This document shows, piece after piece, positions 1 to 64,000 of a stretch of DNA of 64,000 nt (its first letter is position 1; every line of letters starts with the position of its first letter). The notes beneath the pieces were generated by a model. The model saw nothing but the letters and a program-made list of their open reading frames with translations, did not search any database and had not been told where the DNA came from. This stretch comes from Verrucomicrobiota bacterium (lineage in GTDB: Bacteria; Verrucomicrobiota; Verrucomicrobiia; Chthoniobacterales; Chthoniobacteraceae). Where the stretch lies: assembly GCA_037133875.1 (NCBI GenBank), contig JBAXNG010000005.1:117486-181485 (forward strand). Reading direction: 5' to 3'. The translations under genes were made by a program, and so were the position numbers.

Positions 1-438
1 AAATTTGGAGTGGGTGATAGCTGGGGTAGTTATACAACGCCGCTTGGACAATTACAGATCGCGGCTAAGATCGGTTCTCAAGCGCCGGAAGGTGCAGTTT
101 TTAAAGAGCGGCGTATGACGGGAGAAGTGTTGCCTCCTAATGCACCTGGACGTGATCCGATTGTGACACGTATTATGTGGTTGAGGGGACTGGAAGCGGG
201 GAATGCCAATTCTTTTAAAAGATGTATCTATATTCATGGAACACCTGAAGAGCGACTATTAGGCAGGCCGGTTAGTTGGGGATGTATTCGGATGCGTTCC
301 CGAGATGTTGTTAAAGTATTCGATGCGGTACCTGTGGGGACTCGGGTTGAAGTGATGGAAAAGACAGTCAGGCAGATTCTGCGGGATCAGGCTGACATGA
401 GTCGGCTCGCTCGAAATACAAGAAGCGATAACGATTAA
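1..438 (+). CDS. L,D-transpeptidase catalytic (YkuD) domain protein, 5'-truncated by window edge
   Basis: Frame +1 is open from base 1 (the ORF track begins at GTG 10). YkuD signature CIYIHGT...VSWGCIRM with the catalytic His/Cys. Stop at 436-438. Confidence 0.8.
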   Translation, partial: KFGVGDSWGSYTTPLGQLQIAAKIGSQAPEGAVFKERRMTGEVLPPNAPGRDPIVTRIMWLRGLEAGNANSFKRCIYIHGTPEERLLGRPVSWGCIRMRSRDVVKVFDAVPVGTRVEVMEKTVRQILRDQADMSRLARNTRSDND

Positions 439-534
439 TAGAGTGGCGAAGGTGCAGGCGGCGGGCGGGAGATTTGTTTTAGGAAACGCTGTTGACGCGG
501 GTGAGAAGCTGGATTGGTTAAGCCGTCACACCCC

Positions 535-2661
535 ATGAAGCGTATTTTTCAAGTGTCGGACGTATTTTTGCGTGTTTTTTTAGCAGGCAGCCTTTTGCTG
601 ACTCCTGTAGTGGCTCAGGCTAAAAAGGCGCCTGCCGCACGTGAAACACAGGTTAAAGTCTCGCCTTGGCCAGAAGTTGCAAGGGTGACAAGTGAGTTAC
701 TTGAGACCCAGCACTATTTGAAGAGGCCTATTGATAAGGCATTTTCGCGTAGGGTCTTTGATCGATATCTTGAGAATTTAGACCCTTCCAGATTGTATTT
801 TCTTCAAGCCGACGTGGACGCCTTTAAGGCCGCATATCGAGATAGTTTTGCCAGTGAATTGAAGGAGGGCAAACCAACCGGGGCTTTTGCGATTCGCGCG
901 CGGTTTACGGAGCGGGTGGTGCAATGTTCGCAGATGATTCAGGAGCTTTTGGCTGAGGAGTGGGATTTTAGTAAACCTTGGTCTGTGGAGTATTCGCGTG
1001 AACACTCGGCTTGGCCTCAGGACGATCTGGATGCCAGGCGTTTGTGGAAAGAGCAGATGGGGGCTGAGATGTTGGTGGAAATCTTAGACGGCGCTTCCTT
1101 AGCCGTTGCAAAGGATCGTTCTCAGAAACATCAGCAGCAGGCTTTGAAAGCGGCTGTCGAATGTGACGAGAAAGATCGCTGGGCTGTTGCCTTGCTTGCA
1201 ATGGCTCGAGCTTGCGATGCGCACTCGGATTATCTGACGCAGGAAGAGTTGGATGATGAGGAAAGCGAACTGCGGCTTACACGAGTCGGAATTGGGGTGA
1301 CGTTGGATGGGGGGCCGGTGGGGGTGCGGGTTGCAGGAGTATTACCTGGGGGACCGGCGCATCGGGACGGGCGCTTGAAGGTAAACGATCGGATTGTGGC
1401 GGTTGCAGAAGAGAAGGGGCCGTTTTTCGAGATTGAAGGCTTACCGCTGCGGAAAGCGCTTTCGTTGTTGCGTGGGCAAAAAGGGACAACCGTCAAACTG
1501 CAGGTGGCCCCGTCGAAGGCGACGGATCCTTCTCAGAGAATGGAGATCATCCTGAAACGCGATGAGATGCGCTCAAGTGAAGGCGAAGTGTACGGGAAGA
1601 TGATCGAGCGAAAATCGGATGCTGGCCCTATTCGCTTGGGCTGGATCAGTGTTCCGGGATTTTACGGTGACGATGGTGATGCCGTTGGGCGCCGTAAAGC
1701 TAGTGTGTCGAAGGATGTATCTATACTATTGGGGCGTTTCAAATCGGAACACGTGGCGGGTGTAGTGTTGGATTTGAGGGGGAATTTGGGCGGTTTATTG
1801 GATGAAGCGATCGAAATGGGGGGGCTTTTCCTTGGAAAGGTGCCGATTGCTTTGGCTCGGTCCCAAGCGGATGGGGTTGAGGTTCTGACTCCAACGAAAC
1901 TGAGACGTGCTCAATACGATGGGCCGCTTGTGGTGTTGACTGATCACAGTAGTGCGTCTGCTAGTGAGTTAGTGAGTGGCGCGATTCAGGACTACGGTAG
2001 AGGGGTTGTTGTGGGAGGGGAGCAGACGTTCGGTAAAGGTTCGGTCCAGATGACAGTTCAGTTGGGGGAGTATCTGAGTGGTAAAAACCGTCAGCCCATT
2101 GGTGGATTGGCGCTTACGATTGGGAAATTCTATCGCGTCAACGGTGCTGCCACGCAGTTGGTTGGGGTGCGCCCGGATGTGGTGCTGCCTTCCACTGCTG
2201 ACGTGCCCGGGGAAGGGGAAGCGGCTCTGATTGATCCTCTTCCACACGATTCGATTACTGCGATCATGTCCCCTAATCGTCCCCAGATTGACGCGACAGT
2301 TCTGAAAAATATCCGTAGCGAATCGCAGAAACGGGTGCGGGAATCGTTCGAATTTCAAGAGGTAACCCGAGAGCGGGATCGCATTCGAAAAGAAGTACAA
2401 GAGAACGTCGTCAGTTTGCAGGAGTCGTTGCGACGCAATGAGATTGAAGCTGCGCAGAAGCGTTATTCGGCGCGAGAAGCAAGAATGGAGGCCGATAAAC
2501 CACAGGCTCGATTCTATCGGGTGCTTTTAGAAGATACTAAACAGAAGAAACTCGTTTCATACGAGAGGGATCCTCTGGAAAGCCGGGATCCGGAATCTGT
2601 CGCGGTGGAGTGGGAGGCGATTCGTGTGCTGGAGGATTTGATCAAGCAACTGAGACGTTAA
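535..2661 (+). CDS. prc: Tail-specific / C-terminal processing protease (peptidase S41) with PDZ domain
   Basis: ORF 514-2661. ATG 535 gives a signal-like N-terminus, MKRIFQVSDVFLRVFLAGSLLLTPVVAQA. Prc-type N-terminal motif LDPSRLYFLQADVDAF. PDZ-like GIGVTLDGG...GPAHRDGRLKVNDRIVAV. S41 core VVLDLRGNLGG ... SASASE ... GEQTFGKGSVQ. Confidence 0.85.
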   Translation: MKRIFQVSDVFLRVFLAGSLLLTPVVAQAKKAPAARETQVKVSPWPEVARVTSELLETQHYLKRPIDKAFSRRVFDRYLENLDPSRLYFLQADVDAFKAAYRDSFASELKEGKPTGAFAIRARFTERVVQCSQMIQELLAEEWDFSKPWSVEYSREHSAWPQDDLDARRLWKEQMGAEMLVEILDGASLAVAKDRSQKHQQQALKAAVECDEKDRWAVALLAMARACDAHSDYLTQEELDDEESELRLTRVGIGVTLDGGPVGVRVAGVLPGGPAHRDGRLKVNDRIVAVAEEKGPFFEIEGLPLRKALSLLRGQKGTTVKLQVAPSKATDPSQRMEIILKRDEMRSSEGEVYGKMIERKSDAGPIRLGWISVPGFYGDDGDAVGRRKASVSKDVSILLGRFKSEHVAGVVLDLRGNLGGLLDEAIEMGGLFLGKVPIALARSQADGVEVLTPTKLRRAQYDGPLVVLTDHSSASASELVSGAIQDYGRGVVVGGEQTFGKGSVQMTVQLGEYLSGKNRQPIGGLALTIGKFYRVNGAATQLVGVRPDVVLPSTADVPGEGEAALIDPLPHDSITAIMSPNRPQIDATVLKNIRSESQKRVRESFEFQEVTRERDRIRKEVQENVVSLQESLRRNEIEAAQKRYSAREARMEADKPQARFYRVLLEDTKQKKLVSYERDPLESRDPESVAVEWEAIRVLEDLIKQLRR

Positions 2662-2702
2662 GGCGGATTGCGAACGGGGGCCTGGGGCGTTTATGGTCGG
2701 GG

Positions 2703-3191
2703 ATGTCCCTTAAGAAAGTCATGTCTCTGGAATTGTTGGTGGAAGAAGCTCATCGGCTGCGCCATGAGGGCCGTCGATTAGTGTTCACCAACGGTTGTTT
2801 TGATCTCTTACACGTGGGGCATGTGCGGTATTTGCAAGCTGCTCGCGAACGTGGCGATGCACTGGTTGTTGCGGTGAACGGAGATATTTCGGTGAAGGCG
2901 CTTAAAGGCCCGGATAGGCCGATTAACGCAGAGAATGATCGGGCGGAAGTGTTGGCCGCACTCGGGTGTGTTGATTATGTCACTTTGTTTCACACCCCAC
3001 GGGTTACGGATGTCATTCGGGCGGTTCGACCTGCATTGTACGTGAAGGGAGGGGATTACACTGTCGATTCCTTGGATCCGGAGGAACGGGGAGCACTAAA
3101 GGAAGTGGGCGCAGACGTTGAGATTTTAGCGCTGGTGCCCGGGAAGAGTACGACGGCGGTGATTCACAAGATGAGCGGGGCGAGCCTCTAA
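2703..3191 (+). CDS. hldC: D-beta-D-heptose 1-phosphate adenylyltransferase (RfaE domain II-like cytidylyltransferase)
   Basis: ORF 2610-3191. ATG 2703 was chosen because the upstream part overlaps the prc 3' end. Motifs FTNGCFDLLHVGHVRYL, RPINAENDRAEVLAAL and YVKGGDY. Confidence 0.8.
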   Translation: MSLKKVMSLELLVEEAHRLRHEGRRLVFTNGCFDLLHVGHVRYLQAARERGDALVVAVNGDISVKALKGPDRPINAENDRAEVLAALGCVDYVTLFHTPRVTDVIRAVRPALYVKGGDYTVDSLDPEERGALKEVGADVEILALVPGKSTTAVIHKMSGASL

Positions 3192-3206
3192 AAGGAGAGT
3201 GGGATT

Positions 3207-3797
3207 ATGAAAAAGCTTCGAATTGGAGTTTTGGGTTCAGGCAAAGGGTCGAATTTTAAAGCAATCGCGGCGGCCATAGAGGCGGGCCAGATTGCGGCTG
3301 AAGTCGCGTTAGTGGTTTCAGATATGTCGGACGCGGGGATTTTGGATTTTGCTAAGGAGCGTGGGATTGACGCGAGAGCGCTGCCGGCGTCGAAATTTAA
3401 AACGAAATTGGAGCCGGAAATAGAGTCGCTCCTAGTGAGCTGGCTCAAGGAGGCGAGAGTCGAACTCGTGGTTCTTGCCGGTTATATGCGGATGATAAAG
3501 GCGCCATTGTTGGAGGCGTTTCCGAGTCGGATCGTTAATATTCATCCGTCGCTATTGCCTAATTTTCCAGGCTTGGCGGCGTGGAAGCAGGCATTGGACG
3601 CAGGCGCGGACGAGACCGGCTGCACCATTCACTGGGTGGATGAAGGTATGGACACAGGGGCGGTGATTGCCCAGCAAAAGGTGCCCGTATTGAGTGACGA
3701 CACGGCGGAAACGTTACACGCAAGAATCCAGGTGGCAGAACACGAGCTCTATCCCGCAGTTCTGGCAAAATTGGCGGCCTCGTTGGGCGCTCAATAG
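3207..3797 (+). CDS. purN: Phosphoribosylglycinamide formyltransferase
   Basis: GVLGSGKGSNFKAI, VNIHPSLLPNFPG, GCTIHWVDEGMDTG. An AAGGAG Shine-Dalgarno sequence lies just upstream of the ATG. Confidence 0.9.
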   Translation: MKKLRIGVLGSGKGSNFKAIAAAIEAGQIAAEVALVVSDMSDAGILDFAKERGIDARALPASKFKTKLEPEIESLLVSWLKEARVELVVLAGYMRMIKAPLLEAFPSRIVNIHPSLLPNFPGLAAWKQALDAGADETGCTIHWVDEGMDTGAVIAQQKVPVLSDDTAETLHARIQVAEHELYPAVLAKLAASLGAQ

Positions 3798-3945
3798 AGG
3801 AGCTCGGTTCTTGGGGACGAGAGAGCCTTATCGCAAAATCGAGGCAACTCCAGCTGCGTTGCTGAGGGCCAACCCGAGGTGGTGTCGGATGATGTACCAA
3901 ATCGCAACTGCGACGAGCAGTGTCAGCAGTTTGGTTTTCCAGTGA

Positions 3946-4731
3946 TTACTCGGGAGTATCTTCATTGCCGGAAGTGGAAAGGAGTTCGGCGAGTCTCGAC
4001 TTGAATGACTTGGGGTCGAAATCCCTTTCGAGGGTGCCGTTGTGGCAGATGGATACCACGCCGGTTTCTTCGCTTACGACGATGATAATGGAGTCGGATT
4101 CTTCGCTCAACCCCAGAGCTGCACGGTGGCGGAGTCCCAGATTGCGGTCTAGATCGATGCGTTGGGTGATCGGGAAAATGCAGGCACCGGAGACGAGGCG
4201 TTCACCTTTCAAAATGAGCCCGCCATCGTGAAGCGGTGTTTTGGGGTGAAAAATCGAAACCACTAATTCACTACTTAAGTGACTGTCGAGTGAGACGCCG
4301 CTTTCCGCCCAAGCATCCAACGGGATGTCGCGTTCGATAGCAATGAGGGCGCCGAGTTGGCGGTTGGCGAGGTCAAAGGTCAGTTCACCCAAGATCTCGA
4401 TGGTTTCGCGATTTTGGTGGCCGAGCGAAAAGAGCCGGTTGTTACCGAGAAGAACGGCGGCCCGGCGAAGCTCTGGTTGGAAAATCACAACCAATGCGAA
4501 TAGCGCGAAGGTAGCGACGTTCCGTATCAACCAGTCCAGCACTGGAAGATGCAGGGCTTCCGAGACAATCAGGATGCCCACAACCGCCAGAACGACACCG
4601 CTCACGATTCGGATACCGCGTGTTTCTCGAAGGTGGATCCAGACGGAATGTACGATTAGCCAAAGAAGCACGATTTCAACTGCATCGCGCCAATGTTTTG
4701 TGAGGAATAAAAGAAGCTCGGAGGATGTCAT
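3946..4731 (-). CDS. cdaA: Diadenylate cyclase (c-di-AMP synthase), membrane-anchored CdaA type
   Basis: ORF 3946-4854. ATG at 4731 was chosen; it overlaps the folP stop as ATGA. Hydrophobic N-terminal helices are followed by a DAC domain: GALIAIERD, TPLHDGGLIL, GLRHRAALGLSE, IIVVSEETG. Confidence 0.85.
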   Translation of the reverse strand: MTSSELLLFLTKHWRDAVEIVLLWLIVHSVWIHLRETRGIRIVSGVVLAVVGILIVSEALHLPVLDWLIRNVATFALFALVVIFQPELRRAAVLLGNNRLFSLGHQNRETIEILGELTFDLANRQLGALIAIERDIPLDAWAESGVSLDSHLSSELVVSIFHPKTPLHDGGLILKGERLVSGACIFPITQRIDLDRNLGLRHRAALGLSEESDSIIIVVSEETGVVSICHNGTLERDFDPKSFKSRLAELLSTSGNEDTPE

Positions 4732-5567
4732 GCGGCCCCTTCTAAGATGGCTTCTGTCATGCGAGTCGCCTGCATGTTTGCGAGTACTTCGTGAACGCGA
4801 AGGACTGCGACGCCAAAATTGCGTGCGTAACTGGAGAGGGCAACAGTGGGCCAACTGCGGTCTTCGAGGCCAATGGCGCCGGTGAGTTTAGCGAGAAACG
4901 ACTTTCTGGAGACGCCTAGCGCGAGGGGTCTGCCTGTGTTTCCAAGTTCGTGAAGATGTTTTAAAATTAGGGTGTTGTGCTCGACGGTTTTCCCAAAGCC
5001 TATGCCGGGATCAAACAATAACTGTTCTGCTGGGATTCCTTCAGCTTGGCAGAGCTTTAGTGTCTTGGAAAAAAACGAACAGATTTCCTGAACTACGTTT
5101 TGGTAGCAGGGAGCAGCTTGCATGTCGGCTGGAGAGCCTTGCATGTGCATGGCGATCGCCCCCGCTCGCGTGGTTCGGATCAACGCACGCATTTCAGGGT
5201 CTTGCAGGCCACTGATGTCATTCACAATAGAGGCGCCGGCTTTCAGCGCTTCGCGAGCGACGGATACTTTGCGGGTATCGATAGAAATGAGGGCGGTTGT
5301 TTTTTGCGCGAGAGCCTCGATGACTGGAATAACTCTGCGCAATTCCTCCGCTTCGGAAACGGGCTCTGCTCCTGGGCGGGTAGACTCTCCGCCAACATCC
5401 AAAATGGCGGCGCCTTCAGCCTGCATTTGAAGTCCGTGTGCAATGGCTCGATCTTGCTCAATCCATGCACCGCCGTCTGAAAACGAGTCGGGAGTGAGAT
5501 TCAACACGCCCATAATCAGGGCGCGGTGACTCAAATCTATTGTACAACTCGATACATTCCAAAACAT
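4728..5567 (-). CDS. folP: Dihydropteroate synthase
   Basis: IMGVLNLTPDSFSDGG, ILDVGGESTRPGAEPV, ISIDT, VNDISG, DPGIGFGK. Confidence 0.9.
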   Translation of the reverse strand: MFWNVSSCTIDLSHRALIMGVLNLTPDSFSDGGAWIEQDRAIAHGLQMQAEGAAILDVGGESTRPGAEPVSEAEELRRVIPVIEALAQKTTALISIDTRKVSVAREALKAGASIVNDISGLQDPEMRALIRTTRAGAIAMHMQGSPADMQAAPCYQNVVQEICSFFSKTLKLCQAEGIPAEQLLFDPGIGFGKTVEHNTLILKHLHELGNTGRPLALGVSRKSFLAKLTGAIGLEDRSWPTVALSSYARNFGVAVLRVHEVLANMQATRMTEAILEGAA

Positions 5568-5651
5568 GGGAGGAGGGGCGGGTATCAGCGCAAATGTTCA
5601 CACCCGTGTGAGCCGTTGCGGTGAGGCCAGTTAGTGTTTATCTCATGGAGC

Positions 5652-6458
5652 ATGCAGACGGCAACCTCAGGGGTAAAATCTCCGCTAAATTCCCGAATTC
5701 AGAGCGATAACCCGTACGAGAGTGAGAAACTTCTCAATGAGTATCTCCTTTTTCATTACGGAAGTGACGAGGAGGTATTGCCTTATCCTTGGGGGCCGAG
5801 AGATGCGTTGGGCTACCCAATCCGTTGTGTGAGGGAGTGCGTGGATGCTGTTCGTGCGGAGGGTGGCAGGGCGCTGGATCTGGGGTGTGCGGTGGGGCGC
5901 TCCAGCTTTGAGTTGACGAAAATTTGTGGCGAGGTGATCGGCATCGACTATTCGGAGAGCTTTGTAGGAGCTGCTGAAGTGATCCGTACTCGTGGGAGGC
6001 TTGATTACTCGCGTCTGGATGAGGGGCAGTTGACTACGCCGCTGGAGGCTCGGTTGCCGGCAGGCGTGCAGGCCGAGCGGGTTCGGTTTGAGCAGGGGGA
6101 TGCTATGGATTTGCGCGCTGATCTGGGGAGTTTCGACGTGGTGTTGATGGCAAACTTGATCGATCGGCTTTCGTCACCGGTGCGTTGTTTAGCGCGTTTG
6201 CCGGAGTTGGTTCGTCCCGGCGGACAGCTCGTGGTGACATCGCCGTATACGTGGATGAGTGAATACACACCGGTGGAGGAGTGGATTGGCGGGGTTGAGC
6301 GGGCGTCGGTACGGTGCGGGACGTTGGATGGATTGACGGCGGCTTTGAGTGGTGCGTTTGAGCGGGTGGCGGTGAAGGAGTTGCCATTTTTGATTCGCGA
6401 ACATGCGCGTAAGTTTCAGTGGAGCGTTGCGCAGGCTTCGATCTGGAGGCGGAAATAA
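5652..6458 (+). CDS. Class I SAM-dependent methyltransferase resembling the stand-alone OvoA C-terminal (putative 4-mercaptohistidine N1-methyltransferase) domain
   Basis: ORF 5634-6458, ATG at 5652. SAM motif I ALDLGCAVGRSSFEL. The N-terminal NPYESEKLLNEYLLFHYG block is recalled from that family, not searched. Confidence 0.6.
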   Translation: MQTATSGVKSPLNSRIQSDNPYESEKLLNEYLLFHYGSDEEVLPYPWGPRDALGYPIRCVRECVDAVRAEGGRALDLGCAVGRSSFELTKICGEVIGIDYSESFVGAAEVIRTRGRLDYSRLDEGQLTTPLEARLPAGVQAERVRFEQGDAMDLRADLGSFDVVLMANLIDRLSSPVRCLARLPELVRPGGQLVVTSPYTWMSEYTPVEEWIGGVERASVRCGTLDGLTAALSGAFERVAVKELPFLIREHARKFQWSVAQASIWRRK

Positions 6459-6459
6459 T

Positions 6460-7044
6460 ATGGACTGGGAAGCTGCTTATCAGATTGGTGAGACGCCTTG
6501 GGACAAAGGTGCTGGGGCGCCCGAGTTGGCATTTGTGTTGGCAGACGGCTTGCTGAACGGGCGTGTGCTGGTGCCCGGATGCGGGCTCGGTCACGATGCC
6601 CGTTTGATCGCTGCGGGTGGAGCGACGGAGGTAGTCGGTTTGGATATTGCACCGAGCGCAGTGGAGGCAGCGTGCGCGCTTGGGGTGGGCGAAAATTTGC
6701 GTTTTGAACAGGGCGATTTGTTTGCCCTACCGGAGCGCTTGAAGGGCTATTTTAGCTGGGTTTGGGAGCATACGTGCTTTTGTGCAATCGATCCGAGCCT
6801 GCGAATTTCGTATGTGAATGCGATTGGTGAAGCGTTGCAGCTTGGAGGTTATTTGGTCGCGATTTTCTACCTGAATCCGCGGGACGATGACGATCGGAGC
6901 GGGCCGCCGTTTGGCGTCACGAAAGAGGAGTTGGATCACCACTTTGGAGAGAGGTTTGAGTTGGTTCGAGAATGGGCACCGCGAGGGAGTTATCCGGGAC
7001 GGGAGGGGCGCGAATGGTGCCGCCTTTTGAGGCGCGTCAAGTAA
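6460..7044 (+). CDS. TPMT-family (thiopurine / halide-thiol) S-adenosylmethionine methyltransferase
   Basis: ATG 6460 lies 1 nt after the preceding stop. WEAAYQIGETPWDKG, VLVPGCGLGHDA, WVWEHTCFCAI, GGYLVAIFY. Confidence 0.7.
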   Translation: MDWEAAYQIGETPWDKGAGAPELAFVLADGLLNGRVLVPGCGLGHDARLIAAGGATEVVGLDIAPSAVEAACALGVGENLRFEQGDLFALPERLKGYFSWVWEHTCFCAIDPSLRISYVNAIGEALQLGGYLVAIFYLNPRDDDDRSGPPFGVTKEELDHHFGERFELVREWAPRGSYPGREGREWCRLLRRVK

Positions 7045-7226
7045 CCTGTTTGACGTGAGCGGAAAACTCGTGTAGAAGGACCGCGACGATGATTCGCATT
7101 TCCACCAACGCAGTGAAACCTCAAGCATGGAGCGTTTGCCTCATGCATGCGCGTTTTGCTGTCTGGGCTCAGGCCCAGAGCGGTGGAGTGCGGTTCTGAT
7201 TTTGATTCCAAAATCTGTCACCACAA

Positions 7227-7259
7227 CCCACCGCTTCCAAAGGCGGTGGGCTTTTTGTT
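7227..7259 (+). terminator. Rho-independent terminator (8-bp GC stem, 8-nt loop, T5 tract)
   Basis: cccaccgc (7227-7234) pairs with gcggtggg (7243-7250), followed by cTTTTTgtt. It lies ~185 nt downstream of the nearest upstream stop codon. Confidence 0.7.
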
Positions 7260-7295
7260 CCCGCCTTTGGCTCGCGGAAAACCAACCCGAGCTAA

Positions 7296-7481
7296 ATGAA
7301 AAACAAAACGATTGGATTTAATAACGTACCGGCAGCCCGTTCGCTCGCCCACAAGCTTCAGATCATCGCAACGCTGAGCCGTGCGTATTTGGATGCTGGG
7401 CTCCCGTTCGAGGCCGCCGTGAAATCGGCCGTTGCCGATTACGAATGTTGCACCTGTACCTCATCCGTTTTACCAACATGA
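7296..7481 (+). CDS. Hypothetical small protein (61 aa), possibly translationally coupled to the downstream EamA transporter
   Basis: ATG-initiated ORF. Its TGA (7479-7481) overlaps the ATG (7478-7480) of the transporter gene as ATGA. The sequence is not low-complexity, but no clear SD is present and no homology was recognised. Confidence 0.3.
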   Translation: MKNKTIGFNNVPAARSLAHKLQIIATLSRAYLDAGLPFEAAVKSAVADYECCTCTSSVLPT

Positions 7482-8446
7482 GTTCCTCAACTGCTCTCGT
7501 GTTGGCTCCGGATATTTCGGAGAGGGGTGTGGTAAAAGTGGGACCCGCCAGATGGTTGGTGCTAGCTGCATTTGCGGCAGTCTATGTGATCTGGGGTTCT
7601 ACCTACTTGGGGATTCGTTTGGCGATCGACTCGATACCGCCATTCCTTATGGCAGGTGCACGGTTCCTCATTGCTGGGCTGATTTTGTATGCAGTGATGA
7701 TTGCTCGTGGGGTTTCTCGACCCACGATTGTGCATTGGAAAAATGCGTTTGTCGTTGGAGCTCTGTTGTTGCTGGCTGGGAACGGTGGGATGACTTGGGC
7801 TACGCAATTTGTGCCGACAAACCTCGCGGCCCTTATGATTGCAGGGACTCCACTGTGGATTCTCGTGATTGACTGGATGCGTCCGAATGGAACGCGGCCT
7901 AAAAACCTAGTGTTTGTTGGCCTAGCGCTGGGATTGACTGGAGTTGGCGTGATGGTCGCAGGAAAAAGTCCGAGTGGTACTGGTGTTGTAAAGCCCGTTG
8001 CGACGATCGTGATCCTTCTCTCGTCTGTTTGTTGGGCGGCTGGGTCTGTGTATTCCAGACACGCAAGAAAGCCGGATTCCGCTCTGCTTTTTGTGGCGAT
8101 GCAAATGATCGCTGGAGGGCTTTTGCTGTTGGTCCTAGGAAGTAGGCTCGGCGAACTGCAGCGGTTTGATTGGGGCAAGGTAACGGCTGTTTCGATGGTC
8201 GCCTTTTTCTATCTTACGATTTTTGGGTCGCTTGTGGGATTCACGGCGTATGTGTGGCTTTTACAGGTCAGTACACCGGCGAAGGTTTCGACGTACGCTT
8301 ATGTAAATCCAATGATTGCTCTGGTGTTGGGGCGAGTGGTCCTAGGTGAGGTGCTTGCTCAGAGCACCCTGATCGCGGGGATGCTTATTCTCGCAGCTGT
8401 CGTTTTGTGTACCCTAAGCAGTGGGCGCAAGCCAGAGGCAGAATGA
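7478..8446 (+). CDS. EamA/DMT-superfamily transporter (10-TM drug/metabolite exporter type)
   Basis: ORF 7445-8446, ATG at 7478. Two EamA-like halves, repeated hydrophobic helices, and AAFAAVYVIWGSTYLGIRLAIDSIPPFLMAGARFLIAG. Confidence 0.85.
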   Translation: MSSSTALVLAPDISERGVVKVGPARWLVLAAFAAVYVIWGSTYLGIRLAIDSIPPFLMAGARFLIAGLILYAVMIARGVSRPTIVHWKNAFVVGALLLLAGNGGMTWATQFVPTNLAALMIAGTPLWILVIDWMRPNGTRPKNLVFVGLALGLTGVGVMVAGKSPSGTGVVKPVATIVILLSSVCWAAGSVYSRHARKPDSALLFVAMQMIAGGLLLLVLGSRLGELQRFDWGKVTAVSMVAFFYLTIFGSLVGFTAYVWLLQVSTPAKVSTYAYVNPMIALVLGRVVLGEVLAQSTLIAGMLILAAVVLCTLSSGRKPEAE

Positions 8447-8472
8447 TTAATGCGAATCCAGAGGGGCGGACG

Positions 8473-9657
8473 TTATTTGAAATAACGTTCCGTCACCTCG
8501 CGGGCCCAACGATCCGCGTCTAGGATGGTATCGAGATCGGGATGGGCGACGTGAGAGTGCGCCTGCATCGTTGTTTCGACACTCTTCCAGATCTCAGGGA
8601 ACGCGCATTTTCCATCTAGGAAACGGTCGACCGCGATTTCGTTGGCAGCGTTTAAGACGGCGGGCAGTGTGCCGCCAGCCTCGCCTGCCCAGCGAGCAAG
8701 GTTGAGCGCAGGGAAGTCAGACGTGCGCGGGGCTTCGAAATCCAGACGCGAAAGTTGAGCGAAATTCAGTGGGGGCAAACGGTTGGGAACGCGCTCCGGC
8801 CATGTGACCGCATATTGAATGGGGAAACACATGTCGGTGGCGGAGAGTTGCGCCAAAATCGAGCTGTCCACAAACTCGACCATCGAGTGGATGATGCTTT
8901 GAGGATGAACCACAACGTCGACTTGGGGCATTGGAATATCGAAGAGCCATCTGGCTTCGATCATCTCCAAGCCTTTGTTGAAAAGGGTTGCGGAGTCGAT
9001 TGAGATTTTTCGTCCCATGTCCCAAGTGGGATGCTTGAGAGCTTGGGCAGGTGTGACGTGAGCGAGTTGATCGCTCGGTAGAGTTCGGAACGGACCGCCG
9101 CTTGCTGTGAGTAGTAAGCGGGAAACGTCCTGTGGATTCCGGCCTTCGAGACATTGGAAGATCGCATTGTGTTCGCTGTCTACAGGGAGAACCTTCACTC
9201 CTTTGCGACGTGCGGCTTCCATGACAACGGAGCCTGCCATCACGAGGATTTCTTTTGATGCAACGGCGATGTCTTTGCCGGCCTCGATTGCGGCGAGCGC
9301 TGGGCGGAGACCCGCTGTGCCGACAATGGCGATTAATACGAGGTCTGCTTCCGGAAGGGTTGCAGCGGCGCATAGAGCGTCTTCTCCCTCCTGAATTTCG
9401 GGGGCACTGTTTCCCAAAATAGCTCGGGCTTTAGCGGCAGCTTGCGGGTCCGTGAGGCTTGCAAATAGAGGGTTCCAGCGTTTTACCTGAGCAGTAAATA
9501 GGTCGACGCTACGAGCGGCGGTGAGTCCGACAACTTCCATGCGGTCGGGAATATCCTCAGCGACTTTGAGCGCGGATTGACCGATGGAACCGGTACAACC
9601 GAGAATCACCACGCGGCGTTTGCGTGGGCGAGTTGGGTGGGCTTGGGCAGAGGTCAT
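8473..9657 (-). CDS. dxr: 1-deoxy-D-xylulose 5-phosphate reductoisomerase
   Basis: VVILGCTGSIGQSAL, LPVDSEHNAIFQCL, LTASGGPFR, NKGLEMIEA. The start overlaps the cdsA stop as ATGA (9654-9657). Confidence 0.95.
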   Translation of the reverse strand: MTSAQAHPTRPRKRRVVILGCTGSIGQSALKVAEDIPDRMEVVGLTAARSVDLFTAQVKRWNPLFASLTDPQAAAKARAILGNSAPEIQEGEDALCAAATLPEADLVLIAIVGTAGLRPALAAIEAGKDIAVASKEILVMAGSVVMEAARRKGVKVLPVDSEHNAIFQCLEGRNPQDVSRLLLTASGGPFRTLPSDQLAHVTPAQALKHPTWDMGRKISIDSATLFNKGLEMIEARWLFDIPMPQVDVVVHPQSIIHSMVEFVDSSILAQLSATDMCFPIQYAVTWPERVPNRLPPLNFAQLSRLDFEAPRTSDFPALNLARWAGEAGGTLPAVLNAANEIAVDRFLDGKCAFPEIWKSVETTMQAHSHVAHPDLDTILDADRWAREVTERYFK

Positions 9658-10535
9658 CGGGAGCCTATAACGAAGTGGAGATAAAAATAGAGAAGGGGGC
9701 CGGTGAACAAGAGGGAGTCGATGAGGTCCATCGCGCCGCCGATTCCAGGTAAGAAATGGCCGGAATCCTTGATGCCGGTGGATCGTTTTACGACGGATTC
9801 GGCGAGGTCTCCGAGGACAGCCATCACACTAAAGATAAGGCCCAAAATCAGGCCATGAATCGGAGTGATGAGCGAGAGCTGAGTGGGGAACACTTTGAGC
9901 AGAACGAAGGCGCCGAGCGTTGAAAGAGCTAGGGCACCCGCAAATCCCTCCCATGTTTTTTTGGGAGAGATATGAGGAATCATTGGGTGTTTTCCGATGA
10001 GGGAACCCGTGAGGTAAGCTCCGCAATCAGAGAATTTGGTGACTACTGCGAGGAAGAGGAGGTAGTAGTGGCCAGTGATTGTTCCGTCTGCGGCGCGTGA
10101 AGAAATATAAAGGAGTTTCGACGCGAATGTTCCGAGAAAGGGGATGTAGAAAAGCCCGAGCACCGTGTAGGCGATTGTGGTGATGGGGAGTGGTTCAGGC
10201 GATTTGCGTGCAATTTGGCGGATGAAAATCCAGAGAACGCTGAGGGCAACTACAGCGGATTCGAATTGGACGGCAGTGTCGCAGTTCCAGGTACGCGCAC
10301 AAAAAAGAGATCCGAAGCAGAGAACGCCGCCGAGAAACATTCCCGTTCCTTTAAAATGCGGGAGTCCGGCGGCGGACAACATTTGGAAGAATTCCCAAAG
10401 TCCGCGAAGGACAAGAATACCGAGAAGGGCCCAAAAACCGGGTTCATTTGCCCAGTACATAGTGGCCGCGCAGACGCCCCACAAAGAGAGCGAACTAGTC
10501 AGACGAGATAGGAAGACTTTAAAAGCAGGGCCCAT
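9654..10535 (-). CDS. cdsA: Phosphatidate cytidylyltransferase (CDP-diglyceride synthase), with atypical signature motif
   Basis: Polytopic membrane protein. ISPKKTWEGFAGA and SVVKRSTGIKDSGHFLPGIGGAMDLIDS. Sits in the canonical cdsA-dxr arrangement. Confidence 0.85.
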   Translation of the reverse strand: MGPAFKVFLSRLTSSLSLWGVCAATMYWANEPGFWALLGILVLRGLWEFFQMLSAAGLPHFKGTGMFLGGVLCFGSLFCARTWNCDTAVQFESAVVALSVLWIFIRQIARKSPEPLPITTIAYTVLGLFYIPFLGTFASKLLYISSRAADGTITGHYYLLFLAVVTKFSDCGAYLTGSLIGKHPMIPHISPKKTWEGFAGALALSTLGAFVLLKVFPTQLSLITPIHGLILGLIFSVMAVLGDLAESVVKRSTGIKDSGHFLPGIGGAMDLIDSLLFTGPLLYFYLHFVIGSR

Positions 10536-10594
10536 GAGGTGAAGAGAAGGCTCAACAAGGAGGAGGCGGAATGCAAGAACGCACCGTGGTTCGC

Positions 10595-10636
10595 AAAAAG
10601 CAAAAGGCGGCCGATCCCAGATGGGAAGGGCCGCCA
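10595..10636 (-). terminator. Rho-independent terminator downstream of gltB
   Basis: The minus strand reads ggcggccc-loop-ggccgcc followed by TTTTGCTTTTT. The plus-strand stem arms are at 10606-10612 and 10629-10635. Confidence 0.6.
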
Positions 10637-10654
10637 GAAACTTAACTTAGCCGA

Positions 10655-13600
10655 TTAGGGTTGAGTGGCGATGACGTTCTCGGAAATGACCGCCTGGCTG
10701 TTGGCTGGTGGCTTCGATTCCGAGGGTTTCGCGGCTGGAGGACGAGGGTAGACTTTCCAGAAGGATTTCGATGCCTTATCCCAATTGCTGAGGATCTCTT
10801 GAGCGCGAACGCTTCCGGTAACCTCGAAGTGCTTGGTCACAAGTTGCTGAAGGATGACAGCGCTTTCCGCCGTGAGTCTTTCGATCGCGACGAGACCCGT
10901 ATTGTACTGGTCTGCGAAACGTTCGTTCACGTCGTAAATGTAGGCGGAACCGCCAGTCATCCCCGCGCCGAAGTTCTTTCCAGTGTCACCGAGGACAACA
11001 ATGGTGCCTCCGGTCATGTATTCACAACCGTGATCCCCGATTCCTTCGACGACAGCAACAGCGCCTGAGTTGCGCACGGCGAAGCGTTCTCCTCCGCGAC
11101 CGTTCGCGAAGAGACGTCCACCGGTGGCTCCATAGAGACAGGTGTTTCCGATGATCGAGTTATCGTGCGGAGCGAAACGATGTTTGGCTGGCGGGCGAAC
11201 GATGATTTCGCCGCCGCTCATTCCTTTGCCCACGTAATCGTTTACTTCTCCCGTGAGGCAGAGGCGAACGCCGGGTGCGAGGAACGCTCCGAAACTCTGT
11301 CCTGCACTGCCTTCGAGTAGGAGTTCCAAGGTGCCTTCTGGAAGCCCCTCGTCGCCCCATTGGTAACCAATTTCACCCGAGACCTTAGTCCCGACTGAGC
11401 GGTTGGTGTTTTTAACCTTATACTTGAGGGTGATCGGACGTTTGTCGGTGATGGCGTCCTGAGCGTCCTGAAGCACTGCGTCATCAAGCGGTGCTTCGTG
11501 TACACCGTTGTTGCGGCTCCGAGTACAGAAACGCGGCTGGGTCGGGTCCGCAGCGGCGACGTCGACCAATAGACGTGAGAGATCCAAGGTGTTTGCCTTC
11601 GGATGATCCTGTACGTGGCGTTGTTTGAGGAATTCCGGGCGCCCGATGATTTCAGCCAATGTGCGGACACCAAGAGAGGCGAGGATTTCGCGTACTTCCT
11701 GGGCGACACCATTGAAGAAGTTAACGAGCATATCGGGAGTTCCTTTGAACTTCCCACGGAGACGTTCGTCTTGAGTCGCAACACCCACGGGGCAGGTGTT
11801 GAGGTGACATTGGCGAACGTAAACGCAGCCCAATGCGATGAGGCCTGCGGTTCCGAAGTTGAATTCCTCAGCACCAAGTGCAGCCGCTTGAACGATGTCT
11901 AACCCGGTGCGCATCCCGCCATCCGTGCGGAGGACGATGCGGTTGCGGAGATTGTTCATCATGAGAACTTGTTGGGCTTCGGCGACGCCGAGTTCCCAAG
12001 GGGTTCCTGCATGTTTCACGGAGGAGAGCGGTGAGGCTCCCGTTCCACCGTCGTGACCGGAGATCAGGACGATATCAGCGTGAGCTTTTGCAACTCCAGC
12101 TGCGACGGTTCCGACACCCGCTTCAGCGACGAGCTTAACGCAGACCTTGGCGCGAGGGTTCACTTCCTTGAGGTCGTGAATGAGCTGGGCCAAGTCTTCG
12201 ATGGAATAGATGTCGTGGTGTGGTGGTGGCGAAATCAGCATCACGCCGGGTACGGTGTGACGTAATTTTGCGATGAGTGCTGTGACTTTGTGACCGGGCA
12301 ACTGTCCGCCTTCACCGGGTTTTGCGCCCTGGGCCATCTTGATTTCGATTTCCTTTGCACTGGCCAAATACGCAGCTGTGACACCGAAGCGACCGCTCGC
12401 GACCTGCTTAATGGCAGAGTTTGCGAGGTCACCGTTTTCACGGCGTTTGAAACGCTCTGGGTCTTCGCCACCTTCGCCTGAGTTTGATTTGCCGCCGATG
12501 CGGTTCATTGCGATGGCAAGGGCTTCGTGAGCCTCGGGACTGAGTGCACCGAGCGACATCCCAGCCGAGGTGAATCGGGTGCGGATATCTTCGATGGGCT
12601 CTACTTCTTCGATTGGAATGGGAGCGCGTTTAGGAACGAGCTCCAGCATGTCTTTGAAGGAAATGGGCTGCTGCGCCTTCACTGCCTGAACGTATTTTTT
12701 GTAATCGTCCGGATTGTTCGTTTTTACAAACGAATGGAACGATTGAATCACTGGAGGCGTTACGGCGTGACGTTCACCTGCCCGACGGAAGCGGTAATAT
12801 CCGAGGTCTTCGAGCTCTGCGTTTTTCCCTTCAGTGGGGACACCCGCAAAAGCTTTCGTGTGACGGACGATCGATTCCTGCGCGATCTCTTTAAATGAGA
12901 TACCGGCGACCTGTGATGGGGTTCCTGCGAAGCAACGGCTGATGACGGAATCATGGATACCAATGGCTTCGAAAATCTGAGCGCCGTGGTAGCTGGCCAA
13001 GACGGAGATTCCCATCTTGGACATGATTTTAAGGAGTCCGTCTTCGAGTGCTTTGCGGACATTCTCCAAAGCCTTGGCGTAAGTGATTGCGCTGACTTCG
13101 GCGAGGAGAGCCTCTGCTTTGGCCAGTTTCGCGGCATCGGTGCCGGCTTTCGTAATGCCAGCTTGTGCAGAAGCGTGGATTTGGCCGAGCAGTTCGCGTG
13201 CGGTTTCGAGCGCCAAGTAGGGGCAGATCGCGCTGGCTCCATATCCGATGAGACATGCAATCTGGTGAGTGTCGCGGGCCTCGCCCGTTTCACACACGAT
13301 GCTCGCTTTCATACGGTTTCCGGCACGGATCAGGTGATGATGCACGGCACCCGTTGCGAGCAGCATGGGGACAGGGATGCGGTTGTGATCGGTGGTGCAA
13401 TCCGAGAGGATCAGAATGCGTGCACCGGCGTTGACTGCCGCTTCCGCTTCGTGAGTGAGGCGGGTGATCGCTTTTTCGAGGCCGTCTGGTCCTTCGCTCG
13501 CAGGCCACGTGGCATCGAGCGTTGTGGCAGGATGGTCTTCACCAGCTAGTCCACGGAGGGCTGCAAGATCAGACTCGAGAAGGATTGGCGAGTCGAGTTG

Positions 13601-15364
13601 CACCAAACGAGCGTGCTCGGGAGACTCTTTCAACAAATTGCGGCGCCATCCCAAATGCACTGTGAGCGACATGACCAGCTTCTCACGGATCGGATCGATC
13701 GGAGGGTTGGTGACCTGCGCGAACAGTTGTTTGAAGTAGGTGTAAAGAAGGCGCGGCTGGAGGGAGAGCACCGCCAGAGGGGTGTCATCGCCCATGGAGC
13801 CGACGGCTTCAGCGGCGTTTTGCACCATGGGCTTGAGGATCATCTCAAGTTCTTCGCTGGTGTATCCGAAACTGATCTGGCGCTGTGTGAGCGTCAAAAT
13901 GTCGATCGGCGTCGATGGCTCAACGAGCGGAGCGGTCGCGCGGCTGGAGAGCTTGATCAGATGCTTTTTGATCCAATCCCCGTATGGGTGCTGTTCTGCA
14001 AGCTTCGCTTTGATTTCAGCGTCGTGCATGAGTCGACCTTCAGCGGTGTTGATCGCGATCATTTCGCCCGGCCCGATGCGGCCTTTTTCGATGACTTTGG
14101 CGTCATCGAGATCGACGGTGCCGACTTCGGAGCCGAGTGAGAACAGTCCGTCTTCGGTTAGTTTGTAACGTGAGGGCCGGAGTCCGTTTCGATCCAGGCA
14201 GGCGCCAACGGTCGTGCCGTCGGTGAATACCAAACAGGCTGGGCCGTCCCAAGGTTCGTTCAAGCAGCCATGGAACTCGTAGAAATCACGCAGCGCTTGA
14301 GGCATGCGTTTGTCGCTCTTCCATGCTGGCGGAACGAGCATGGTCATGGACTGAAGGAGATTGCGGCCCGAGAGGACCATCGCCTCGAGAGAGTTGTCCA
14401 ATTCGGATGAATCGGATCCCCCTGGCTGGATGATGGGCTTGAGCAGATCGATATCGTCGCCCCATTCATTTGCTTCGAGCTCCGCTTCGCGAGCTGCCAT
14501 CCAGTTTACGTTCCCACGGCGTGTGTTGATTTCACCGTTGTGGCAAAGCATCCGGAATGGCTGCGAGAGAGGCCAGGTCGGGAAGGTGTTTGTGGAGTAA
14601 CGCTGGTGGTAAGTTGCGATCGCGGTTTCGTAATTCGGATCCTGCAAGTCGCGGTAAAACTTCTGCAGGGAGGGCGAGATCAGCAGGCCTTTGTAGTTAA
14701 TGACCTTGCTTGAGAACGAAGCGATGTAGAAGTGACGGATCTTGTCTTCTGCTGCGCGTTTTTCGATTTCGTTACGGCAGAGGAACAGGATTTTTTCGTA
14801 GTCGTTGGTGTCGATGTGCTCAGGGCGAGCAATCAGGACCTGCTCCATACGGGGCAGTGTGGACGCTGCTTTTTCACCGAGGACACGAATGTTGATGGGG
14901 ACTTCACGCCAGCCGAAAAGGAATAGGCCGCGTTTTTCCAGGACCTCCTCAGTGATCGCTTTGGCGCGAGCCTGAGCGTAAGCGTTGTCGTGAGGGAGAA
15001 AGAGCATCCCTACGCCGAGGTCACTATCGTGGTAGAGGTTGTGGCCGAGTTTTTGGACCTCGGGACGAAAAAGTTTGTAGGGGATTTGGGTGACGACTCC
15101 AGCGCCATCGCCGGTTTTGGCGTCTGCATCTACGGCACCTCGGTGAGCAAGTGCGCACAGAGATTCCAGGGCGTATTGCAGAACCTGGTTGGATCGTTTG
15201 CCGTCGACTTGGGCGATGAACCCAACGCCACATGCGTCGTGTTCTTGAGACGGAGAGTAAAGGGATTGGATCCCTTTGATGGAGTCTTGGATGACGTGAT
15301 TCATGGGTGCAAAAGCAAATGCTATCCCGGGGGGCGGTTCGCCAAAGTACGGATTCGGCTGCAT
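10655..15364 (-). CDS. gltB: Glutamate synthase large subunit (GOGAT alpha chain)
   Basis: 1569 aa. Ntn-amidotransferase N-terminus ...HDACGVGFIAQ, followed by central, FMN and C-terminal GXGXG domains (e.g. ISGHDGGTGASP, CHLNTCPVGVATQ, GERFAVRNSG). Confidence 0.95.
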   Translation of the reverse strand: MQPNPYFGEPPPGIAFAFAPMNHVIQDSIKGIQSLYSPSQEHDACGVGFIAQVDGKRSNQVLQYALESLCALAHRGAVDADAKTGDGAGVVTQIPYKLFRPEVQKLGHNLYHDSDLGVGMLFLPHDNAYAQARAKAITEEVLEKRGLFLFGWREVPINIRVLGEKAASTLPRMEQVLIARPEHIDTNDYEKILFLCRNEIEKRAAEDKIRHFYIASFSSKVINYKGLLISPSLQKFYRDLQDPNYETAIATYHQRYSTNTFPTWPLSQPFRMLCHNGEINTRRGNVNWMAAREAELEANEWGDDIDLLKPIIQPGGSDSSELDNSLEAMVLSGRNLLQSMTMLVPPAWKSDKRMPQALRDFYEFHGCLNEPWDGPACLVFTDGTTVGACLDRNGLRPSRYKLTEDGLFSLGSEVGTVDLDDAKVIEKGRIGPGEMIAINTAEGRLMHDAEIKAKLAEQHPYGDWIKKHLIKLSSRATAPLVEPSTPIDILTLTQRQISFGYTSEELEMILKPMVQNAAEAVGSMGDDTPLAVLSLQPRLLYTYFKQLFAQVTNPPIDPIREKLVMSLTVHLGWRRNLLKESPEHARLVQLDSPILLESDLAALRGLAGEDHPATTLDATWPASEGPDGLEKAITRLTHEAEAAVNAGARILILSDCTTDHNRIPVPMLLATGAVHHHLIRAGNRMKASIVCETGEARDTHQIACLIGYGASAICPYLALETARELLGQIHASAQAGITKAGTDAAKLAKAEALLAEVSAITYAKALENVRKALEDGLLKIMSKMGISVLASYHGAQIFEAIGIHDSVISRCFAGTPSQVAGISFKEIAQESIVRHTKAFAGVPTEGKNAELEDLGYYRFRRAGERHAVTPPVIQSFHSFVKTNNPDDYKKYVQAVKAQQPISFKDMLELVPKRAPIPIEEVEPIEDIRTRFTSAGMSLGALSPEAHEALAIAMNRIGGKSNSGEGGEDPERFKRRENGDLANSAIKQVASGRFGVTAAYLASAKEIEIKMAQGAKPGEGGQLPGHKVTALIAKLRHTVPGVMLISPPPHHDIYSIEDLAQLIHDLKEVNPRAKVCVKLVAEAGVGTVAAGVAKAHADIVLISGHDGGTGASPLSSVKHAGTPWELGVAEAQQVLMMNNLRNRIVLRTDGGMRTGLDIVQAAALGAEEFNFGTAGLIALGCVYVRQCHLNTCPVGVATQDERLRGKFKGTPDMLVNFFNGVAQEVREILASLGVRTLAEIIGRPEFLKQRHVQDHPKANTLDLSRLLVDVAAADPTQPRFCTRSRNNGVHEAPLDDAVLQDAQDAITDKRPITLKYKVKNTNRSVGTKVSGEIGYQWGDEGLPEGTLELLLEGSAGQSFGAFLAPGVRLCLTGEVNDYVGKGMSGGEIIVRPPAKHRFAPHDNSIIGNTCLYGATGGRLFANGRGGERFAVRNSGAVAVVEGIGDHGCEYMTGGTIVVLGDTGKNFGAGMTGGSAYIYDVNERFADQYNTGLVAIERLTAESAVILQQLVTKHFEVTGSVRAQEILSNWDKASKSFWKVYPRPPAAKPSESKPPANSQAVISENVIATQP

Positions 15365-15514
15365 GGTTCAAGACAAAACGAGGGGGAGTTTGGGTGGAAA
15401 ACGGACCGATGGTGGGCGAAAATCAACAGAAATACGCCAGCGTTGTCGCGAAATAGCCACAAATGAGTCAGACTTAGGTTGCCAGATGTCCTTTTGATGT
15501 CCTAAATCTGTCTG

Positions 15515-16123
15515 ATGCGTGAACCAATCCCTCTTCCAACGGCCCAGCGGGAACTGGATGAACAGGAGCGGAAAATCGTCCGAGCCTTGATCCGGGATCC
15601 TCGGCAATCGGATAACGCCATCGGAGAAACGACTGGGGTTAACGTGCGTACGGTCAGCCGGAAACGGCAGCGTTTAGAGCAGGATGGCATCCTTTCCTAT
15701 TACGCGAATGTGGATTTAACGGCTTCGGGAACAAGGCAGTATAAGACGCGTCACCTGTATACGATCAAATTTCGGATTGGGGTGAGCCACAAGCAGCTGA
15801 TTGAGGATATTCAGCGGGAGCCAGCGGTGCGGTCGGTTTTTACGGAGGTGTTGTTTGAGAGTCACATCGCTGAGATAGACGGGAAGCTGGCGATGTTACT
15901 TTTTATCGATGGGGAAAGTGATTTGGACATTGTGCAGACGGTGCAGGAGAAGCTGATCCCGAGTCTTCGCCGGAATCACGGAGAGGATTCCATTGAAGAG
16001 GTGAGTACTGTGCGTATCTTGTCTCCGGTGAGGTGTATGCGTAACTACGTGTTGCCTGTGAATATGGATAGCGGGTTTGTGCGGCCCGATTGGCCCGATG
16101 AAGCCATTTACGTGGGGCGGTGA
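15515..16123 (+). CDS. Lrp/AsnC-family transcriptional regulator (long, 202 aa)
   Basis: HTH_AsnC-like ERKIVRALIRDPRQSDNAIGETTGVNVRTVSRKRQRLEQDGIL, followed by a RAM-like domain. Transcribed divergently from gltB. Confidence 0.75.
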   Translation: MREPIPLPTAQRELDEQERKIVRALIRDPRQSDNAIGETTGVNVRTVSRKRQRLEQDGILSYYANVDLTASGTRQYKTRHLYTIKFRIGVSHKQLIEDIQREPAVRSVFTEVLFESHIAEIDGKLAMLLFIDGESDLDIVQTVQEKLIPSLRRNHGEDSIEEVSTVRILSPVRCMRNYVLPVNMDSGFVRPDWPDEAIYVGR

Positions 16124-16289
16124 GATTGGGGTTACGGAGCCCAAGAAAGTGAAGAGTTTGGGATAGTCCCGTTAGGCCTTGTTAAAGTTTCTCCCCAGAG
16201 CTTCGTGTGCAATAACTTGCAGAATTCTCGGGGATGTTTGGTGAGGCTTGGTACTAGAAATTTTCGAGAAACTTCACCTGTAACTGAAT

Positions 16290-16925
16290 ATGAAAAAGAT
16301 CCCATTGCTGCTGTCGCTCGGACTTGCCGGGTTGTTAACGCCCTCAATTTTTGCGGATACCGTTCTATTTGAGCAGAATTTTGAAACCCTTCCGGCAGGG
16401 CCCGCACCCAAGGAGTTTTTGCCGTTGGCTGGCGAGTTTGCTGTGGCTGTGGAAAATGGGGGGCACGTTTTGGAGTTGCCGGGAGCACCCTTGGATACGT
16501 TTGGCGCGCTCTTTGGCCCGAGTAACGGGGATTCGAGTTCGGTGGAGGCTCGTTTTCAGGGAACCAAACAGGGGCGGAAGTTCCCCACTTTCGGTCTGAG
16601 TTTACGTGGAGCAGGCGGATATCGATTACAGGTTAGCCCAGGCAAGGGGCAGTTGGAGATCTACAAGGGAGATGATCCTCTTGTGGGGGTGCCTTTTTCG
16701 TGGGAGTCGGGCAGTTGGACGTCTTTGCGGCTTGTGGTGAAAAAAGGCGAAAGTGGCTGGGTTGCGGAAGGGTATGCGTGGAAGGCGGGGGAAAAAGTGC
16801 CGGCTGATGCCCTGGTTCGCTGGAGTATTACCGCGGAACCGCCGGCTGGGCGTGCTGCTCTCTGGGGAAGCCCGTATTCGGGGACACCGATACTGTTCGA
16901 CGATATTCGCTGGATTGCGCAGTAA
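16290..16925 (+). CDS. Secreted hypothetical protein, probable concanavalin/LamG-like jelly-roll domain
   Basis: Signal peptide MKKIPLLLSLGLAGLLTPSIFA. Beta-rich sequence with a C-terminal ...ILFDDIRW, as seen in DUF1080/LamG-like PVC proteins (recalled). Confidence 0.55.
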   Translation: MKKIPLLLSLGLAGLLTPSIFADTVLFEQNFETLPAGPAPKEFLPLAGEFAVAVENGGHVLELPGAPLDTFGALFGPSNGDSSSVEARFQGTKQGRKFPTFGLSLRGAGGYRLQVSPGKGQLEIYKGDDPLVGVPFSWESGSWTSLRLVVKKGESGWVAEGYAWKAGEKVPADALVRWSITAEPPAGRAALWGSPYSGTPILFDDIRWIAQ

Positions 16926-16984
16926 CTTTTGCAACCATCCTGCGTACAGATTCCATTCTGCTCTAAAAAACACGATCCCTCCCA

Positions 16985-18253
16985 ATGAAATACTCTTGGT
17001 TACCCCTTGTTGTTCTTATTCCCAGCCTCACTCACGCTGCTGACTGGCCTCAGTACCGCGGTCCAAGTGGCGATGGAATTTCGGCTGAAACCGTGGCGTG
17101 GAAGGCTGCGGGCCTGAAAACGGTTTGGAAAGTGCCGAGTCTTGGAGGTTTTAGTTCCTTCGCAGTTTCAGAAGGACGCGCCTTTACTCAGTCGTTGCAG
17201 GAGGTTGACGGAGCGAGTCAGGAAGTGCTTGTGGCGCATGATGCGCTGAAAGGGAATGTGCTCTGGAGTGCACCGTTGGTTGTCGCCAAATACGACAAAG
17301 GTGGAGACGACGGCTTCAAAGACAAATCCGACGAGTCGAAAAACAACATTGGCGGAGATGGTCCGCGTTCTACGCCGACCGTTGTCGGGAAGCTTGTGGT
17401 GGTGATGAGTTCACAACTGGCGCTCAAGGCGTTTGATACGGCTACCGGAAAAGTGGTGTGGACCCGCGATTTGAAGGCTGAACATGAGGGGCGGAATATT
17501 CAGTGGCAAAATGCGGCATCTCCTTTGTTGGAGGGCGGGCTTTTGTATGTGGCGGGAGGCGGGGCGGGACAGTCTCTCATGGCGGTAGACCCGAAAAACG
17601 GGGCGGTGGTCTGGAAGGCGTTTGATGAAAAGATGACTCACGCGACACCTGTTGCTGCGACCATCGGTGGGCAACGGCAGGTGATTTTCTTTGTCCAATC
17701 GGGGCTCCTTTCCGTCGAGCCGAAGACTGGTAAGGAATTGTGGCGCTACGCGTTCCCTTACAAAATTTCGACCGCTGCGTCGCCTGTGGTCGGAGGCGAT
17801 ATCGTCTATTGTTCAGCGGGGTATGGAGTGGGGGCGGGGGCTGTGAAGGTTTCCAAAGAGGGGGAAACTTGGAAAGCGACCGAGATTTATCGTGTCACTG
17901 GCAACACTCCATTGGCTAACCACTGGAGTACTCCAGTCGTGAAGGACGGATATTTGTACGGGATGTTCCAGTTTAAGGAATACGCCAAAGGCCCTGTAAA
18001 ATGCGTCGAACTGGCAACCGGAACGGTGAAATGGACCAAGGAAGGCTTTGGACCAGGGCACGTTATTCTTCTTGGGAATGAAGTCGTTGCGTTGTCTGAC
18101 GCAGGCGAATTGGTGCGTTTTGCGGCACAACCTGGTGAGTATAAGGAGTTGAGCCGTCAGGCTGTTCTAACAGGAAAATGCTGGACCACCCCGTCTGTAT
18201 CCGGCGGGAAGATTTTTGTGCGAAGCACAAAAGAAGCGGCCTGCTTGGAATAG
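16985..18253 (+). CDS. PQQ-like / BamB-like beta-propeller repeat protein, secreted
   Basis: Signal peptide, then ADWPQYRGPSGDGIS. Repeated ...G.VVW.. blades (GKVVWTRDL, GAVVWKAFD, GKELWRYAF, GTVKWTKEG). Confidence 0.75.
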   Translation: MKYSWLPLVVLIPSLTHAADWPQYRGPSGDGISAETVAWKAAGLKTVWKVPSLGGFSSFAVSEGRAFTQSLQEVDGASQEVLVAHDALKGNVLWSAPLVVAKYDKGGDDGFKDKSDESKNNIGGDGPRSTPTVVGKLVVVMSSQLALKAFDTATGKVVWTRDLKAEHEGRNIQWQNAASPLLEGGLLYVAGGGAGQSLMAVDPKNGAVVWKAFDEKMTHATPVAATIGGQRQVIFFVQSGLLSVEPKTGKELWRYAFPYKISTAASPVVGGDIVYCSAGYGVGAGAVKVSKEGETWKATEIYRVTGNTPLANHWSTPVVKDGYLYGMFQFKEYAKGPVKCVELATGTVKWTKEGFGPGHVILLGNEVVALSDAGELVRFAAQPGEYKELSRQAVLTGKCWTTPSVSGGKIFVRSTKEAACLE

Positions 18254-18262
18254 ACTCGCTGA

Positions 18263-18712
18263 CTAGTTTTGGCTCTGTCTGTTCCCTGACGGAAGTCGGG
18301 AACAGGCATCCGCCACTTTTTCTAGCAGTTCCAGAAAGAGCGCCGCTTCCTTTTGCGGCATTTCTTGGAAAACGGAATCCTGAAGCTCAAGGGCAAGTCC
18401 TTGGGCTTCTTTAAATATTTTTAGACCAGACGCCTCCAACTTCACGCGTTTAGCGCGCCTGTCAGTTTCGTGTGGTGGGCGCGTCACTAGTCCGGCGATT
18501 TCCATTCGTCGCACTGTTGCCGCGATGGTGTTCGGGTCGCTAGCCATGACCTCCGTTAACTCACTTTGTGTGAGCCCTTCCGGGGGGCTTTCCGCCAGCC
18601 ATCGGAGAATGGAGTATTGGTCCGGGGTGATCCCCAGATGAGCTATTTGTTGCCGGAACGCCTGATTGAGAGAGTACCAGGCGCGCCGGAGTAACGGCGG
18701 AAGACGGCGCAT
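18263..18712 (-). CDS. MarR-family transcriptional regulator
   Basis: Winged-helix LGITPDQYSILRWL...LTQSELTEVMASDPNTIAATVRRMEIAGLVTR...DRRAKRVKLE. Confidence 0.85.
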   Translation of the reverse strand: MRRLPPLLRRAWYSLNQAFRQQIAHLGITPDQYSILRWLAESPPEGLTQSELTEVMASDPNTIAATVRRMEIAGLVTRPPHETDRRAKRVKLEASGLKIFKEAQGLALELQDSVFQEMPQKEAALFLELLEKVADACSRLPSGNRQSQN

Positions 18713-18714
18713 TG

Positions 18715-19188
18715 TTAATGCGTTTTAGTCGCCTTGGGCGGCTTGGGAAGGGGGACGTCGTGGTATTCCATCGCCCATTCGCGCATGAATCGGATCCGTG
18801 TCGGACGAATCCGGTAGATGAGAAGCGCGGGGTTGTCTTGTTGTCCCAAGTAGCGTCTTAGGAGAGGGTTGTCTCTCCAGATGATTTCTAAAAGGGCTGG
18901 GTCGGCTAGGATTTCAGCGAGTCCAGTGATTCGGACCTGATCGTGAACGTTGTCCAGATAACAGAGCTCGACCTTGGGGTTCGTGGCAATTTGGTTGGTT
19001 TTGCCGTAACCCCGCAGGTTTGCGACGTAAACGGTGAATCCATCTGTGTAAACAGGAGAGACAGGACGCAGATGGGGCTGGTCGCCATCTGAAGTGGCTA
19101 GCATTGGGAATTTCGCCCGATGCATGACTTCGAGGGCTAGTTGCGGGAGAGTCTCGGGAATGATGGGCTCCGGTGTGGGGGTGTTCAT
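18715..19188 (-). CDS. Pyridoxamine 5'-phosphate oxidase-family (FMN-binding split-barrel) protein
   Basis: MLATSDGDQPHLRPVSPV...VYVANLRGYGKTNQIATNPKVELCYLD. Ends 2 nt upstream of the marR-like start, so the two genes probably form an operon. Confidence 0.7.
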   Translation of the reverse strand: MNTPTPEPIIPETLPQLALEVMHRAKFPMLATSDGDQPHLRPVSPVYTDGFTVYVANLRGYGKTNQIATNPKVELCYLDNVHDQVRITGLAEILADPALLEIIWRDNPLLRRYLGQQDNPALLIYRIRPTRIRFMREWAMEYHDVPLPKPPKATKTH

Positions 19189-19203
19189 ACCTCTAGAAGC
19201 CAG

Positions 19204-19231
19204 AAACCCCCGCCTGGTTGCAAGCGGGGGG
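19204..19231 (-). terminator. Probable intrinsic terminator downstream of lepA
   Basis: The minus strand reads cccccgc-ttgcaaccag-gcggggg followed by tttctggcttct. Confidence 0.5.
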
Positions 19232-19264
19232 AATGAGAACCGACAGAATTCTGCTGAAACGAGA

Positions 19265-21070
19265 TTAGTTGGTCTTGAGAACCTCGATGAAGGCTTCCTG
19301 CGGAATATTCACGCGTCCGATGGCCTTCATGCGTTTCTTTCCTTCCTTCTGTTTTTCTAACAGCTTGCGCTTACGGCTAATATCACCGCCGTAACATTTG
19401 GCCGTCACGTTTTTGCGTTGGGCGGAAACGCTTTCGCGGGCGATAATCTTGCCTCCGATCGCCGCTTGGATCGCCACTTGGAAAAGTTGCGACGGGATCA
19501 CCTCTTTCAGTTTGGCTGCTAAAGCACGACCGCGGCTTTCGGCTTTATCCCGGTGCACGATGCTCGAGAAGGCATCTACGGGCTCGCCGTTTACGAGAAT
19601 GTCGAGTTTCACCAGTTTGGATGGGCGATGATCCGCGTGTTCGTAATCCATTGAGCCGTATCCTCGGGTGATGGATTTGATTTTATCGACGAAGTCTACA
19701 AGGATCTCGTTGAGGGGAATTTCAATAGTGAGCATGACCCGGCGCGTATCGAGCGACTCGGTGTGTTTGACCTCTCCACGCTTCTCCATAATCAACTGCA
19801 TGAGCGGCGAGATGTTCTCGTTCGGGATCATCAGGAAACAGCGGACCATCGGTTCTCGAATCTCCGCAATCACACTCGGGTCCGGCATAAACTCAGGGTT
19901 ATCGACCAGGAGCATTTCACCGTTGGTTTTGAAGATCTGGTAAATCACGGACGGATAAGTCGCGATGATATCCATGTCAAACTCGCGGCGTAGACGTTCC
20001 TGGATGATTTCCATGTGCAGCAGTCCAAGAAAACCACAGCGGAAGCCAAATCCGAGGGCGACTGAGCTTTCGGCCTGAAATACAAAGGCTGCATCGTTGA
20101 GTTGCAGCTTACCCATCGCGGTTTTGAGGTGTTCGAAGTCCGCGGTGTTGATCGGATAAATCCCGCTGAAGACCATCGGCTGTACTTCCTGGAAACCGGG
20201 GAGAGGGGCTTCTGCTGGGATACGCCCGCTAGTAATGGTGTCGCCGACCTTGACCTCGGAACTCGCCTTAATGTTCGCGATGACGTACCCAACGTCGCCG
20301 CATGCGAGTTCTGGCTGTGCGACGAATTTGGGATTGGTTGGGCGGAAAATTCCTACCTCTTTGACTTCGTATTGTTGGTTGGTCGCCATCAAACGAATGG
20401 CGTCACCCGCTTTAATACAGCCGTCCACGACACGTACATACACGACGACTCCACGGTAGGTGTCGAAGGACGAATCGAAAACTAGCGCCCGTAACCGAGC
20501 TTGAGGATCTCCCTGAGGTGCTGGGATTCGAGCGACAACCGCTTCCAGAATATCCTCGATCCCGATTCCAGCTTTGGCGCTGGCCAAGACGGCTTCGTCT
20601 GCTGGGATTGCGATGATTTCCTCAAGTTGTTTACGAACAGCAGGAAGATCGGAGTTTGGAAGGTCGATTTTGTTGATGACCGGAACGAGGGTGAGTCCCT
20701 GTTTTGTTGCGAGGTTTACATTGGCAACAGTCTGGGCTTCGACACCTTGGGCTGCATCTACGACTAGGATGGCGCCTTCGCAAGCGGCAAGAGAGCGGGA
20801 TACTTCGTAGGCGAAGTCCACATGCCCCGGGGTGTCCATCAGGTTGAGTTTATACTCAAGGCCGTCTTTTGCCTTGTAGGTCATCGCTACAGGATGGGAC
20901 TTGATAGTGATGCCGCGTTCGCGCTCAAGATCCATTGCGTCAAGAAGTTGCTCTTGAGATTCACGCTTTTGGATCGTGCCGGTAAACTCCAGCAATCTGT
21001 CGGAAAGGGTAGTTTTTCCGTGGTCGATGTGTGCGATGATGCAGAAGTTACGGGTGCGGGAGTTCGACAT
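19265..21070 (-). CDS. lepA: Translation elongation factor 4
   Basis: ORF 19265-21115, ATG at 21070. [35 protein letters not shown], and a conserved LepA C-terminal domain. Confidence 0.95.
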
Positions 21071-21208
21071 AGGAAAGGAGCGGGACACTATGCGGTGGGA
21101 GGGGCAGGGGGTCAACCGGACAGGAAGAATTGAGTGTGGAAACGTGTTTTGAGTGACGAGATGGAGCGAGTGGACGAGGGGACGCTCAGGCGGTAGGATT
21201 GATTGGAT

Positions 21209-22312
21209 ATGGCCGGAGCAATTGCACAGGACGAATCAGTGATAGAGAAGGTGATGGCGGGGGAGCGTATCTCACAAGAAGATGCGGCCCTGCTTTATCG
21301 GTTGCCATTAAACGAGTTGGGAGCGCTTGCGAACCATAGGCGGAATCTCGCCAAACGAGAGGCTTATGAGGGGCGGGGCGAGAAGGTCGTCACTTATATT
21401 GTCGATCGAAATGTGAACTACACCAATGTGTGTAATGTTTACTGTAAGTTCTGTGCGTTCTACCGAACCGAAAAGGATGAAGATCATTACGTTCTGAGTC
21501 TTCAGGAATTAGAGGAGAAACTGGCGGAGTTGGTGTCTATTGGCGGGGTGCAGGTTCTTCTGCAAGGGGGGCATCATCCTAAGCTCGGGATCGGTCATTA
21601 CTTGGAAATGTTATCCTTTATTCGGGAACGGTTCCCTCAGGTGAACGTTCACGGTTTTTCTCCTCCCGAGTTTCATCATTTTTCACAGGTTTTCGGGATG
21701 CCTGTAAAAGAAGTCCTCCGCGAGTTTAAGCAAGCGGGGCTTGGTTCCATTCCCGGCGGTGGTGGAGAGATTTTGGTGGATCGTGTGAGAACGAAGATTT
21801 CGCCGCTCAAAGCGAACAGCGACCAATGGCTTGGCGTGATGGAGGAAGCTCACGGATTGGGCTTAAATTCCAGTGCCACGATGATGTTTGGGCACGTGGA
21901 GACGTTGGAAGAGCGGTTTGAACATCTTCAGAGGCTGCGAGATTTACAGGACCGGACCCGAGGGTTTACGGCATTCATTTGCTGGACATTTCAGTCGGAG
22001 AACACGGTTTTGAAGGCGGAGCCGGTCGGCTCGGCGGAATATCTGCGGATGCAGGCGTTATCGCGAATATTTCTGGATAACATCGAAAATGTCCAAAGCA
22101 GTTGGGTGACTCAGGGGCCGAAAATCGGTCAGATCGCTTTGCAATATGGGGCGAATGATTTTGGGTCAGTAATGATGGAGGAAAACGTGGTTTCGAAGGC
22201 GGGAACTAGTTTCAGACTTCAGGCAGAGGAAATAGAACGTCTCATTCGAGAATGTGGCTACGAGCCGCATCGCAGGAACACGTGGTACGGATTAATGCCT
22301 AGTTTGGCATAG
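21209..22312 (+). CDS. mqnC: Radical SAM menaquinone (futalosine pathway) enzyme, MqnC-like cyclic dehypoxanthinyl futalosine synthase
   Basis: CxxxCxxC cluster motif [32 protein letters not shown]. Discrimination of MqnC from MqnE/CofH is from memory only. Confidence 0.6.
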
Positions 22313-22449
22313 CAAGTGTCGCAGACGTGCAAATAAGACCGAAATAGAAGCATTTAGAGAAATGGTATCTTGACGCTTAGGTATGGCGTCTCTCAGATAC
22401 TCTGCCTTTTATCCCCGAAGTTTTCGGCACCGCCTCATTTTGAAAAGTT

Positions 22450-24765
22450 ATGAAATCTAGCGCTATTATCCCATTTGTTTGCGCAACTGCTATCACAGCA
22501 GCTTTGCCTTCGACTGGTTTTGCCCAGGGCAAAGCTCCCACAGTAAAGTCTATCGAAGTTCAATACGCTGGTTCGGCAGGGGTTAGTAAGGATCGGCTGC
22601 TTGCGAACATGCGTACGCGCGTCGGCCAACCTTATTCAGAAGTGGTCGTCGAGGAGGATATCCGGAATTTGTACGCGACGGGCAACGTCATGAATGTCCG
22701 TATTTATGGAGAGCCGGCCGGTGAGGATGGAGTGAAGGTCATTGTTGTTTTACAGGCCAAGGCGAAGGTGACGGTTGTGGAATTGGCTGGGGTGCAAAAA
22801 TTTAAGGAAAGTCGGATTCGCGAAAAGATTTCGACCAAACCCGGAGATGCCGCAAATGAGTCGTCACTGGAAGCCGACAGACAGGCGATTTTGGAGTATT
22901 ATCGGGGTAAGGGGTTCACGGATGTTTCCGTGAGCTACAAGATGGATACCAACGAAAGGTTGGGAACCGTGCACGTGCGATTTGATGTGAGCGAAGGGGG
23001 CAAGAGCGCGATTAAGGAAGTGCGGTTTGTGGGAAATACGAGTCTCTCTTCGAAAGAGTTGAAGAAGGTCGTGAAGACTCGCCGCTATGGTTTGTTGAGC
23101 CCGATCATGAAGACTGGGCGGGTGGTGCAGGATCAGTTGACTGATGATGTTACGGCTATCCGTGAATATTATCAGAACAAAGGCTATTCGGATGTACAGG
23201 TGCGTCCCGCGGAATTGAGCCGGGATGGAGGCAAGGTGGATGTGGTGTTCACCATCGAAGAAGGGACGCCTTACAAAGTAGGGGCGATTTCGTTTGCTGG
23301 AGCACATTTGTTTCCTGAGGAGAAAATCCAGAGCGTGACCAAGCTCAGAAGTGGCGATGTTTATTCGCCAGCGGCAGTCCAGGCCGATGTGAAAGCGCTG
23401 CAGGATCTCTACGGTGGCAAAGGTTATGTGGATTTTCAGGCTTCGGCGCGGAGTTCTTCGGGCGGAAAGGGCACGACAAACATCAACTATAGCTTGGACG
23501 AAGGATCGCAGGCGTTCGTCGGGCACGTGAATATTTCGGGTAACACACGGACGAAGGACAAGGTGGTGCGTCGTGAGTTGGCGCTCGCGCCGGGTGATTC
23601 CTTTAACACCGTGCGTATGGAGGCGAGTAAACAGCGTCTCAAAGGGTTGAACTATTTCGAGACGGTGGATTTGTATCCTTCGGATACAGGTGCGTCAGAT
23701 GCGCGCGACTTGAATGTTGTTTTGCAGGAGAAGCGGACTGGCTCGTTGAACTTCGGAGCGGGCTTTTCCTCGCTGGATAGTTTGCTCGGATTCGTCGAGG
23801 TGACACAGAGCAATTTTGATCTGTTTAACTGGCCTCATTTCACTGGGGGCGGTCAGAAATTCCGTTCCCGTATTCAGTACGGGGCAAAACGCAAGGACGC
23901 GAGTTTATCGCTGACCGAGCCGTACTTCCTCGATCAGAAGCTATCGCTCGGTGGCGAGGTGTTCTATCACGATGCGTCTTACGTTTCGGATATCTACTCC
24001 GAACAACGCGTCGGATTTGAATTAGTCGCAAGAAAGCCAGTCACAGAATTCGCATTCGCCCGTCTCGGTTATCGAGTCGAACAGATCGGGATTCACGATG
24101 TGGACGCGGGCGCCTCTGCGCTTATCAAGAGTCAGGTGGGGGATAGAGTGAAGAGCCAGATATTTACCGGACTCACTTATGATACCCGTGATAGTCTGTT
24201 CCTCACACGCAAAGGCGGAAAAGTGGATGTTTCTACATTCGTTGCAGGCGGGCCGCTCGGAGGAGACATCCAGAGTTATGGCTGGAATATCGAAGGCTCT
24301 AAATATTTCAAAGTTTTCGGCGACACGATCTTCACACTGAACGGACAAGTTTCGGGGGTCGATGGATGGGGGAATAGCACGGTCGGAATTCCTATCTATG
24401 ACCGGTTGTTTGTGGGGGGATCCAACGATATGCGTGGATTTAAATATCGTCACGTCGGAGGAGTCGGAAAAGTCCGCGATACTAACGGCGAGCCGATCGG
24501 CGGAAAATCGCTGGCTCGGGCGACTTTTGAATACACGGTTCCAGTGATGGATAAAGTGCGTGCTGCCACGTTTTACGACATCGGTTTCGTGAACGAAAAC
24601 GCGTACGATTTCACGACGTCCGGTTATAATGCAGACGTTGGGTTGGGCTTGCGTTTGGAGTTGCCCATCGGGCCTGTGCGTATTGATTACGCGGTTCCGA
24701 CGAAGGTGTACCCGAACGATAGCGCACGCGGTCGCTTTAACTTTAACGTCGGTTACCAGTTTTAG
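22450..24765 (+). CDS. bamA: Outer membrane protein assembly factor BamA (Omp85)
   Basis: Signal peptide, repeated POTRA-like units (e.g. IKEVRFVGNTSLSSKELKKVV) and a C-terminal beta-barrel ending ...RFNFNVGYQF. Confidence 0.9.
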   Translation: MKSSAIIPFVCATAITAALPSTGFAQGKAPTVKSIEVQYAGSAGVSKDRLLANMRTRVGQPYSEVVVEEDIRNLYATGNVMNVRIYGEPAGEDGVKVIVVLQAKAKVTVVELAGVQKFKESRIREKISTKPGDAANESSLEADRQAILEYYRGKGFTDVSVSYKMDTNERLGTVHVRFDVSEGGKSAIKEVRFVGNTSLSSKELKKVVKTRRYGLLSPIMKTGRVVQDQLTDDVTAIREYYQNKGYSDVQVRPAELSRDGGKVDVVFTIEEGTPYKVGAISFAGAHLFPEEKIQSVTKLRSGDVYSPAAVQADVKALQDLYGGKGYVDFQASARSSSGGKGTTNINYSLDEGSQAFVGHVNISGNTRTKDKVVRRELALAPGDSFNTVRMEASKQRLKGLNYFETVDLYPSDTGASDARDLNVVLQEKRTGSLNFGAGFSSLDSLLGFVEVTQSNFDLFNWPHFTGGGQKFRSRIQYGAKRKDASLSLTEPYFLDQKLSLGGEVFYHDASYVSDIYSEQRVGFELVARKPVTEFAFARLGYRVEQIGIHDVDAGASALIKSQVGDRVKSQIFTGLTYDTRDSLFLTRKGGKVDVSTFVAGGPLGGDIQSYGWNIEGSKYFKVFGDTIFTLNGQVSGVDGWGNSTVGIPIYDRLFVGGSNDMRGFKYRHVGGVGKVRDTNGEPIGGKSLARATFEYTVPVMDKVRAATFYDIGFVNENAYDFTTSGYNADVGLGLRLELPIGPVRIDYAVPTKVYPNDSARGRFNFNVGYQF

Positions 24766-24827
24766 TCAGAATGGCGCGGGCTTTTTAGGAGGTCCGCGCC
24801 TATTGTTTGTGTGAGTCAGTGTATCGT

Positions 24828-25412
24828 ATGAAGACGATTCGATTTTTCGGTATTGTTCTTCTGTTGGTCGGGATTTCGACCTCGGGTTTTAGCGCTGGGG
24901 CGCAGCCAAAAATCGCGACTATTGATATGAGTCGTGTGTTCGCTTCGTATCATAAAACGAAGGAAATTGAGGTCAGGCTGAACGAGTCGCGGGAGCAGGC
25001 CAGAAAAGAGCTCGAGGAGCGCGAGTCTTATTTGAACGAAGCTGAATCAAACGTGGAGGCTTTGATAGCGGAGCTCGACCTTAAAGACCTTGGGGAAAAA
25101 GAGCGTGAGATAAAAGCGAAACGGCTTGAGGCAAAGATTCAGGATGTTGAGTCTTTGAAAGCCAGCATCGAGGCTTTTACCCAGAGTCGAGAGCAGCAAA
25201 TCGGGGAGCGTTCGAACAGGCTTCGTTACGAGGTGATGATGGAGATTCGTCCGGTGGTGGAGGAAAAAGTGAAAGCTTATGACTTGGTTTTCGACAGTTC
25301 CGGACACGGTATCGATGAGATCAAATTCGTAATTTTTTCAGTCGATGCGATTGATCTTACGAAGGAAGTGATAGCCGAGCTGGTCAAAATGGCCCCGAAA
25401 CAAAAACCTTAA
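24828..25412 (+). CDS. skp: OmpH/Skp-family periplasmic chaperone
   Basis: ORF 24807-25412, ATG at 24828. Signal peptide, IATIDMSRVFASYHKTKE and a long coiled-coil. Position between bamA and lpxD. Confidence 0.8.
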   Translation: MKTIRFFGIVLLLVGISTSGFSAGAQPKIATIDMSRVFASYHKTKEIEVRLNESREQARKELEERESYLNEAESNVEALIAELDLKDLGEKEREIKAKRLEAKIQDVESLKASIEAFTQSREQQIGERSNRLRYEVMMEIRPVVEEKVKAYDLVFDSSGHGIDEIKFVIFSVDAIDLTKEVIAELVKMAPKQKP

Positions 25413-25416
25413 ATCT

Positions 25417-26457
25417 GTGGCACAAATGATTGGAGTAAAAGAGTTGGCGTCGTTGGTTGGAGGAACCTTGGCGACCGAGCAAATCGAAGATTTGAGTATT
25501 CATGGCGTCGCTTCCATTAGTGAGGCGGGCCCGAATGACATTACGTTTTTGGGGAACCCAAAATATTTGCCCGCTCTGAGATCTTGTCGGGCGGGGGCGG
25601 TTTTGGTGTCGCTCGATTTTTCGGAAAGTGTGACTCCGATTGTGATCCGGGTTGAAAATCCATCAGTCGCGTTCGCTCAATTGGTGGAGCGCTTCACGCC
25701 CGAACCAATTGTGTTTCCACCGGGAATTCATCCATCCGCAGTCATCGGTGCTGATGTGGAGTTGGGCGAGGGTGTGTGTGTACAAGCGAATGTGGTCATC
25801 GAGCCCGGGGTGAAAATTGGCGCAGGTAGTGTCATCGGAGCTTTGTCGTATGTCGGTCATGGCGCTCGGATTGGCGCGGGCACTTTGCTTCATTCCAGGG
25901 TTACCGTTGGGGAGCGTTGCGTAGTTGGGGATCGTGTGATTTTACACAGCGGCGTTGTGCTGGGCAGTGACGGCTTTGGGTTCGAATTGGTAGCCGGGAG
26001 ACATTCGAAGATTCGTCAGGTTGGAATTGTTCAGGTTGATGACGATGTGGAGATCGGCGCGAACACCACGATTGATCGAGCTCGCTTTGGGCGCACCTGG
26101 ATTCAGGAAGGCACAAAAATCGATAACCTTGTTCAAATCGCGCATAACGTCGTAATTGGAAAACACTGTTTGATTGTGGCGCAGGTTGGGATTGCGGGCA
26201 GTGTCCGGCTGGGAAATTACGTGACACTTGCGGGACAGGTTGGAGTTGCTGGCCACTTGGAGGTTGGCGATGGTGTTGTCGTGAGTGCGCAATCGGGCAT
26301 TTCAAAGAACACACCGACCGCGGGTCTTTATATGGGAACGCCCATGGTCCCCGCGGCAGAGTATCGGGATCAGGTGGTTTATGTGCGCCGTCTTCCAAAA
26401 CTGATCGCGCGAGTGGAAGCGTTGGAAAAAAAACAAGCCTCGCCGGAGTCACTTTAA
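25417..26457 (+). CDS. lpxD: UDP-3-O-acylglucosamine N-acyltransferase
   Basis: N-terminal LpxD domain (DITFLGNPKYL), then left-handed beta-helix hexapeptide repeats, then VGIVQVDDDVEIGANTTIDR. Confidence 0.9.
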   Translation: MAQMIGVKELASLVGGTLATEQIEDLSIHGVASISEAGPNDITFLGNPKYLPALRSCRAGAVLVSLDFSESVTPIVIRVENPSVAFAQLVERFTPEPIVFPPGIHPSAVIGADVELGEGVCVQANVVIEPGVKIGAGSVIGALSYVGHGARIGAGTLLHSRVTVGERCVVGDRVILHSGVVLGSDGFGFELVAGRHSKIRQVGIVQVDDDVEIGANTTIDRARFGRTWIQEGTKIDNLVQIAHNVVIGKHCLIVAQVGIAGSVRLGNYVTLAGQVGVAGHLEVGDGVVVSAQSGISKNTPTAGLYMGTPMVPAAEYRDQVVYVRRLPKLIARVEALEKKQASPESL

Positions 26458-26525
26458 CTCTCGGTCGAGGCCGGTTCGGCTAAGGCGCGAGTATACTCGC
26501 TGCTGTGCCTTTGAATGTGGGGCTG

Positions 26526-28004
26526 CTACTCCAGTCGGCTTAAAGCCGGCAGCCTGTAATTACGCTGCAATAAGGGAGCGATTTCTTCCACCGATTTTGC
26601 ATCGAGAAAGATTTGATGCGGGTCGCCGGCTAGTTCAATGGAGTGTACGCCATCCCGTACTTGCTTCAGGGCTGTAGGAACGTCCTGTAGGCTCTTGAGT
26701 GATACTCCGTTAATTGCGCGGACTACCTGATGGCGGAGTTCTTCGTAACCGATCGTGACATCCGATGGCAGCACGCGGCTCATGAAAACCACGCGTGTTT
26801 GGTCTTCTGATTGGAGTTCGGATTGGGTGCGATCGATATTCAAAAGCTCGGGCGGCGCTTTGTGTGTCCAGTCGTTACCGAATTCCTTTAGGTAGGTGCG
26901 TGAGAGTTCCTGTAGAACCAAACCTCCAAGTACGAAGTAACGCGGGGCAGAATCGAAAACGTACGGTGGACTTAGAAAAGTCTCAGGATGACGTCTGGCG
27001 ACGTGGATGGTTTTCTGTAGCGGTTTCCCTTCGCGGATAATTTTGATGGGGATGCCTTCACCTTCGAAGTGTTTGGTCGTTACCAAATGGCCCAATGAGA
27101 TGCGTCCGTAATCGGAGTCCTGATAGTTGCCATCGGCATCGATGGGTGTGCCATCGATTTCAACGATCACGTCGCCCTTTTGTATTTCAGCCGAGTTTGC
27201 TGGTCCTTTGGGCAAAGTTTGAGTCACGAGGACTCCTCCTTTAGTCCCGTCCAAGCCGAGGTAATGGCGTAGTTGCGGATCGCGAGTTGGCGAAAAGGAG
27301 AGGCCCATACGAGGGAACCCTTCGTATGGTTTACGGGCTGTGTCTTTCAGAAAGTGTTCGACGACGGGAGCAGGGATGAGGTCCAGAAGGTTTGAGGAGG
27401 CCTCGTAGCGCAGCATGAGGCCAGCGAGTTTACCGTCGTGAATGACTGGCAACGTCGCGGACGCATCTCGCATTTGAAGCGGAACGCTGACCCTATAGAC
27501 TAGGAAGGCGGATTCGTCGATAGGGTAGCGAGTGACCTCAGCGGTGGTCATTTGGCCCTTCGAGATCATCAGATTGCCATTCGCTTCGAGTTGCCAGACT
27601 GAAAGCGTGTCACCGATACGAGCAGGCGCGATGGCAAGACCTGGCATGCCTTGTAAGAAATCGGAGCCGTCGGTTTTTAGAAGTGCGAGATTCGCTTCGT
27701 AATCCACCGATTCCACGGAGGCTGCCTGTTTGCGTTCGCCGTCGGCGCTTTCTAGTTCGATGTACGTTGCGTTAGCGACACATTCCGCAGTGACGATTAC
27801 TCGTTGACCCTGCAGTACGGCGCCCAAGGCACGTTTCGAAACGGGCGCGCGTTTAGACCAAGGACGGGAGAAGTCGTAAGCCTGAGATGTGACGTTCACT
27901 CGAACGACGTTTGGTTGGGGCGGCGGTGTGGCTGGAGCCGCAAGAGTTAAGTGATGGGATGCAGCTGTGAAGCAGAGGACAGCCGCGAAATAGGTGAGTC
28001 GCAT
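26526..28004 (-). CDS. Deg/HtrA-like protein with PDZ region; catalytic triad replaced (probable pseudo-protease)
   Basis: 492 aa with a signal peptide. Alignable along its length with the adjacent 28014-29492 protein. However, TNAHVV becomes TAECVA, DCDLAILK becomes EANLALLK, and GNSGGPV becomes ASATLPV. Confidence 0.75.
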   Translation of the reverse strand: MRLTYFAAVLCFTAASHHLTLAAPATPPPQPNVVRVNVTSQAYDFSRPWSKRAPVSKRALGAVLQGQRVIVTAECVANATYIELESADGERKQAASVESVDYEANLALLKTDGSDFLQGMPGLAIAPARIGDTLSVWQLEANGNLMISKGQMTTAEVTRYPIDESAFLVYRVSVPLQMRDASATLPVIHDGKLAGLMLRYEASSNLLDLIPAPVVEHFLKDTARKPYEGFPRMGLSFSPTRDPQLRHYLGLDGTKGGVLVTQTLPKGPANSAEIQKGDVIVEIDGTPIDADGNYQDSDYGRISLGHLVTTKHFEGEGIPIKIIREGKPLQKTIHVARRHPETFLSPPYVFDSAPRYFVLGGLVLQELSRTYLKEFGNDWTHKAPPELLNIDRTQSELQSEDQTRVVFMSRVLPSDVTIGYEELRHQVVRAINGVSLKSLQDVPTALKQVRDGVHSIELAGDPHQIFLDAKSVEEIAPLLQRNYRLPALSRLE

Positions 28005-28013
28005 AATCGGAAA

Positions 28014-29492
28014 TTAACGAGTGGTTTCGTCGAGGACCTGTTCGCGTAAGACGCCGTAGCGTGTGCGGATTCGTTCGGCGGCGGCGTCTACGGCTGATTT
28101 TTCAAGGACGAGAGGTCTGCCGTTACCTATGAATTTTACGACATAGAACTCGGAGACCTGTTGGAAAGCAGCGGCGACGTCTTTGAGAGATTTGATGGGT
28201 GTTCCGTTAATCTCTTCGACGATCCCTTCCTTGAACTCTGTCAGGTAGGTGTTGAGTTGGTCGGGAAGGATGCCTGTTAAAATGACAAGTTCAGGATGTT
28301 CCTGGTAAACCTCTTTGGGAACGAATGATTCGAAGAGGTAGTTGATTCTGGGGTTTTGAAACTGAATGGCACCCAGAAGGTTTCGTGACAGGGGCTGGAA
28401 AATGAGCCCGCCAAACAGGACGTAGGTGGGTTGGACGTCGAACTGGTTGGATTGCATGGTGAACGGCCACGCTTTGTTTAATGGGACGGTGACTTCCATC
28501 GCCTTTTTATCCCTGAATATTCCGAGCTTTACCGAGTCGCCTCGAAATTTGCGTTCAGCGACTTCAGTCATTTGGATACGGTCGGCGTCGAGTTCGACGG
28601 TGCCATCGCTGGCGACGGGAAGTCCATCGATGGAAAGAATCACGTCACCTGCTTTTACATAACCGTGGCATACACCGGCGGAGGCGACGCTCGAAACCAT
28701 CACGCCGAGATCGTCCATAGGAAGTCCGAGCGCCTTTTTCATCGCTGGGTTGAGTGTATTGAAAGTGGTAATGGAAAGATCCATGTACCGATCGTAAACA
28801 CCGTCTTCGATGTCTTTGAGAAAACGCCGGACTACGGGAATCGGGATCATGTAGCCGACGTTTTGTGCGACATCGCCGCTGAAGCCTTGGAACGCGACTC
28901 CGACGACTTTGCCGTTTTGTAAAACCGGGCCACCGCTGTTGCCAGGGTTGATGGCGGCATCGATTTGGATGCTCAGGTGGGAGTCGATGGCGGAATGCGC
29001 GTACGGGCGAAAATCGATACGGGAAACGACGCCGCGAGTGACGGAGAGTTTGTCACCACCGATAGGATAACCGTAAACCGAGACTTCTGATTCGATCTCT
29101 GGGATGCCCCCAAGGTCTAGTGGAACGGTGCCTTTGAAAAAGGTGCTGTCCTTCACTTTGAGGATGGCCAGATCGCAGTCGTGGGCGATGAATTCGACTT
29201 CTGCGATGTACTTTTTGGGATCGTTTTCTTTCTCGAGTGTGAGGAATCGAGCGTTGGATACGACGTGTGCGTTGGTGAGGATGCGTTCTGCTGACACGAC
29301 CCAGCCAGTGCCCGATCCACCTCCAGTGAAGCCTGCTAGCCAAGGCTGGCGGTAGTTGGGATATTCGGCTGTGTTGTTGATTCTCGCGAGGCTCTTTCGT
29401 ACCAGCGCTGGGTTGGCGACAGCGGGTGTGTTTAGGAGCGGGATGAGAAGCAGGGGCAGGAGTCTGCGGAGGTTCATGCGGGTTTCAAACAT
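28014..29492 (-). CDS. Deg/HtrA-family trypsin-like serine protease with PDZ region
   Basis: 492 aa with a signal peptide. Intact triad contexts TNAHVV, HDCDLAILKV and INPGNSGGPV. PDZ-like GYVKAGDVILSIDGLPV. Confidence 0.85.
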   Translation of the reverse strand: MFETRMNLRRLLPLLLIPLLNTPAVANPALVRKSLARINNTAEYPNYRQPWLAGFTGGGSGTGWVVSAERILTNAHVVSNARFLTLEKENDPKKYIAEVEFIAHDCDLAILKVKDSTFFKGTVPLDLGGIPEIESEVSVYGYPIGGDKLSVTRGVVSRIDFRPYAHSAIDSHLSIQIDAAINPGNSGGPVLQNGKVVGVAFQGFSGDVAQNVGYMIPIPVVRRFLKDIEDGVYDRYMDLSITTFNTLNPAMKKALGLPMDDLGVMVSSVASAGVCHGYVKAGDVILSIDGLPVASDGTVELDADRIQMTEVAERKFRGDSVKLGIFRDKKAMEVTVPLNKAWPFTMQSNQFDVQPTYVLFGGLIFQPLSRNLLGAIQFQNPRINYLFESFVPKEVYQEHPELVILTGILPDQLNTYLTEFKEGIVEEINGTPIKSLKDVAAAFQQVSEFYVVKFIGNGRPLVLEKSAVDAAAERIRTRYGVLREQVLDETTR

Positions 29493-29521
29493 GGCGGGCC
29501 TTGTTCAGAGTGCAAATAGGA

Positions 29522-29553
29522 ACCGCTTGCTGAAGTGTTTTCCAGCAAGCGGT
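29522..29553 (-). terminator. Perfect 11-bp hairpin between ychF and the protease pair (terminator or attenuator-like)
   Basis: accgcttgctg (29522-29532) pairs with cagcaagcggt (29543-29553) around a 10-nt loop. On the minus strand it is followed by tcctatttgc, a weak U tract. Confidence 0.4.
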
Positions 29554-29606
29554 AAGATTTCTAAGAAAGCCGAGGCATTGAGTGCTCCAGCCTTGGTGAA
29601 TGAGAA

Positions 29607-30758
29607 TTAAACGTTGAATCGGAAATCCATCACGTCGCCATCCTGAACGACGTACTCTTTTCCTTCGATCCGGAGTTTGCCCGCTTCCCGAGCTTTGGCG
29701 TAGGAACCGAGCGAGACGAGATCGTTGTAAGCAACGGTTTCCGCTGCGATGAAGCCACGCTCAAAGTCGGAGTGAATGACTCCAGCTGCAGCTGGTGCCT
29801 TGTCTCCGGCGTTGATAGTCCAGGCGCGGGTTTCCTGTTCACCCGTGGTGAGGTAGGTGCGTAGACCGAGCAAATAATAGACGCTCCGGATGAGGGAACC
29901 GACGCCACTGCTTTGCACACCGAGACCCTGGAGGTATTCGGTAGCTTCTTCGGCGGGCAGGTCGACGAGCTCACTTTCAATCTGGGCGCTGATCACAACC
30001 GCCTGGGTTGCGAAGTGAGCTGCCGCGTATTGCTGAACCGCGCGGACATGAACAGCGGCTGGAAGCTTCTCTGCTTCGGCGGAAAGGGTTCCACCATTGA
30101 CGAGGTCGGAAACGGCAGCCAGATCACTTTCGGATACGTTGCATGCGAAGATCGTGGGCTTGCCGGTGAGCAAAAAGAACTCCTTCGCGAGACGTTGTTC
30201 GTCGTCTGACAGAGTGGCTGTGATGGCAGGTTTGCCATCGTTTAAGTGGGGGAGAAGTTTTTCGATGAGGGCGGATTCGGCTTTTGCGACTTTGTCGCCC
30301 ATGCGAAGCGCTTTCTGGAGGCGTTCAGCACGTTTGGTAAGAGACGCAATATCTGCAAGAACCAGCTCGGTGTTGATGACTTCGATGTCCCGAACTGGAT
30401 CGACGGACCCGCTGACATGGTGGATGTCGTCGTCTTCGAAACACCGGATGACTTGTACGATGGCGTTTACTTCACGGATGTGGCTTAGGAACTGATTGCC
30501 CAAACCTTCACCAGCGCTTGCGCCTTTGACGAGTCCGGCGATATCGACGAATTCGATCGCGGCGGGGACCAGCTTTTTGGAGCCGGAGAGTTTCGAGAGA
30601 ACCTCCAGACGCGAATCCGGCACGGTGACGATACCGTTATTCGGATCGATGGTGCAGAAAGGATAGTTTGCGGCCTGCGCTTTACGAGTGCGCGTGACTG
30701 CGTTGAAGAGGGTGGATTTCCCAACGTTAGGAAGGCCGACGATGCCAGCGGAAAGCAT
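29607..30758 (-). CDS. ychF: Ribosome-binding ATPase YchF
   Basis: GIVGLPNVGKSTLFNA, FVDIAGLVKGAS, and a TGS/YchF C-terminal domain GFIAAETV...RIEGKEYVVQDGDVMDFRFNV. Confidence 0.95.
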   Translation of the reverse strand: MLSAGIVGLPNVGKSTLFNAVTRTRKAQAANYPFCTIDPNNGIVTVPDSRLEVLSKLSGSKKLVPAAIEFVDIAGLVKGASAGEGLGNQFLSHIREVNAIVQVIRCFEDDDIHHVSGSVDPVRDIEVINTELVLADIASLTKRAERLQKALRMGDKVAKAESALIEKLLPHLNDGKPAITATLSDDEQRLAKEFFLLTGKPTIFACNVSESDLAAVSDLVNGGTLSAEAEKLPAAVHVRAVQQYAAAHFATQAVVISAQIESELVDLPAEEATEYLQGLGVQSSGVGSLIRSVYYLLGLRTYLTTGEQETRAWTINAGDKAPAAAGVIHSDFERGFIAAETVAYNDLVSLGSYAKAREAGKLRIEGKEYVVQDGDVMDFRFNV

Positions 30759-30928
30759 GATGCAGGTGTAAAAAGGTTAAACGTGATCTCCGAATGACTC
30801 GAAGGAGTTCTATTGAGCCCGTCTAACTGTGCGCGCTCAATCCTAAAGCTCAAAAGTGTGTGTGATAGGTGTTGGCGGCTTGAGAATCGAATGAGCCTTA
30901 GCATGATTGGGCCGGCAAAACTATCTCT

Positions 30929-31807
30929 ATGAACGGTCTTAAATCTTTAACAGCAAGCGCCCTTGTGGCTGCTGGGACTCTGGCTAACGCCAACGCGGGC
31001 GACACTCGAGTGTTGATTTGGGACGAGCGTCAGCCGGAGCAAAAGCAGGTTTATGAATCGTCCCTGGGTGAGGCCATTGGACAGTATCTGCTCAAACAAG
31101 GCGGTTTTACTGTGAAGTACGGGACCTTGGAGATGCCCGAATACGGCTTGGATGATGCTACGTTAGACGACACGGATGTCATCATTTGGTGGGGGCACAG
31201 GCAGAATGGTGCAGTTGCAATGGGGCGTGTTGAGGAGGTGGTGAAGCGTGTAGTGGCTGGGCGACTGGGGTTTATTGCGATTCATTCTTCCATTCATGCC
31301 CGTCCCTTTTTGCGACTGATGGAAGAACGTGCGAAACTCGATGCCGTGAAGAGACTCTCGGATGCCGAAAAGGCAGGGATGAGGTTTGAGTTTAAGGAAA
31401 GCCCGCCGAAAGGGATTCCGTTTGAGGCTTCGGTGGAGATCGCGGGGGGAGTTTGTCGCTTGATGCGTCCCAGCGGTTGGATTGGAAGCTGGCGGGCGGA
31501 TGCGGAGCCTGGACACATTTTGACGTTATTGCCCGAGCACCCGATTGCGAAGGGGCTGCCCAAGCGATGGAGTGTTACGAAAACGGAAATGTACAATGAG
31601 CCATTTCATGTTCCAGAGCCGGATGAGGTTGTGTTTGAAGAGACGTGGGAAAAGGGAGAGCGTTTTAGGAGTGGATCCGTGTGGACGGTGGGGGATGGAA
31701 GGGTCTTTTATTTCCGTCCGGGACATGAGACTTATCCCGTTTTTCTGCAGGAGGAGAATTTGAAGGTTATGGAAAACGCTTCTGCTTGGCTGATTGATAA
31801 TCGTTAA
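30929..31807 (+). CDS. ThuA (trehalose-utilisation)-like domain protein, secreted
   Basis: Signal peptide, then RVLIWDERQPEQKQVY, DVIIWWGHRQNGAV, IAIHSS and FYFRPGHETYP. Confidence 0.7.
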   Translation: MNGLKSLTASALVAAGTLANANAGDTRVLIWDERQPEQKQVYESSLGEAIGQYLLKQGGFTVKYGTLEMPEYGLDDATLDDTDVIIWWGHRQNGAVAMGRVEEVVKRVVAGRLGFIAIHSSIHARPFLRLMEERAKLDAVKRLSDAEKAGMRFEFKESPPKGIPFEASVEIAGGVCRLMRPSGWIGSWRADAEPGHILTLLPEHPIAKGLPKRWSVTKTEMYNEPFHVPEPDEVVFEETWEKGERFRSGSVWTVGDGRVFYFRPGHETYPVFLQEENLKVMENASAWLIDNR

Positions 31808-32021
31808 ATGTTGGTTTTAAGCGTTTTGAGGTTTGTTTTGAGGTAAAGCGTCGGGGGGAGTGCAGAAACTCTAGCCAAGAAGCGGGCCAATTAGGTTAGA
31901 GTAGGGGTTGATCGGTGAAGCTTACAGGGGAGACGCGTTTGTGTCCCACACCACCCTAGTGGCGTGGCCGGTCGGAGCGGTGACGTTCCAAAGCAACAAG
32001 TTGTTAAATAAATCATCCCTA

Positions 32022-33737
32022 ATGAGCTCTGATCCCCAAAGTGTTAAGCCGTTGAGTGCCAACGAAGGCATCAAGATCGAATCGAACTTTCTACGCGGCA
32101 CAATCGCTCAGGAATTACTGGATACCACTACCGGTGCTATTTCTGAATCGAACCAGCAACTGACGAAGTTCCACGGCTTGTATTTGCAGGATGATCGCGA
32201 CTTGCGGAATTCATTGAAGAAAGAGGGCAAGGAAAAGGCCTTCTCGTTCATGTTGCGTGTGCGTCTGGCTGGGGGAAAAGCGACGCCGCAGCAATGGCTT
32301 ATGCTGGATAAGCTCGCAGGGGAGGTGTCTGCACCATCCTTGCGCATCACTACGCGTCAAACGTTCCAGTTTCATGGAGTGCTCAAGGCGAACTTGAAAC
32401 CTCTCGTGAAGGGAATGCATCAAGTGTTGCTCGATTCTATTGCGGCTTGCGGTGATGTGAACCGCAACGTTATGGCGCCTCCAAATCCTGAGCGGAGTGC
32501 TGTGCTCGAAGAGGTTTATCAGCACGCCAGAGATTGGAGTGATTACGCACTGCCCAAAACACGTGCGTATCACGAGATTTGGTTGGATGAAGAATTAGTC
32601 GCCGGTGGTGAGCCTGAGTCGGAGCCAATGTACGGAGCGACCTATCTGCCGCGTAAGTTTAAGACGGCTTTTGCAATCCCTCCCTCGAACGACGTGGATA
32701 TTTTCTCCCAGGATTTGGGATTCATTGCGGTCGTCGAAGGCGAGAAATTGGTGGGGTATAATGTGACTGTGGGTGGTGGACTTGGGATGAGTCACGGGAA
32801 TGCTGAGACATTCCCTCGTCTCGCAGATGTGCTCGGCTTCATTCCGAAGGACAAAGTTAACGCCATTGGTGAAGCGGTGTTGACCACGCAGCGCGATCAT
32901 GGAGATCGCACGAACCGGAAGCATTCCCGTCTCAAATACACGATTCAGGACCGTGGTGTGGCCTGGTTTAAGGCTGAGGTAGAGCGCCGCTCGGGAGTGA
33001 CTTTCGGCGAGGCTCGTCCGTTTAAATTTACGACAATCGAAGATCCCCACGGCTGGCACAAATGTGCTGACGGCACCTGGTTCTTTGGTCTGCACATTTT
33101 GAGCGGACGAATCAAAGACGTCCCCGGCTGGCCGATGAAAACGGCGTTGCGCGAGATTGCTGAAGTTCACACCGGCGATTTCCGTCTGACACCGACTCAG
33201 AACGTGACGATCTCTGGAGTTACCGAAGCGCAGAAGCCGGTGATCGAGGCCATTTTAGCGAAACACGGTCTGGCTTCCGAAAATACCCGTTCCCGTCTTC
33301 GTTTGAATGCGATGTCGTGTGTGGCACTTCCCACTTGCGGTTTGTCTCTTGCTGAAAGTGAACGGGCGCTTCCTGACATCTTGGCGAAGTTTGAGGCAGT
33401 TCTCGACGAAGCTGGATTGAGTGAAGACGCAATCAGTCTGCGTGTGACTGGCTGTCCAAACGGATGTGCTCGTCCATACCTTGCTGAGATCGGGTTTGTC
33501 GGTCGTGCCCCAAATAAATACGCGCTGTATATCGGTGCAAGTTATGAGGGAACCCGACTGAATCGTCTCTTCTCGCCAAGCGTGACGGTGGATGATGCAG
33601 TGAAGATGCTCACGCCGATTATTAAGCGTTTCGCCGTGGAGCGGAATGAAGGGGAAGGCTTCGGCGATTTCTGTGATCGCGTGATCCTTCCTGCAGATGC
33701 GACTTACCACAGTGTAGGAACTGTGGCTGCAAGTTAA
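32022..33737 (+). CDS. cysI: Assimilatory sulfite reductase hemoprotein (siroheme/4Fe-4S)
   Basis: ORF 31908-33737, ATG at 32022. ESNFLRGTIAQEL, LTKFHGLYLQDDRD, and cluster cysteines CVALPTCGLSLAESER and TGCPNGCARP. Confidence 0.85.
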   Translation: MSSDPQSVKPLSANEGIKIESNFLRGTIAQELLDTTTGAISESNQQLTKFHGLYLQDDRDLRNSLKKEGKEKAFSFMLRVRLAGGKATPQQWLMLDKLAGEVSAPSLRITTRQTFQFHGVLKANLKPLVKGMHQVLLDSIAACGDVNRNVMAPPNPERSAVLEEVYQHARDWSDYALPKTRAYHEIWLDEELVAGGEPESEPMYGATYLPRKFKTAFAIPPSNDVDIFSQDLGFIAVVEGEKLVGYNVTVGGGLGMSHGNAETFPRLADVLGFIPKDKVNAIGEAVLTTQRDHGDRTNRKHSRLKYTIQDRGVAWFKAEVERRSGVTFGEARPFKFTTIEDPHGWHKCADGTWFFGLHILSGRIKDVPGWPMKTALREIAEVHTGDFRLTPTQNVTISGVTEAQKPVIEAILAKHGLASENTRSRLRLNAMSCVALPTCGLSLAESERALPDILAKFEAVLDEAGLSEDAISLRVTGCPNGCARPYLAEIGFVGRAPNKYALYIGASYEGTRLNRLFSPSVTVDDAVKMLTPIIKRFAVERNEGEGFGDFCDRVILPADATYHSVGTVAAS

Positions 33738-33782
33738 GGAGAGGTAAGTTGCGGGTCTTCCCGCAAATACCGATGTTAGAGA

Positions 33783-33836
33783 AGCCTCGGTTTTCCTCAC
33801 CTCGAAATGGTGCTGGAGAATCGAGGCTCTTTTTTG
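33783..33836 (+). terminator. Rho-independent terminator downstream of cysI
   Basis: agcctcg (33783-33789) pairs with cgaggct (33822-33828), followed by cTTTTTTg. A second small hairpin, ttgcggg/cccgcaa, lies at 33749-33766. Confidence 0.6.
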
Positions 33837-33844
33837 TCTGCGTT

Positions 33845-36433
33845 TTACACCAGGCTGCCGATTCGCAGGAGGCTCAGGCTGACTTCTCCGCTGGCTTTCG
33901 ATGCCACTGTGTCGACGACAAATTCGGCAACCCAATCATTGAGTTCTTCAGGGTCTACGAGGATTTGTTGAATCCGTAATGAGCCGGGTTGATCCCCATT
34001 AATCGTGTAGGTGTGTTGGATATTGCGCGCGGTGGGATCGAGTCGGATCCGTTCGTGTTCTGCGTAGTATGAATCGAGCGTGAGCTTCAATTTTTCGATG
34101 GTCCATGGAGCGCCATCGCTTTGCAGGGCTGAATTCAGGCTCGTGATCGCGCCTTCGTAGTCCTCGTTGATGACGTGGCGCAGGAAAATAAAGATTCGAT
34201 TTCGAATAAGCGCCGTGAACGCCTTTGTGTCTCGTGTGATGTCGGCTGCTGCTTCTTCCGCGCCTGGGGGGCGTGTTTCGGTCGAGTCGCTGGATCGGTT
34301 GTAAGACGGGTCCTTCATGAGTTCCCATTGATCGAGAAGACTCGAGTCCACCTGACGAATCATCGTCGAGAGGTACGTTTCCATTTCGCGAAGTGTGTCA
34401 TTCTTTACGGAGTCCGGAACGGTCTGAGCTAAGACTTTGTGTACACTCGAAATGTGGCGCAGCAGCAGCCCTTCCACACGCTGAAGTTCGTAGACTTTGA
34501 TGTAGTCTGAGAAGGTTCGGTAGTCCTCGAACATCTCGCGAACGATGGATTTTGGGCGGATGTTTTCTTCGCCAACCCACGGATGCTTTTCCGAGAACTG
34601 GTTAAAAGTGGAGTAGATGAAATCGCGGTTGGGTTTGGGGTATTCGAGTTTTTCGAGTTCCTCCATTCGTGCGTTGTAATCGAGGCCCTCCATTTTCATT
34701 TCGGCAAGGGCCTGGCCTTTTACCTTGTCGAGTTGTCTTCGTAGAATGACTTCCGGATTCTCGAGGATCGATTCCACGAGAGTGAGCACGACAAAGGCGT
34801 AGTCGGGAGCTTGTGGATCAATGAGCTGGATTGCGTCGTGCACGTACAGGGACAGTGCCTGGTTCATCGAGAAGTCTTCCTGTAAAGCAACGTTCACTCG
34901 GAGATAGGCGCCTTCTTCAGTTCTTGGAATGATCTCGATGATACTTCGATCCACCAGGGCACGGAATAACTGCCAGGCGCGCTTCGTGTGCGCTTTTTTT
35001 GCTTTGGCGGGTTCGTGACTGTTACGGATTAATTCGCGCATTGCTTTTGCGCCATCTCCACGTCGGCTTAGAACGTTGAGTAACATCCCGTGTGTGACCT
35101 GAAAGTGGCTGGTGAGGCGCTCTGGAGGTGCTGCAATAAGACGGGTGTAAGTCTGTTTATCCCATGCGACGAAATTCCTCTCCGGTGGTTTTCGTTTCAC
35201 GAATTTCTTCCCACCGCTGGCCTGCTTTTGTTCGAGTTGAAGGTTCTCGATGACATGCGCCGGCGCTTGAGCGATCACCCACCCGCAGTCATCGTATCCT
35301 TTGCGTCCGGCGCGGCCGCTGATTTGGTGGAAATCGCGAGCGGTCAGAATGCCGGTCTTTTTCCCGCTGAATTTGCAGAGCTGTGTGAATAGGACACAAC
35401 GGATTGGCACGTTAATCCCGACGCCAAGAGTGTCTGTGCCGCAGATTACCTTGAGAAGGCCTTTTTGAGCCAGTTGCTCGACTAAAATCCGATATTTCGG
35501 GAGTAGCCCGGCGTGGTGTATGCCGATCCCATGGCGCAGCCATTTGCGGACATCGGGGCCATAAGGACTGGTAAATCTGAATCCCGCGATGGCCTCGGCT
35601 AAGGCTGCTTTTTCGTCTTTGGTGCAGACATTGATACTGGTGAAATCCTGGGCGCTCTGCGCGGCTTCCTGTTGCGTGAAATGCACCACGTAGACAGGGC
35701 TTTTTCCGGTCGCAACGAGGCCTTCCAATGTGGCTGCGAGGGGCGACTCCGAGTAGGTAAACTCAAGCGGAACTGGTCGTGTAACCGATTGTACGGTGAC
35801 CGTCGGGCGTTTGTTTAATTGCGTGAGGGCGTTTTCGAAGAAGGCAGTTTCGCCGAGTGTGGCCGACATCAAAAGAAAACGTGTCTGGGGAAGCGTGAGT
35901 AGGGGAACTTGCCAGGCGACACCCCGTTCCTGGTCCGCGTAATAATGGAATTCATCCATGATGACGTCGTCCACACGCGCTTCTGCGCCCTCGCGGAGAG
36001 CCATGTTTGCCAGGATCTCAGCCGTGCAGCACAGAATGGGGGCGTCCCTGTTTACGGTGGCGTCGCCGGTGCTGAGTCCGACGTTTTGGGGGCCGAACTC
36101 GCGACAGAGAGCGAGCCACTTTTCGTTTACCAAGGCCTTGATGGGGCAAGTGTAAACGGAGCGTTTCCCTTGCGCTAAAGACTTAAAATGGAGCGCGGTG
36201 GCGACGAGGGACTTTCCGGATCCCGTGGGCGTATTGAGGATGACGTTTTTTTCGTCGAACAGTTCTAAAATCGCAGTTTCTTGAGCCGGGTAGAGTTGGA
36301 GTTTTCGTTTCTCCAAGCCATCCAAAAAGCTTCCGAGCAAAGTGTCGTTGTCGAGCGCGCCGTCTTTGGGGATCCAGTCACAAAGCGAAGTAGAGGGGAG
36401 GGGCGGCGTTGAGTTTTCAGAAGACACTCGCAA
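33845..36433 (-). CDS. Superfamily-2 DEAD/DEAH-box helicase, Ski2/Lhr-like with DUF3516-type C-terminal region
   Basis: 862 aa. Motif [17 protein letters not shown] box (VIMDEFHYY), SAT (MSATLG) and motif [12 protein letters not shown]. The long C-terminal region is recalled as DUF3516-like. The start is TTG/GTG, as there is no nearby ATG. Confidence 0.8.
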
Positions 36434-36488
36434 AGATTGGATGCGAGTAAAAGCCGACGCAACCTCGAGTGCGTATCCGTGAGTGTTT

Positions 36489-36537
36489 TACGGAGGGCTA
36501 CGGAGGGCTACGGAGGGCTACGGAGGGCTACGGAGCG
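36489..36537. repeat. Perfect tandem decamer repeat (TACGGAGGGC) x4 plus a 9-nt final unit (TACGGAGCG; first 7 nt identical)
   Basis: Direct reading: ta cggagggcta cggagggcta cggagggcta cggagggcta cggagcg. It spans the GIY-YIG stop codon (TAG at 36528-36530, minus strand) and the intergenic spacer leading to the helicase. Confidence 0.95.
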
Positions 36538-36824
36538 ACAGTGAGCCACTTTTGGGCGGTGGCATCCGGAGAGGACAGCGACAATTCCTTTGTTTTGCGT
36601 GAAAGTTTTTTGAAAGCCGCCTCTGACTTGAGTGCAGCAGATCGACTTTCGATGGCCCACGATCTCGCGAGGATTACCGGACGCCGCCCTCGAGTGTAGC
36701 GGGCACCGGTACCTGCGTTATGTTGGTCGATTCGGCGAAGGAGGTTGTTGGTAATGCCGCAATAAAGGGAAGCATCCGAGCAACGGAGAACGTAAAGGTA
36801 CCAACCATCGTGAGGGGTGTTCAT
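36528..36824 (-). CDS. GIY-YIG nuclease-family protein (UPF0213/YhbQ-like, 98 aa)
   Basis: WYLYVLRCSDASLYCGITNNLLRRIDQHNAGTGARYTRGRRPV...RSAALKSEAAFKKLSR. Confidence 0.85.
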   Translation of the reverse strand: MNTPHDGWYLYVLRCSDASLYCGITNNLLRRIDQHNAGTGARYTRGRRPVILARSWAIESRSAALKSEAAFKKLSRKTKELSLSSPDATAQKWLTVAP

Positions 36825-36969
36825 GGGTTGATTTTCTCTAATTTTGGTTCAAAAGTTGGATCAGATTGAGTGAATTGGACCATTTGTGGTGCTTCTGACT
36901 CCGAGTGAGGGGAGGATCGTAAACGGTCGGTTGCTCAAGATTGTTTCATTCTAACTTCCTCCCAACATT

Positions 36970-37974
36970 GTGAAAATCTCCCAAATATTATTATCAGGCG
37001 TCGTGTTTGCCGGGCTGAGTTCCGGATCATTGCAGGCTGTGGACAAGCTTAAGGCGTTGATTGTGGATGGGCAAAACAACCACGCCTGGCAGACGACCAC
37101 CCCCGTGATGAAATGGGCGCTGGAGCAGAGTGGCCGTTTTGCGGTGGATATTTCGACGACACCTGAAGCTGCGCCTAAAGCTCCCAAGGCGCCAAAGGAG
37201 CCTAAACCAGAGCAGGTGGCGGCGTTTGAAGCCGCGAATGCCAAGTATCGGGAAGACAAAAAGGCCTACGACGACAAAAAGGAGGAACTGTGGAAGGCCT
37301 GGCACCCGAAGTTTGCCGGATACGACGTTATTGTTTCGAACTACAACGGCGATCTGTGGCCCGAAGAGGTTCGGAAAGCGTTTGTGGAATACGTCAGTAA
37401 CGGGGGCGGGTTCGTGGCGGTTCATGCGGCGGATAACGCGTTTCCGGAGTGGCCTGAATATAATGAAATGATTGGGGTTGGCGGTTGGGGTGGTCGAAAT
37501 GAAAAGTCCGGTCCGATGGTGCGTTATCGCGATGGAAAGATCGTGCGGGACGAGGTGCCTGGAGCGGGTGGGACACATGGCGCGTTTCACGAGTTTGTGG
37601 TGGAGACACGTGATGCGGAACATCCGATTTTGAAGGGGATGCCAGTGAAGTGGAAACACGCTGGAGATGAATTATACGCGAAGCTGCGTGGGCCAGCGAA
37701 AAACATGACGGTATTGGCTACGGCATTTTCGGAGCCTGAGACAAAGGGCACGAGCGAGCATGAGCCGATGTTGATGGTGTTGAACTATGGTAAGGGTCGT
37801 GTTTTTCACACGACGCTGGGGCATAGCGCAGTCTCGATGAGTGGCCTGGGTTTTCAGGTGACGCTGGCTCGCGGCAGTGAATGGGCAGCTACGGGCAAAG
37901 TGACGTTGCCGGCTCCGAGTTCGAGCGAGTTATCGGCGGATACGGCGGCTTTGCGTGAGCCTCCAAAACCGTAG
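36970..37974 (+). CDS. ThuA-like domain protein, secreted, with Lys/Pro/Ala-rich insertion
   Basis: GTG start and signal-like N-terminus. [38 protein letters not shown]. The insert is [17 protein letters not shown]. Confidence 0.7.
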
Positions 37975-38125
37975 TTTTGAGACGGCGAAATGAGCTGGGC
38001 GTCAGAGGCTCCCGGCTCAATCGTCTAGCCTATGCCTCGAGCGAAGTAAGTCCGGGGACCCTTGGCAAGGGCGGGCACAGAAATGCGAGGTTGGAATGGC
38101 GGTTGATTGGCTTTTTGATGCCAAT

Positions 38126-38671
38126 ATGCACAACTTCCTTCGGGTTGCCCTTGCCCTTGTGACATCGTCAGGCAGTCTTCTGGCCGTGTCCGAAGCCTAT
38201 CCTCGCACCGCGCCCGGCGACCTTGAGCTCAAGACCTTGCCCCCAGCCCGTTGGATGCGCACGGAGTCTGCGAAGGATTATTTTGATTCTGACAACGGGC
38301 TGTTTATGAAGCTGTTCCGTTACATTGACTCGAACAGGATTCCCATGACCGCGCCCGTCGAGGCGGGCATCAAACCTGGTACAATGGTCTTCTACATGGA
38401 TCAGGTCTCCGCCAAGCGCGCGGACCTTGCAGAGACGCCTCTAGTGAAGCTTTCTTCGGTGCCTGAACGTCGTGTGGCTGCGATCGGTATCCGCGGCTCG
38501 TATAGCCGCGTGAACTATGAAGAAGCTCTAGTCGAACTACGCGCCTGGCTGGCAAAGCGGACGGACGTGAAGCCCGCGGGGCAGCCGTATGCGGTCTACT
38601 GGAACAGCCCGTTTGTGCCGTTCTTCCTCAAGCAGTCCGAGGTTCACATCCCAGTCGCGCAGACGAAGTGA
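38126..38671 (+). CDS. SOUL/heme-binding-protein family protein, secreted
   Basis: ORF 38096-38671; ATG 38126 gives a signal peptide. FMKLFRYIDSNRIPMTAPV and a C-terminal YWNSPFVPFFLKQSEVHIPV, both typical of the SOUL family. Confidence 0.7.
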   Translation: MHNFLRVALALVTSSGSLLAVSEAYPRTAPGDLELKTLPPARWMRTESAKDYFDSDNGLFMKLFRYIDSNRIPMTAPVEAGIKPGTMVFYMDQVSAKRADLAETPLVKLSSVPERRVAAIGIRGSYSRVNYEEALVELRAWLAKRTDVKPAGQPYAVYWNSPFVPFFLKQSEVHIPVAQTK

Positions 38672-38883
38672 TTAGGTCTGTGGTCAGCCTTGCTGATGAA
38701 CTTTTCGTAAAGGAAAACGAGTCCACAGACTGATCTCAGCTAAAGAACGGAGGCGGATCAGGTGGGCGTGAGTATGAGGGGGGAGCCACGCGACGTATTG
38801 TTGGGCAAGGTGTCTGGTCGATGCGGCTTTTTTACACCGCTAAGTCGCCCGTTTCCAAGCGATGCTCAAGCGCCTCTGTCAGG

Positions 38884-41800
38884 ATGACTCTCATGAAGTC
38901 GTCAACCTCCGTAGTCTTTCGTCAGCTCTTTACGGTGTGTGTTTTGGTTGTCCCAGCGTTCGCGTACGCCGCAGGCGAATTAAGCTTTAACCGGGATATC
39001 CGGTCGATCCTTTCGGACAATTGTTTTGCCTGCCACGGGTTTGATAAAAACAAACGCGACTCCGGGCTTCGGCTCGATCTCCGGGAATCTGCAATTCAGC
39101 CTTCCAAGAGTGGCAGCATAGCGATTGTCCCGGGAAAGCCCGAAGAAAGCGAATTAGTCGCCCGCATTTTCAGTGAAGATGCAGAGGAGGTGATGCCTCC
39201 TCCAAAATCCCACAAAACTTTCACGGCTAAACAGAGAAACCTGCTGAAGCGCTGGATCGCTGAGGGCGCTTCTTACGAGGCACACTGGGCATATACCCCT
39301 CTCACCAAACAACCTGAAACCGGCGCGCCCGAAACGGCAATTGACCATTACCTTGGCAAAAGTCTTGCCGAAAAAGGGATCGTAGCCTCACCACCGGCGG
39401 AGCCTGCAACGTTGATCCGGCGTTTATCTTTGGATCTCACAGGACTTCCACCTACGCCCGAGCAAGTATCCGCATTTAAGACCGCTCACGCGCTCGATCC
39501 ACGCCGCGCCTTTGCAGACGCCCAAAACCAGCTCTTACAATCGCCTCATTATGGAGAACGCTGGGCTGTGTGGTGGCTCGACGCTGTGCGATTTGCGGAC
39601 ACCGTGGGCTATCACGGCGATCAGACCCAGCGCGTCTTTCCGTTCCGCGACTATGTGATTGATTCGTTCAACACCAACAAACGATTCGATCAGTTTACGC
39701 TCGAACAAATCGCCGGGGATCTCCTTCCAAATCCCACCGACGAACAACTCGTCGCCTCAGGGTTCAACCGACTCAGCATGATGACCCGCGAAGGCGGGAT
39801 TCAAGCGAAGGAATACCTCGCTAAATACATGGCGGATCGGGTGCGGGCGGTAGGCAGTGCCTGGCTCGGAGCCACCATCGGATGCGCCGAGTGTCACGAC
39901 CACAAGTTCGATCCTATCACCCAAAAGGACTTCTACTCTCTTGGCGCGTACTTCGCTGATATTAAACAGTACGCACTCTATCACAACGTTTTCACGCCGA
40001 ACCCCGAACTCAAAGGGTGGACGGATCACCATCCTTTCCCGCCGGAGGTTGAGGTGCCAAATCGCTATCGGGAAGAAAGACGGAAGCACTTTGCCGCCGA
40101 AATGCAGCGTATTGTCCAGGGAGCATGGCAACGACATTCCGCGGAGGCCAGACTCGCATGGCAAACCGGTATCCGCGCATTCTTGGAGGAACACCCCTCT
40201 GGTTGGGTCAGTCCAAAACCGACCGTCGAAACCGCGCACAAAAACCATGTCGTCGCAGACTCAGTCCGAATCGAACCCGATTACAGCGTGTTCTTCGAAA
40301 AGAAAGCCGGCACCGAAGTTTGTTTGAAAATCAGTCCGGGAGCGGGCTCTGTGGCAGCGTTGCGTACGGAACTACTGCCGCATGCCGAATACGAGGGAAA
40401 CCTTGTGCGCTCCGGAGAAACGGCCTCCTTACGCGTGCTGCCGAAGGTCCAGTTGTTCCGCCAAGGCCAATCCAATCCCGAATCCTTATCCATTCGCCGT
40501 GCGGATGCTGACTTGAAGGATGTCACGTATTTCCAAGGGGAAAATGAGGTGGATGTGAGTAACGGCTGGCGTCCATCAGCCAAGAATCCACAAATTCCAC
40601 AGACTGCGATTTGGCTATTGAAAGAACCCGTTACCTTAGCCGATGGGGATGAAATTCGGGTGGTGTTCGGCGATGCGAAATTTGTGCCTGCGAGCCTTCG
40701 GGTATCAGTATCTCCGCTGTCGCATCTGCATTATGGAGACGAACAGTTCCCTGCCTCACTGCTCGAAGACCCGGCATTATGGCTTACCTCCACAGGGGCA
40801 GATAACGTCGCGCTTAATGAGTTTTCGGTAGCCGAGAAACACATGCTGGAATGCCGAAACGGACGAGCGCATTCGCTTGTGAGTAAGTCCGTGGAGCCAT
40901 ATCCGGTACATATCCTTCCGAGAGGGAACTGGCAGGACGAATCAGGCGCGGTGGTGCAACCCGCAACGTTAAGCTTCATTCCCACGCTACCCGGAACGAC
41001 TGACCGGCCACAGACCCGACTCGACCTCGCGCGATGGCTTACCTCGAACGAAAATCCAATTACACCGCGAGCGATCATGAATCGGCTTTGGAAACAGTTT
41101 TTTGGCACTGGGCTCAGCGCTGTGTTGGATGATTTAGGAGCGCAGGGTGAACCTCCGAGCCATCCGGAATTGCTCGACTGGTTGGCAATCGAGTTCCGGG
41201 ACAGCGGCTGGGACTTCCAGCACATGGTGCGATTGATTACGAGCTCCGAGGCTTACCAACGAAGTTCCCGGCAGCGCACGGAACTGCGCGAAACAGATCC
41301 TGCCAACCGTTTACTTGCAGCCCAAAACCCGCGGCGACTAGAGGCGGAATTTATCCGCGATAACGCTCTTTCGATCGCAGGGTTACTGAACCGGGATATT
41401 GGAGGACCAAGTGCGCTCGTGTATTTTCCCTCGGAACTATATCGGGATATGGAATTCCCTAAGCGCGTTTACGCGGCGGAGAACGACGACCGCCAATGGC
41501 GACGCGGTATTTACATACACTGGCAGAGAACGTTTCTGCATCCGATGTTGGCAAACTTTGACGCACCAAACCGGGACGAAAGTGCGTGTGCCCGCACCCA
41601 GGCAAACACTCCGCAGCAGGCGCTTACTTTGTTGAACGACCCCACTTTTGTGGAAGCGGCCCGCGTTCTAGCGCAGCGTATCCTCCGCGATATACCTGCG
41701 TTGGACGACAGCAGGCACATCGATTTTGCGTTCGAACGCACCTTAGGACGCGTTGGGACTCCAGAGGAGCATAGCGGTTTACTCCCGCTCCTTGGAAGTT

Positions 41801-41958
41801 TTCGTCAGCAGTTCACCAAGGATCCAGACGCCGCGATGCGCTTGCTCAAGACAGGGATCGCGCCCAAGGAAAACACCATCCCCGAGCCGGAACTCGCCGC
41901 TTGGACAAGTCTTTGTCGTGTTCTGCTGAACCTTCACGAAACCATTACCCGCTACTGA
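38884..41958 (+). CDS. PSCyt1 (heme c) / DUF1549 / DUF1553 multidomain protein
   Basis: ORF 38821-41958; ATG 38884 gives a signal peptide. SDNCFACHG heme-c motif, GCAECHDHKFDP motif, and a long C-terminal region as in PSD1/DUF1553 proteins of Planctomycetota/Verrucomicrobiota. Confidence 0.85.
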   Translation: MTLMKSSTSVVFRQLFTVCVLVVPAFAYAAGELSFNRDIRSILSDNCFACHGFDKNKRDSGLRLDLRESAIQPSKSGSIAIVPGKPEESELVARIFSEDAEEVMPPPKSHKTFTAKQRNLLKRWIAEGASYEAHWAYTPLTKQPETGAPETAIDHYLGKSLAEKGIVASPPAEPATLIRRLSLDLTGLPPTPEQVSAFKTAHALDPRRAFADAQNQLLQSPHYGERWAVWWLDAVRFADTVGYHGDQTQRVFPFRDYVIDSFNTNKRFDQFTLEQIAGDLLPNPTDEQLVASGFNRLSMMTREGGIQAKEYLAKYMADRVRAVGSAWLGATIGCAECHDHKFDPITQKDFYSLGAYFADIKQYALYHNVFTPNPELKGWTDHHPFPPEVEVPNRYREERRKHFAAEMQRIVQGAWQRHSAEARLAWQTGIRAFLEEHPSGWVSPKPTVETAHKNHVVADSVRIEPDYSVFFEKKAGTEVCLKISPGAGSVAALRTELLPHAEYEGNLVRSGETASLRVLPKVQLFRQGQSNPESLSIRRADADLKDVTYFQGENEVDVSNGWRPSAKNPQIPQTAIWLLKEPVTLADGDEIRVVFGDAKFVPASLRVSVSPLSHLHYGDEQFPASLLEDPALWLTSTGADNVALNEFSVAEKHMLECRNGRAHSLVSKSVEPYPVHILPRGNWQDESGAVVQPATLSFIPTLPGTTDRPQTRLDLARWLTSNENPITPRAIMNRLWKQFFGTGLSAVLDDLGAQGEPPSHPELLDWLAIEFRDSGWDFQHMVRLITSSEAYQRSSRQRTELRETDPANRLLAAQNPRRLEAEFIRDNALSIAGLLNRDIGGPSALVYFPSELYRDMEFPKRVYAAENDDRQWRRGIYIHWQRTFLHPMLANFDAPNRDESACARTQANTPQQALTLLNDPTFVEAARVLAQRILRDIPALDDSRHIDFAFERTLGRVGTPEEHSGLLPLLGSFRQQFTKDPDAAMRLLKTGIAPKENTIPEPELAAWTSLCRVLLNLHETITRY

Positions 41959-41961
41959 TCT

Positions 41962-43401
41962 ATGGACCTCCATTCACACGCCAATTGGGATTCCGTTTCC
42001 CGCCGTGCTTTTCTGCATCAGTCCGCATTTGGTCTTGGCGGCATGGCCCTGGCCTCACTGCTACCTGCTGGTTCGGTCTCCGCAGCTGATACTTCCAGCA
42101 CCAAATGGAGCGGAGTCATTAAGTCTCCCCATTCACCCATCCGAGCCAAACGAATCATCTTTCTTTGTATGGCTGGAGGGCCCTCACATTTAGAAACATT
42201 CGACTGGAAACCGGAGCTCAAACGGCTCGACGGTCAGCCCTTCCCCGAGTCATTCACCAAAGGCCAACAGCTCGCCCAACTTCAGGGCTCGGCGCTTAAG
42301 GCTCGCGGACCATTTTGCGAATTCCAGAAACACGGACAAAGCGGGCAGGAAATTAGCAACCTCTTCCCCGGCATCGCTTCGCTGGCTGACGACATCTCGA
42401 TCATCCGCTCGATGCATACGGAGCAGATCAACCACGACACTGCCCACGCATTTATGAATACGGGTAGTATCATCAAGGGACGACCAAGCTTGGGAAGCTG
42501 GCTCCTTTACGGTTTGGGATCCGAAACCGAGGAGTTCCCAGGTTTTGTTGTCCTCACATCGACCGGCAAAAGCGGAGTCCAACCGATCTCGTCGCGGCAA
42601 TGGAGTAGCGGAGTTTTGCCCGGACAGTTTCAGGGCATCCAGTTTCAGGGCAAAGGTCAGCCCGTACATTATCTCGGTAGCCCGGACGGTATCTGTCAAT
42701 CCATGCAGCGCCAGATTGTGGAGGAGGTTCAGCGTATCAACGGACTCACCGCCGAGAGAATGGAGGACTCTGAGGCCAGGGTCCGGATCGCTCAGTACGA
42801 GATGGCTTTTAAAATGCAGACTTCCGTGCCCGAACTCGCCGACCTCAGTCGCGAACCCCAAGCGGTTCTGGATGCCTATGGAATCAAGGAACCCGGCGAT
42901 GGAAGCTTTGCAAGCAACTGTCTGCTTGCGCGAAGACTGACCGAACGCGGAGTGCGTATGGTACAACTCTACCACCGCGGCTGGGACCATCACGGCGGCA
43001 TTGAAGACGGAATGAAAACCGCCGCAGCGGAGACAGACAAAGCCTCCGCGGCGCTGATCCATGACCTAAAGCAACGCGGCCTCCTCGAGGATACTCTGAT
43101 TGTCTGGGGGGGGGAATTTGGCCGCACGCCAATGGGACAGGGTACGGGGCGCGACCATCACATTTTAGGGTTCAGTCTTTTTCTTGCCGGCGGCGGCATT
43201 AAGGGCGGGATGACCTATGGGGCAACGGATGAACTTGGGTACCGCGCGGTGGAGAATGTCGTTCATGTACATGATCTCCAAGCAACGATCCTGCATCTTA
43301 TGGGCATCGACCATTTGCGCTTAACCACGAAGTTTCAGGGGTTAGATGTACGCCTTACGGGGGTGAGTCATGCCAAAGTGCTTCAAGATTTGTTAAGCTG
43401 A
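41962..43401 (+). CDS. DUF1501 (sulfatase/alkaline-phosphatase-like) protein with twin-arginine-type leader
   Basis: Starts 3 nt after the previous stop. SRRAFLHQSAFGLGGMALASL leader, WGGEFGRTP and GRDHH motifs. Confidence 0.85.
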   Translation: MDLHSHANWDSVSRRAFLHQSAFGLGGMALASLLPAGSVSAADTSSTKWSGVIKSPHSPIRAKRIIFLCMAGGPSHLETFDWKPELKRLDGQPFPESFTKGQQLAQLQGSALKARGPFCEFQKHGQSGQEISNLFPGIASLADDISIIRSMHTEQINHDTAHAFMNTGSIIKGRPSLGSWLLYGLGSETEEFPGFVVLTSTGKSGVQPISSRQWSSGVLPGQFQGIQFQGKGQPVHYLGSPDGICQSMQRQIVEEVQRINGLTAERMEDSEARVRIAQYEMAFKMQTSVPELADLSREPQAVLDAYGIKEPGDGSFASNCLLARRLTERGVRMVQLYHRGWDHHGGIEDGMKTAAAETDKASAALIHDLKQRGLLEDTLIVWGGEFGRTPMGQGTGRDHHILGFSLFLAGGGIKGGMTYGATDELGYRAVENVVHVHDLQATILHLMGIDHLRLTTKFQGLDVRLTGVSHAKVLQDLLS

Positions 43402-43413
43402 AGTCCTCTCGGG

Positions 43414-44199
43414 TCACACGATTTTGTCGCTAAGATCTGGAGCAGGGGGCGAGCCAGGACTTTGATGTTCTCGACGATAGCGCGAGGGACTAATTCCCAT
43501 CTGCCCTCTGAACGCGCGATTGAAGTGTGCGTGATCGTAAAAACCGCACTCCTGCGCTAAGGTTGAAACCGTCAGGTTTGTTTCACTGAGCAGACGGCAG
43601 GCGTGTACGATCCGGATCCGCAATAGATATTGGCGCGGACTAGAGCCAAGCGTCTTGCTAAAGGTGCGCTCCAATTGACTCACGGAAAGCCCCGCCAGCT
43701 TTGCGACTTCTTCGTTGCTGATCGGTCGCCCGTAATTTCGGTGCATGTATTCCACTGCAGACGCGAGTTTGTGGATGGCCTCCGGCGCATAATTCATCTG
43801 GACCACCCGTCTGGAAATCCCAGCCACTCCGACAATCCGCCCCTGATCATCCCGGAGCGGAATTTTATTTGTGACGATCAGGTGCGGCGAACCTTCGATC
43901 TGGGGAACGGGTTCCAGTCGGTTCACAATGGGCTGGCCGCTTTCCATGACCATTCGATCGTCAGCGAGGTATTCCGGAATCAGAGCCGCAGGAAATAACT
44001 CCCAGTCTGTTTTCCCAAGTGCTTCCCGTTCCGTACGCACGCCACAAAACTCGCAGGCAAGTCGGTTCAACGCGACAAAACGCCCCTCCCTGTCTTTGAT
44101 GAAAAAAGAGACATCAGGCAGGAACTCAAAGAGGTCGGCAAGTTGGCCGGCAGCTCCGACATGCTTGAAAAAAGCTTCCCGTACGCTGAGAGGATTCAT
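43414..44199 (-). CDS. PAS-domain AraC-family transcriptional regulator
   Basis: N-terminal PAS-like region (FFIKDREGRFVALN...IPLRDDQGRIVGVAGISR). C-terminal AraC HTH (LAKLAGLSVSQLERTFSK...IVHACRLL...STLAQECGFYDHAHFNRAFR). Confidence 0.8.
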   Translation of the reverse strand: MNPLSVREAFFKHVGAAGQLADLFEFLPDVSFFIKDREGRFVALNRLACEFCGVRTEREALGKTDWELFPAALIPEYLADDRMVMESGQPIVNRLEPVPQIEGSPHLIVTNKIPLRDDQGRIVGVAGISRRVVQMNYAPEAIHKLASAVEYMHRNYGRPISNEEVAKLAGLSVSQLERTFSKTLGSSPRQYLLRIRIVHACRLLSETNLTVSTLAQECGFYDHAHFNRAFRGQMGISPSRYRREHQSPGSPPAPDLSDKIV

Positions 44200-44253
44200 T
44201 CGATTTTTCCCAAACTATTATCAGGTAGGCTATGTGGCAATCGAGGTGGGAGA

Positions 44254-44287
44254 CGAATGGCTGTACTAGCCGAATGGCTAATTTAGC
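44254..44287. promoter_or_regulatory. 17-bp tandem direct repeat in the divergent promoter region (candidate AraC-type operator)
   Basis: cgaatggctgtactagc / cgaatggctaatttagc: 13 of 17 positions identical, in the pattern CGAATGGCT-N4-TAGC. Confidence 0.35.
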
Positions 44288-44353
44288 CCCAGCGGGAGTT
44301 ATGAAAGACTTAAACTGGTTCCACAAATTCCAAACTAAATAACCCGCCGCCCA

Positions 44354-45229
44354 ATGTTATTTTCCAAGAAAACCATCCACAACGCAGGTTACGCAGCGCT
44401 CCTCGGGTTCGTCGCCTACCAGTGGATCGAGAGCGATACGATGCAGATCCGGCTCAATCAGAGTTTCGACACCCTGCGGACAGCGCAGCGTGAAACCGAG
44501 GAAGTAAAAGCGCAACTAGCCGAAAGCAAACAACAACTCGAGACAGCGCAATCTCGATTGCAGGAGGTCAACGCCCAGCTCTCGCGAACGCGAAGCGTAG
44601 GATCGAGCGTATCGTCCGACGGCGCATCCGCTGCATCTGGCGCCAATAGCGTAGCTAGCAGTACGTCGTTCACGGAGAGTCTCATACAACTGGCAGAAAA
44701 AGCCGCCCGGTTAGATCGTGGATTCAAGGCCTTCCCAGCGCTGGAAATACCCGAGCTCAGCCTCCTGACTGAGGCGGACTGGATCAAGGTGGTCTCGGAC
44801 CATGCGAACCTCGAGACGCCGGAGCAGATGCGTCGTGCACTGGAATCGCTGGTCGCCAGCGCGAAAGGACGCGCACTTGAAGTCTTTCGGGATGCTGCTT
44901 TCCGCACAGGAGTCGGCTCCGATACCAAATCCACAGCGAATTTAGATCCGCTCCTTTCAGAACTTCGGCAAAAATTGAACGGGCAGATTCTGCAACGCTA
45001 TGAGCTACTCCCAGCCGCTAGTCTTGAATCAGGCTGGTTCGAGCAACCCGACGTGAAACGCCATGTCTCCAGTGTCGACCAAGCGCCTGCTTTGATAGTC
45101 CGTGAAAAAGCCCCAGCAGGCGGGCAGCAACAGGTCCTTGTTTTCTTTGCAATGCCCCAGAGCAGGGACAACGGCAAGCGGTACACTTCTTCGAGCATCT
45201 TTGCCCTCCTGCAGAAGAGCCGTCCCTAA
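44354..45229 (+). CDS. Hypothetical membrane-anchored coiled-coil protein
   Basis: N-terminal hydrophobic helix (AGYAALLGFVAYQWI), a heptad-like Q/E/A-rich segment, a Ser-rich linker and a C-terminal globular part. No family recognised. Confidence 0.6.
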   Translation: MLFSKKTIHNAGYAALLGFVAYQWIESDTMQIRLNQSFDTLRTAQRETEEVKAQLAESKQQLETAQSRLQEVNAQLSRTRSVGSSVSSDGASAASGANSVASSTSFTESLIQLAEKAARLDRGFKAFPALEIPELSLLTEADWIKVVSDHANLETPEQMRRALESLVASAKGRALEVFRDAAFRTGVGSDTKSTANLDPLLSELRQKLNGQILQRYELLPAASLESGWFEQPDVKRHVSSVDQAPALIVREKAPAGGQQQVLVFFAMPQSRDNGKRYTSSSIFALLQKSRP

Positions 45230-45356
45230 GTGCCTCGAAGCCTTCTTTAGCAGGTTCCGAATGTAACGCCTGGACCTGCTGCGCTAACACTTTAAACTAG
45301 GGCGTATGCGTGGTTCGCCGCGAAAAGTGTGTGCTAACATTTTTTGTGGACCAATT

Positions 45357-45402
45357 TCACGGATGCTTACATAGGAAATTCCTAAGAAAAATGCATCCGT
45401 GA
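45357..45402. promoter_or_regulatory. Nested inverted repeat immediately upstream of the DUF1592-family gene
   Basis: Outer 10-bp arms tcacggatgc / gcatccgtga. Inner palindrome TAGGAA-a-TTCCTA at 45372-45384. The element ends 22 nt before ATG 45424. Confidence 0.35.
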
Positions 45403-45423
45403 GGGTTGTATCAAAGGCCCCCC

Positions 45424-47838
45424 ATGAAAGCATCGATGCTCCCTGCTGATCTGAATCCCTTCCGTTTTGCGGTAGGCAAAATTTCTGCTGCTCTGATGTG
45501 TTTAGGGAGTGGCCTTTCCGTTGCTGAAGAAGCAGTAAAAGCGCCCGAACATCCGGGAGCAGCGATATATCGGAGGATGTGCGTCGACTGTCATGGGAAA
45601 CAAGGGGAGGGCGTTGCTGGAAAATACGACGACACACTTTCTGGTAACCGCAGTGTTTCAGGGCTGGCGCGTTTGATTTCAAAAACAATGCCGGAGGGCA
45701 AGGAGGGGACGTGTACCGGAGCAGATGCAGAGGCTGTCGCGTCCTACATTTACGATGCGTTTTATTCGCCGGCTGCACAGGCCCGGATTCGTCCGGTGCA
45801 GGAGAGTCTTTCGCACCTCACAGTTGCGCAGTATCAGAACTCAGTGGCGGATTTGATCGGGCGTTTTCGGCCCGGCTTTGATCGTCCGCCCGCTCAGGAG
45901 CGAGGACTTCGAGTATGGTTCACGGGAGTGGCTGTGCTGACGCCTGAAGAGGAGGCTGAGTACAAAGAGAAGGTGAATGAGGCGCAGAAGACGAAGAAAG
46001 ACAAACCACCCCGGAAGGAGTTTAAGTTCGATCGGATTGATTCGCAGGTTGCGGTGCATTTTGGAGCGGAAAGTCCCAATCCAAAAAAAATGGTGGCTGA
46101 AGAGTTCCGTGCGAATTGGGCTGGGTCAGTGATGGCACCGGAGACGGGTTTATATGAATTTGTGGCCAAGACTGAGAACGGGGTGCGAGTTTATGTAAAC
46201 AACTCCAAAGACCCAATAATAGACGCTTGGGTGAGTACAGGGGCGGAGGTGAGGGATGAAAAGAAGAGTCTTTTTTTGATCGGAGGACGTTCCTATCGCC
46301 TTGCAGTTGAATTCTTGAAATACAAGGACAAGAGCGCGTCGCTGGAGCTTTGGTGGAAAACGCCGCATGGTAACTTGGAGCTGATTCCACAGTCGCGGTT
46401 GATGCCACAAGAGGTGCGCCCGAACATGGTGGTGACCACCGCGATTCCGGCGGATGATCGCAGCGACGGTTATGAAAGGGGCACGTCTGTTTCCAAGGAG
46501 TGGGAGCAGGCCACAACGGCGATCGCGATTGAAGTGTCGGATCACGTCGACGCTGATCTGGACGGATTGGCGGGTACGAAGCCCGGGGCTCCAGATCGGC
46601 TTGAAAAGCTGAAGAATTTTTCCCGCCGGTTTGCGGAGACCGCATTTCGCAGGCCTTTGAGTGAAGATCAGAAGGCGGGTATTGTGGATCGTGCGTTTGA
46701 AAAGGCGCCGACTCCGGGATTAGCTGTGAAGCGAGTCGTGTTGCATACGCTAAAGTCGCCCCAGTTTATTTACCCGGAATTATCCAGTGGAGAGAAGGTG
46801 GACGATTTCACGGTGGCGTCCCGGCTGGCCCTGACGTTGTGGGATTCGATTCCGGATGCGGCTCTCACGAAGGCTGCAAGCGAAGGACGCTTGAAGACCA
46901 GGGAGCAGCTCGAAAAGGAAGTGAAACGGATGGTTGCCGATCAGCGCTGTAAAGCGAAGCTGAACGGATTCTTTCAAGTTTGGCTGGATCTTGAAAAAGC
47001 TGAACATGCTTCCAAGGATGCGAGTTTGTATCCGGAGTTTACGGAGGAAGTCCGTGCGGATTTACGGCAATCGTTAGCGTTATTTTTGGACGAGGTAGTT
47101 TGGGGTGAGAAGTCGGATTACCGGCAACTATTGCAGGCCGACTACCTGTGGTTGAACGACCGCCTCAGTCGTGTTTATGGAAAGCCAGTCGAAGGCGCGA
47201 GCTTTCAAAAGGTATCCATGGCTGAAGAGCACCGCTCGGGGGTGTTGACGCATCCGTATCTGTTATCGGCTTTTGCGTATAGCCGCACGAGTTCTCCCAT
47301 TCATCGTGGAGTGTTTCTCAGTCGGAGTATTGTCGGAGTGAATTTGAAGAACCCGTCGATTGCGGCTGCGTTTGAGGATGCGAAGTTTGACCCCTCGTTA
47401 ACCATGCGCGAGAAGGTCACATCAGTTACGAAAAACGCGTCCTGTGCAGGTTGTCATTCAGTCATCAATCCACTTGGGTTCACGTTGGAGCATTTTGATT
47501 CGCTCGGACGTTGGCGGACGGAAGACAATCACAAGCCTGTGGATTCAGTGGTCGATTTTGACGGGGAGGAAGGCGGCGTCGTTAAGTTTTCGGGAGCGGT
47601 GGATGTGGCGAATCACGCTGTGAAAAGTGCACACGCTCACGAGGCATTTGTGAGGCAGTTGTTTCATTATGTGGTGAAACAGCCGCCGGGCGCTTTTGGC
47701 AGCGAGACGCTGGAGCGCTTGAAATCGGATTTTGCAGCAAACGAATTTAATATTCGCAAGTTATTGGGGCGTGTGGTCCTCACTAAAGTTATGGACGGTA
47801 TGACGCCTGAATCTCCCAAGGTGGCAGGCGCGAACTAG
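45424..47838 (+). CDS. Heme-c / PA14-like / DUF1592-DUF1595-DUF1588-DUF1585-family multidomain protein
   Basis: ORF 45406-47838, ATG at 45424. CVDCHG heme motif. PA14-like block (FRANWAGSVMAPETGLYEFVAKTENGVRVYVNN...YRLAVEFLKY...LELWWKTPHG). C-terminal region typical of PSD-type proteins. Confidence 0.8.
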   Translation: MKASMLPADLNPFRFAVGKISAALMCLGSGLSVAEEAVKAPEHPGAAIYRRMCVDCHGKQGEGVAGKYDDTLSGNRSVSGLARLISKTMPEGKEGTCTGADAEAVASYIYDAFYSPAAQARIRPVQESLSHLTVAQYQNSVADLIGRFRPGFDRPPAQERGLRVWFTGVAVLTPEEEAEYKEKVNEAQKTKKDKPPRKEFKFDRIDSQVAVHFGAESPNPKKMVAEEFRANWAGSVMAPETGLYEFVAKTENGVRVYVNNSKDPIIDAWVSTGAEVRDEKKSLFLIGGRSYRLAVEFLKYKDKSASLELWWKTPHGNLELIPQSRLMPQEVRPNMVVTTAIPADDRSDGYERGTSVSKEWEQATTAIAIEVSDHVDADLDGLAGTKPGAPDRLEKLKNFSRRFAETAFRRPLSEDQKAGIVDRAFEKAPTPGLAVKRVVLHTLKSPQFIYPELSSGEKVDDFTVASRLALTLWDSIPDAALTKAASEGRLKTREQLEKEVKRMVADQRCKAKLNGFFQVWLDLEKAEHASKDASLYPEFTEEVRADLRQSLALFLDEVVWGEKSDYRQLLQADYLWLNDRLSRVYGKPVEGASFQKVSMAEEHRSGVLTHPYLLSAFAYSRTSSPIHRGVFLSRSIVGVNLKNPSIAAAFEDAKFDPSLTMREKVTSVTKNASCAGCHSVINPLGFTLEHFDSLGRWRTEDNHKPVDSVVDFDGEEGGVVKFSGAVDVANHAVKSAHAHEAFVRQLFHYVVKQPPGAFGSETLERLKSDFAANEFNIRKLLGRVVLTKVMDGMTPESPKVAGAN

Positions 47839-47878
47839 GCAGCGAATCTGACTTTCATTTCAAATATTTCCCCAGTTT

Positions 47879-49195
47879 ATGAACCATCTCAATCGCCGTG
47901 AGTTTCTACGCAACTTGGGAGTATCAGCCGCAGCGCTCCCGTTTTTGACGGGCTTGCCTAGTTTGACTGGTGCGGATGTGAGCCCGAGACGGAAGCGGCT
48001 CGTGATTATGTTTTCGCCCAATGGTACGTTGCCAAAGGAGTTCTGGCCGGACGAAGAGGGCGAAAATTTTCAGTTCAAGCCGATCCTCGATGCGCTCGGA
48101 CCGTTTAAGGCGCAGACCATGATTTTGCAGGGCGTCTTCAACAAAATTAAAGGCGACGGGGATCAGCACATGCGCGGCATGAGTTGTTTGTTAACCGCGA
48201 ATGGTTTGTTGCCGGGCAATGTTATGGGCGGAGGTGGGGCACCTGCGGGTTGGGCGAGTAGTATTTCGATTGATCAGGAGATTAAGAAATTCTTTCAAAC
48301 TCGTTCGGAAACGCGGACGCGATTTGGCTCTCTCGAGTTTGGTGTGGCTGTCCCCAATCGCGCGGATCCTTGGACACGGATGAGTTATCTTGGGCCCAAT
48401 CAGCCGGTGGCGCCGCTGGACGATCCGTATGGGATGTTTTCAAAGCTGTATGGGCAGATGAAAGACAAAGAAAGTCTGCTGAGTATTTTGGACGATGTGA
48501 AAGAGGATCTCCGCAAGGTCTCGGCGAAACTGAGCACCCACGACAAACAGTTGCTTGAACAGCATGCGTCGTTGGTGAGGAGTTTTGAATCCGAGCTCAA
48601 GGCGCCGCCGGATAAATCAATCCAGCACCCGATGCCCCCGTTGGATCCAGGGATTGAGTTGGTGAACGATAATACACCGAAGATTAGCAGGATGCAGATT
48701 AACCTGTTGGTGAACGCGCTTGCTAATGACATGGCGCGGGTTGCAACACTGCAATACATGCGGAGTGTCGGCGGGGCCCAGATGCGCTGGTTGGGAGTGG
48801 AGGAAGGACACCATGGCCTTTCCCATGATCCGGACGATAACAAAGATTCGTACGCGAAACTTTTGAAGATCAACCAGTGGTTTGCAGGGGAGTTTGCGTA
48901 TATGGCGCAGCGTTTGTCAGAAACTCCGGAACCGTTTGGAACGGGTTCGATGCTGGATAATACCCTCCTGATTTGGACGAACGAATTAGGGAAAGGCAAT
49001 TCCCATACGCTTGATAATATCCCCCTCGTGATGATCGGGGGCGGCGCAGATTTCAAAATGGGGCGTTCGCTCAAGCTGGATAAAGTTGCGCATAACAGGC
49101 TGTGGTTGTCAGTTGCGCAGGGACTGGGGCACCACGAACTGGCGAGCTTTGGGCAGGCGGACTTATGCGCGGAAGGTCCTTTGCCTTTGGGCTAA
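47879..49195 (+). CDS. DUF1552 (HXXSHH) protein with twin-arginine-type leader
   Basis: NRREFLRNLGVSAAALPF leader and EEGHHGLSHDPDD motif. Lies 40 nt downstream of the DUF1592-family gene. Confidence 0.85.
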   Translation: MNHLNRREFLRNLGVSAAALPFLTGLPSLTGADVSPRRKRLVIMFSPNGTLPKEFWPDEEGENFQFKPILDALGPFKAQTMILQGVFNKIKGDGDQHMRGMSCLLTANGLLPGNVMGGGGAPAGWASSISIDQEIKKFFQTRSETRTRFGSLEFGVAVPNRADPWTRMSYLGPNQPVAPLDDPYGMFSKLYGQMKDKESLLSILDDVKEDLRKVSAKLSTHDKQLLEQHASLVRSFESELKAPPDKSIQHPMPPLDPGIELVNDNTPKISRMQINLLVNALANDMARVATLQYMRSVGGAQMRWLGVEEGHHGLSHDPDDNKDSYAKLLKINQWFAGEFAYMAQRLSETPEPFGTGSMLDNTLLIWTNELGKGNSHTLDNIPLVMIGGGADFKMGRSLKLDKVAHNRLWLSVAQGLGHHELASFGQADLCAEGPLPLG

Positions 49196-49207
49196 GGGCA
49201 TCGCGGC

Positions 49208-49774
49208 TTATCGGACGAGAATCCCTTTGAGGACAACTCTGCCGTTTGAGCTCATGTTGAATGCGCCTTTTACTGCGATTCTCTGGCCGATACGGAAGAA
49301 GACTTTGGTTTCGACATTTTTGCCGTCGGACTGGGATCTCTGATATCTGCTGAGAAGAAGGTCATTCCCTTGGCGGGTTAATCGCATGGATGCAGCGTTC
49401 GCGTAAGCTTGTTTTAAACTCACTTCACAGCGCAGCGTGCCGTCGAGGATTACCGAAAGCTGCATCGGGTCGCTGATGGAAATGTCTAGAGTCGTAACTT
49501 CACCGCGGACAATTGCGGTCTTTGGGAGAGTCGGGAGCGCCTTTAATTCGTCGATGGAGTAGGCCTGATAGTCGTTGGCGGAGGGGCTGGGTGAACCTTG
49601 GTTTAAAGGGTTGCCTCCAGTGTTTTCCATAGCCGAAGTTGCCGCGTTGCCGGGAGTTCGTACACGCTGGGGGGAGTCGGATTCGTCAGGAAAAAGAGAA
49701 ATGTCGGTAGGTCTTTCGCAGGCAACTAATGACGCCAGAAGTAAAAACGAAAGGGAACGGCAGGTACGAGGCAT
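49208..49774 (-). CDS. Hypothetical lipoprotein
   Basis: Lipobox LLLASLVAC after a basic N-terminus. No family recognised. Confidence 0.55.
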   Translation of the reverse strand: MPRTCRSLSFLLLASLVACERPTDISLFPDESDSPQRVRTPGNAATSAMENTGGNPLNQGSPSPSANDYQAYSIDELKALPTLPKTAIVRGEVTTLDISISDPMQLSVILDGTLRCEVSLKQAYANAASMRLTRQGNDLLLSRYQRSQSDGKNVETKVFFRIGQRIAVKGAFNMSSNGRVVLKGILVR

Positions 49775-49926
49775 TGGCGCGAATCTAAATGGCAGTCTCG
49801 TGGATTATCAACCTGGATTCGTATGATGTGCGTTGAGGATTGAAGGCTTCGCAGGTGCGCAGTTTGAGGGGAGTAATTCGCAAACAAGGGGTAGATTCAA
49901 AAGGGACTGCAGTTCAGTGTGCGTGA

Positions 49927-50706
49927 ATGCGAATTTGGGTTTTATGGTGTTTGGTTATAGCGAGCTGGATACTGGTTCTGCCCGTTCGTGGCGAAGAAAC
50001 GGGCTTGGGCAAACTGGACTTCAATTCCTATATGGAGGGGCGCCATGTTTTTGAACGAAACTGTGCTGTTTGCCACGGTGCCAGAGGGGATGGAAAAGGC
50101 GAATTGGGTGAGACATTGTTGCCCAAGCCGCGTTCGTTTCGTGAAGGGATGTTCAAGTTTCGTACGACTCCTTGGGGGACACTTCCGACGGATGATGACC
50201 TGCGGCGCACGATTTCTGGCGGACTCAGCGGGACGGCGATGGGCATGTTTTCACACTTGTCTGGGCAAGAGCTAGAGGCGGTCATAGTTTATGTGAAGGC
50301 CTTTTCGAGGCGTTGGCGCAATGCGGATAACTATGCTGCCTCCCTGAGTTTTCCGCAGCAGCCGGCTTGGTTTAATGACCCAAGGCTACAGCGGGATCAT
50401 GTGCAAAGCGGGCAGCAGGTTTTCGCTGCAAATTGCATGACGTGCCATGGCGCAGCAGCGGATGGAAAAGGTGAGGCTGCAGCTGCACTAAAAGATATTT
50501 GGGGAGAGGTCGCGGTGCCGTCGGATTTGCGTCAACCGCACCTGCGTTGTGGAGATGCACCGGGCGATATTTATCGAATCCTCGCGACTGGGCTGAATGG
50601 CACACCGATGGTGAGTTTCGGTCCAGTTCTAACGGAGGATCAGCGTTGGGACGTGATTGCGTTTATTCTCAGTCTTCGGTTGCCTGCGGGGCCTGTGGTG
50701 AATTGA
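49927..50706 (+). CDS. Di-heme c-type cytochrome, secreted
   Basis: Signal peptide. Two CxxCH motifs (CAVCHG, CMTCHG), each followed by Met-containing distal-ligand regions. Confidence 0.8.
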   Translation: MRIWVLWCLVIASWILVLPVRGEETGLGKLDFNSYMEGRHVFERNCAVCHGARGDGKGELGETLLPKPRSFREGMFKFRTTPWGTLPTDDDLRRTISGGLSGTAMGMFSHLSGQELEAVIVYVKAFSRRWRNADNYAASLSFPQQPAWFNDPRLQRDHVQSGQQVFAANCMTCHGAAADGKGEAAAALKDIWGEVAVPSDLRQPHLRCGDAPGDIYRILATGLNGTPMVSFGPVLTEDQRWDVIAFILSLRLPAGPVVN

Positions 50707-50757
50707 GGCAACAGGAGCGGAGTTGGCCTGGACCGACAGAGGTGGCCCGAAGTCCCT

Positions 50758-51978
50758 TTATTTTGGAGGCCAGGAGTATTCGCCAGCGTCGAAAGTCATC
50801 AGTCTCCCTGGTTGGCGTAGTCGGTATTCTTCAACCACACTGCCATCGCTTTGGAATAGGACGAGCTGTGGCTGGTTGAGGTCATGCCCCAGAACGGCCC
50901 AGCGAAGGCGTGGTGTGTCGGAGAGGCGACGGAGGGGGAGCCCATCGGAGGTCTTTAATGAGCTGCCTTCGGCGTCGGTTGAGACGGTGAGGCCGATGGT
51001 GGTGGTTGTGTCGCCGAGAAGCGTATTGGGTTGGGTTTTTACCGAGACCTTTGCGGCGCCAACGAACGGTTTTGCGCGCCCCAAACGGTTAGCAACATCC
51101 GAGAATTGGGCGGCGGGCCAACGGTTTTTTTCCAGAAAGGTTTCCCATGTCGGTCCGGTTTGCTGTGCGCCTGAGTCTGCCTTTCGGCGGAGTCCTCGAA
51201 GCCTCCACCGGTCGCCGTCTTTTTCGAGAAGAAAAACCTCATCGCGTTCCAAGGATGCGGCTATGGCGACTGGAACCGGCTCGCCAGCTCCGATGGTAAG
51301 GCGTCGGGCGACTTCGCCATTGGATTCCAGTTGTACAACGATGGGTTCTCCTTGAACCTTTTCGATAGCCCACTGGGTGCCGTCCCGGCCTGGACAGGAA
51401 AGGGGTTCCGGGCCGATGTTGGACGAATTTGGAAGTGCAGGGGCATCCTCGATTCGCAGAGCTCCATCGGTGAGGGAATGTTTGAATTTCCAGCTTTTCC
51501 CGGCGGCATCCGATCCGATCAGACTGACATTGCCGCCTTCGATGGCGATGCGGTGAAACAGTACGGGACGCGGCCCATCTTCAGCCGAGACCCAGTCGTT
51601 ACAATGGAATGCTTCTCCGGTGAGTTCGAGGTCGCCCACTGCGAGTCCTCGAACCTTGTATTTTCCGCTGGGCACGGGCGCGCCGCTGTCGTCTTTGCCG
51701 TCCCAAGTCGTAATCAGGCCGTTGAGCCCGGTGGAAAAGTCGGACTGCGTGGCTTCGCTGTGGAGTGTTCGTACGAGTTTCCCAGAGCGATCGTAAATCC
51801 CGACACTCAGTGTGCCTTCAATAGGGGGCGGCAGAAATGTGATCCGTGTCGTGTTGGATTTGGCCGGGGGCGAGTTTTCCTGTGCGAACAGGAGCGGGGG
51901 AAAAAGAGCGATCGCCAGGAGAACGGTCGAACCGACAAACGAAAGCGGGCTGCGGAGCAGACTCGAGCGGTTAAGCAT
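50758..51978 (-). CDS. Secreted hypothetical protein with FlgD-Ig-like domain
   Basis: ORF 50758-52044; ATG 51978 gives a signal peptide. GTLSVGIYDRSGKLVRTL...WDGKDDSGAPVPSGKYKVRG resembles FlgD Ig-like / T9SS-type sandwich domains. The start overlaps the GH57 stop by 8 nt. Confidence 0.6.
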   Translation of the reverse strand: MLNRSSLLRSPLSFVGSTVLLAIALFPPLLFAQENSPPAKSNTTRITFLPPPIEGTLSVGIYDRSGKLVRTLHSEATQSDFSTGLNGLITTWDGKDDSGAPVPSGKYKVRGLAVGDLELTGEAFHCNDWVSAEDGPRPVLFHRIAIEGGNVSLIGSDAAGKSWKFKHSLTDGALRIEDAPALPNSSNIGPEPLSCPGRDGTQWAIEKVQGEPIVVQLESNGEVARRLTIGAGEPVPVAIAASLERDEVFLLEKDGDRWRLRGLRRKADSGAQQTGPTWETFLEKNRWPAAQFSDVANRLGRAKPFVGAAKVSVKTQPNTLLGDTTTTIGLTVSTDAEGSSLKTSDGLPLRRLSDTPRLRWAVLGHDLNQPQLVLFQSDGSVVEEYRLRQPGRLMTFDAGEYSWPPK

Positions 51979-53554
51979 AATAGCGCCAGTTGAGGGTTGG
52001 GAAGATGTTGTCCCGCGACTCGCAGTTTTGGAGGAAGCCCTCATCCATTGTGTTTGCAGAGATCAGTTCGTAGAGCCGGGTGAATCGGTGAATGTGGTCG
52101 TGAGTCCGCTTTGTGGCGTATTCGCGGGCTGTTCCTGTTTTCATGAGGAACGCCCAATCGCTGGATTGCGCGAGGAGTAGCTCACGAGCGGTTTGGGCGA
52201 GGGCTCGTTCGAGTTGAGGCGACGAAGTGTGAAGGTGACGCCGTGCGAGCTCAGTCATTCGGCGAGCGGCTGTGTGGAGGTGGGGATAAATCCACGCGTT
52301 TGATTCTTCGAGCCACACTTCCCAATAGCCTTTGTGGCCCCAACTGGACGCAGTGGGGGCGACCAATTGGTGTGTGTCGTTTTCTAAAAGATACTGGGAG
52401 GGCGTTGTTAGTTTGAAGTCCTGTTGGTCGTAAGCGGCTTTTCGAATGAGCCAGTTGAGCCACTCCGGGCCTTCAAACCACCAGTGTCCGAACAGCTCCG
52501 CATCAAATGGACTGAGAACAATCGGCGGCACGTTCATGTGGGCCCGCAGATCTGCGATTTGGCGGCGTCGGGCAGCGAGGAAATCGTTAGCGTGGTGGTC
52601 AGCCGCTCCAAGTGCCCAGTCGCGGCGGTAGAGATCCTTTTCGGTCGTTGGGCCTGTGATGCGGTGATATTTGAGGCCGGTAAACCGTCGATTGTTGTTT
52701 CCGAAGAAGGGCCGCAGTGAATCGAGAGGCAGGTCGAAACCGATGTCGCGATAAAAGTCACGGTAAGCTGGGTCGCCAGGATAACCCTCCTCGGCGCTCC
52801 ATACTTGGCGGCTTGAATCACGGTCGCGTCCAAAAGCGGCCGGACCTTCGGGGGTAAAACAAGGCGCGTAGATTGCGTAGCGTGGTCTGGGGCTGCCGAA
52901 CATCAGACCGTGGGCGTCGATGACGAACCAGCGGAGATTGGCTTCCCTGAGGATGCGGTCTAAGCCTGGAACATAGGCGCATTCAGGTAGCCAGATTCCA
53001 GACGGATCTTTTCCGAAGCACTCGCGGTAATGATCCCGGCCGATCAGGACTTGGGCGCGCATGGCTTCCGGGGTTACCTCCATGAGGGGGAGGAAACCGT
53101 GCGTGGCTGCGCATGTGATAATTTCCAGAAATCCCGCCTGGGCGAAGGAACCGAACGCGGCGACGAGATCCTGTTTCCAACGATAATGCCAAGCGTGGCG
53201 GGTGGCCTCGAGGCGGTCTCGATAAAAGGTTGCGAGGGGTTCGAGCTGAGGGTTGCCTTTGGTGCGTTCGACTTCCCGGTGTGTGAGATCGATGAGGCGG
53301 TCGAGGTGGTTTGTATAACGCGCTTGCAGGAGAGAATCCCGCAGCATGTGGCAGAGCGGGGGCGTCAGCGTTAATGCGAAGCTTGCGGGGACAGAGTCGC
53401 GGGCAAGGCCGTCCAGGATTTCCAGAAGCGGAAGGTAAGTTTCTGTGATCGCTTCAAACAACCAGTCCTCTTCGAGGAAAGACTCATGTTCCGGATGCCG
53501 AACATAAGGGAGGTGAGCGTGTAAAACGAGAGACAGATAACCGTTGGGTGCCAT
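51971..53554 (-). CDS. Glycoside hydrolase family 57 alpha-glucan branching enzyme (GH57 + DUF1957)
   Basis: GYLSLVLHAHLPYVRHPEHESFLEEDWLFEAITETYLPLL, FGHWWFEG, and WGHKGYWEVW in the C-terminal domain. Confidence 0.8.
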   Translation of the reverse strand: MAPNGYLSLVLHAHLPYVRHPEHESFLEEDWLFEAITETYLPLLEILDGLARDSVPASFALTLTPPLCHMLRDSLLQARYTNHLDRLIDLTHREVERTKGNPQLEPLATFYRDRLEATRHAWHYRWKQDLVAAFGSFAQAGFLEIITCAATHGFLPLMEVTPEAMRAQVLIGRDHYRECFGKDPSGIWLPECAYVPGLDRILREANLRWFVIDAHGLMFGSPRPRYAIYAPCFTPEGPAAFGRDRDSSRQVWSAEEGYPGDPAYRDFYRDIGFDLPLDSLRPFFGNNNRRFTGLKYHRITGPTTEKDLYRRDWALGAADHHANDFLAARRRQIADLRAHMNVPPIVLSPFDAELFGHWWFEGPEWLNWLIRKAAYDQQDFKLTTPSQYLLENDTHQLVAPTASSWGHKGYWEVWLEESNAWIYPHLHTAARRMTELARRHLHTSSPQLERALAQTARELLLAQSSDWAFLMKTGTAREYATKRTHDHIHRFTRLYELISANTMDEGFLQNCESRDNIFPTLNWRYYA

Positions 53555-53613
53555 GACGCTAACGAGTGGAGTGTTCGGGGGGGGCGAGGGGCGACATTCG
53601 GCCGGGGCAACGG

Positions 53614-54402
53614 TTACGCTACGTGTTCGAGTGGACGAACGGGGATGGCTTGTGTGGCGAGGTAGGTTTTGACATCCCCGACTGTGTATTGACCGAAGTG
53701 AAAGACGCTGGCGGCGAGCACGGCATCGGCTTTGCCGGCGATAAGAACTTCCGCCATGTGTTCGAGTTTTCCTGCACCGCCACTCGCAACAACGGGGACG
53801 CCCACTTCTTCACTGACTCGTTTTGTGATGACGCAGTCGTAGCCGGCTTTGGTGCCGTCGGCGTCGATGGAGTTTAGAACGATTTCACCGGCACCCAGTT
53901 TCCAGGCGCGTACAGCCCATTCGACGGCATCGAGACCGGTGGCTTTGCGGCCTCCGTGGGAGTGGACTTCCCATCGATCCGGGGCGACGCGTTTTGCGTC
54001 GATGGAGAGGACGATGCATTGGGAGCCGAAGCGTTCTGCGCCTGCAGAGATGAGGGCTGGGTCGGAGAGTGCGCTGGAATTAATACTGATTTTGTCGGCA
54101 CCGGCCTGAAGCATGGTTCGCATGTCTTCGACGGTTCGGATGCCACCGCCGACGGTGAGGGGCATGAAGCATTGGGAGGCGGTGCGCTCGATGACATCGA
54201 TCATGGAGGTGCGTCCATGAGCGGAAGCGGTGATGTCAAAGAAGACCATTTCGTCAGCGCCCTGGTTGTTGTAGCGGAGAGCGAGTTCGACGGGATCGCC
54301 GACATTGCGAAGGCCTCCGTCTTCGGCGCGGCCGAATTGAATGCCACGGGTGACTTTTCCGTCGTGAACGTCGAGGCAGGGGATAACGCGCTTAGTGAGC
54401 AT
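53614..54402 (-). CDS. hisF: Imidazole glycerol phosphate synthase cyclase subunit
   Basis: ORF 53614-54591, ATG at 54402. [34 protein letters not shown]. Confidence 0.95.
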
Positions 54403-54544
54403 GAGAGATAAAGAGAGATAAAAGGGGTTGCCTAGGACAAATGGAGGTGGAGGAGAGTCAGGAGTAAAGTTCGTTAAAAAAGTAAAAGGGTTGCTCCGGA
54501 TAGATCCAACGCATACCACAGACACGAATCTGGATTCTGAAATT

Positions 54545-55804
54545 ATGGGCGAATCTTCCACTGCAACGTCGGACTCAACCGCTAAAGGCAAGTCCCCCCG
54601 GACGAGCGGGAAGTTAAAAGTCTCTCAGGAACCAACACTGGGCCACAAGCCAGCGCCTTTGCCAGCGCCGGTTTTGTCAGTGTCGGAGCCTGAGCCATTG
54701 TCTTCTGTTCCCGTGTCGGAGCACTCTGCTTGTCAGGGTGTGACACAGGAGGAGAATTTCGGGCCGTTACCAGCTACCTATCATCACGATACGCTGTTTT
54801 TGACTGCGCGTGATCCACGTTGGCTTTTCTCTTACTGGGATTTCGACTGGGATCGGATTCCGGCGGAGCAAATGCGTGAGGGGCGTCGTTCCTATTTCTT
54901 GCGTGTGATGCGCAACGGGGGGCAAGTAGAGACGCTTGTTGAAATTAACCCGGGAGCCCGCAATTGGTATATTCCTGTAACTCAGGCGGATACCTCTTAT
55001 AATTGTGAGCTGGGGTATTTTGACCGCATGGGGTATTGGCAGGGGATCGTACGCTCAGGAGAGGCGCACACGCCTGCGGACACGCTGGCCCCTGAAGCCG
55101 TCCACCATGAAAGCTTTGCGACTGTGCCGCAGCGTCTGACGTTTGCCAGACTCCAGGAGCTGGTTCAGCAACACATGGAGGATGGCGAGAGTCTGCTTGA
55201 ATCCATTGCTCGTATCACTGGGGATGGTCATATTCAGCTACGAGCTGGGGCTGTTCCGGTTTGGAGTGAAGACCAGAAGCGTCTTTTGGCGATGCTCTTG
55301 GGGGATTCGCTGATCGATGTGATGGCGTTGGGCTCAGATGAAATTGATCGGTTGTTGCGTAAAGCCTTGCAACAGAAACTTCACAGCGAGGCTGCGAGCG
55401 GTCTTTCTGGTCGTTTGGAGTCTGGTTTCGGGCCTTCCAGCATCAATCTTTCGAGCCTGACGAGTCCAATGGGAGCGAGTTGGAGTGCTCCGATTCCAGC
55501 AAGAGGGCGCAACTTCTTCATGCACCTGAATGCCGAAGTGATTTTTTACGGAGGGACTGCACCCGATGCGTCCGTTACGGTAAATGGTCAAGCGATTCAG
55601 CTGCAACCGGATGGATCATTTAGGTTCCACTTTACGCTGCCAGACGGAGACTTTGAGATCCCTGTGGTGGCGCGTTCTGCTGACGGAGTGGAGGAGCGCT
55701 CGGGCACGTTGAGTTTCCGTCGTGATACCCAACGGGTCGGAGAGGTGGGTTCGACTGAACAGCCCAAGCACTTGGAGCCCTTGATTGGGCGTCGTTCGGC
55801 TTAG
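54545..55804 (+). CDS. DUF4912 domain-containing protein
   Basis: ORF 54428-55804, ATG at 54545. [28 protein letters not shown] matches the recalled DUF4912 hallmark. Pro/Ser-rich N-terminal region. Confidence 0.65.
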
Positions 55805-55825
55805 GCGTGCTTAGTTTTAAATAGA

Positions 55826-55864
55826 AAGGCAGCTGCGTCCTTTGGGGCATGGCTGCCTTTTTTT
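55826..55864 (+). terminator. Rho-independent terminator downstream of the DUF4912 gene
   Basis: ggcagc (55828-55833) pairs with gctgcc (55852-55857), followed by T7 (55858-55864). Confidence 0.65.
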
Positions 55865-56015
55865 GTGGGCGATTTTATGGGGGATAGCTGCGCTAGGTGT
55901 TGTTTTTTGTCACACTGGTGTTTTTTATACACGCTGTATTGTTTTGCGCATTTAATCGGGTGTTTGTATAAGTTTGAAAACTGGTAACGATTGAAAAGTA
56001 GTAGTTTACGTGGAT

Positions 56016-56032
56016 TGGCATGTGCAGTGCTT
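56016..56032 (+). promoter_or_regulatory. Candidate sigma-54 (-24/-12) promoter of amtB-glnK
   Basis: TGGCATG-tgca-GTGCTT. The GG (56017-56018) and GC (56029-56030) have the canonical 12-nt register of TGGCACG-N4-TTGCW. It lies ~108 nt upstream of ATG 56140. Confidence 0.5.
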
Positions 56033-56139
56033 AAATGGTGTCCGTCGCTGAAAAGTCGGGTTTCCAACTTCAAGTGATTTGGTTCGGCCGCCCGGAGTTC
56101 CGGAACAGCCGGCCTTCCAAAAATAAACACACACACCTT

Positions 56140-57768
56140 ATGATAAAAGTTCCACGTATTCTCGCCGCCGCCGCCTTGGCTAGCGCCTTGGCTTTGGGGG
56201 GTTCGACAACATCGCTGATTGCCCAGGACGCAGCTCCGGCAGCCGCACCAGCGCCAGCAGCCGCAGCTGCTCCGGCCGCTGCAGCTCCGGCGGCACCTGA
56301 GGCGCCAAAAGTGCCAGAGGCCACGCTGGAACAGCGGGTGAATGCCATTGAGGCATACTTCCAGAACACGGATCCGAATGCGGCGTTTAAGGATCTGAAG
56401 ATTAAAAAGAAGACTGAATCCGGCGAAGAGGAAGTCTATCCGGACGGTTTCAAAGCCAACACCATCAACGTTGCTGGTGCCGGTCACAACGCATGGATGA
56501 TGACATCCTCTGCGCTTGTGTTGTTCATGACGCTGCCAGGTTTGGCTTTGTTCTACGGTGGTCTTGTTCGTAAAAAGAACGTCTTGAGCGTATTGGCTCA
56601 GTGCCTTGGATGCGCGGGTTTGGTGACCGTTCTGTGGTGGGCGTTCGGATACAGCTTGGTTTTCGGTAAGAGCTTCAATAGTCCTTACCTAGGCGGATCC
56701 GAATACTTCTTCATGAAGGGTGTCGATTCAGCTCCGAATACGGATTACTCCTACTGGGTTTCGCATAACGTCTTCTCGATGTATCAGTTGATGTTCGCGA
56801 TTATTACTCCCGGTCTGATCGTTGGAGCGATTGCTGAGCGTATGAAGTTCTCGGCAATTATGACATTCATCGGTGCATGGATGTTCCTCGTGTACTTCCC
56901 AATGGCGCACATGGTTTGGGGTGTTACAGGGTTGATGAATGGAGTTTGGAACAAGGATGCAGTGATTCCTGCAATCGATTTCGCCGGTGGAACAGTCGTT
57001 CACATGACTTCCGGTTGGAGTGCGTTGATCCTTTGTATGATCCTCGGCAAACGTCTTGGATTTGGAAAAGAAAAGATGGCACCTCACTCGATGGTCCTCT
57101 GTATGGTCGGTACTGGAATGCTGTGGGTTGGATGGTATGGATTTAACGCTGGATCCGCTCTTGCTGCGGACGGGATTGCTGCAAATGCATTCACCACCAC
57201 GACACTGGCTGCTGCTACAGCGTCCTTCGTTTGGGCGCTCATGGAACGTGTTCTGCGCGGTCATGCATCCATCCTCGGTTTCTGTTCGGGAGCCGTTGCA
57301 GGTCTAGTTGTGATTACACCTGCTTGCGGATTCGTTGGAACATCGGGCGCAATCCTGATCGGTATTTTGGCTGCGGTTGTGCCTTACATCTTCGTGATGC
57401 ATCTCAAAGCGAAGTTTGGTTATGACGATGCGTTGGATACTTTCGGAGTACACGCAGTGGGTGGGACTCTCGGTGCTATTCTGACAGGGTTCCTGGCTGA
57501 TAAAGCAGTTAACGCAAACCTTGATACTGCAGTTACTGCAGCGAAGAGCGCTAAGGAGCCAGGCAACGGTCTTGTCACCCTGGTTACGGATGGCGGATTG
57601 GTCGGTACACAGCTTCAGGCGATCGCTCTTACACTGGTGATTTCTATTGTAGCAACCGTGGTTATTGCGCTCGTGCTCAAGGCCGTGATGGGACTTCGCC
57701 CAACATCCGAAGTCGAAGATGCAGGTCTCGATATCAGCGAACACGGCGAAGAAGGTTACATCATCTAA
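56140..57768 (+). CDS. amtB: Ammonium transporter (Amt family) with N-terminal signal peptide and Ala/Pro-rich extension
   Basis: ORF 56035-57768, ATG at 56140. AWMMTSSALVLFMTLPGLALFYGG, FAGGTVVHMTSGWSAL, GVHAVGGTLGAILTG. Confidence 0.9.
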   Translation: MIKVPRILAAAALASALALGGSTTSLIAQDAAPAAAPAPAAAAAPAAAAPAAPEAPKVPEATLEQRVNAIEAYFQNTDPNAAFKDLKIKKKTESGEEEVYPDGFKANTINVAGAGHNAWMMTSSALVLFMTLPGLALFYGGLVRKKNVLSVLAQCLGCAGLVTVLWWAFGYSLVFGKSFNSPYLGGSEYFFMKGVDSAPNTDYSYWVSHNVFSMYQLMFAIITPGLIVGAIAERMKFSAIMTFIGAWMFLVYFPMAHMVWGVTGLMNGVWNKDAVIPAIDFAGGTVVHMTSGWSALILCMILGKRLGFGKEKMAPHSMVLCMVGTGMLWVGWYGFNAGSALAADGIAANAFTTTTLAAATASFVWALMERVLRGHASILGFCSGAVAGLVVITPACGFVGTSGAILIGILAAVVPYIFVMHLKAKFGYDDALDTFGVHAVGGTLGAILTGFLADKAVNANLDTAVTAAKSAKEPGNGLVTLVTDGGLVGTQLQAIALTLVISIVATVVIALVLKAVMGLRPTSEVEDAGLDISEHGEEGYII

Positions 57769-57839
57769 TTACGGCTTAAGAAAACCCCAAAGCCCCGGTC
57801 AAGTTTCTCGATTGAGATGCGAAACCGGGGTACTTCTAA

Positions 57840-58190
<351 letters not shown>

Positions 58191-58212
58191 TCCGTTTTAA
58201 GCTAAGTTGAAA

Positions 58213-58258
58213 AACAGCCAGTGGCGGGGAAATCCCTGTCACTGGCTGTTTTGTTTTT
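58213..58258. terminator. Bidirectional rho-independent terminator between convergent glnK and leuB
   Basis: aacagccagtg (58213-58223) pairs with cactggctgtt (58240-58250), with an inner ggga/tccc pairing. T-rich on the plus side (ttttgttttt) and an A-run on the 5' side that gives a U tract for the minus strand. Confidence 0.7.
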
Positions 58259-58303
58259 CAGCGGTTCAGCCCTCGATGAATCGAGGGCTGTCACTGCAGA
58301 ATG

Positions 58304-59452
<1,149 letters not shown>

Positions 59453-59578
59453 TCAGAGAAAAGGGCTGCCTTTTTGATTTCTCTTTTCGCACCCTCTTCG
59501 CGGTTTAGCTAACCCAAGGTTTTAGGACCTCACATTCCGGTCTGTTCAGTCTGTGATTTCCCGTCAAAAATCCCTCCC

Positions 59579-60373
59579 ATGCGCCCCTACCTCGACCTCC
59601 TTAGACTCGTTCTCGAGAATGGACACACGAAGTCCGATCGAACTGGTACTGGAACGATATCTGTTTTTGGAGCCCAGGCGCGTTACAATCTCGGGGACGG
59701 ATTCCCGTTGCTTACGACGAAGAAGCTCCATCTTAAGAGTATCATTCATGAGTTGTTATGGTTTTTGAGAGGGGACACCAATGTGCGCTCCTTACAAGAG
59801 GTTGGAGTGACGATTTGGGACGAATGGGCGGCCGAGAATGGTGATTTAGGCCGGGTTTATGGCGCTCAGTGGACGGATTGGCGCACTAGCGATGGTCGTT
59901 CGATCAACCAAATTGCTGATGTTATTGCTCAAATTCGTTCCAATCCGGATAGCCGTCGATTGATTGTTTCGGCCTGGAACCCAGGGGAGCTGCATTTGAT
60001 GGCGCTTCCTCCTTGTCACACCTTGTTTCAGTTTTACGTCGCGGATGGCCGGTTGAGTTGTCAGCTTTATCAACGCAGCGCGGATTTGTTTTTAGGAGTG
60101 CCATTTAACTTGGCGTCTTATGCGCTTTTAACATTGATGGTGGCCCAAGTTTGCGGGCTTCAGCCGGGTGATTTTGTGCACACCTTCGGGGATCTTCACC
60201 TTTACACCAATCACTTGGAGCAAGCTCGGTTACAGCTTTCTCGTGAACCTCGCCCGCTTCCCAAAATGCGAATGAATCCGGAGGTTACGGAAATAACCGG
60301 CTTCCGGTATGAGGATTTCGTATTGGAGGGATACGATCCCTATCCCGGTATTAAGGCGCCGATCGCAGTTTAA
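59579..60373 (+). CDS. thyA: Thymidylate synthase
   Basis: [52 protein letters not shown]. Confidence 0.95.
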
Positions 60374-60383
60374 TTCGTTGTTC

Positions 60384-60863
60384 ATGAAGGCTATTGCAGC
60401 GATGGCTCGGAATCGGGTGATTGGGATGAATGGGGATATCCCGTGGCATCTGCCGGAGGATTTTCGGTGGTTCAAGAAAATGACGATGGGCGGAACGGTC
60501 GTCATGGGGCGGAAAACGTTTGAGAGCTTGGGAAAACCGTTGCCCAATCGGCGTAATATCGTCTTGTCGCGGCATGCCTCAGTGGAAGGGGTGCCGGTGG
60601 TTCGGGATTTGGAGGAGTTAAAGGGGCTCCTCGGCGATGATTCGAATGTGTGGATTATTGGCGGGGCTGAAATCTACGCGCAGACGTTGCCAATGTGTAC
60701 GGATCTGTATCTAAGCCTTGTAGATATGGAACCTGCTGGAGACGCATTTTTCCCGGATTTTGAAGGAATCTTTGAGTGTCTGGGAACGGTCGAAGAGAAG
60801 CCCGGATTTGTGGTACTTCACTATCGAAACCGGGAGTGTGCCGAATCTGGCTCGAAACTTTAG
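60384..60863 (+). CDS. folA: Dihydrofolate reductase
   Basis: ORF 60309-60863; ATG 60384 lies 10 nt after the thyA stop. IAAMARNRVIGMNGDIPWHLPEDFRWFKKMTMG, VVMGRKTFESLG, WIIGGAEIY. Confidence 0.9.
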   Translation: MKAIAAMARNRVIGMNGDIPWHLPEDFRWFKKMTMGGTVVMGRKTFESLGKPLPNRRNIVLSRHASVEGVPVVRDLEELKGLLGDDSNVWIIGGAEIYAQTLPMCTDLYLSLVDMEPAGDAFFPDFEGIFECLGTVEEKPGFVVLHYRNRECAESGSKL

Positions 60864-61049
60864 AGGACGTTACGTCCGGATGGAGGCCTTCAGCCGACTC
60901 TAATATAGAGAGGGTTCATATGCCGGCGCGTCTGGATGGTCTCTCGGGTGAGCTTATGGAGGGGCTTGGGGTTGTGAGCGGGGAAGACGTAAAACTTGAA
61001 GGTGCGCCGGGGAAGTTCGGGTGTGGGGTACGAGGAAAATGGGGGCGTT

Positions 61050-62429
61050 ATGTATTCTTATCGACTGAATGGGGGATTGTTGGTTCTGGCTGGCATAGAG
61101 CTAATGGCCATTGGAGTGTTTTTGTGTGTGGCTGAGTTTACCCGCGTGGCCTTGGTCCTTGATGGCAGTGTGCCGCGACCTTGGCACATGTGGTTACCTT
61201 GGGCGTTGGGTATTCTCTGGGAGGTTGCGTGGTGTTCGGCAGCAAAACGACCCATGCAAACATCGGTTCGTTCCGCGACTGCCAGAAGCGTTACCGCTTC
61301 GATTGTTCCCGGCGTGATTTGGGGAAGCTGGGGAGCTTTGCTCGGGGCGTCTGGGTGGTTGTCAGCGTTGTGGGTCTCGTGTTTTTTGTTGTTGCTGCTT
61401 TTGCACTGGATGCTTCCCGGTGTGATATTGAAGGCGTTTTTTTCCGGTCAAAATATTCAGCGGACTGTTTTGGTTGGGGCGGCATCCCAGACTTCCCGTC
61501 TCCAAAGTGTTTTGCAGTCTCATGGTAACTTGGGAATCATTCCCGTTGGCTGGCTGGCTGGGGACGAAGAGTGTGATGATATCGACGGTATTCCTCGCTG
61601 GGGGCATGTGCAGGAGCTGGAAGATGTGGTGAAAAGGGAGGGGGTGCAGCAGGTAATCCTGGCCGGATCTCCTCCAATTGGCGTGTGTCCGAATTTGTTG
61701 GCATCAACCTGCGAGCGGCTCGGGATTCGGCTGACGGTAGCGCATGAACTTCAGTTTGGTTTCGCGCGGGATGTGGATTGGCAAACCAACGGAGACTGGT
61801 GTGTCGCGGCATTTTATCGCGAGCCGCTCCAGAGTCCTATCAACAGGTGCACCAAACGGGCATTTGATATCCTAGTATCTGTTCCTGCTCTGGTATTTGC
61901 ACTGATACCCCTCCTGGTGGTGACGAAGCTGGCTCAAATGCTCCAGTCTCCCGGCCCCTTATTCTGCCGTCAGTGGCGTCATGGACGGGATAATCGTCCC
62001 TTCCGAATTTGGAAGCTGCGTACCATGCACACCGACGTCACCAACGTCTCCAAACAAGCGGTTAAAGGAGATAGACGCGTGTACCCGTTTGGGCGCCGTT
62101 TACGGAAGCACAGTCTGGATGAATTACCGCAGTTTATAAACGTTCTCCTTGGAGACATGAGCGTGGTTGGGCCTCGGCCTCATCTTACCGAGCACACGAG
62201 CGAGTTCAGTGTGCAGAGGCGCTATCAAATCCGGAGTTTTGTGAAACCCGGGATCACTGGTCTCGCTCAGGTCAGTGGGTGTAGGGGAGAGGTCTGTTGT
62301 CCGCAAGACTTGGAAAGAAGAGTCGATTTTGACATCCGCTACGTAGAGACGTGGTCGCTGCTCTTGGACCTGAAAATAATGATACGAACGGTTCGCGAGG
62401 TGATCCATCCATCGGAGGCAGCCTACTAG
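61050..62429 (+). CDS. Polyprenyl-phosphate hexose-1-phosphate transferase (WbaP/bacterial sugar transferase family)
   Basis: ORF 60996-62429, ATG at 61050. N-terminal TM helices. C-terminal KRAFDILVSVPALV..., PGPLFCRQWRHG, RIWKLRTMH, DELPQFINVLLGDMSVVGPRP. Confidence 0.8.
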   Translation: MYSYRLNGGLLVLAGIELMAIGVFLCVAEFTRVALVLDGSVPRPWHMWLPWALGILWEVAWCSAAKRPMQTSVRSATARSVTASIVPGVIWGSWGALLGASGWLSALWVSCFLLLLLLHWMLPGVILKAFFSGQNIQRTVLVGAASQTSRLQSVLQSHGNLGIIPVGWLAGDEECDDIDGIPRWGHVQELEDVVKREGVQQVILAGSPPIGVCPNLLASTCERLGIRLTVAHELQFGFARDVDWQTNGDWCVAAFYREPLQSPINRCTKRAFDILVSVPALVFALIPLLVVTKLAQMLQSPGPLFCRQWRHGRDNRPFRIWKLRTMHTDVTNVSKQAVKGDRRVYPFGRRLRKHSLDELPQFINVLLGDMSVVGPRPHLTEHTSEFSVQRRYQIRSFVKPGITGLAQVSGCRGEVCCPQDLERRVDFDIRYVETWSLLLDLKIMIRTVREVIHPSEAAY

Positions 62430-62540
62430 GCGCGATTCACTCAGGTCGGCTGATAGGCAGTAAAACGACCAAGGACGGATCTGGCTCCGATTCTAGAGGA
62501 GGGACAGAAGAGGTGTAGTAATGCGGTGTCTATAGGAATT

Positions 62541-63419
62541 ATGAGTGTTACCCAAATCGAACAAGCACTAATAGTGGAGGATGCCGTAAGCGATTCTGAG
62601 TCGCCGATAATGAGGATACGGGCGGTTCGGCCTTGGATGTGGAGTGACGTTAAAGAGTTGTGGGATTATAGAGATTTATTATCGACGTTGGCTATGCGTG
62701 ATCTGAAATTGCGTTATAGGCAAACTGCATTAGGTGTTCTGTGGGTTTTGTTCCAGCCACTGGCAGGGGCGGGTATTTTTTCAATTGTATTCGGTCGGGT
62801 GGCAGGTTTGTCAGGAGAGGGGTATTCGTATTTTATTTTTTCTCTATCAGGATTGCTGGTGTGGAACGCATTTCAATCCACTCTTTCCAAAGCAAGTACT
62901 GTTCTGATTAGTAATGGTGCGTTAGTCTCGAAGGTGTATTTTCCGAGGTTGTTACTTCCATTGTCGACGTTGTTGTCAACGCTTGTTGATTTTTTAGTCG
63001 GGTTATGTGCGTTTGTGGTTATTGCTCTCTCGAGCGGCTGGATGCCAACATGGACGGTTTTGCAGCTGCCATTGTGGCTTGGATTGAGCTTGGGTATGGC
63101 GGTTGGTTCAGGTTTGATTGCGGCGTCCTTAATGACACGATTTAGGGATGTGCAGCATGTCTTGCCTATGCTGCTGCCATTTTTAATGTATGCAACACCG
63201 GTTGCGTACGGGATGACGGCTGTTCCTGCGGATTATAAGAATTTGTTTGATTTCAACCCGATGGCCTGGGTGGTTGAGGGAGCGAGAAATGCATTCTTGG
63301 GCCGTGCGTTTGTTCCGTTGGGGTGGTTTGTGTACGCAATTGCTTTTACACTGTTAGTTCTGGTGCTCGGCGTAGTGTGTTTTCGTAGAATGGAAAGGAA
63401 TCTGGCAGATGTACTCTGA
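62541..63419 (+). CDS. ABC-2 type polysaccharide/O-antigen export permease (Wzm/TagG/KpsM-like)
   Basis: ORF 62526-63419. [25 protein letters not shown] followed by six hydrophobic helices. Confidence 0.8.
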
Positions 63420-64000
63420 TAATAACAACGCGATAGTGGTTGATAAGTTGTCTAAGGTGTATCGAGTTGCGGGTAAAAAAGAGCGATTTTGGCACAGAAG
63501 TCGTTATAAGCCATTCGTGGCGTTGGATAGTGTGTCCTTAACAGTACAAAAAGGTGAACTGGTTGGGGTGATAGGTCGTAATGGAGCTGGTAAGAGTACG
63601 TTGCTGAAGGTGTTGACGAGGATAACACCACCGTCTGAAGGGGGGGCCGAGTTGTATGGGCGGGTTGGGAGTTTGTTGGAAGTGGGTACTGGATTTCATC
63701 CGGAACTCACAGGGCGCGAAAATATTTATCTCAATGGATCTATATTGGGGATGCGTCGATCTGAAATTAGAGCGCAGTTCGACGCTATTGTTGCGTTTGC
63801 GGGAGTGGAGCGATTTTTGGATACCCCTGTAAAGCGATATTCAAGTGGTATGTATGTGCGATTAGCATTTGCGGTTGCGGCGCATTTGAGGTCTGAAATT
63901 TTATTGGTGGACGAGGTGCTCGCAGTTGGGGATGTGGAGTTTCAACGGCATTGTTTGGGTAAAATCAAAGAGGTTGCGGGTAGCGGGCGTACTGTGATGT
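63409..64000 (+). CDS. ABC polysaccharide export ATP-binding protein (Wzt/TagH-like), 3'-truncated by window edge
   Basis: Not in the ORF track because no stop lies inside the window. My own translation from ATG 63409 gives [18 protein letters not shown]...[15 protein letters not shown] (Walker A), [12 protein letters not shown] (signature) and [11 protein letters not shown] (Walker B). It overlaps the permease stop by 11 nt. Confidence 0.85.

Follow-up and report, generated by a model that had tools for sequence, protein, structure and literature searches.

Two haem protein and Tat partner gene cassettes at a Verrucomicrobiota locus

Positions 38096 to 50706 of the window (the whole 64,000-nucleotide stretch of DNA that was analyzed) hold two gene pairs, each encoding a large haem protein and a Tat-exported partner, among several other genes. 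The preliminary description had taken eight of these genes for one system with its own regulator and redox accessories. Do they form such a system, or do two separate cassettes simply lie side by side? On balance, we lean toward a reading in which two independent cassettes of two genes each, of a PVC type already in the literature and common in Verrucomicrobia and Planctomycetes, were made adjacent by a lineage-specific rearrangement; the two products of each may act as a redox complex. We are highly confident of what the cassettes are and of the rejection of an eight-gene system, but hold the redox complex less likely than not.

Earlier papers (Kamneva 2012; He 2017) already describe both pairings and the PA14/CBM inserts, and put forward a redox enzyme that would act on glycans. 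Kamneva et al. 2012 (PMC3542564) described the DUF1501 module with its Tat motif and raised the idea of electron transfer, and published Verrucomicrobia MAGs carry as many as 71 DUF1501 and 17 DUF1552 genes (PMC5615132). New here are the homology of the DUF1501 and DUF1552 partners, their common alkaline-phosphatase/sulfatase fold, and an invariant His that replaces the formylglycine cysteine. Our search of the literature found no functional study of either cassette and no published function for these families, in keeping with the earlier statement that none is experimentally defined.

Composition of the two pairs

The features of the region are as follows.

37975..45405, no strand: block comprising the SOUL gene, pair 1, the PAS-AraC gene and the coiled-coil gene (synteny, GC skew)
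38096..38671, + strand: SOUL haem-binding-family protein, leftmost gene of the block (Pfam 2.9e-20)
38884..41958, + strand: giant1, haem protein of pair 1 (Pfam, sequence)
41962..43401, + strand: DUF1501 Tat-exported partner of pair 1 (Pfam E 1.9e-150)
43414..44199, - strand: PAS_4 + AraC HTH regulator (Pfam)
44354..45229, + strand: coiled-coil protein with an N-terminal hydrophobic helix (sequence)
45424..47838, + strand: giant2, haem protein of pair 2 (Pfam, sequence)
47879..49195, + strand: DUF1552/HXXSHH Tat-exported partner of pair 2 (Pfam 1.1e-75)
49208..49774, - strand: putative lipoprotein with an LVAC lipobox (sequence)
49927..50706, + strand: exported di-haem class-I cytochrome c with two CxxCH motifs (Pfam Cytochrom_C, two stretches)

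All genes, motifs and spacings named in the preliminary description were present in the sequence. Pfam searches recovered PSCyt1-PSCyt2-PSD1 plus DUF1501 for pair 1 and cytochrome c-PA14-PSD5/PSD4-PSCyt3-PSD2 plus DUF1552 for pair 2 (PSD5 and PSD2 below cutoff); they also recovered the PAS-AraC regulator, the di-haem cytochrome c and the SOUL protein. These family matches are far beyond chance. The picture of two analogous pairs, each a Sec-exported haem protein with a Tat partner, was supported.

The start of giant1 is ambiguous by a few codons (38821, 38884 or 38893, the last being the gene caller's choice). Behind an N-terminal Sec signal, the protein carries PSCyt1, a class-I cytochrome c domain with the motif CFACHG (residues 68-128, E 2.4e-17); PSCyt2/DUF1549, which holds the second CxxCH in CAECHDHKFDP (174-382, E 2.7e-74); and PSD1/DUF1553 (732-988, E 2.6e-89). 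Its center, about 350 aa, is poorly conserved and has no assigned domain. Among 12 orthologs and paralogs, the CxxCH at 68-72 is kept in 11 and that at 355-359 in all 12. The giant1 TGA ends at 41958, and after a gap of 3 nt the DUF1501 gene begins with an ATG at 41962. The DUF1501 protein has the SRRAFL leader, in which R14, R15 and F17 are invariant, and the WGGEFGRTP motif; its orthologs, that from Singulisphaera included, are at least 70% identical.

Giant2 likewise begins with a Sec signal. Its class-I cytochrome c domain scores as Cytochrome_CBB3 (CVDCHG, E 6.3e-10), and Pfam also places a PA14 insert (E 4.8e-12), PSD4/DUF1592 (E 2.4e-38) and PSCyt3/DUF1588 (E 5.8e-27); PSD5/DUF1595 (29.4 bits, cutoff 34.2) and PSD2/DUF1585 (23.4, cutoff 25.8) score below gathering. 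A second haem motif, CAGCH, which had been overlooked earlier, lies inside PSCyt3 (residues 680-684 of the ORF from 45406). Every one of 49 orthologs keeps both CxxCH motifs. The DUF1552 gene follows after 40 nt; its product has the NRREFL leader and the GHHGLSHD motif. All of 78 diverse members of the family share H97, D132, H312, H316 and H376.

Conservation of the pairs and their surroundings

Is each pair kept together in relatives? In 57/60 loci the gene immediately before the DUF1501 ortholog encodes the haem protein, and the same holds for the DUF1552 ortholog in 48/75; pair 1 is kept in Roseimicrobium, Singulisphaera and two closer relatives. Synteny thus bears out the earlier expectation, and we conclude that each pair is a conserved unit. 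About 20 of the 75 DUF1552 orthologs are solitary, with no haem partner within 10 kb, which argues against an obligate complex. The neighbors of the cassettes are diverse; those that recur, at low frequency, are sulfatases, 3-keto-disaccharide hydrolase, ThuA and GFO/IDH/MocA, a saccharolytic context.

Perhaps all eight or nine genes nevertheless form one extracytoplasmic redox system, comprising two catalytic modules, a regulator, an electron carrier, a SOUL chaperone and membrane or lipoprotein anchors? The PAS-AraC gene points toward pair 1 and away from the coiled-coil gene and pair 2, being convergent with the former and divergent from the latter two. An ortholog (57%) occupies the same place after pair 1 in locus L005, and PAS-AraC genes occur near pair 2 in L037, L038, L084 and the P0125 contig. 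The regulator is hence a recurrent neighbor, but it is far from constant and is missing from most loci. A few further contigs also have the two pairs as neighbors: in the P0125 contig, a PAS-AraC gene is flanked by pair 1-like and pair 2 genes; in L104, pair 1 is preceded by a generic AraC gene and a DUF1552 fragment; and in L145, pair 1 has a divergent pair 2 after it. However, only a few percent of the sampled loci had the opposite enzyme family or haem protein type within 10 kb, approximately what chance would give at the high copy number of these families. The closeness of pair 1 to pair 2 is not clearly beyond chance.

The remaining genes also argue against a single system. In none of about 165 related loci did either pair have beside it a homolog of the di-haem cytochrome, lipoprotein, coiled-coil or SOUL gene; for the SOUL gene, this includes L004 and L005. 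Neither the lipoprotein nor the coiled-coil protein matched any Pfam or NCBIfam family. The coiled-coil gene has only about 10 homologous clusters, located elsewhere (neither of the two contexts inspected had a PSCyt/DUF pair), and its product, a lineage-specific protein anchored in the membrane, is probably no part of the cassettes.

The block of 37975-45405 itself looks like a recent insertion. In the closest relatives (L006, L007 and L008), helicase, GIY-YIG and/or ThuA genes are followed straight by giant2 and DUF1552, with no block between ThuA and giant2. GC skew runs from about -0.1 to +0.08 within the block and from +0.15 to +0.25 outside it, and because of this aberrant skew we regard the insertion as apparently recent; in relatives, pair 1 tracks the skew of its flanks more closely. 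No flanking repeats or tRNA were found at the block. We consider a single system very unlikely, and the claim that the accessories belong with the pairs was not sustained.

The Tat partners and a tentative mechanism

What might the cassettes do? Both Tat partners are of about 45-50 kDa, and the RR of their leaders is invariant among homologs, so that Tat export, proposed earlier for both, stands. Profile comparison indicates that the two are mutually homologous (hhalign 97%, E 1.2e-10, 358 columns); against a diverse DUF1552 alignment, DUF1501 still scored 94%, but over just 65 C-terminal columns. Both belong to the alkaline-phosphatase/sulfatase superfamily. An AF2 model of DUF1552 (pLDDT 65.6, pTM 0.73, with low-confidence active-site loops) retrieved from the PDB by Foldseek top matches that were nearly all sulfatases or other members of the alkaline-phosphatase superfamily (PMH, NPP, YejM), with probability up to 1.0. 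For DUF1501, the model had a pLDDT of 49.6 and could not be used. The DUF1501 sequence aligned with S1 sulfatases (hhalign 92%, E 5.6e-7) and gave sub-threshold Pfam matches to Sulfatase and Phosphodiest; its best PDB profile match, to an S1_8C sulfatase over the same motif, was not significant (E 0.4).

The formylglycine signature of sulfatases, C/S-x-P-x-R, was absent from both partners. At the position of its cysteine, each has an invariant His: HQxGMGxLLTG and HDTAHAFMNTG share the spacing of CxPxRxxxxTG. The match of His158 to the cysteine comes from this motif spacing and a low-confidence stretch of a forced global hhalign alignment; in the DUF1552 model, the His falls between strand 2 and the next helix, consistent with the formylglycine position. 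Since an invariant His holds this position, the partners are not canonical sulfatases. In addition, GG/NG stands where the canonical Asp-Asp would follow strand 1, and Glu-Phe or Glu-Leu where Asp-His would follow the last core strand. Other invariant residues of DUF1501 are H344, E385 and H399.

In each cassette, then, the first gene encodes a protein of 800-1000 aa that is Sec exported and has two CxxCH motifs, one in the N-terminal class-I cytochrome c domain and one in PSCyt2/PSCyt3, as well as a middle module that varies (PA14 in pair 2, the unassigned 350 aa in pair 1). We propose, tentatively, the following mechanism, though we hold it less likely than not. The Tat partner would pick up a His-ligated metal center in the cytoplasm. 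The two proteins may then assemble in the periplasm, where the variable module would recognize a glycan-derived substrate and the haems would exchange electrons with the metal center of the partner. Such exchange would make the chemistry redox assisted rather than simple ester hydrolysis.

Could the Tat partners instead be ordinary metal-dependent hydrolases that cleave esters of sulfate, phosphate or phosphonate on glycans? In that case, the haem protein would be a scaffold for substrate binding or anchoring, its haems serving structure, sensing or unrelated electron transfer. Nearly all characterized catalytic fold matches (sulfatases, PMH, NPP, alkaline phosphatase) are indeed hydrolases, the commonest neighbor genes are sulfatases and Phosphodiest, and many DUF1552 orthologs are solitary. 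In other phyla, DUF1501 is partnered with DUF1800, which is not known to carry haem motifs; haem would hence not be required by the whole enzyme family. A hydroxyl residue (S75/T50) also follows strand 1, but S75 is retained in just 7/10 DUF1501 paralogs, and the sulfatase signature and acidic pairs are lost as described. Moreover, conservation of both CxxCH motifs in all or nearly all orthologs of the haem proteins implies selection on haem binding. We judge plain hydrolysis rather unlikely.

A third view is that the partners have no catalytic activity and serve for binding or assembly, in the manner of the YejM/PbgA periplasmic domain, and that the pairs are structural or transport parts of the PVC envelope; Kamneva et al. 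proposed such a role for intracellular membranes and reported a correlation with compartmentalized PVC species (PMC3542564). YejM ranked 9 in Foldseek, the canonical nucleophile and Asp ligands are gone, and the extreme conservation, at least 70% across phyla, would be expected of proteins with many interaction surfaces. Set against this, an invariant His/Asp/Glu cluster occupies the metal-site positions of the superfamily. Tat export, the usual mark of cofactor-containing proteins, is universal among these partners, and carbohydrate-binding inserts differ among paralogs, which suggests substrate diversity. We regard a noncatalytic role as highly improbable and retain the redox complex as our working proposal.

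Comparison with known systems

Pair 1 shows no essential difference from the PSCyt1/PSCyt2/PSD1 plus DUF1501 module (Kamneva, PMC3542564; 'Group II' of He, PMC5615132): domain order, phyla and an adjacent DUF1501 gene with a twin-arginine motif are all the same. It is a plain member, without the Laminin_G_3, F5_F8_type_C or Big_2 insert of many paralogs, and here it sits in an apparently recently inserted block with a PAS-AraC gene after it. Pair 2 resembles 'Group III' (PSCyt3/PSD4 with PSD2/3/5 plus DUF1552; He et al. 2017, Text S1, Fig. S7b) in its PSCyt3 and PSD4, its weak PSD5 and PSD2, a PA14 insert (counted among CBMs by He et al.) and the DUF1552 gene immediately downstream; it differs in that PSD3/DUF1587 was undetected and the N-terminal haem domain scores as Cytochrome_CBB3, not PSCyt1. 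In the conserved DUF1800 plus DUF1501 operons of Proteobacteria (Goncalves et al. 2016, PMC5122149), a Tat-exported DUF1501 protein is likewise encoded beside its partner, which is DUF1800 instead of a PSCyt/PSD protein.

With the formylglycine-dependent S1 sulfatases (such as human steroid sulfatase 1p49 and carrageenan sulfatases 9hh2/6bia), the Tat partners have in common the overall fold and, behind the long helix, a conserved strand and loop of the form 'TLxxW/F-x-x-[DE]-x-G'. They depart from them in having His for Cys, no Asp-Asp after strand 1, Glu-Phe/Glu-Leu for Asp-His/Asn, Tat export and a haem protein encoded alongside.

Cbp2D of Cellvibrio japonicus, with its c-type cytochrome domain CjX183 (Branch et al. 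2021, PMC8981238), differs from our haem proteins in overall architecture, has no adjacent DUF1552 or DUF1501 gene, and partners a copper LPMO rather than an alkaline-phosphatase-fold protein. Like them, however, it is secreted and combines a class-I c-type cytochrome with carbohydrate-binding modules; it even carries DUF1587/PSD3, a 'planctomycete-specific' domain. The partner LPMO can receive electrons from its cytochrome domain and so be reduced (PMC8981238), and Cbp2D is hence the best experimental precedent for the mechanism that we propose.

The two haem-protein and Tat-partner cassettes

The preliminary description had reported two gene pairs in the window, each a large haem protein followed by a Tat-exported partner. 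Pfam searches, translations and the intergenic gaps bear out these genes and their motifs.

38821/38884-41958, + strand: haem protein of pair 1; Pfam PSCyt1, PSCyt2 (DUF1549) and PSD1 (DUF1553)
41962-43401, + strand: Tat partner of pair 1; Pfam DUF1501 (E 1.9e-150)
45406/45424-47838, + strand: haem protein of pair 2; Pfam class-I cytochrome c, PA14, PSD4 (DUF1592) and PSCyt3 (DUF1588)
47879-49195, + strand: Tat partner of pair 2; Pfam HXXSHH/DUF1552; NRREFL leader

No other PSCyt or DUF1501/1552 genes were found in the window, and none of the four proteins matches an NCBIfam model.

In pair 1, the PSCyt2 (E 2.7e-74), PSD1 (2.6e-89) and PSCyt1 (2.4e-17) matches each exceed the gathering score, and the translation contains CFACHG and CAECHDHKFDP. 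The DUF1501 gene follows after 3 nt on the same strand. Its leader, a putative twin-arginine signal read from the sequence, consists of SRRAFL, a hydrophobic stretch and VSA-A; R14, R15 and F17 are invariant in 31 orthologs and also in 10 orthologs and paralogs. In its domains, its adjacent same-strand DUF1501 gene and its leader, pair 1 matches the PSCyt1-PSCyt2-PSD1 / DUF1501 module, in which PSCyt2 and PSD1 share one protein, usually with an N-terminal PSCyt1 (Kamneva et al. 2012, PMC3542564; Group II of He et al. 2017, PMC5615132). We sampled its synteny in 80 metagenome loci anchored on DUF1501 orthologs (62-75% identity). Of these loci, 60 extend 1 kb or more upstream, and in 57 of the 60 a PSCyt2/PSD1 protein lies immediately 5' of DUF1501; the pair is also present in Roseimicrobium, the planctomycete Singulisphaera and two closer relatives.

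In the haem protein of pair 1, the middle ~350 aa (residues ~383-731 of the ORF from 38821; window 39967-41013) have no Pfam match and are 25-30% identical among homologs, against 50-60% for the flanking domains. In paralogs a Laminin_G_3 or F5_F8_type_C domain occupies the corresponding place, so the region may be a specificity module.

In pair 2, the haem protein matches PSCyt3 (5.8e-27) and PSD4 (2.4e-38). PSD5 and PSD2, two further families of the preliminary description, appear in Pfam only below their gathering scores, and PSD3 was not found by Pfam. The translation contains CVDCHG and a second motif, CAGCH, that had previously gone unlisted; it lies within PSCyt3 (window 47461-47475, residues 680-684 of the ORF from 45406) and is present in 49 of 49 orthologs. 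DUF1552 follows after 40 nt on the same strand, so that by domains and adjacency pair 2 is a PSCyt3-PSD4 / DUF1552 cassette (Group III of He et al. 2017 has PSCyt3 and PSD4 in one protein, frequently with PSD2, PSD3 and PSD5). Synteny was sampled in 80 genome loci anchored on DUF1552 orthologs (67-85% identity). A PSCyt3/PSD4 protein lies immediately 5' of DUF1552 in 48 of 75 loci, and three further loci have an extra gene between the two. About 20 loci, mainly from Prosthecobacter and other Verrucomicrobiaceae, encode a DUF1552 protein (71-74% identical) but have no large haem protein in the surrounding 10 kb; they include:

around 10001-11320: standalone DUF1552 gene in L027, L028, L040, L047, L050, L052 and L058
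around 10001-11320: standalone DUF1552 gene in L064, L070, L073, L074, L077 and L082

The standalone gene often sits just 3' of a cysS, class-V aminotransferase, glgE or GH77 gene. These standalone orthologs are highly conserved, and the DUF1552 Tat enzyme of Prosthecobacter-like genomes may function with no haem partner beside it. We conclude from the synteny counts that both pairs are real cassettes, as had been proposed, pair 1 being nearly obligate and pair 2 looser.

Several single loci depart from these arrangements. In one (L063, 6762-11314), a PSCyt1-PSCyt2-Laminin_G_3-PSD1 protein lies 77 nt 5' of a DUF1552 ortholog, a cross-pairing that places the haem partner usual for DUF1501 with DUF1552. 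Another (L053, 5813-11320) has a ThuA-NPCBM-DUF7133-HEAT-cytochrome c protein of 1333 aa immediately 5' of the DUF1552 ortholog; ThuA genes also lie 5' of pair 2 in the window and in its three closest relatives (L006-L008), a hint that ThuA-type proteins and DUF1552 are connected. Pair 2 also occurs on three MAG contigs titled 'Akkermansia muciniphila' (L008, L038 and L051). That species is reported to lack these modules (PMC4960237), and the contigs are probably mislabelled environmental bins.

Both large proteins begin with signal-like sequences in translation and carry two CxxCH motifs (49 of 49 orthologs for pair 2, 11-12 of 12 sequences for pair 1). As apparently exported CxxCH proteins they have the features of c-type cytochromes, and the motifs are putative haem attachment sites. 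Comparing the two with hhalign aligned the N-terminal cytochrome domain alone (59%, E 9e-5); PSCyt2/PSD1 and PSD4/PSCyt3/PSD2 gave no similarity except the CxxCH motif itself. We therefore do not claim homology of the two large proteins.

Neighbouring genes and the proposed eight-gene system

The preliminary description had joined both pairs to their neighbours in one extracytoplasmic redox system of eight genes, with its own regulator and redox accessories. Pfam recovered most of the families named. It confirmed SOUL and the di-haem cytochrome c, and the regulator is of the AraC/XylS type with a PAS domain (HTH_18 2e-24, HTH_AraC 2.3e-18, PAS_4 6.8e-17); the coiled-coil protein and the lipoprotein, however, belong to no Pfam or NCBIfam family. 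Homologs of the cytochrome, lipoprotein, coiled-coil and SOUL proteins occur in 0 of ~165 other loci. The coiled-coil protein has only ~10 homologous clusters among 5.8 billion proteins, and the two contexts examined contained no cassette. Among the accessories, only the PAS-AraC gene recurs to some degree (~5 of 165 loci): L005 has a 57% identical ortholog after pair 1, L037, L038 and L084 each have a PAS-AraC gene no more than a few kb from pair 2, and on the P0125 contig PAS-AraC occurs with both pair 2 and a pair 1-like cassette. In the window this regulator may control one of the two cassettes; it is not a defining part of the cassette.

The two types of pair occur together on about three other contigs, and they co-locate in only a few percent of loci. 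Published MAGs contain up to 71 DUF1501 and up to 17 DUF1552 genes each (He et al. 2017), and such copy numbers would therefore give co-location at roughly this rate by chance, which is our own estimate and not a statistical test.

The closest relatives, L006-L008, match the window in helicase (82-85% identical), ThuA (79-80%) and DUF1552 (85-86%). Their gene order is helicase, GIY-YIG, ThuA and then pair 2 at once, and they lack a block that the window has between the last two. The features concerned are:

30929-31807: ThuA-family gene, within 7 kb of the second
31908-33737: sulfite/nitrite-reductase-like gene, adjoining the first ThuA gene
36970-37974: second ThuA-family gene
~37,975-45,405: block between ThuA and pair 2, with SOUL, pair 1, PAS-AraC and the coiled-coil gene; absent in L006-L008

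GC skew is near zero in the block, against +0.15 to +0.25 on both sides. Over the rest of the window the + strand skew is strong and uniformly positive, about +0.09 to +0.29 per 2 kb regardless of gene orientation, which suggests that the whole window lies on one replichore with unusually strong strand bias. Pair 1 in relatives is slightly negative relative to its flanks; this offset is small, so that coding constraints account for the anomaly in part only. A search of the block edges found neither flanking repeats nor a tRNA or an integrase, and a junction alignment with L006 and L008 was uninformative past the end of ThuA. We read the block as a recent insertion or rearrangement that placed pair 1 and the regulator beside pair 2. 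The remaining window is housekeeping in content (glutamate synthase (GltB), LepA, BamA, DegP-like proteases, YchF, sulfite/nitrite reductase, Dxr, CdsA, LpxD, Amt and HisF), and a phage or defence origin was rejected on this ground. A promoter and terminator scan returned counts no higher than the shuffled expectation, so operon boundaries cannot be derived from it.

Hence the integrated eight-gene system is rejected: its accessories are not conserved, its two pairs are rarely together and the block is missing from the closest relatives. The locus had looked special because of this system-level claim, which does not stand; the two-gene pair is the unit to study rather than the surrounding 12 kb.

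Homology, fold and candidate site of the Tat partners

For profile comparisons, we made the alignments more diverse with orthologs and paralogs from the fetched loci. DUF1501 and DUF1552 align over their full length (hhalign 97%, E 1.2e-10, 358 columns); against the diverse DUF1552 alignment, the match is 94% and restricted to 65 C-terminal columns. An AF2 model of DUF1552 (pLDDT 65.6, pTM 0.73) was compared with the PDB using Foldseek. The best meaningful matches all belong to the alkaline-phosphatase superfamily (probability up to 1.0, TM 0.3-0.4): S1 sulfatases, phosphonate monoester hydrolase (PMH), NPP, YejM and alkaline phosphatase. The DUF1501 alignment is shallow (31 orthologs, each at least 70% identical); its model reached pLDDT 49.6 and gave meaningless Foldseek matches. 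DUF1501 does align with the S1 sulfatases of the same loci across the C-terminal core (hhalign, 92% probability), and DUF1501 proteins give repeated sub-threshold Pfam matches to Sulfatase and Phosphodiest. Direct profile comparison of DUF1552 with sulfatases is weak (hhalign 3-8.5%), and we draw that link from Foldseek and from DUF1501 as an intermediate. Sequence and profile searches against PDB sequences gave no significant match, an S1_8C sulfatase at E 0.4 being the sole suggestive one. Together, profiles and model indicate that DUF1501 and DUF1552 share the predicted core alpha/beta fold of this superfamily.

Neither protein is a canonical S1 sulfatase. The formylglycine motif C/S-x-P-x-R-x4-T-G is absent from both, whereas sulfatases in the same loci have CxPxR. 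At equal spacing, DUF1501 reads H158-DTA-H162-AFMN-TG and DUF1552 reads H97-MRGMSCLL-TA (family consensus HQxGMGxLLTG), and the His is invariant in both. Also absent is the Asp-Asp metal ligand pair after strand 1, where MAGGPS or FSPNGT stands instead. The later sulfatase motif S-D-N/H-G is G-E-F-G or N-E-L-G in the Tat partners, Glu-Phe or Glu-Leu replacing the Asp-His/Asn after the last core strand. Among 78 DUF1552 sequences (32-64% identity), only H97, D132, H312, H316 and H376 are invariant; the invariant set of DUF1501 orthologs and paralogs includes D81, H158, D342, H344, E385, R388 and H399. Both sets look like a metal site.

Conservation is far higher in the Tat partners than in the haem proteins paired with them. 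In a comparison of this MAG with Singulisphaera (Verrucomicrobiota versus Planctomycetota), DUF1501 is 71% identical and the large haem partner 52%; within Verrucomicrobiota, DUF1552 is 67-86% identical and its haem partner 47-73%. Either strong constraint or horizontal transfer could account for this. A Verrucomicrobiota MAG has a recorded DUF1501 protein identical to that of the window, and a Logan assembly contains the same region.

Possible function and relation to known systems

The preliminary description had held that these families have no published function, and our full-text literature search agreed: it yielded no functional or structural study, and no such work after 2012 and 2017. 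Kamneva et al. (2012) described the DUF1501 and PSCyt1/PSCyt2/PSD1 module with its Tat and signal peptides and carbohydrate-binding inserts, and suggested that electrons pass to sugars or proteins. He et al. (2017) sorted the architectures into groups, counted PA14 among the CBMs and stated the function as unknown. The preliminary description thus correctly rediscovered a problem already recognised as open, but over-extended it to neighbouring genes: its observation is confirmed, its interpretation partly supported, and the locus is an ordinary instance of known uncharacterised cassettes.

In free-living Verrucomicrobiota and Planctomycetota these cassettes rank with the most expanded gene families, with dozens per published MAG; for DUF1552 alone, a search at E<=1e-3 gave 7,862 cluster representatives among 1.84 billion. 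Since none of the members has an assigned function, working out a single one would annotate much PVC "dark matter" and probably also a step in polysaccharide turnover. The window, one of thousands of ordinary instances, offers by itself no easier route. What it gives experimenters is a pair of homologous Tat partners with a predicted sulfatase fold, for which the formylglycine mechanism would be impossible and in which a His-rich site is invariant. With at least 70% identity across phyla, these particular orthologs show exceptional conservation and are therefore good candidates for biochemistry; Verrucomicrobium spinosum, Roseimicrobium and Planctopirus also have orthologs.

As the picture with the best support, we infer that a Sec-exported di-haem protein and a Tat-exported sulfatase-fold metalloprotein may form a periplasmic two-protein complex. 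The variable lectin-like module of the haem protein would recognize the substrate, and the haems would exchange electrons with the metal site of the Tat partner. The nearest experimental precedent is Cbp2D of Cellvibrio japonicus, whose c-type cytochrome domain, set within a CBM- and DUF1587-bearing protein, reduces LPMOs (PMC8981238). The commonest cassette neighbours are sulfatases, 3-keto-disaccharide hydrolase, ThuA and GFO/IDH/MocA proteins, each at most 5% of neighbour genes, and the neighbourhood is weakly saccharolytic. The censuses gave diverse, low-frequency neighbours only, and a single shared metabolic partner was rejected.

Three findings speak against an obligate redox complex: standalone DUF1552 orthologs occur, DUF1501 is paired with DUF1800 in Proteobacteria (PMC5122149), and the characterised enzymes of this fold are mostly hydrolases. 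That the Tat partners are plain hydrolases therefore stays a serious rival to the two-protein redox complex.

A stronger form of the redox complex makes DUF1501 and DUF1552 sister redox metalloenzymes, a new class on the sulfatase scaffold in which His replaces the formylglycine nucleophile; we think this unlikely. The His would help to bind a transition metal acquired in the cytoplasm, and loading there would explain why Tat export is universal. The PSCyt/PSD partner, with its two haems, would be both a lectin-like substrate receptor and a dedicated electron wire. If true, hundreds of paralogous PVC pairs would process (sulfated) glycans in the periplasm as an oxidative counterpart to glycoside hydrolases and sulfatases, a new enzyme class within a very abundant, uncharacterised protein family.
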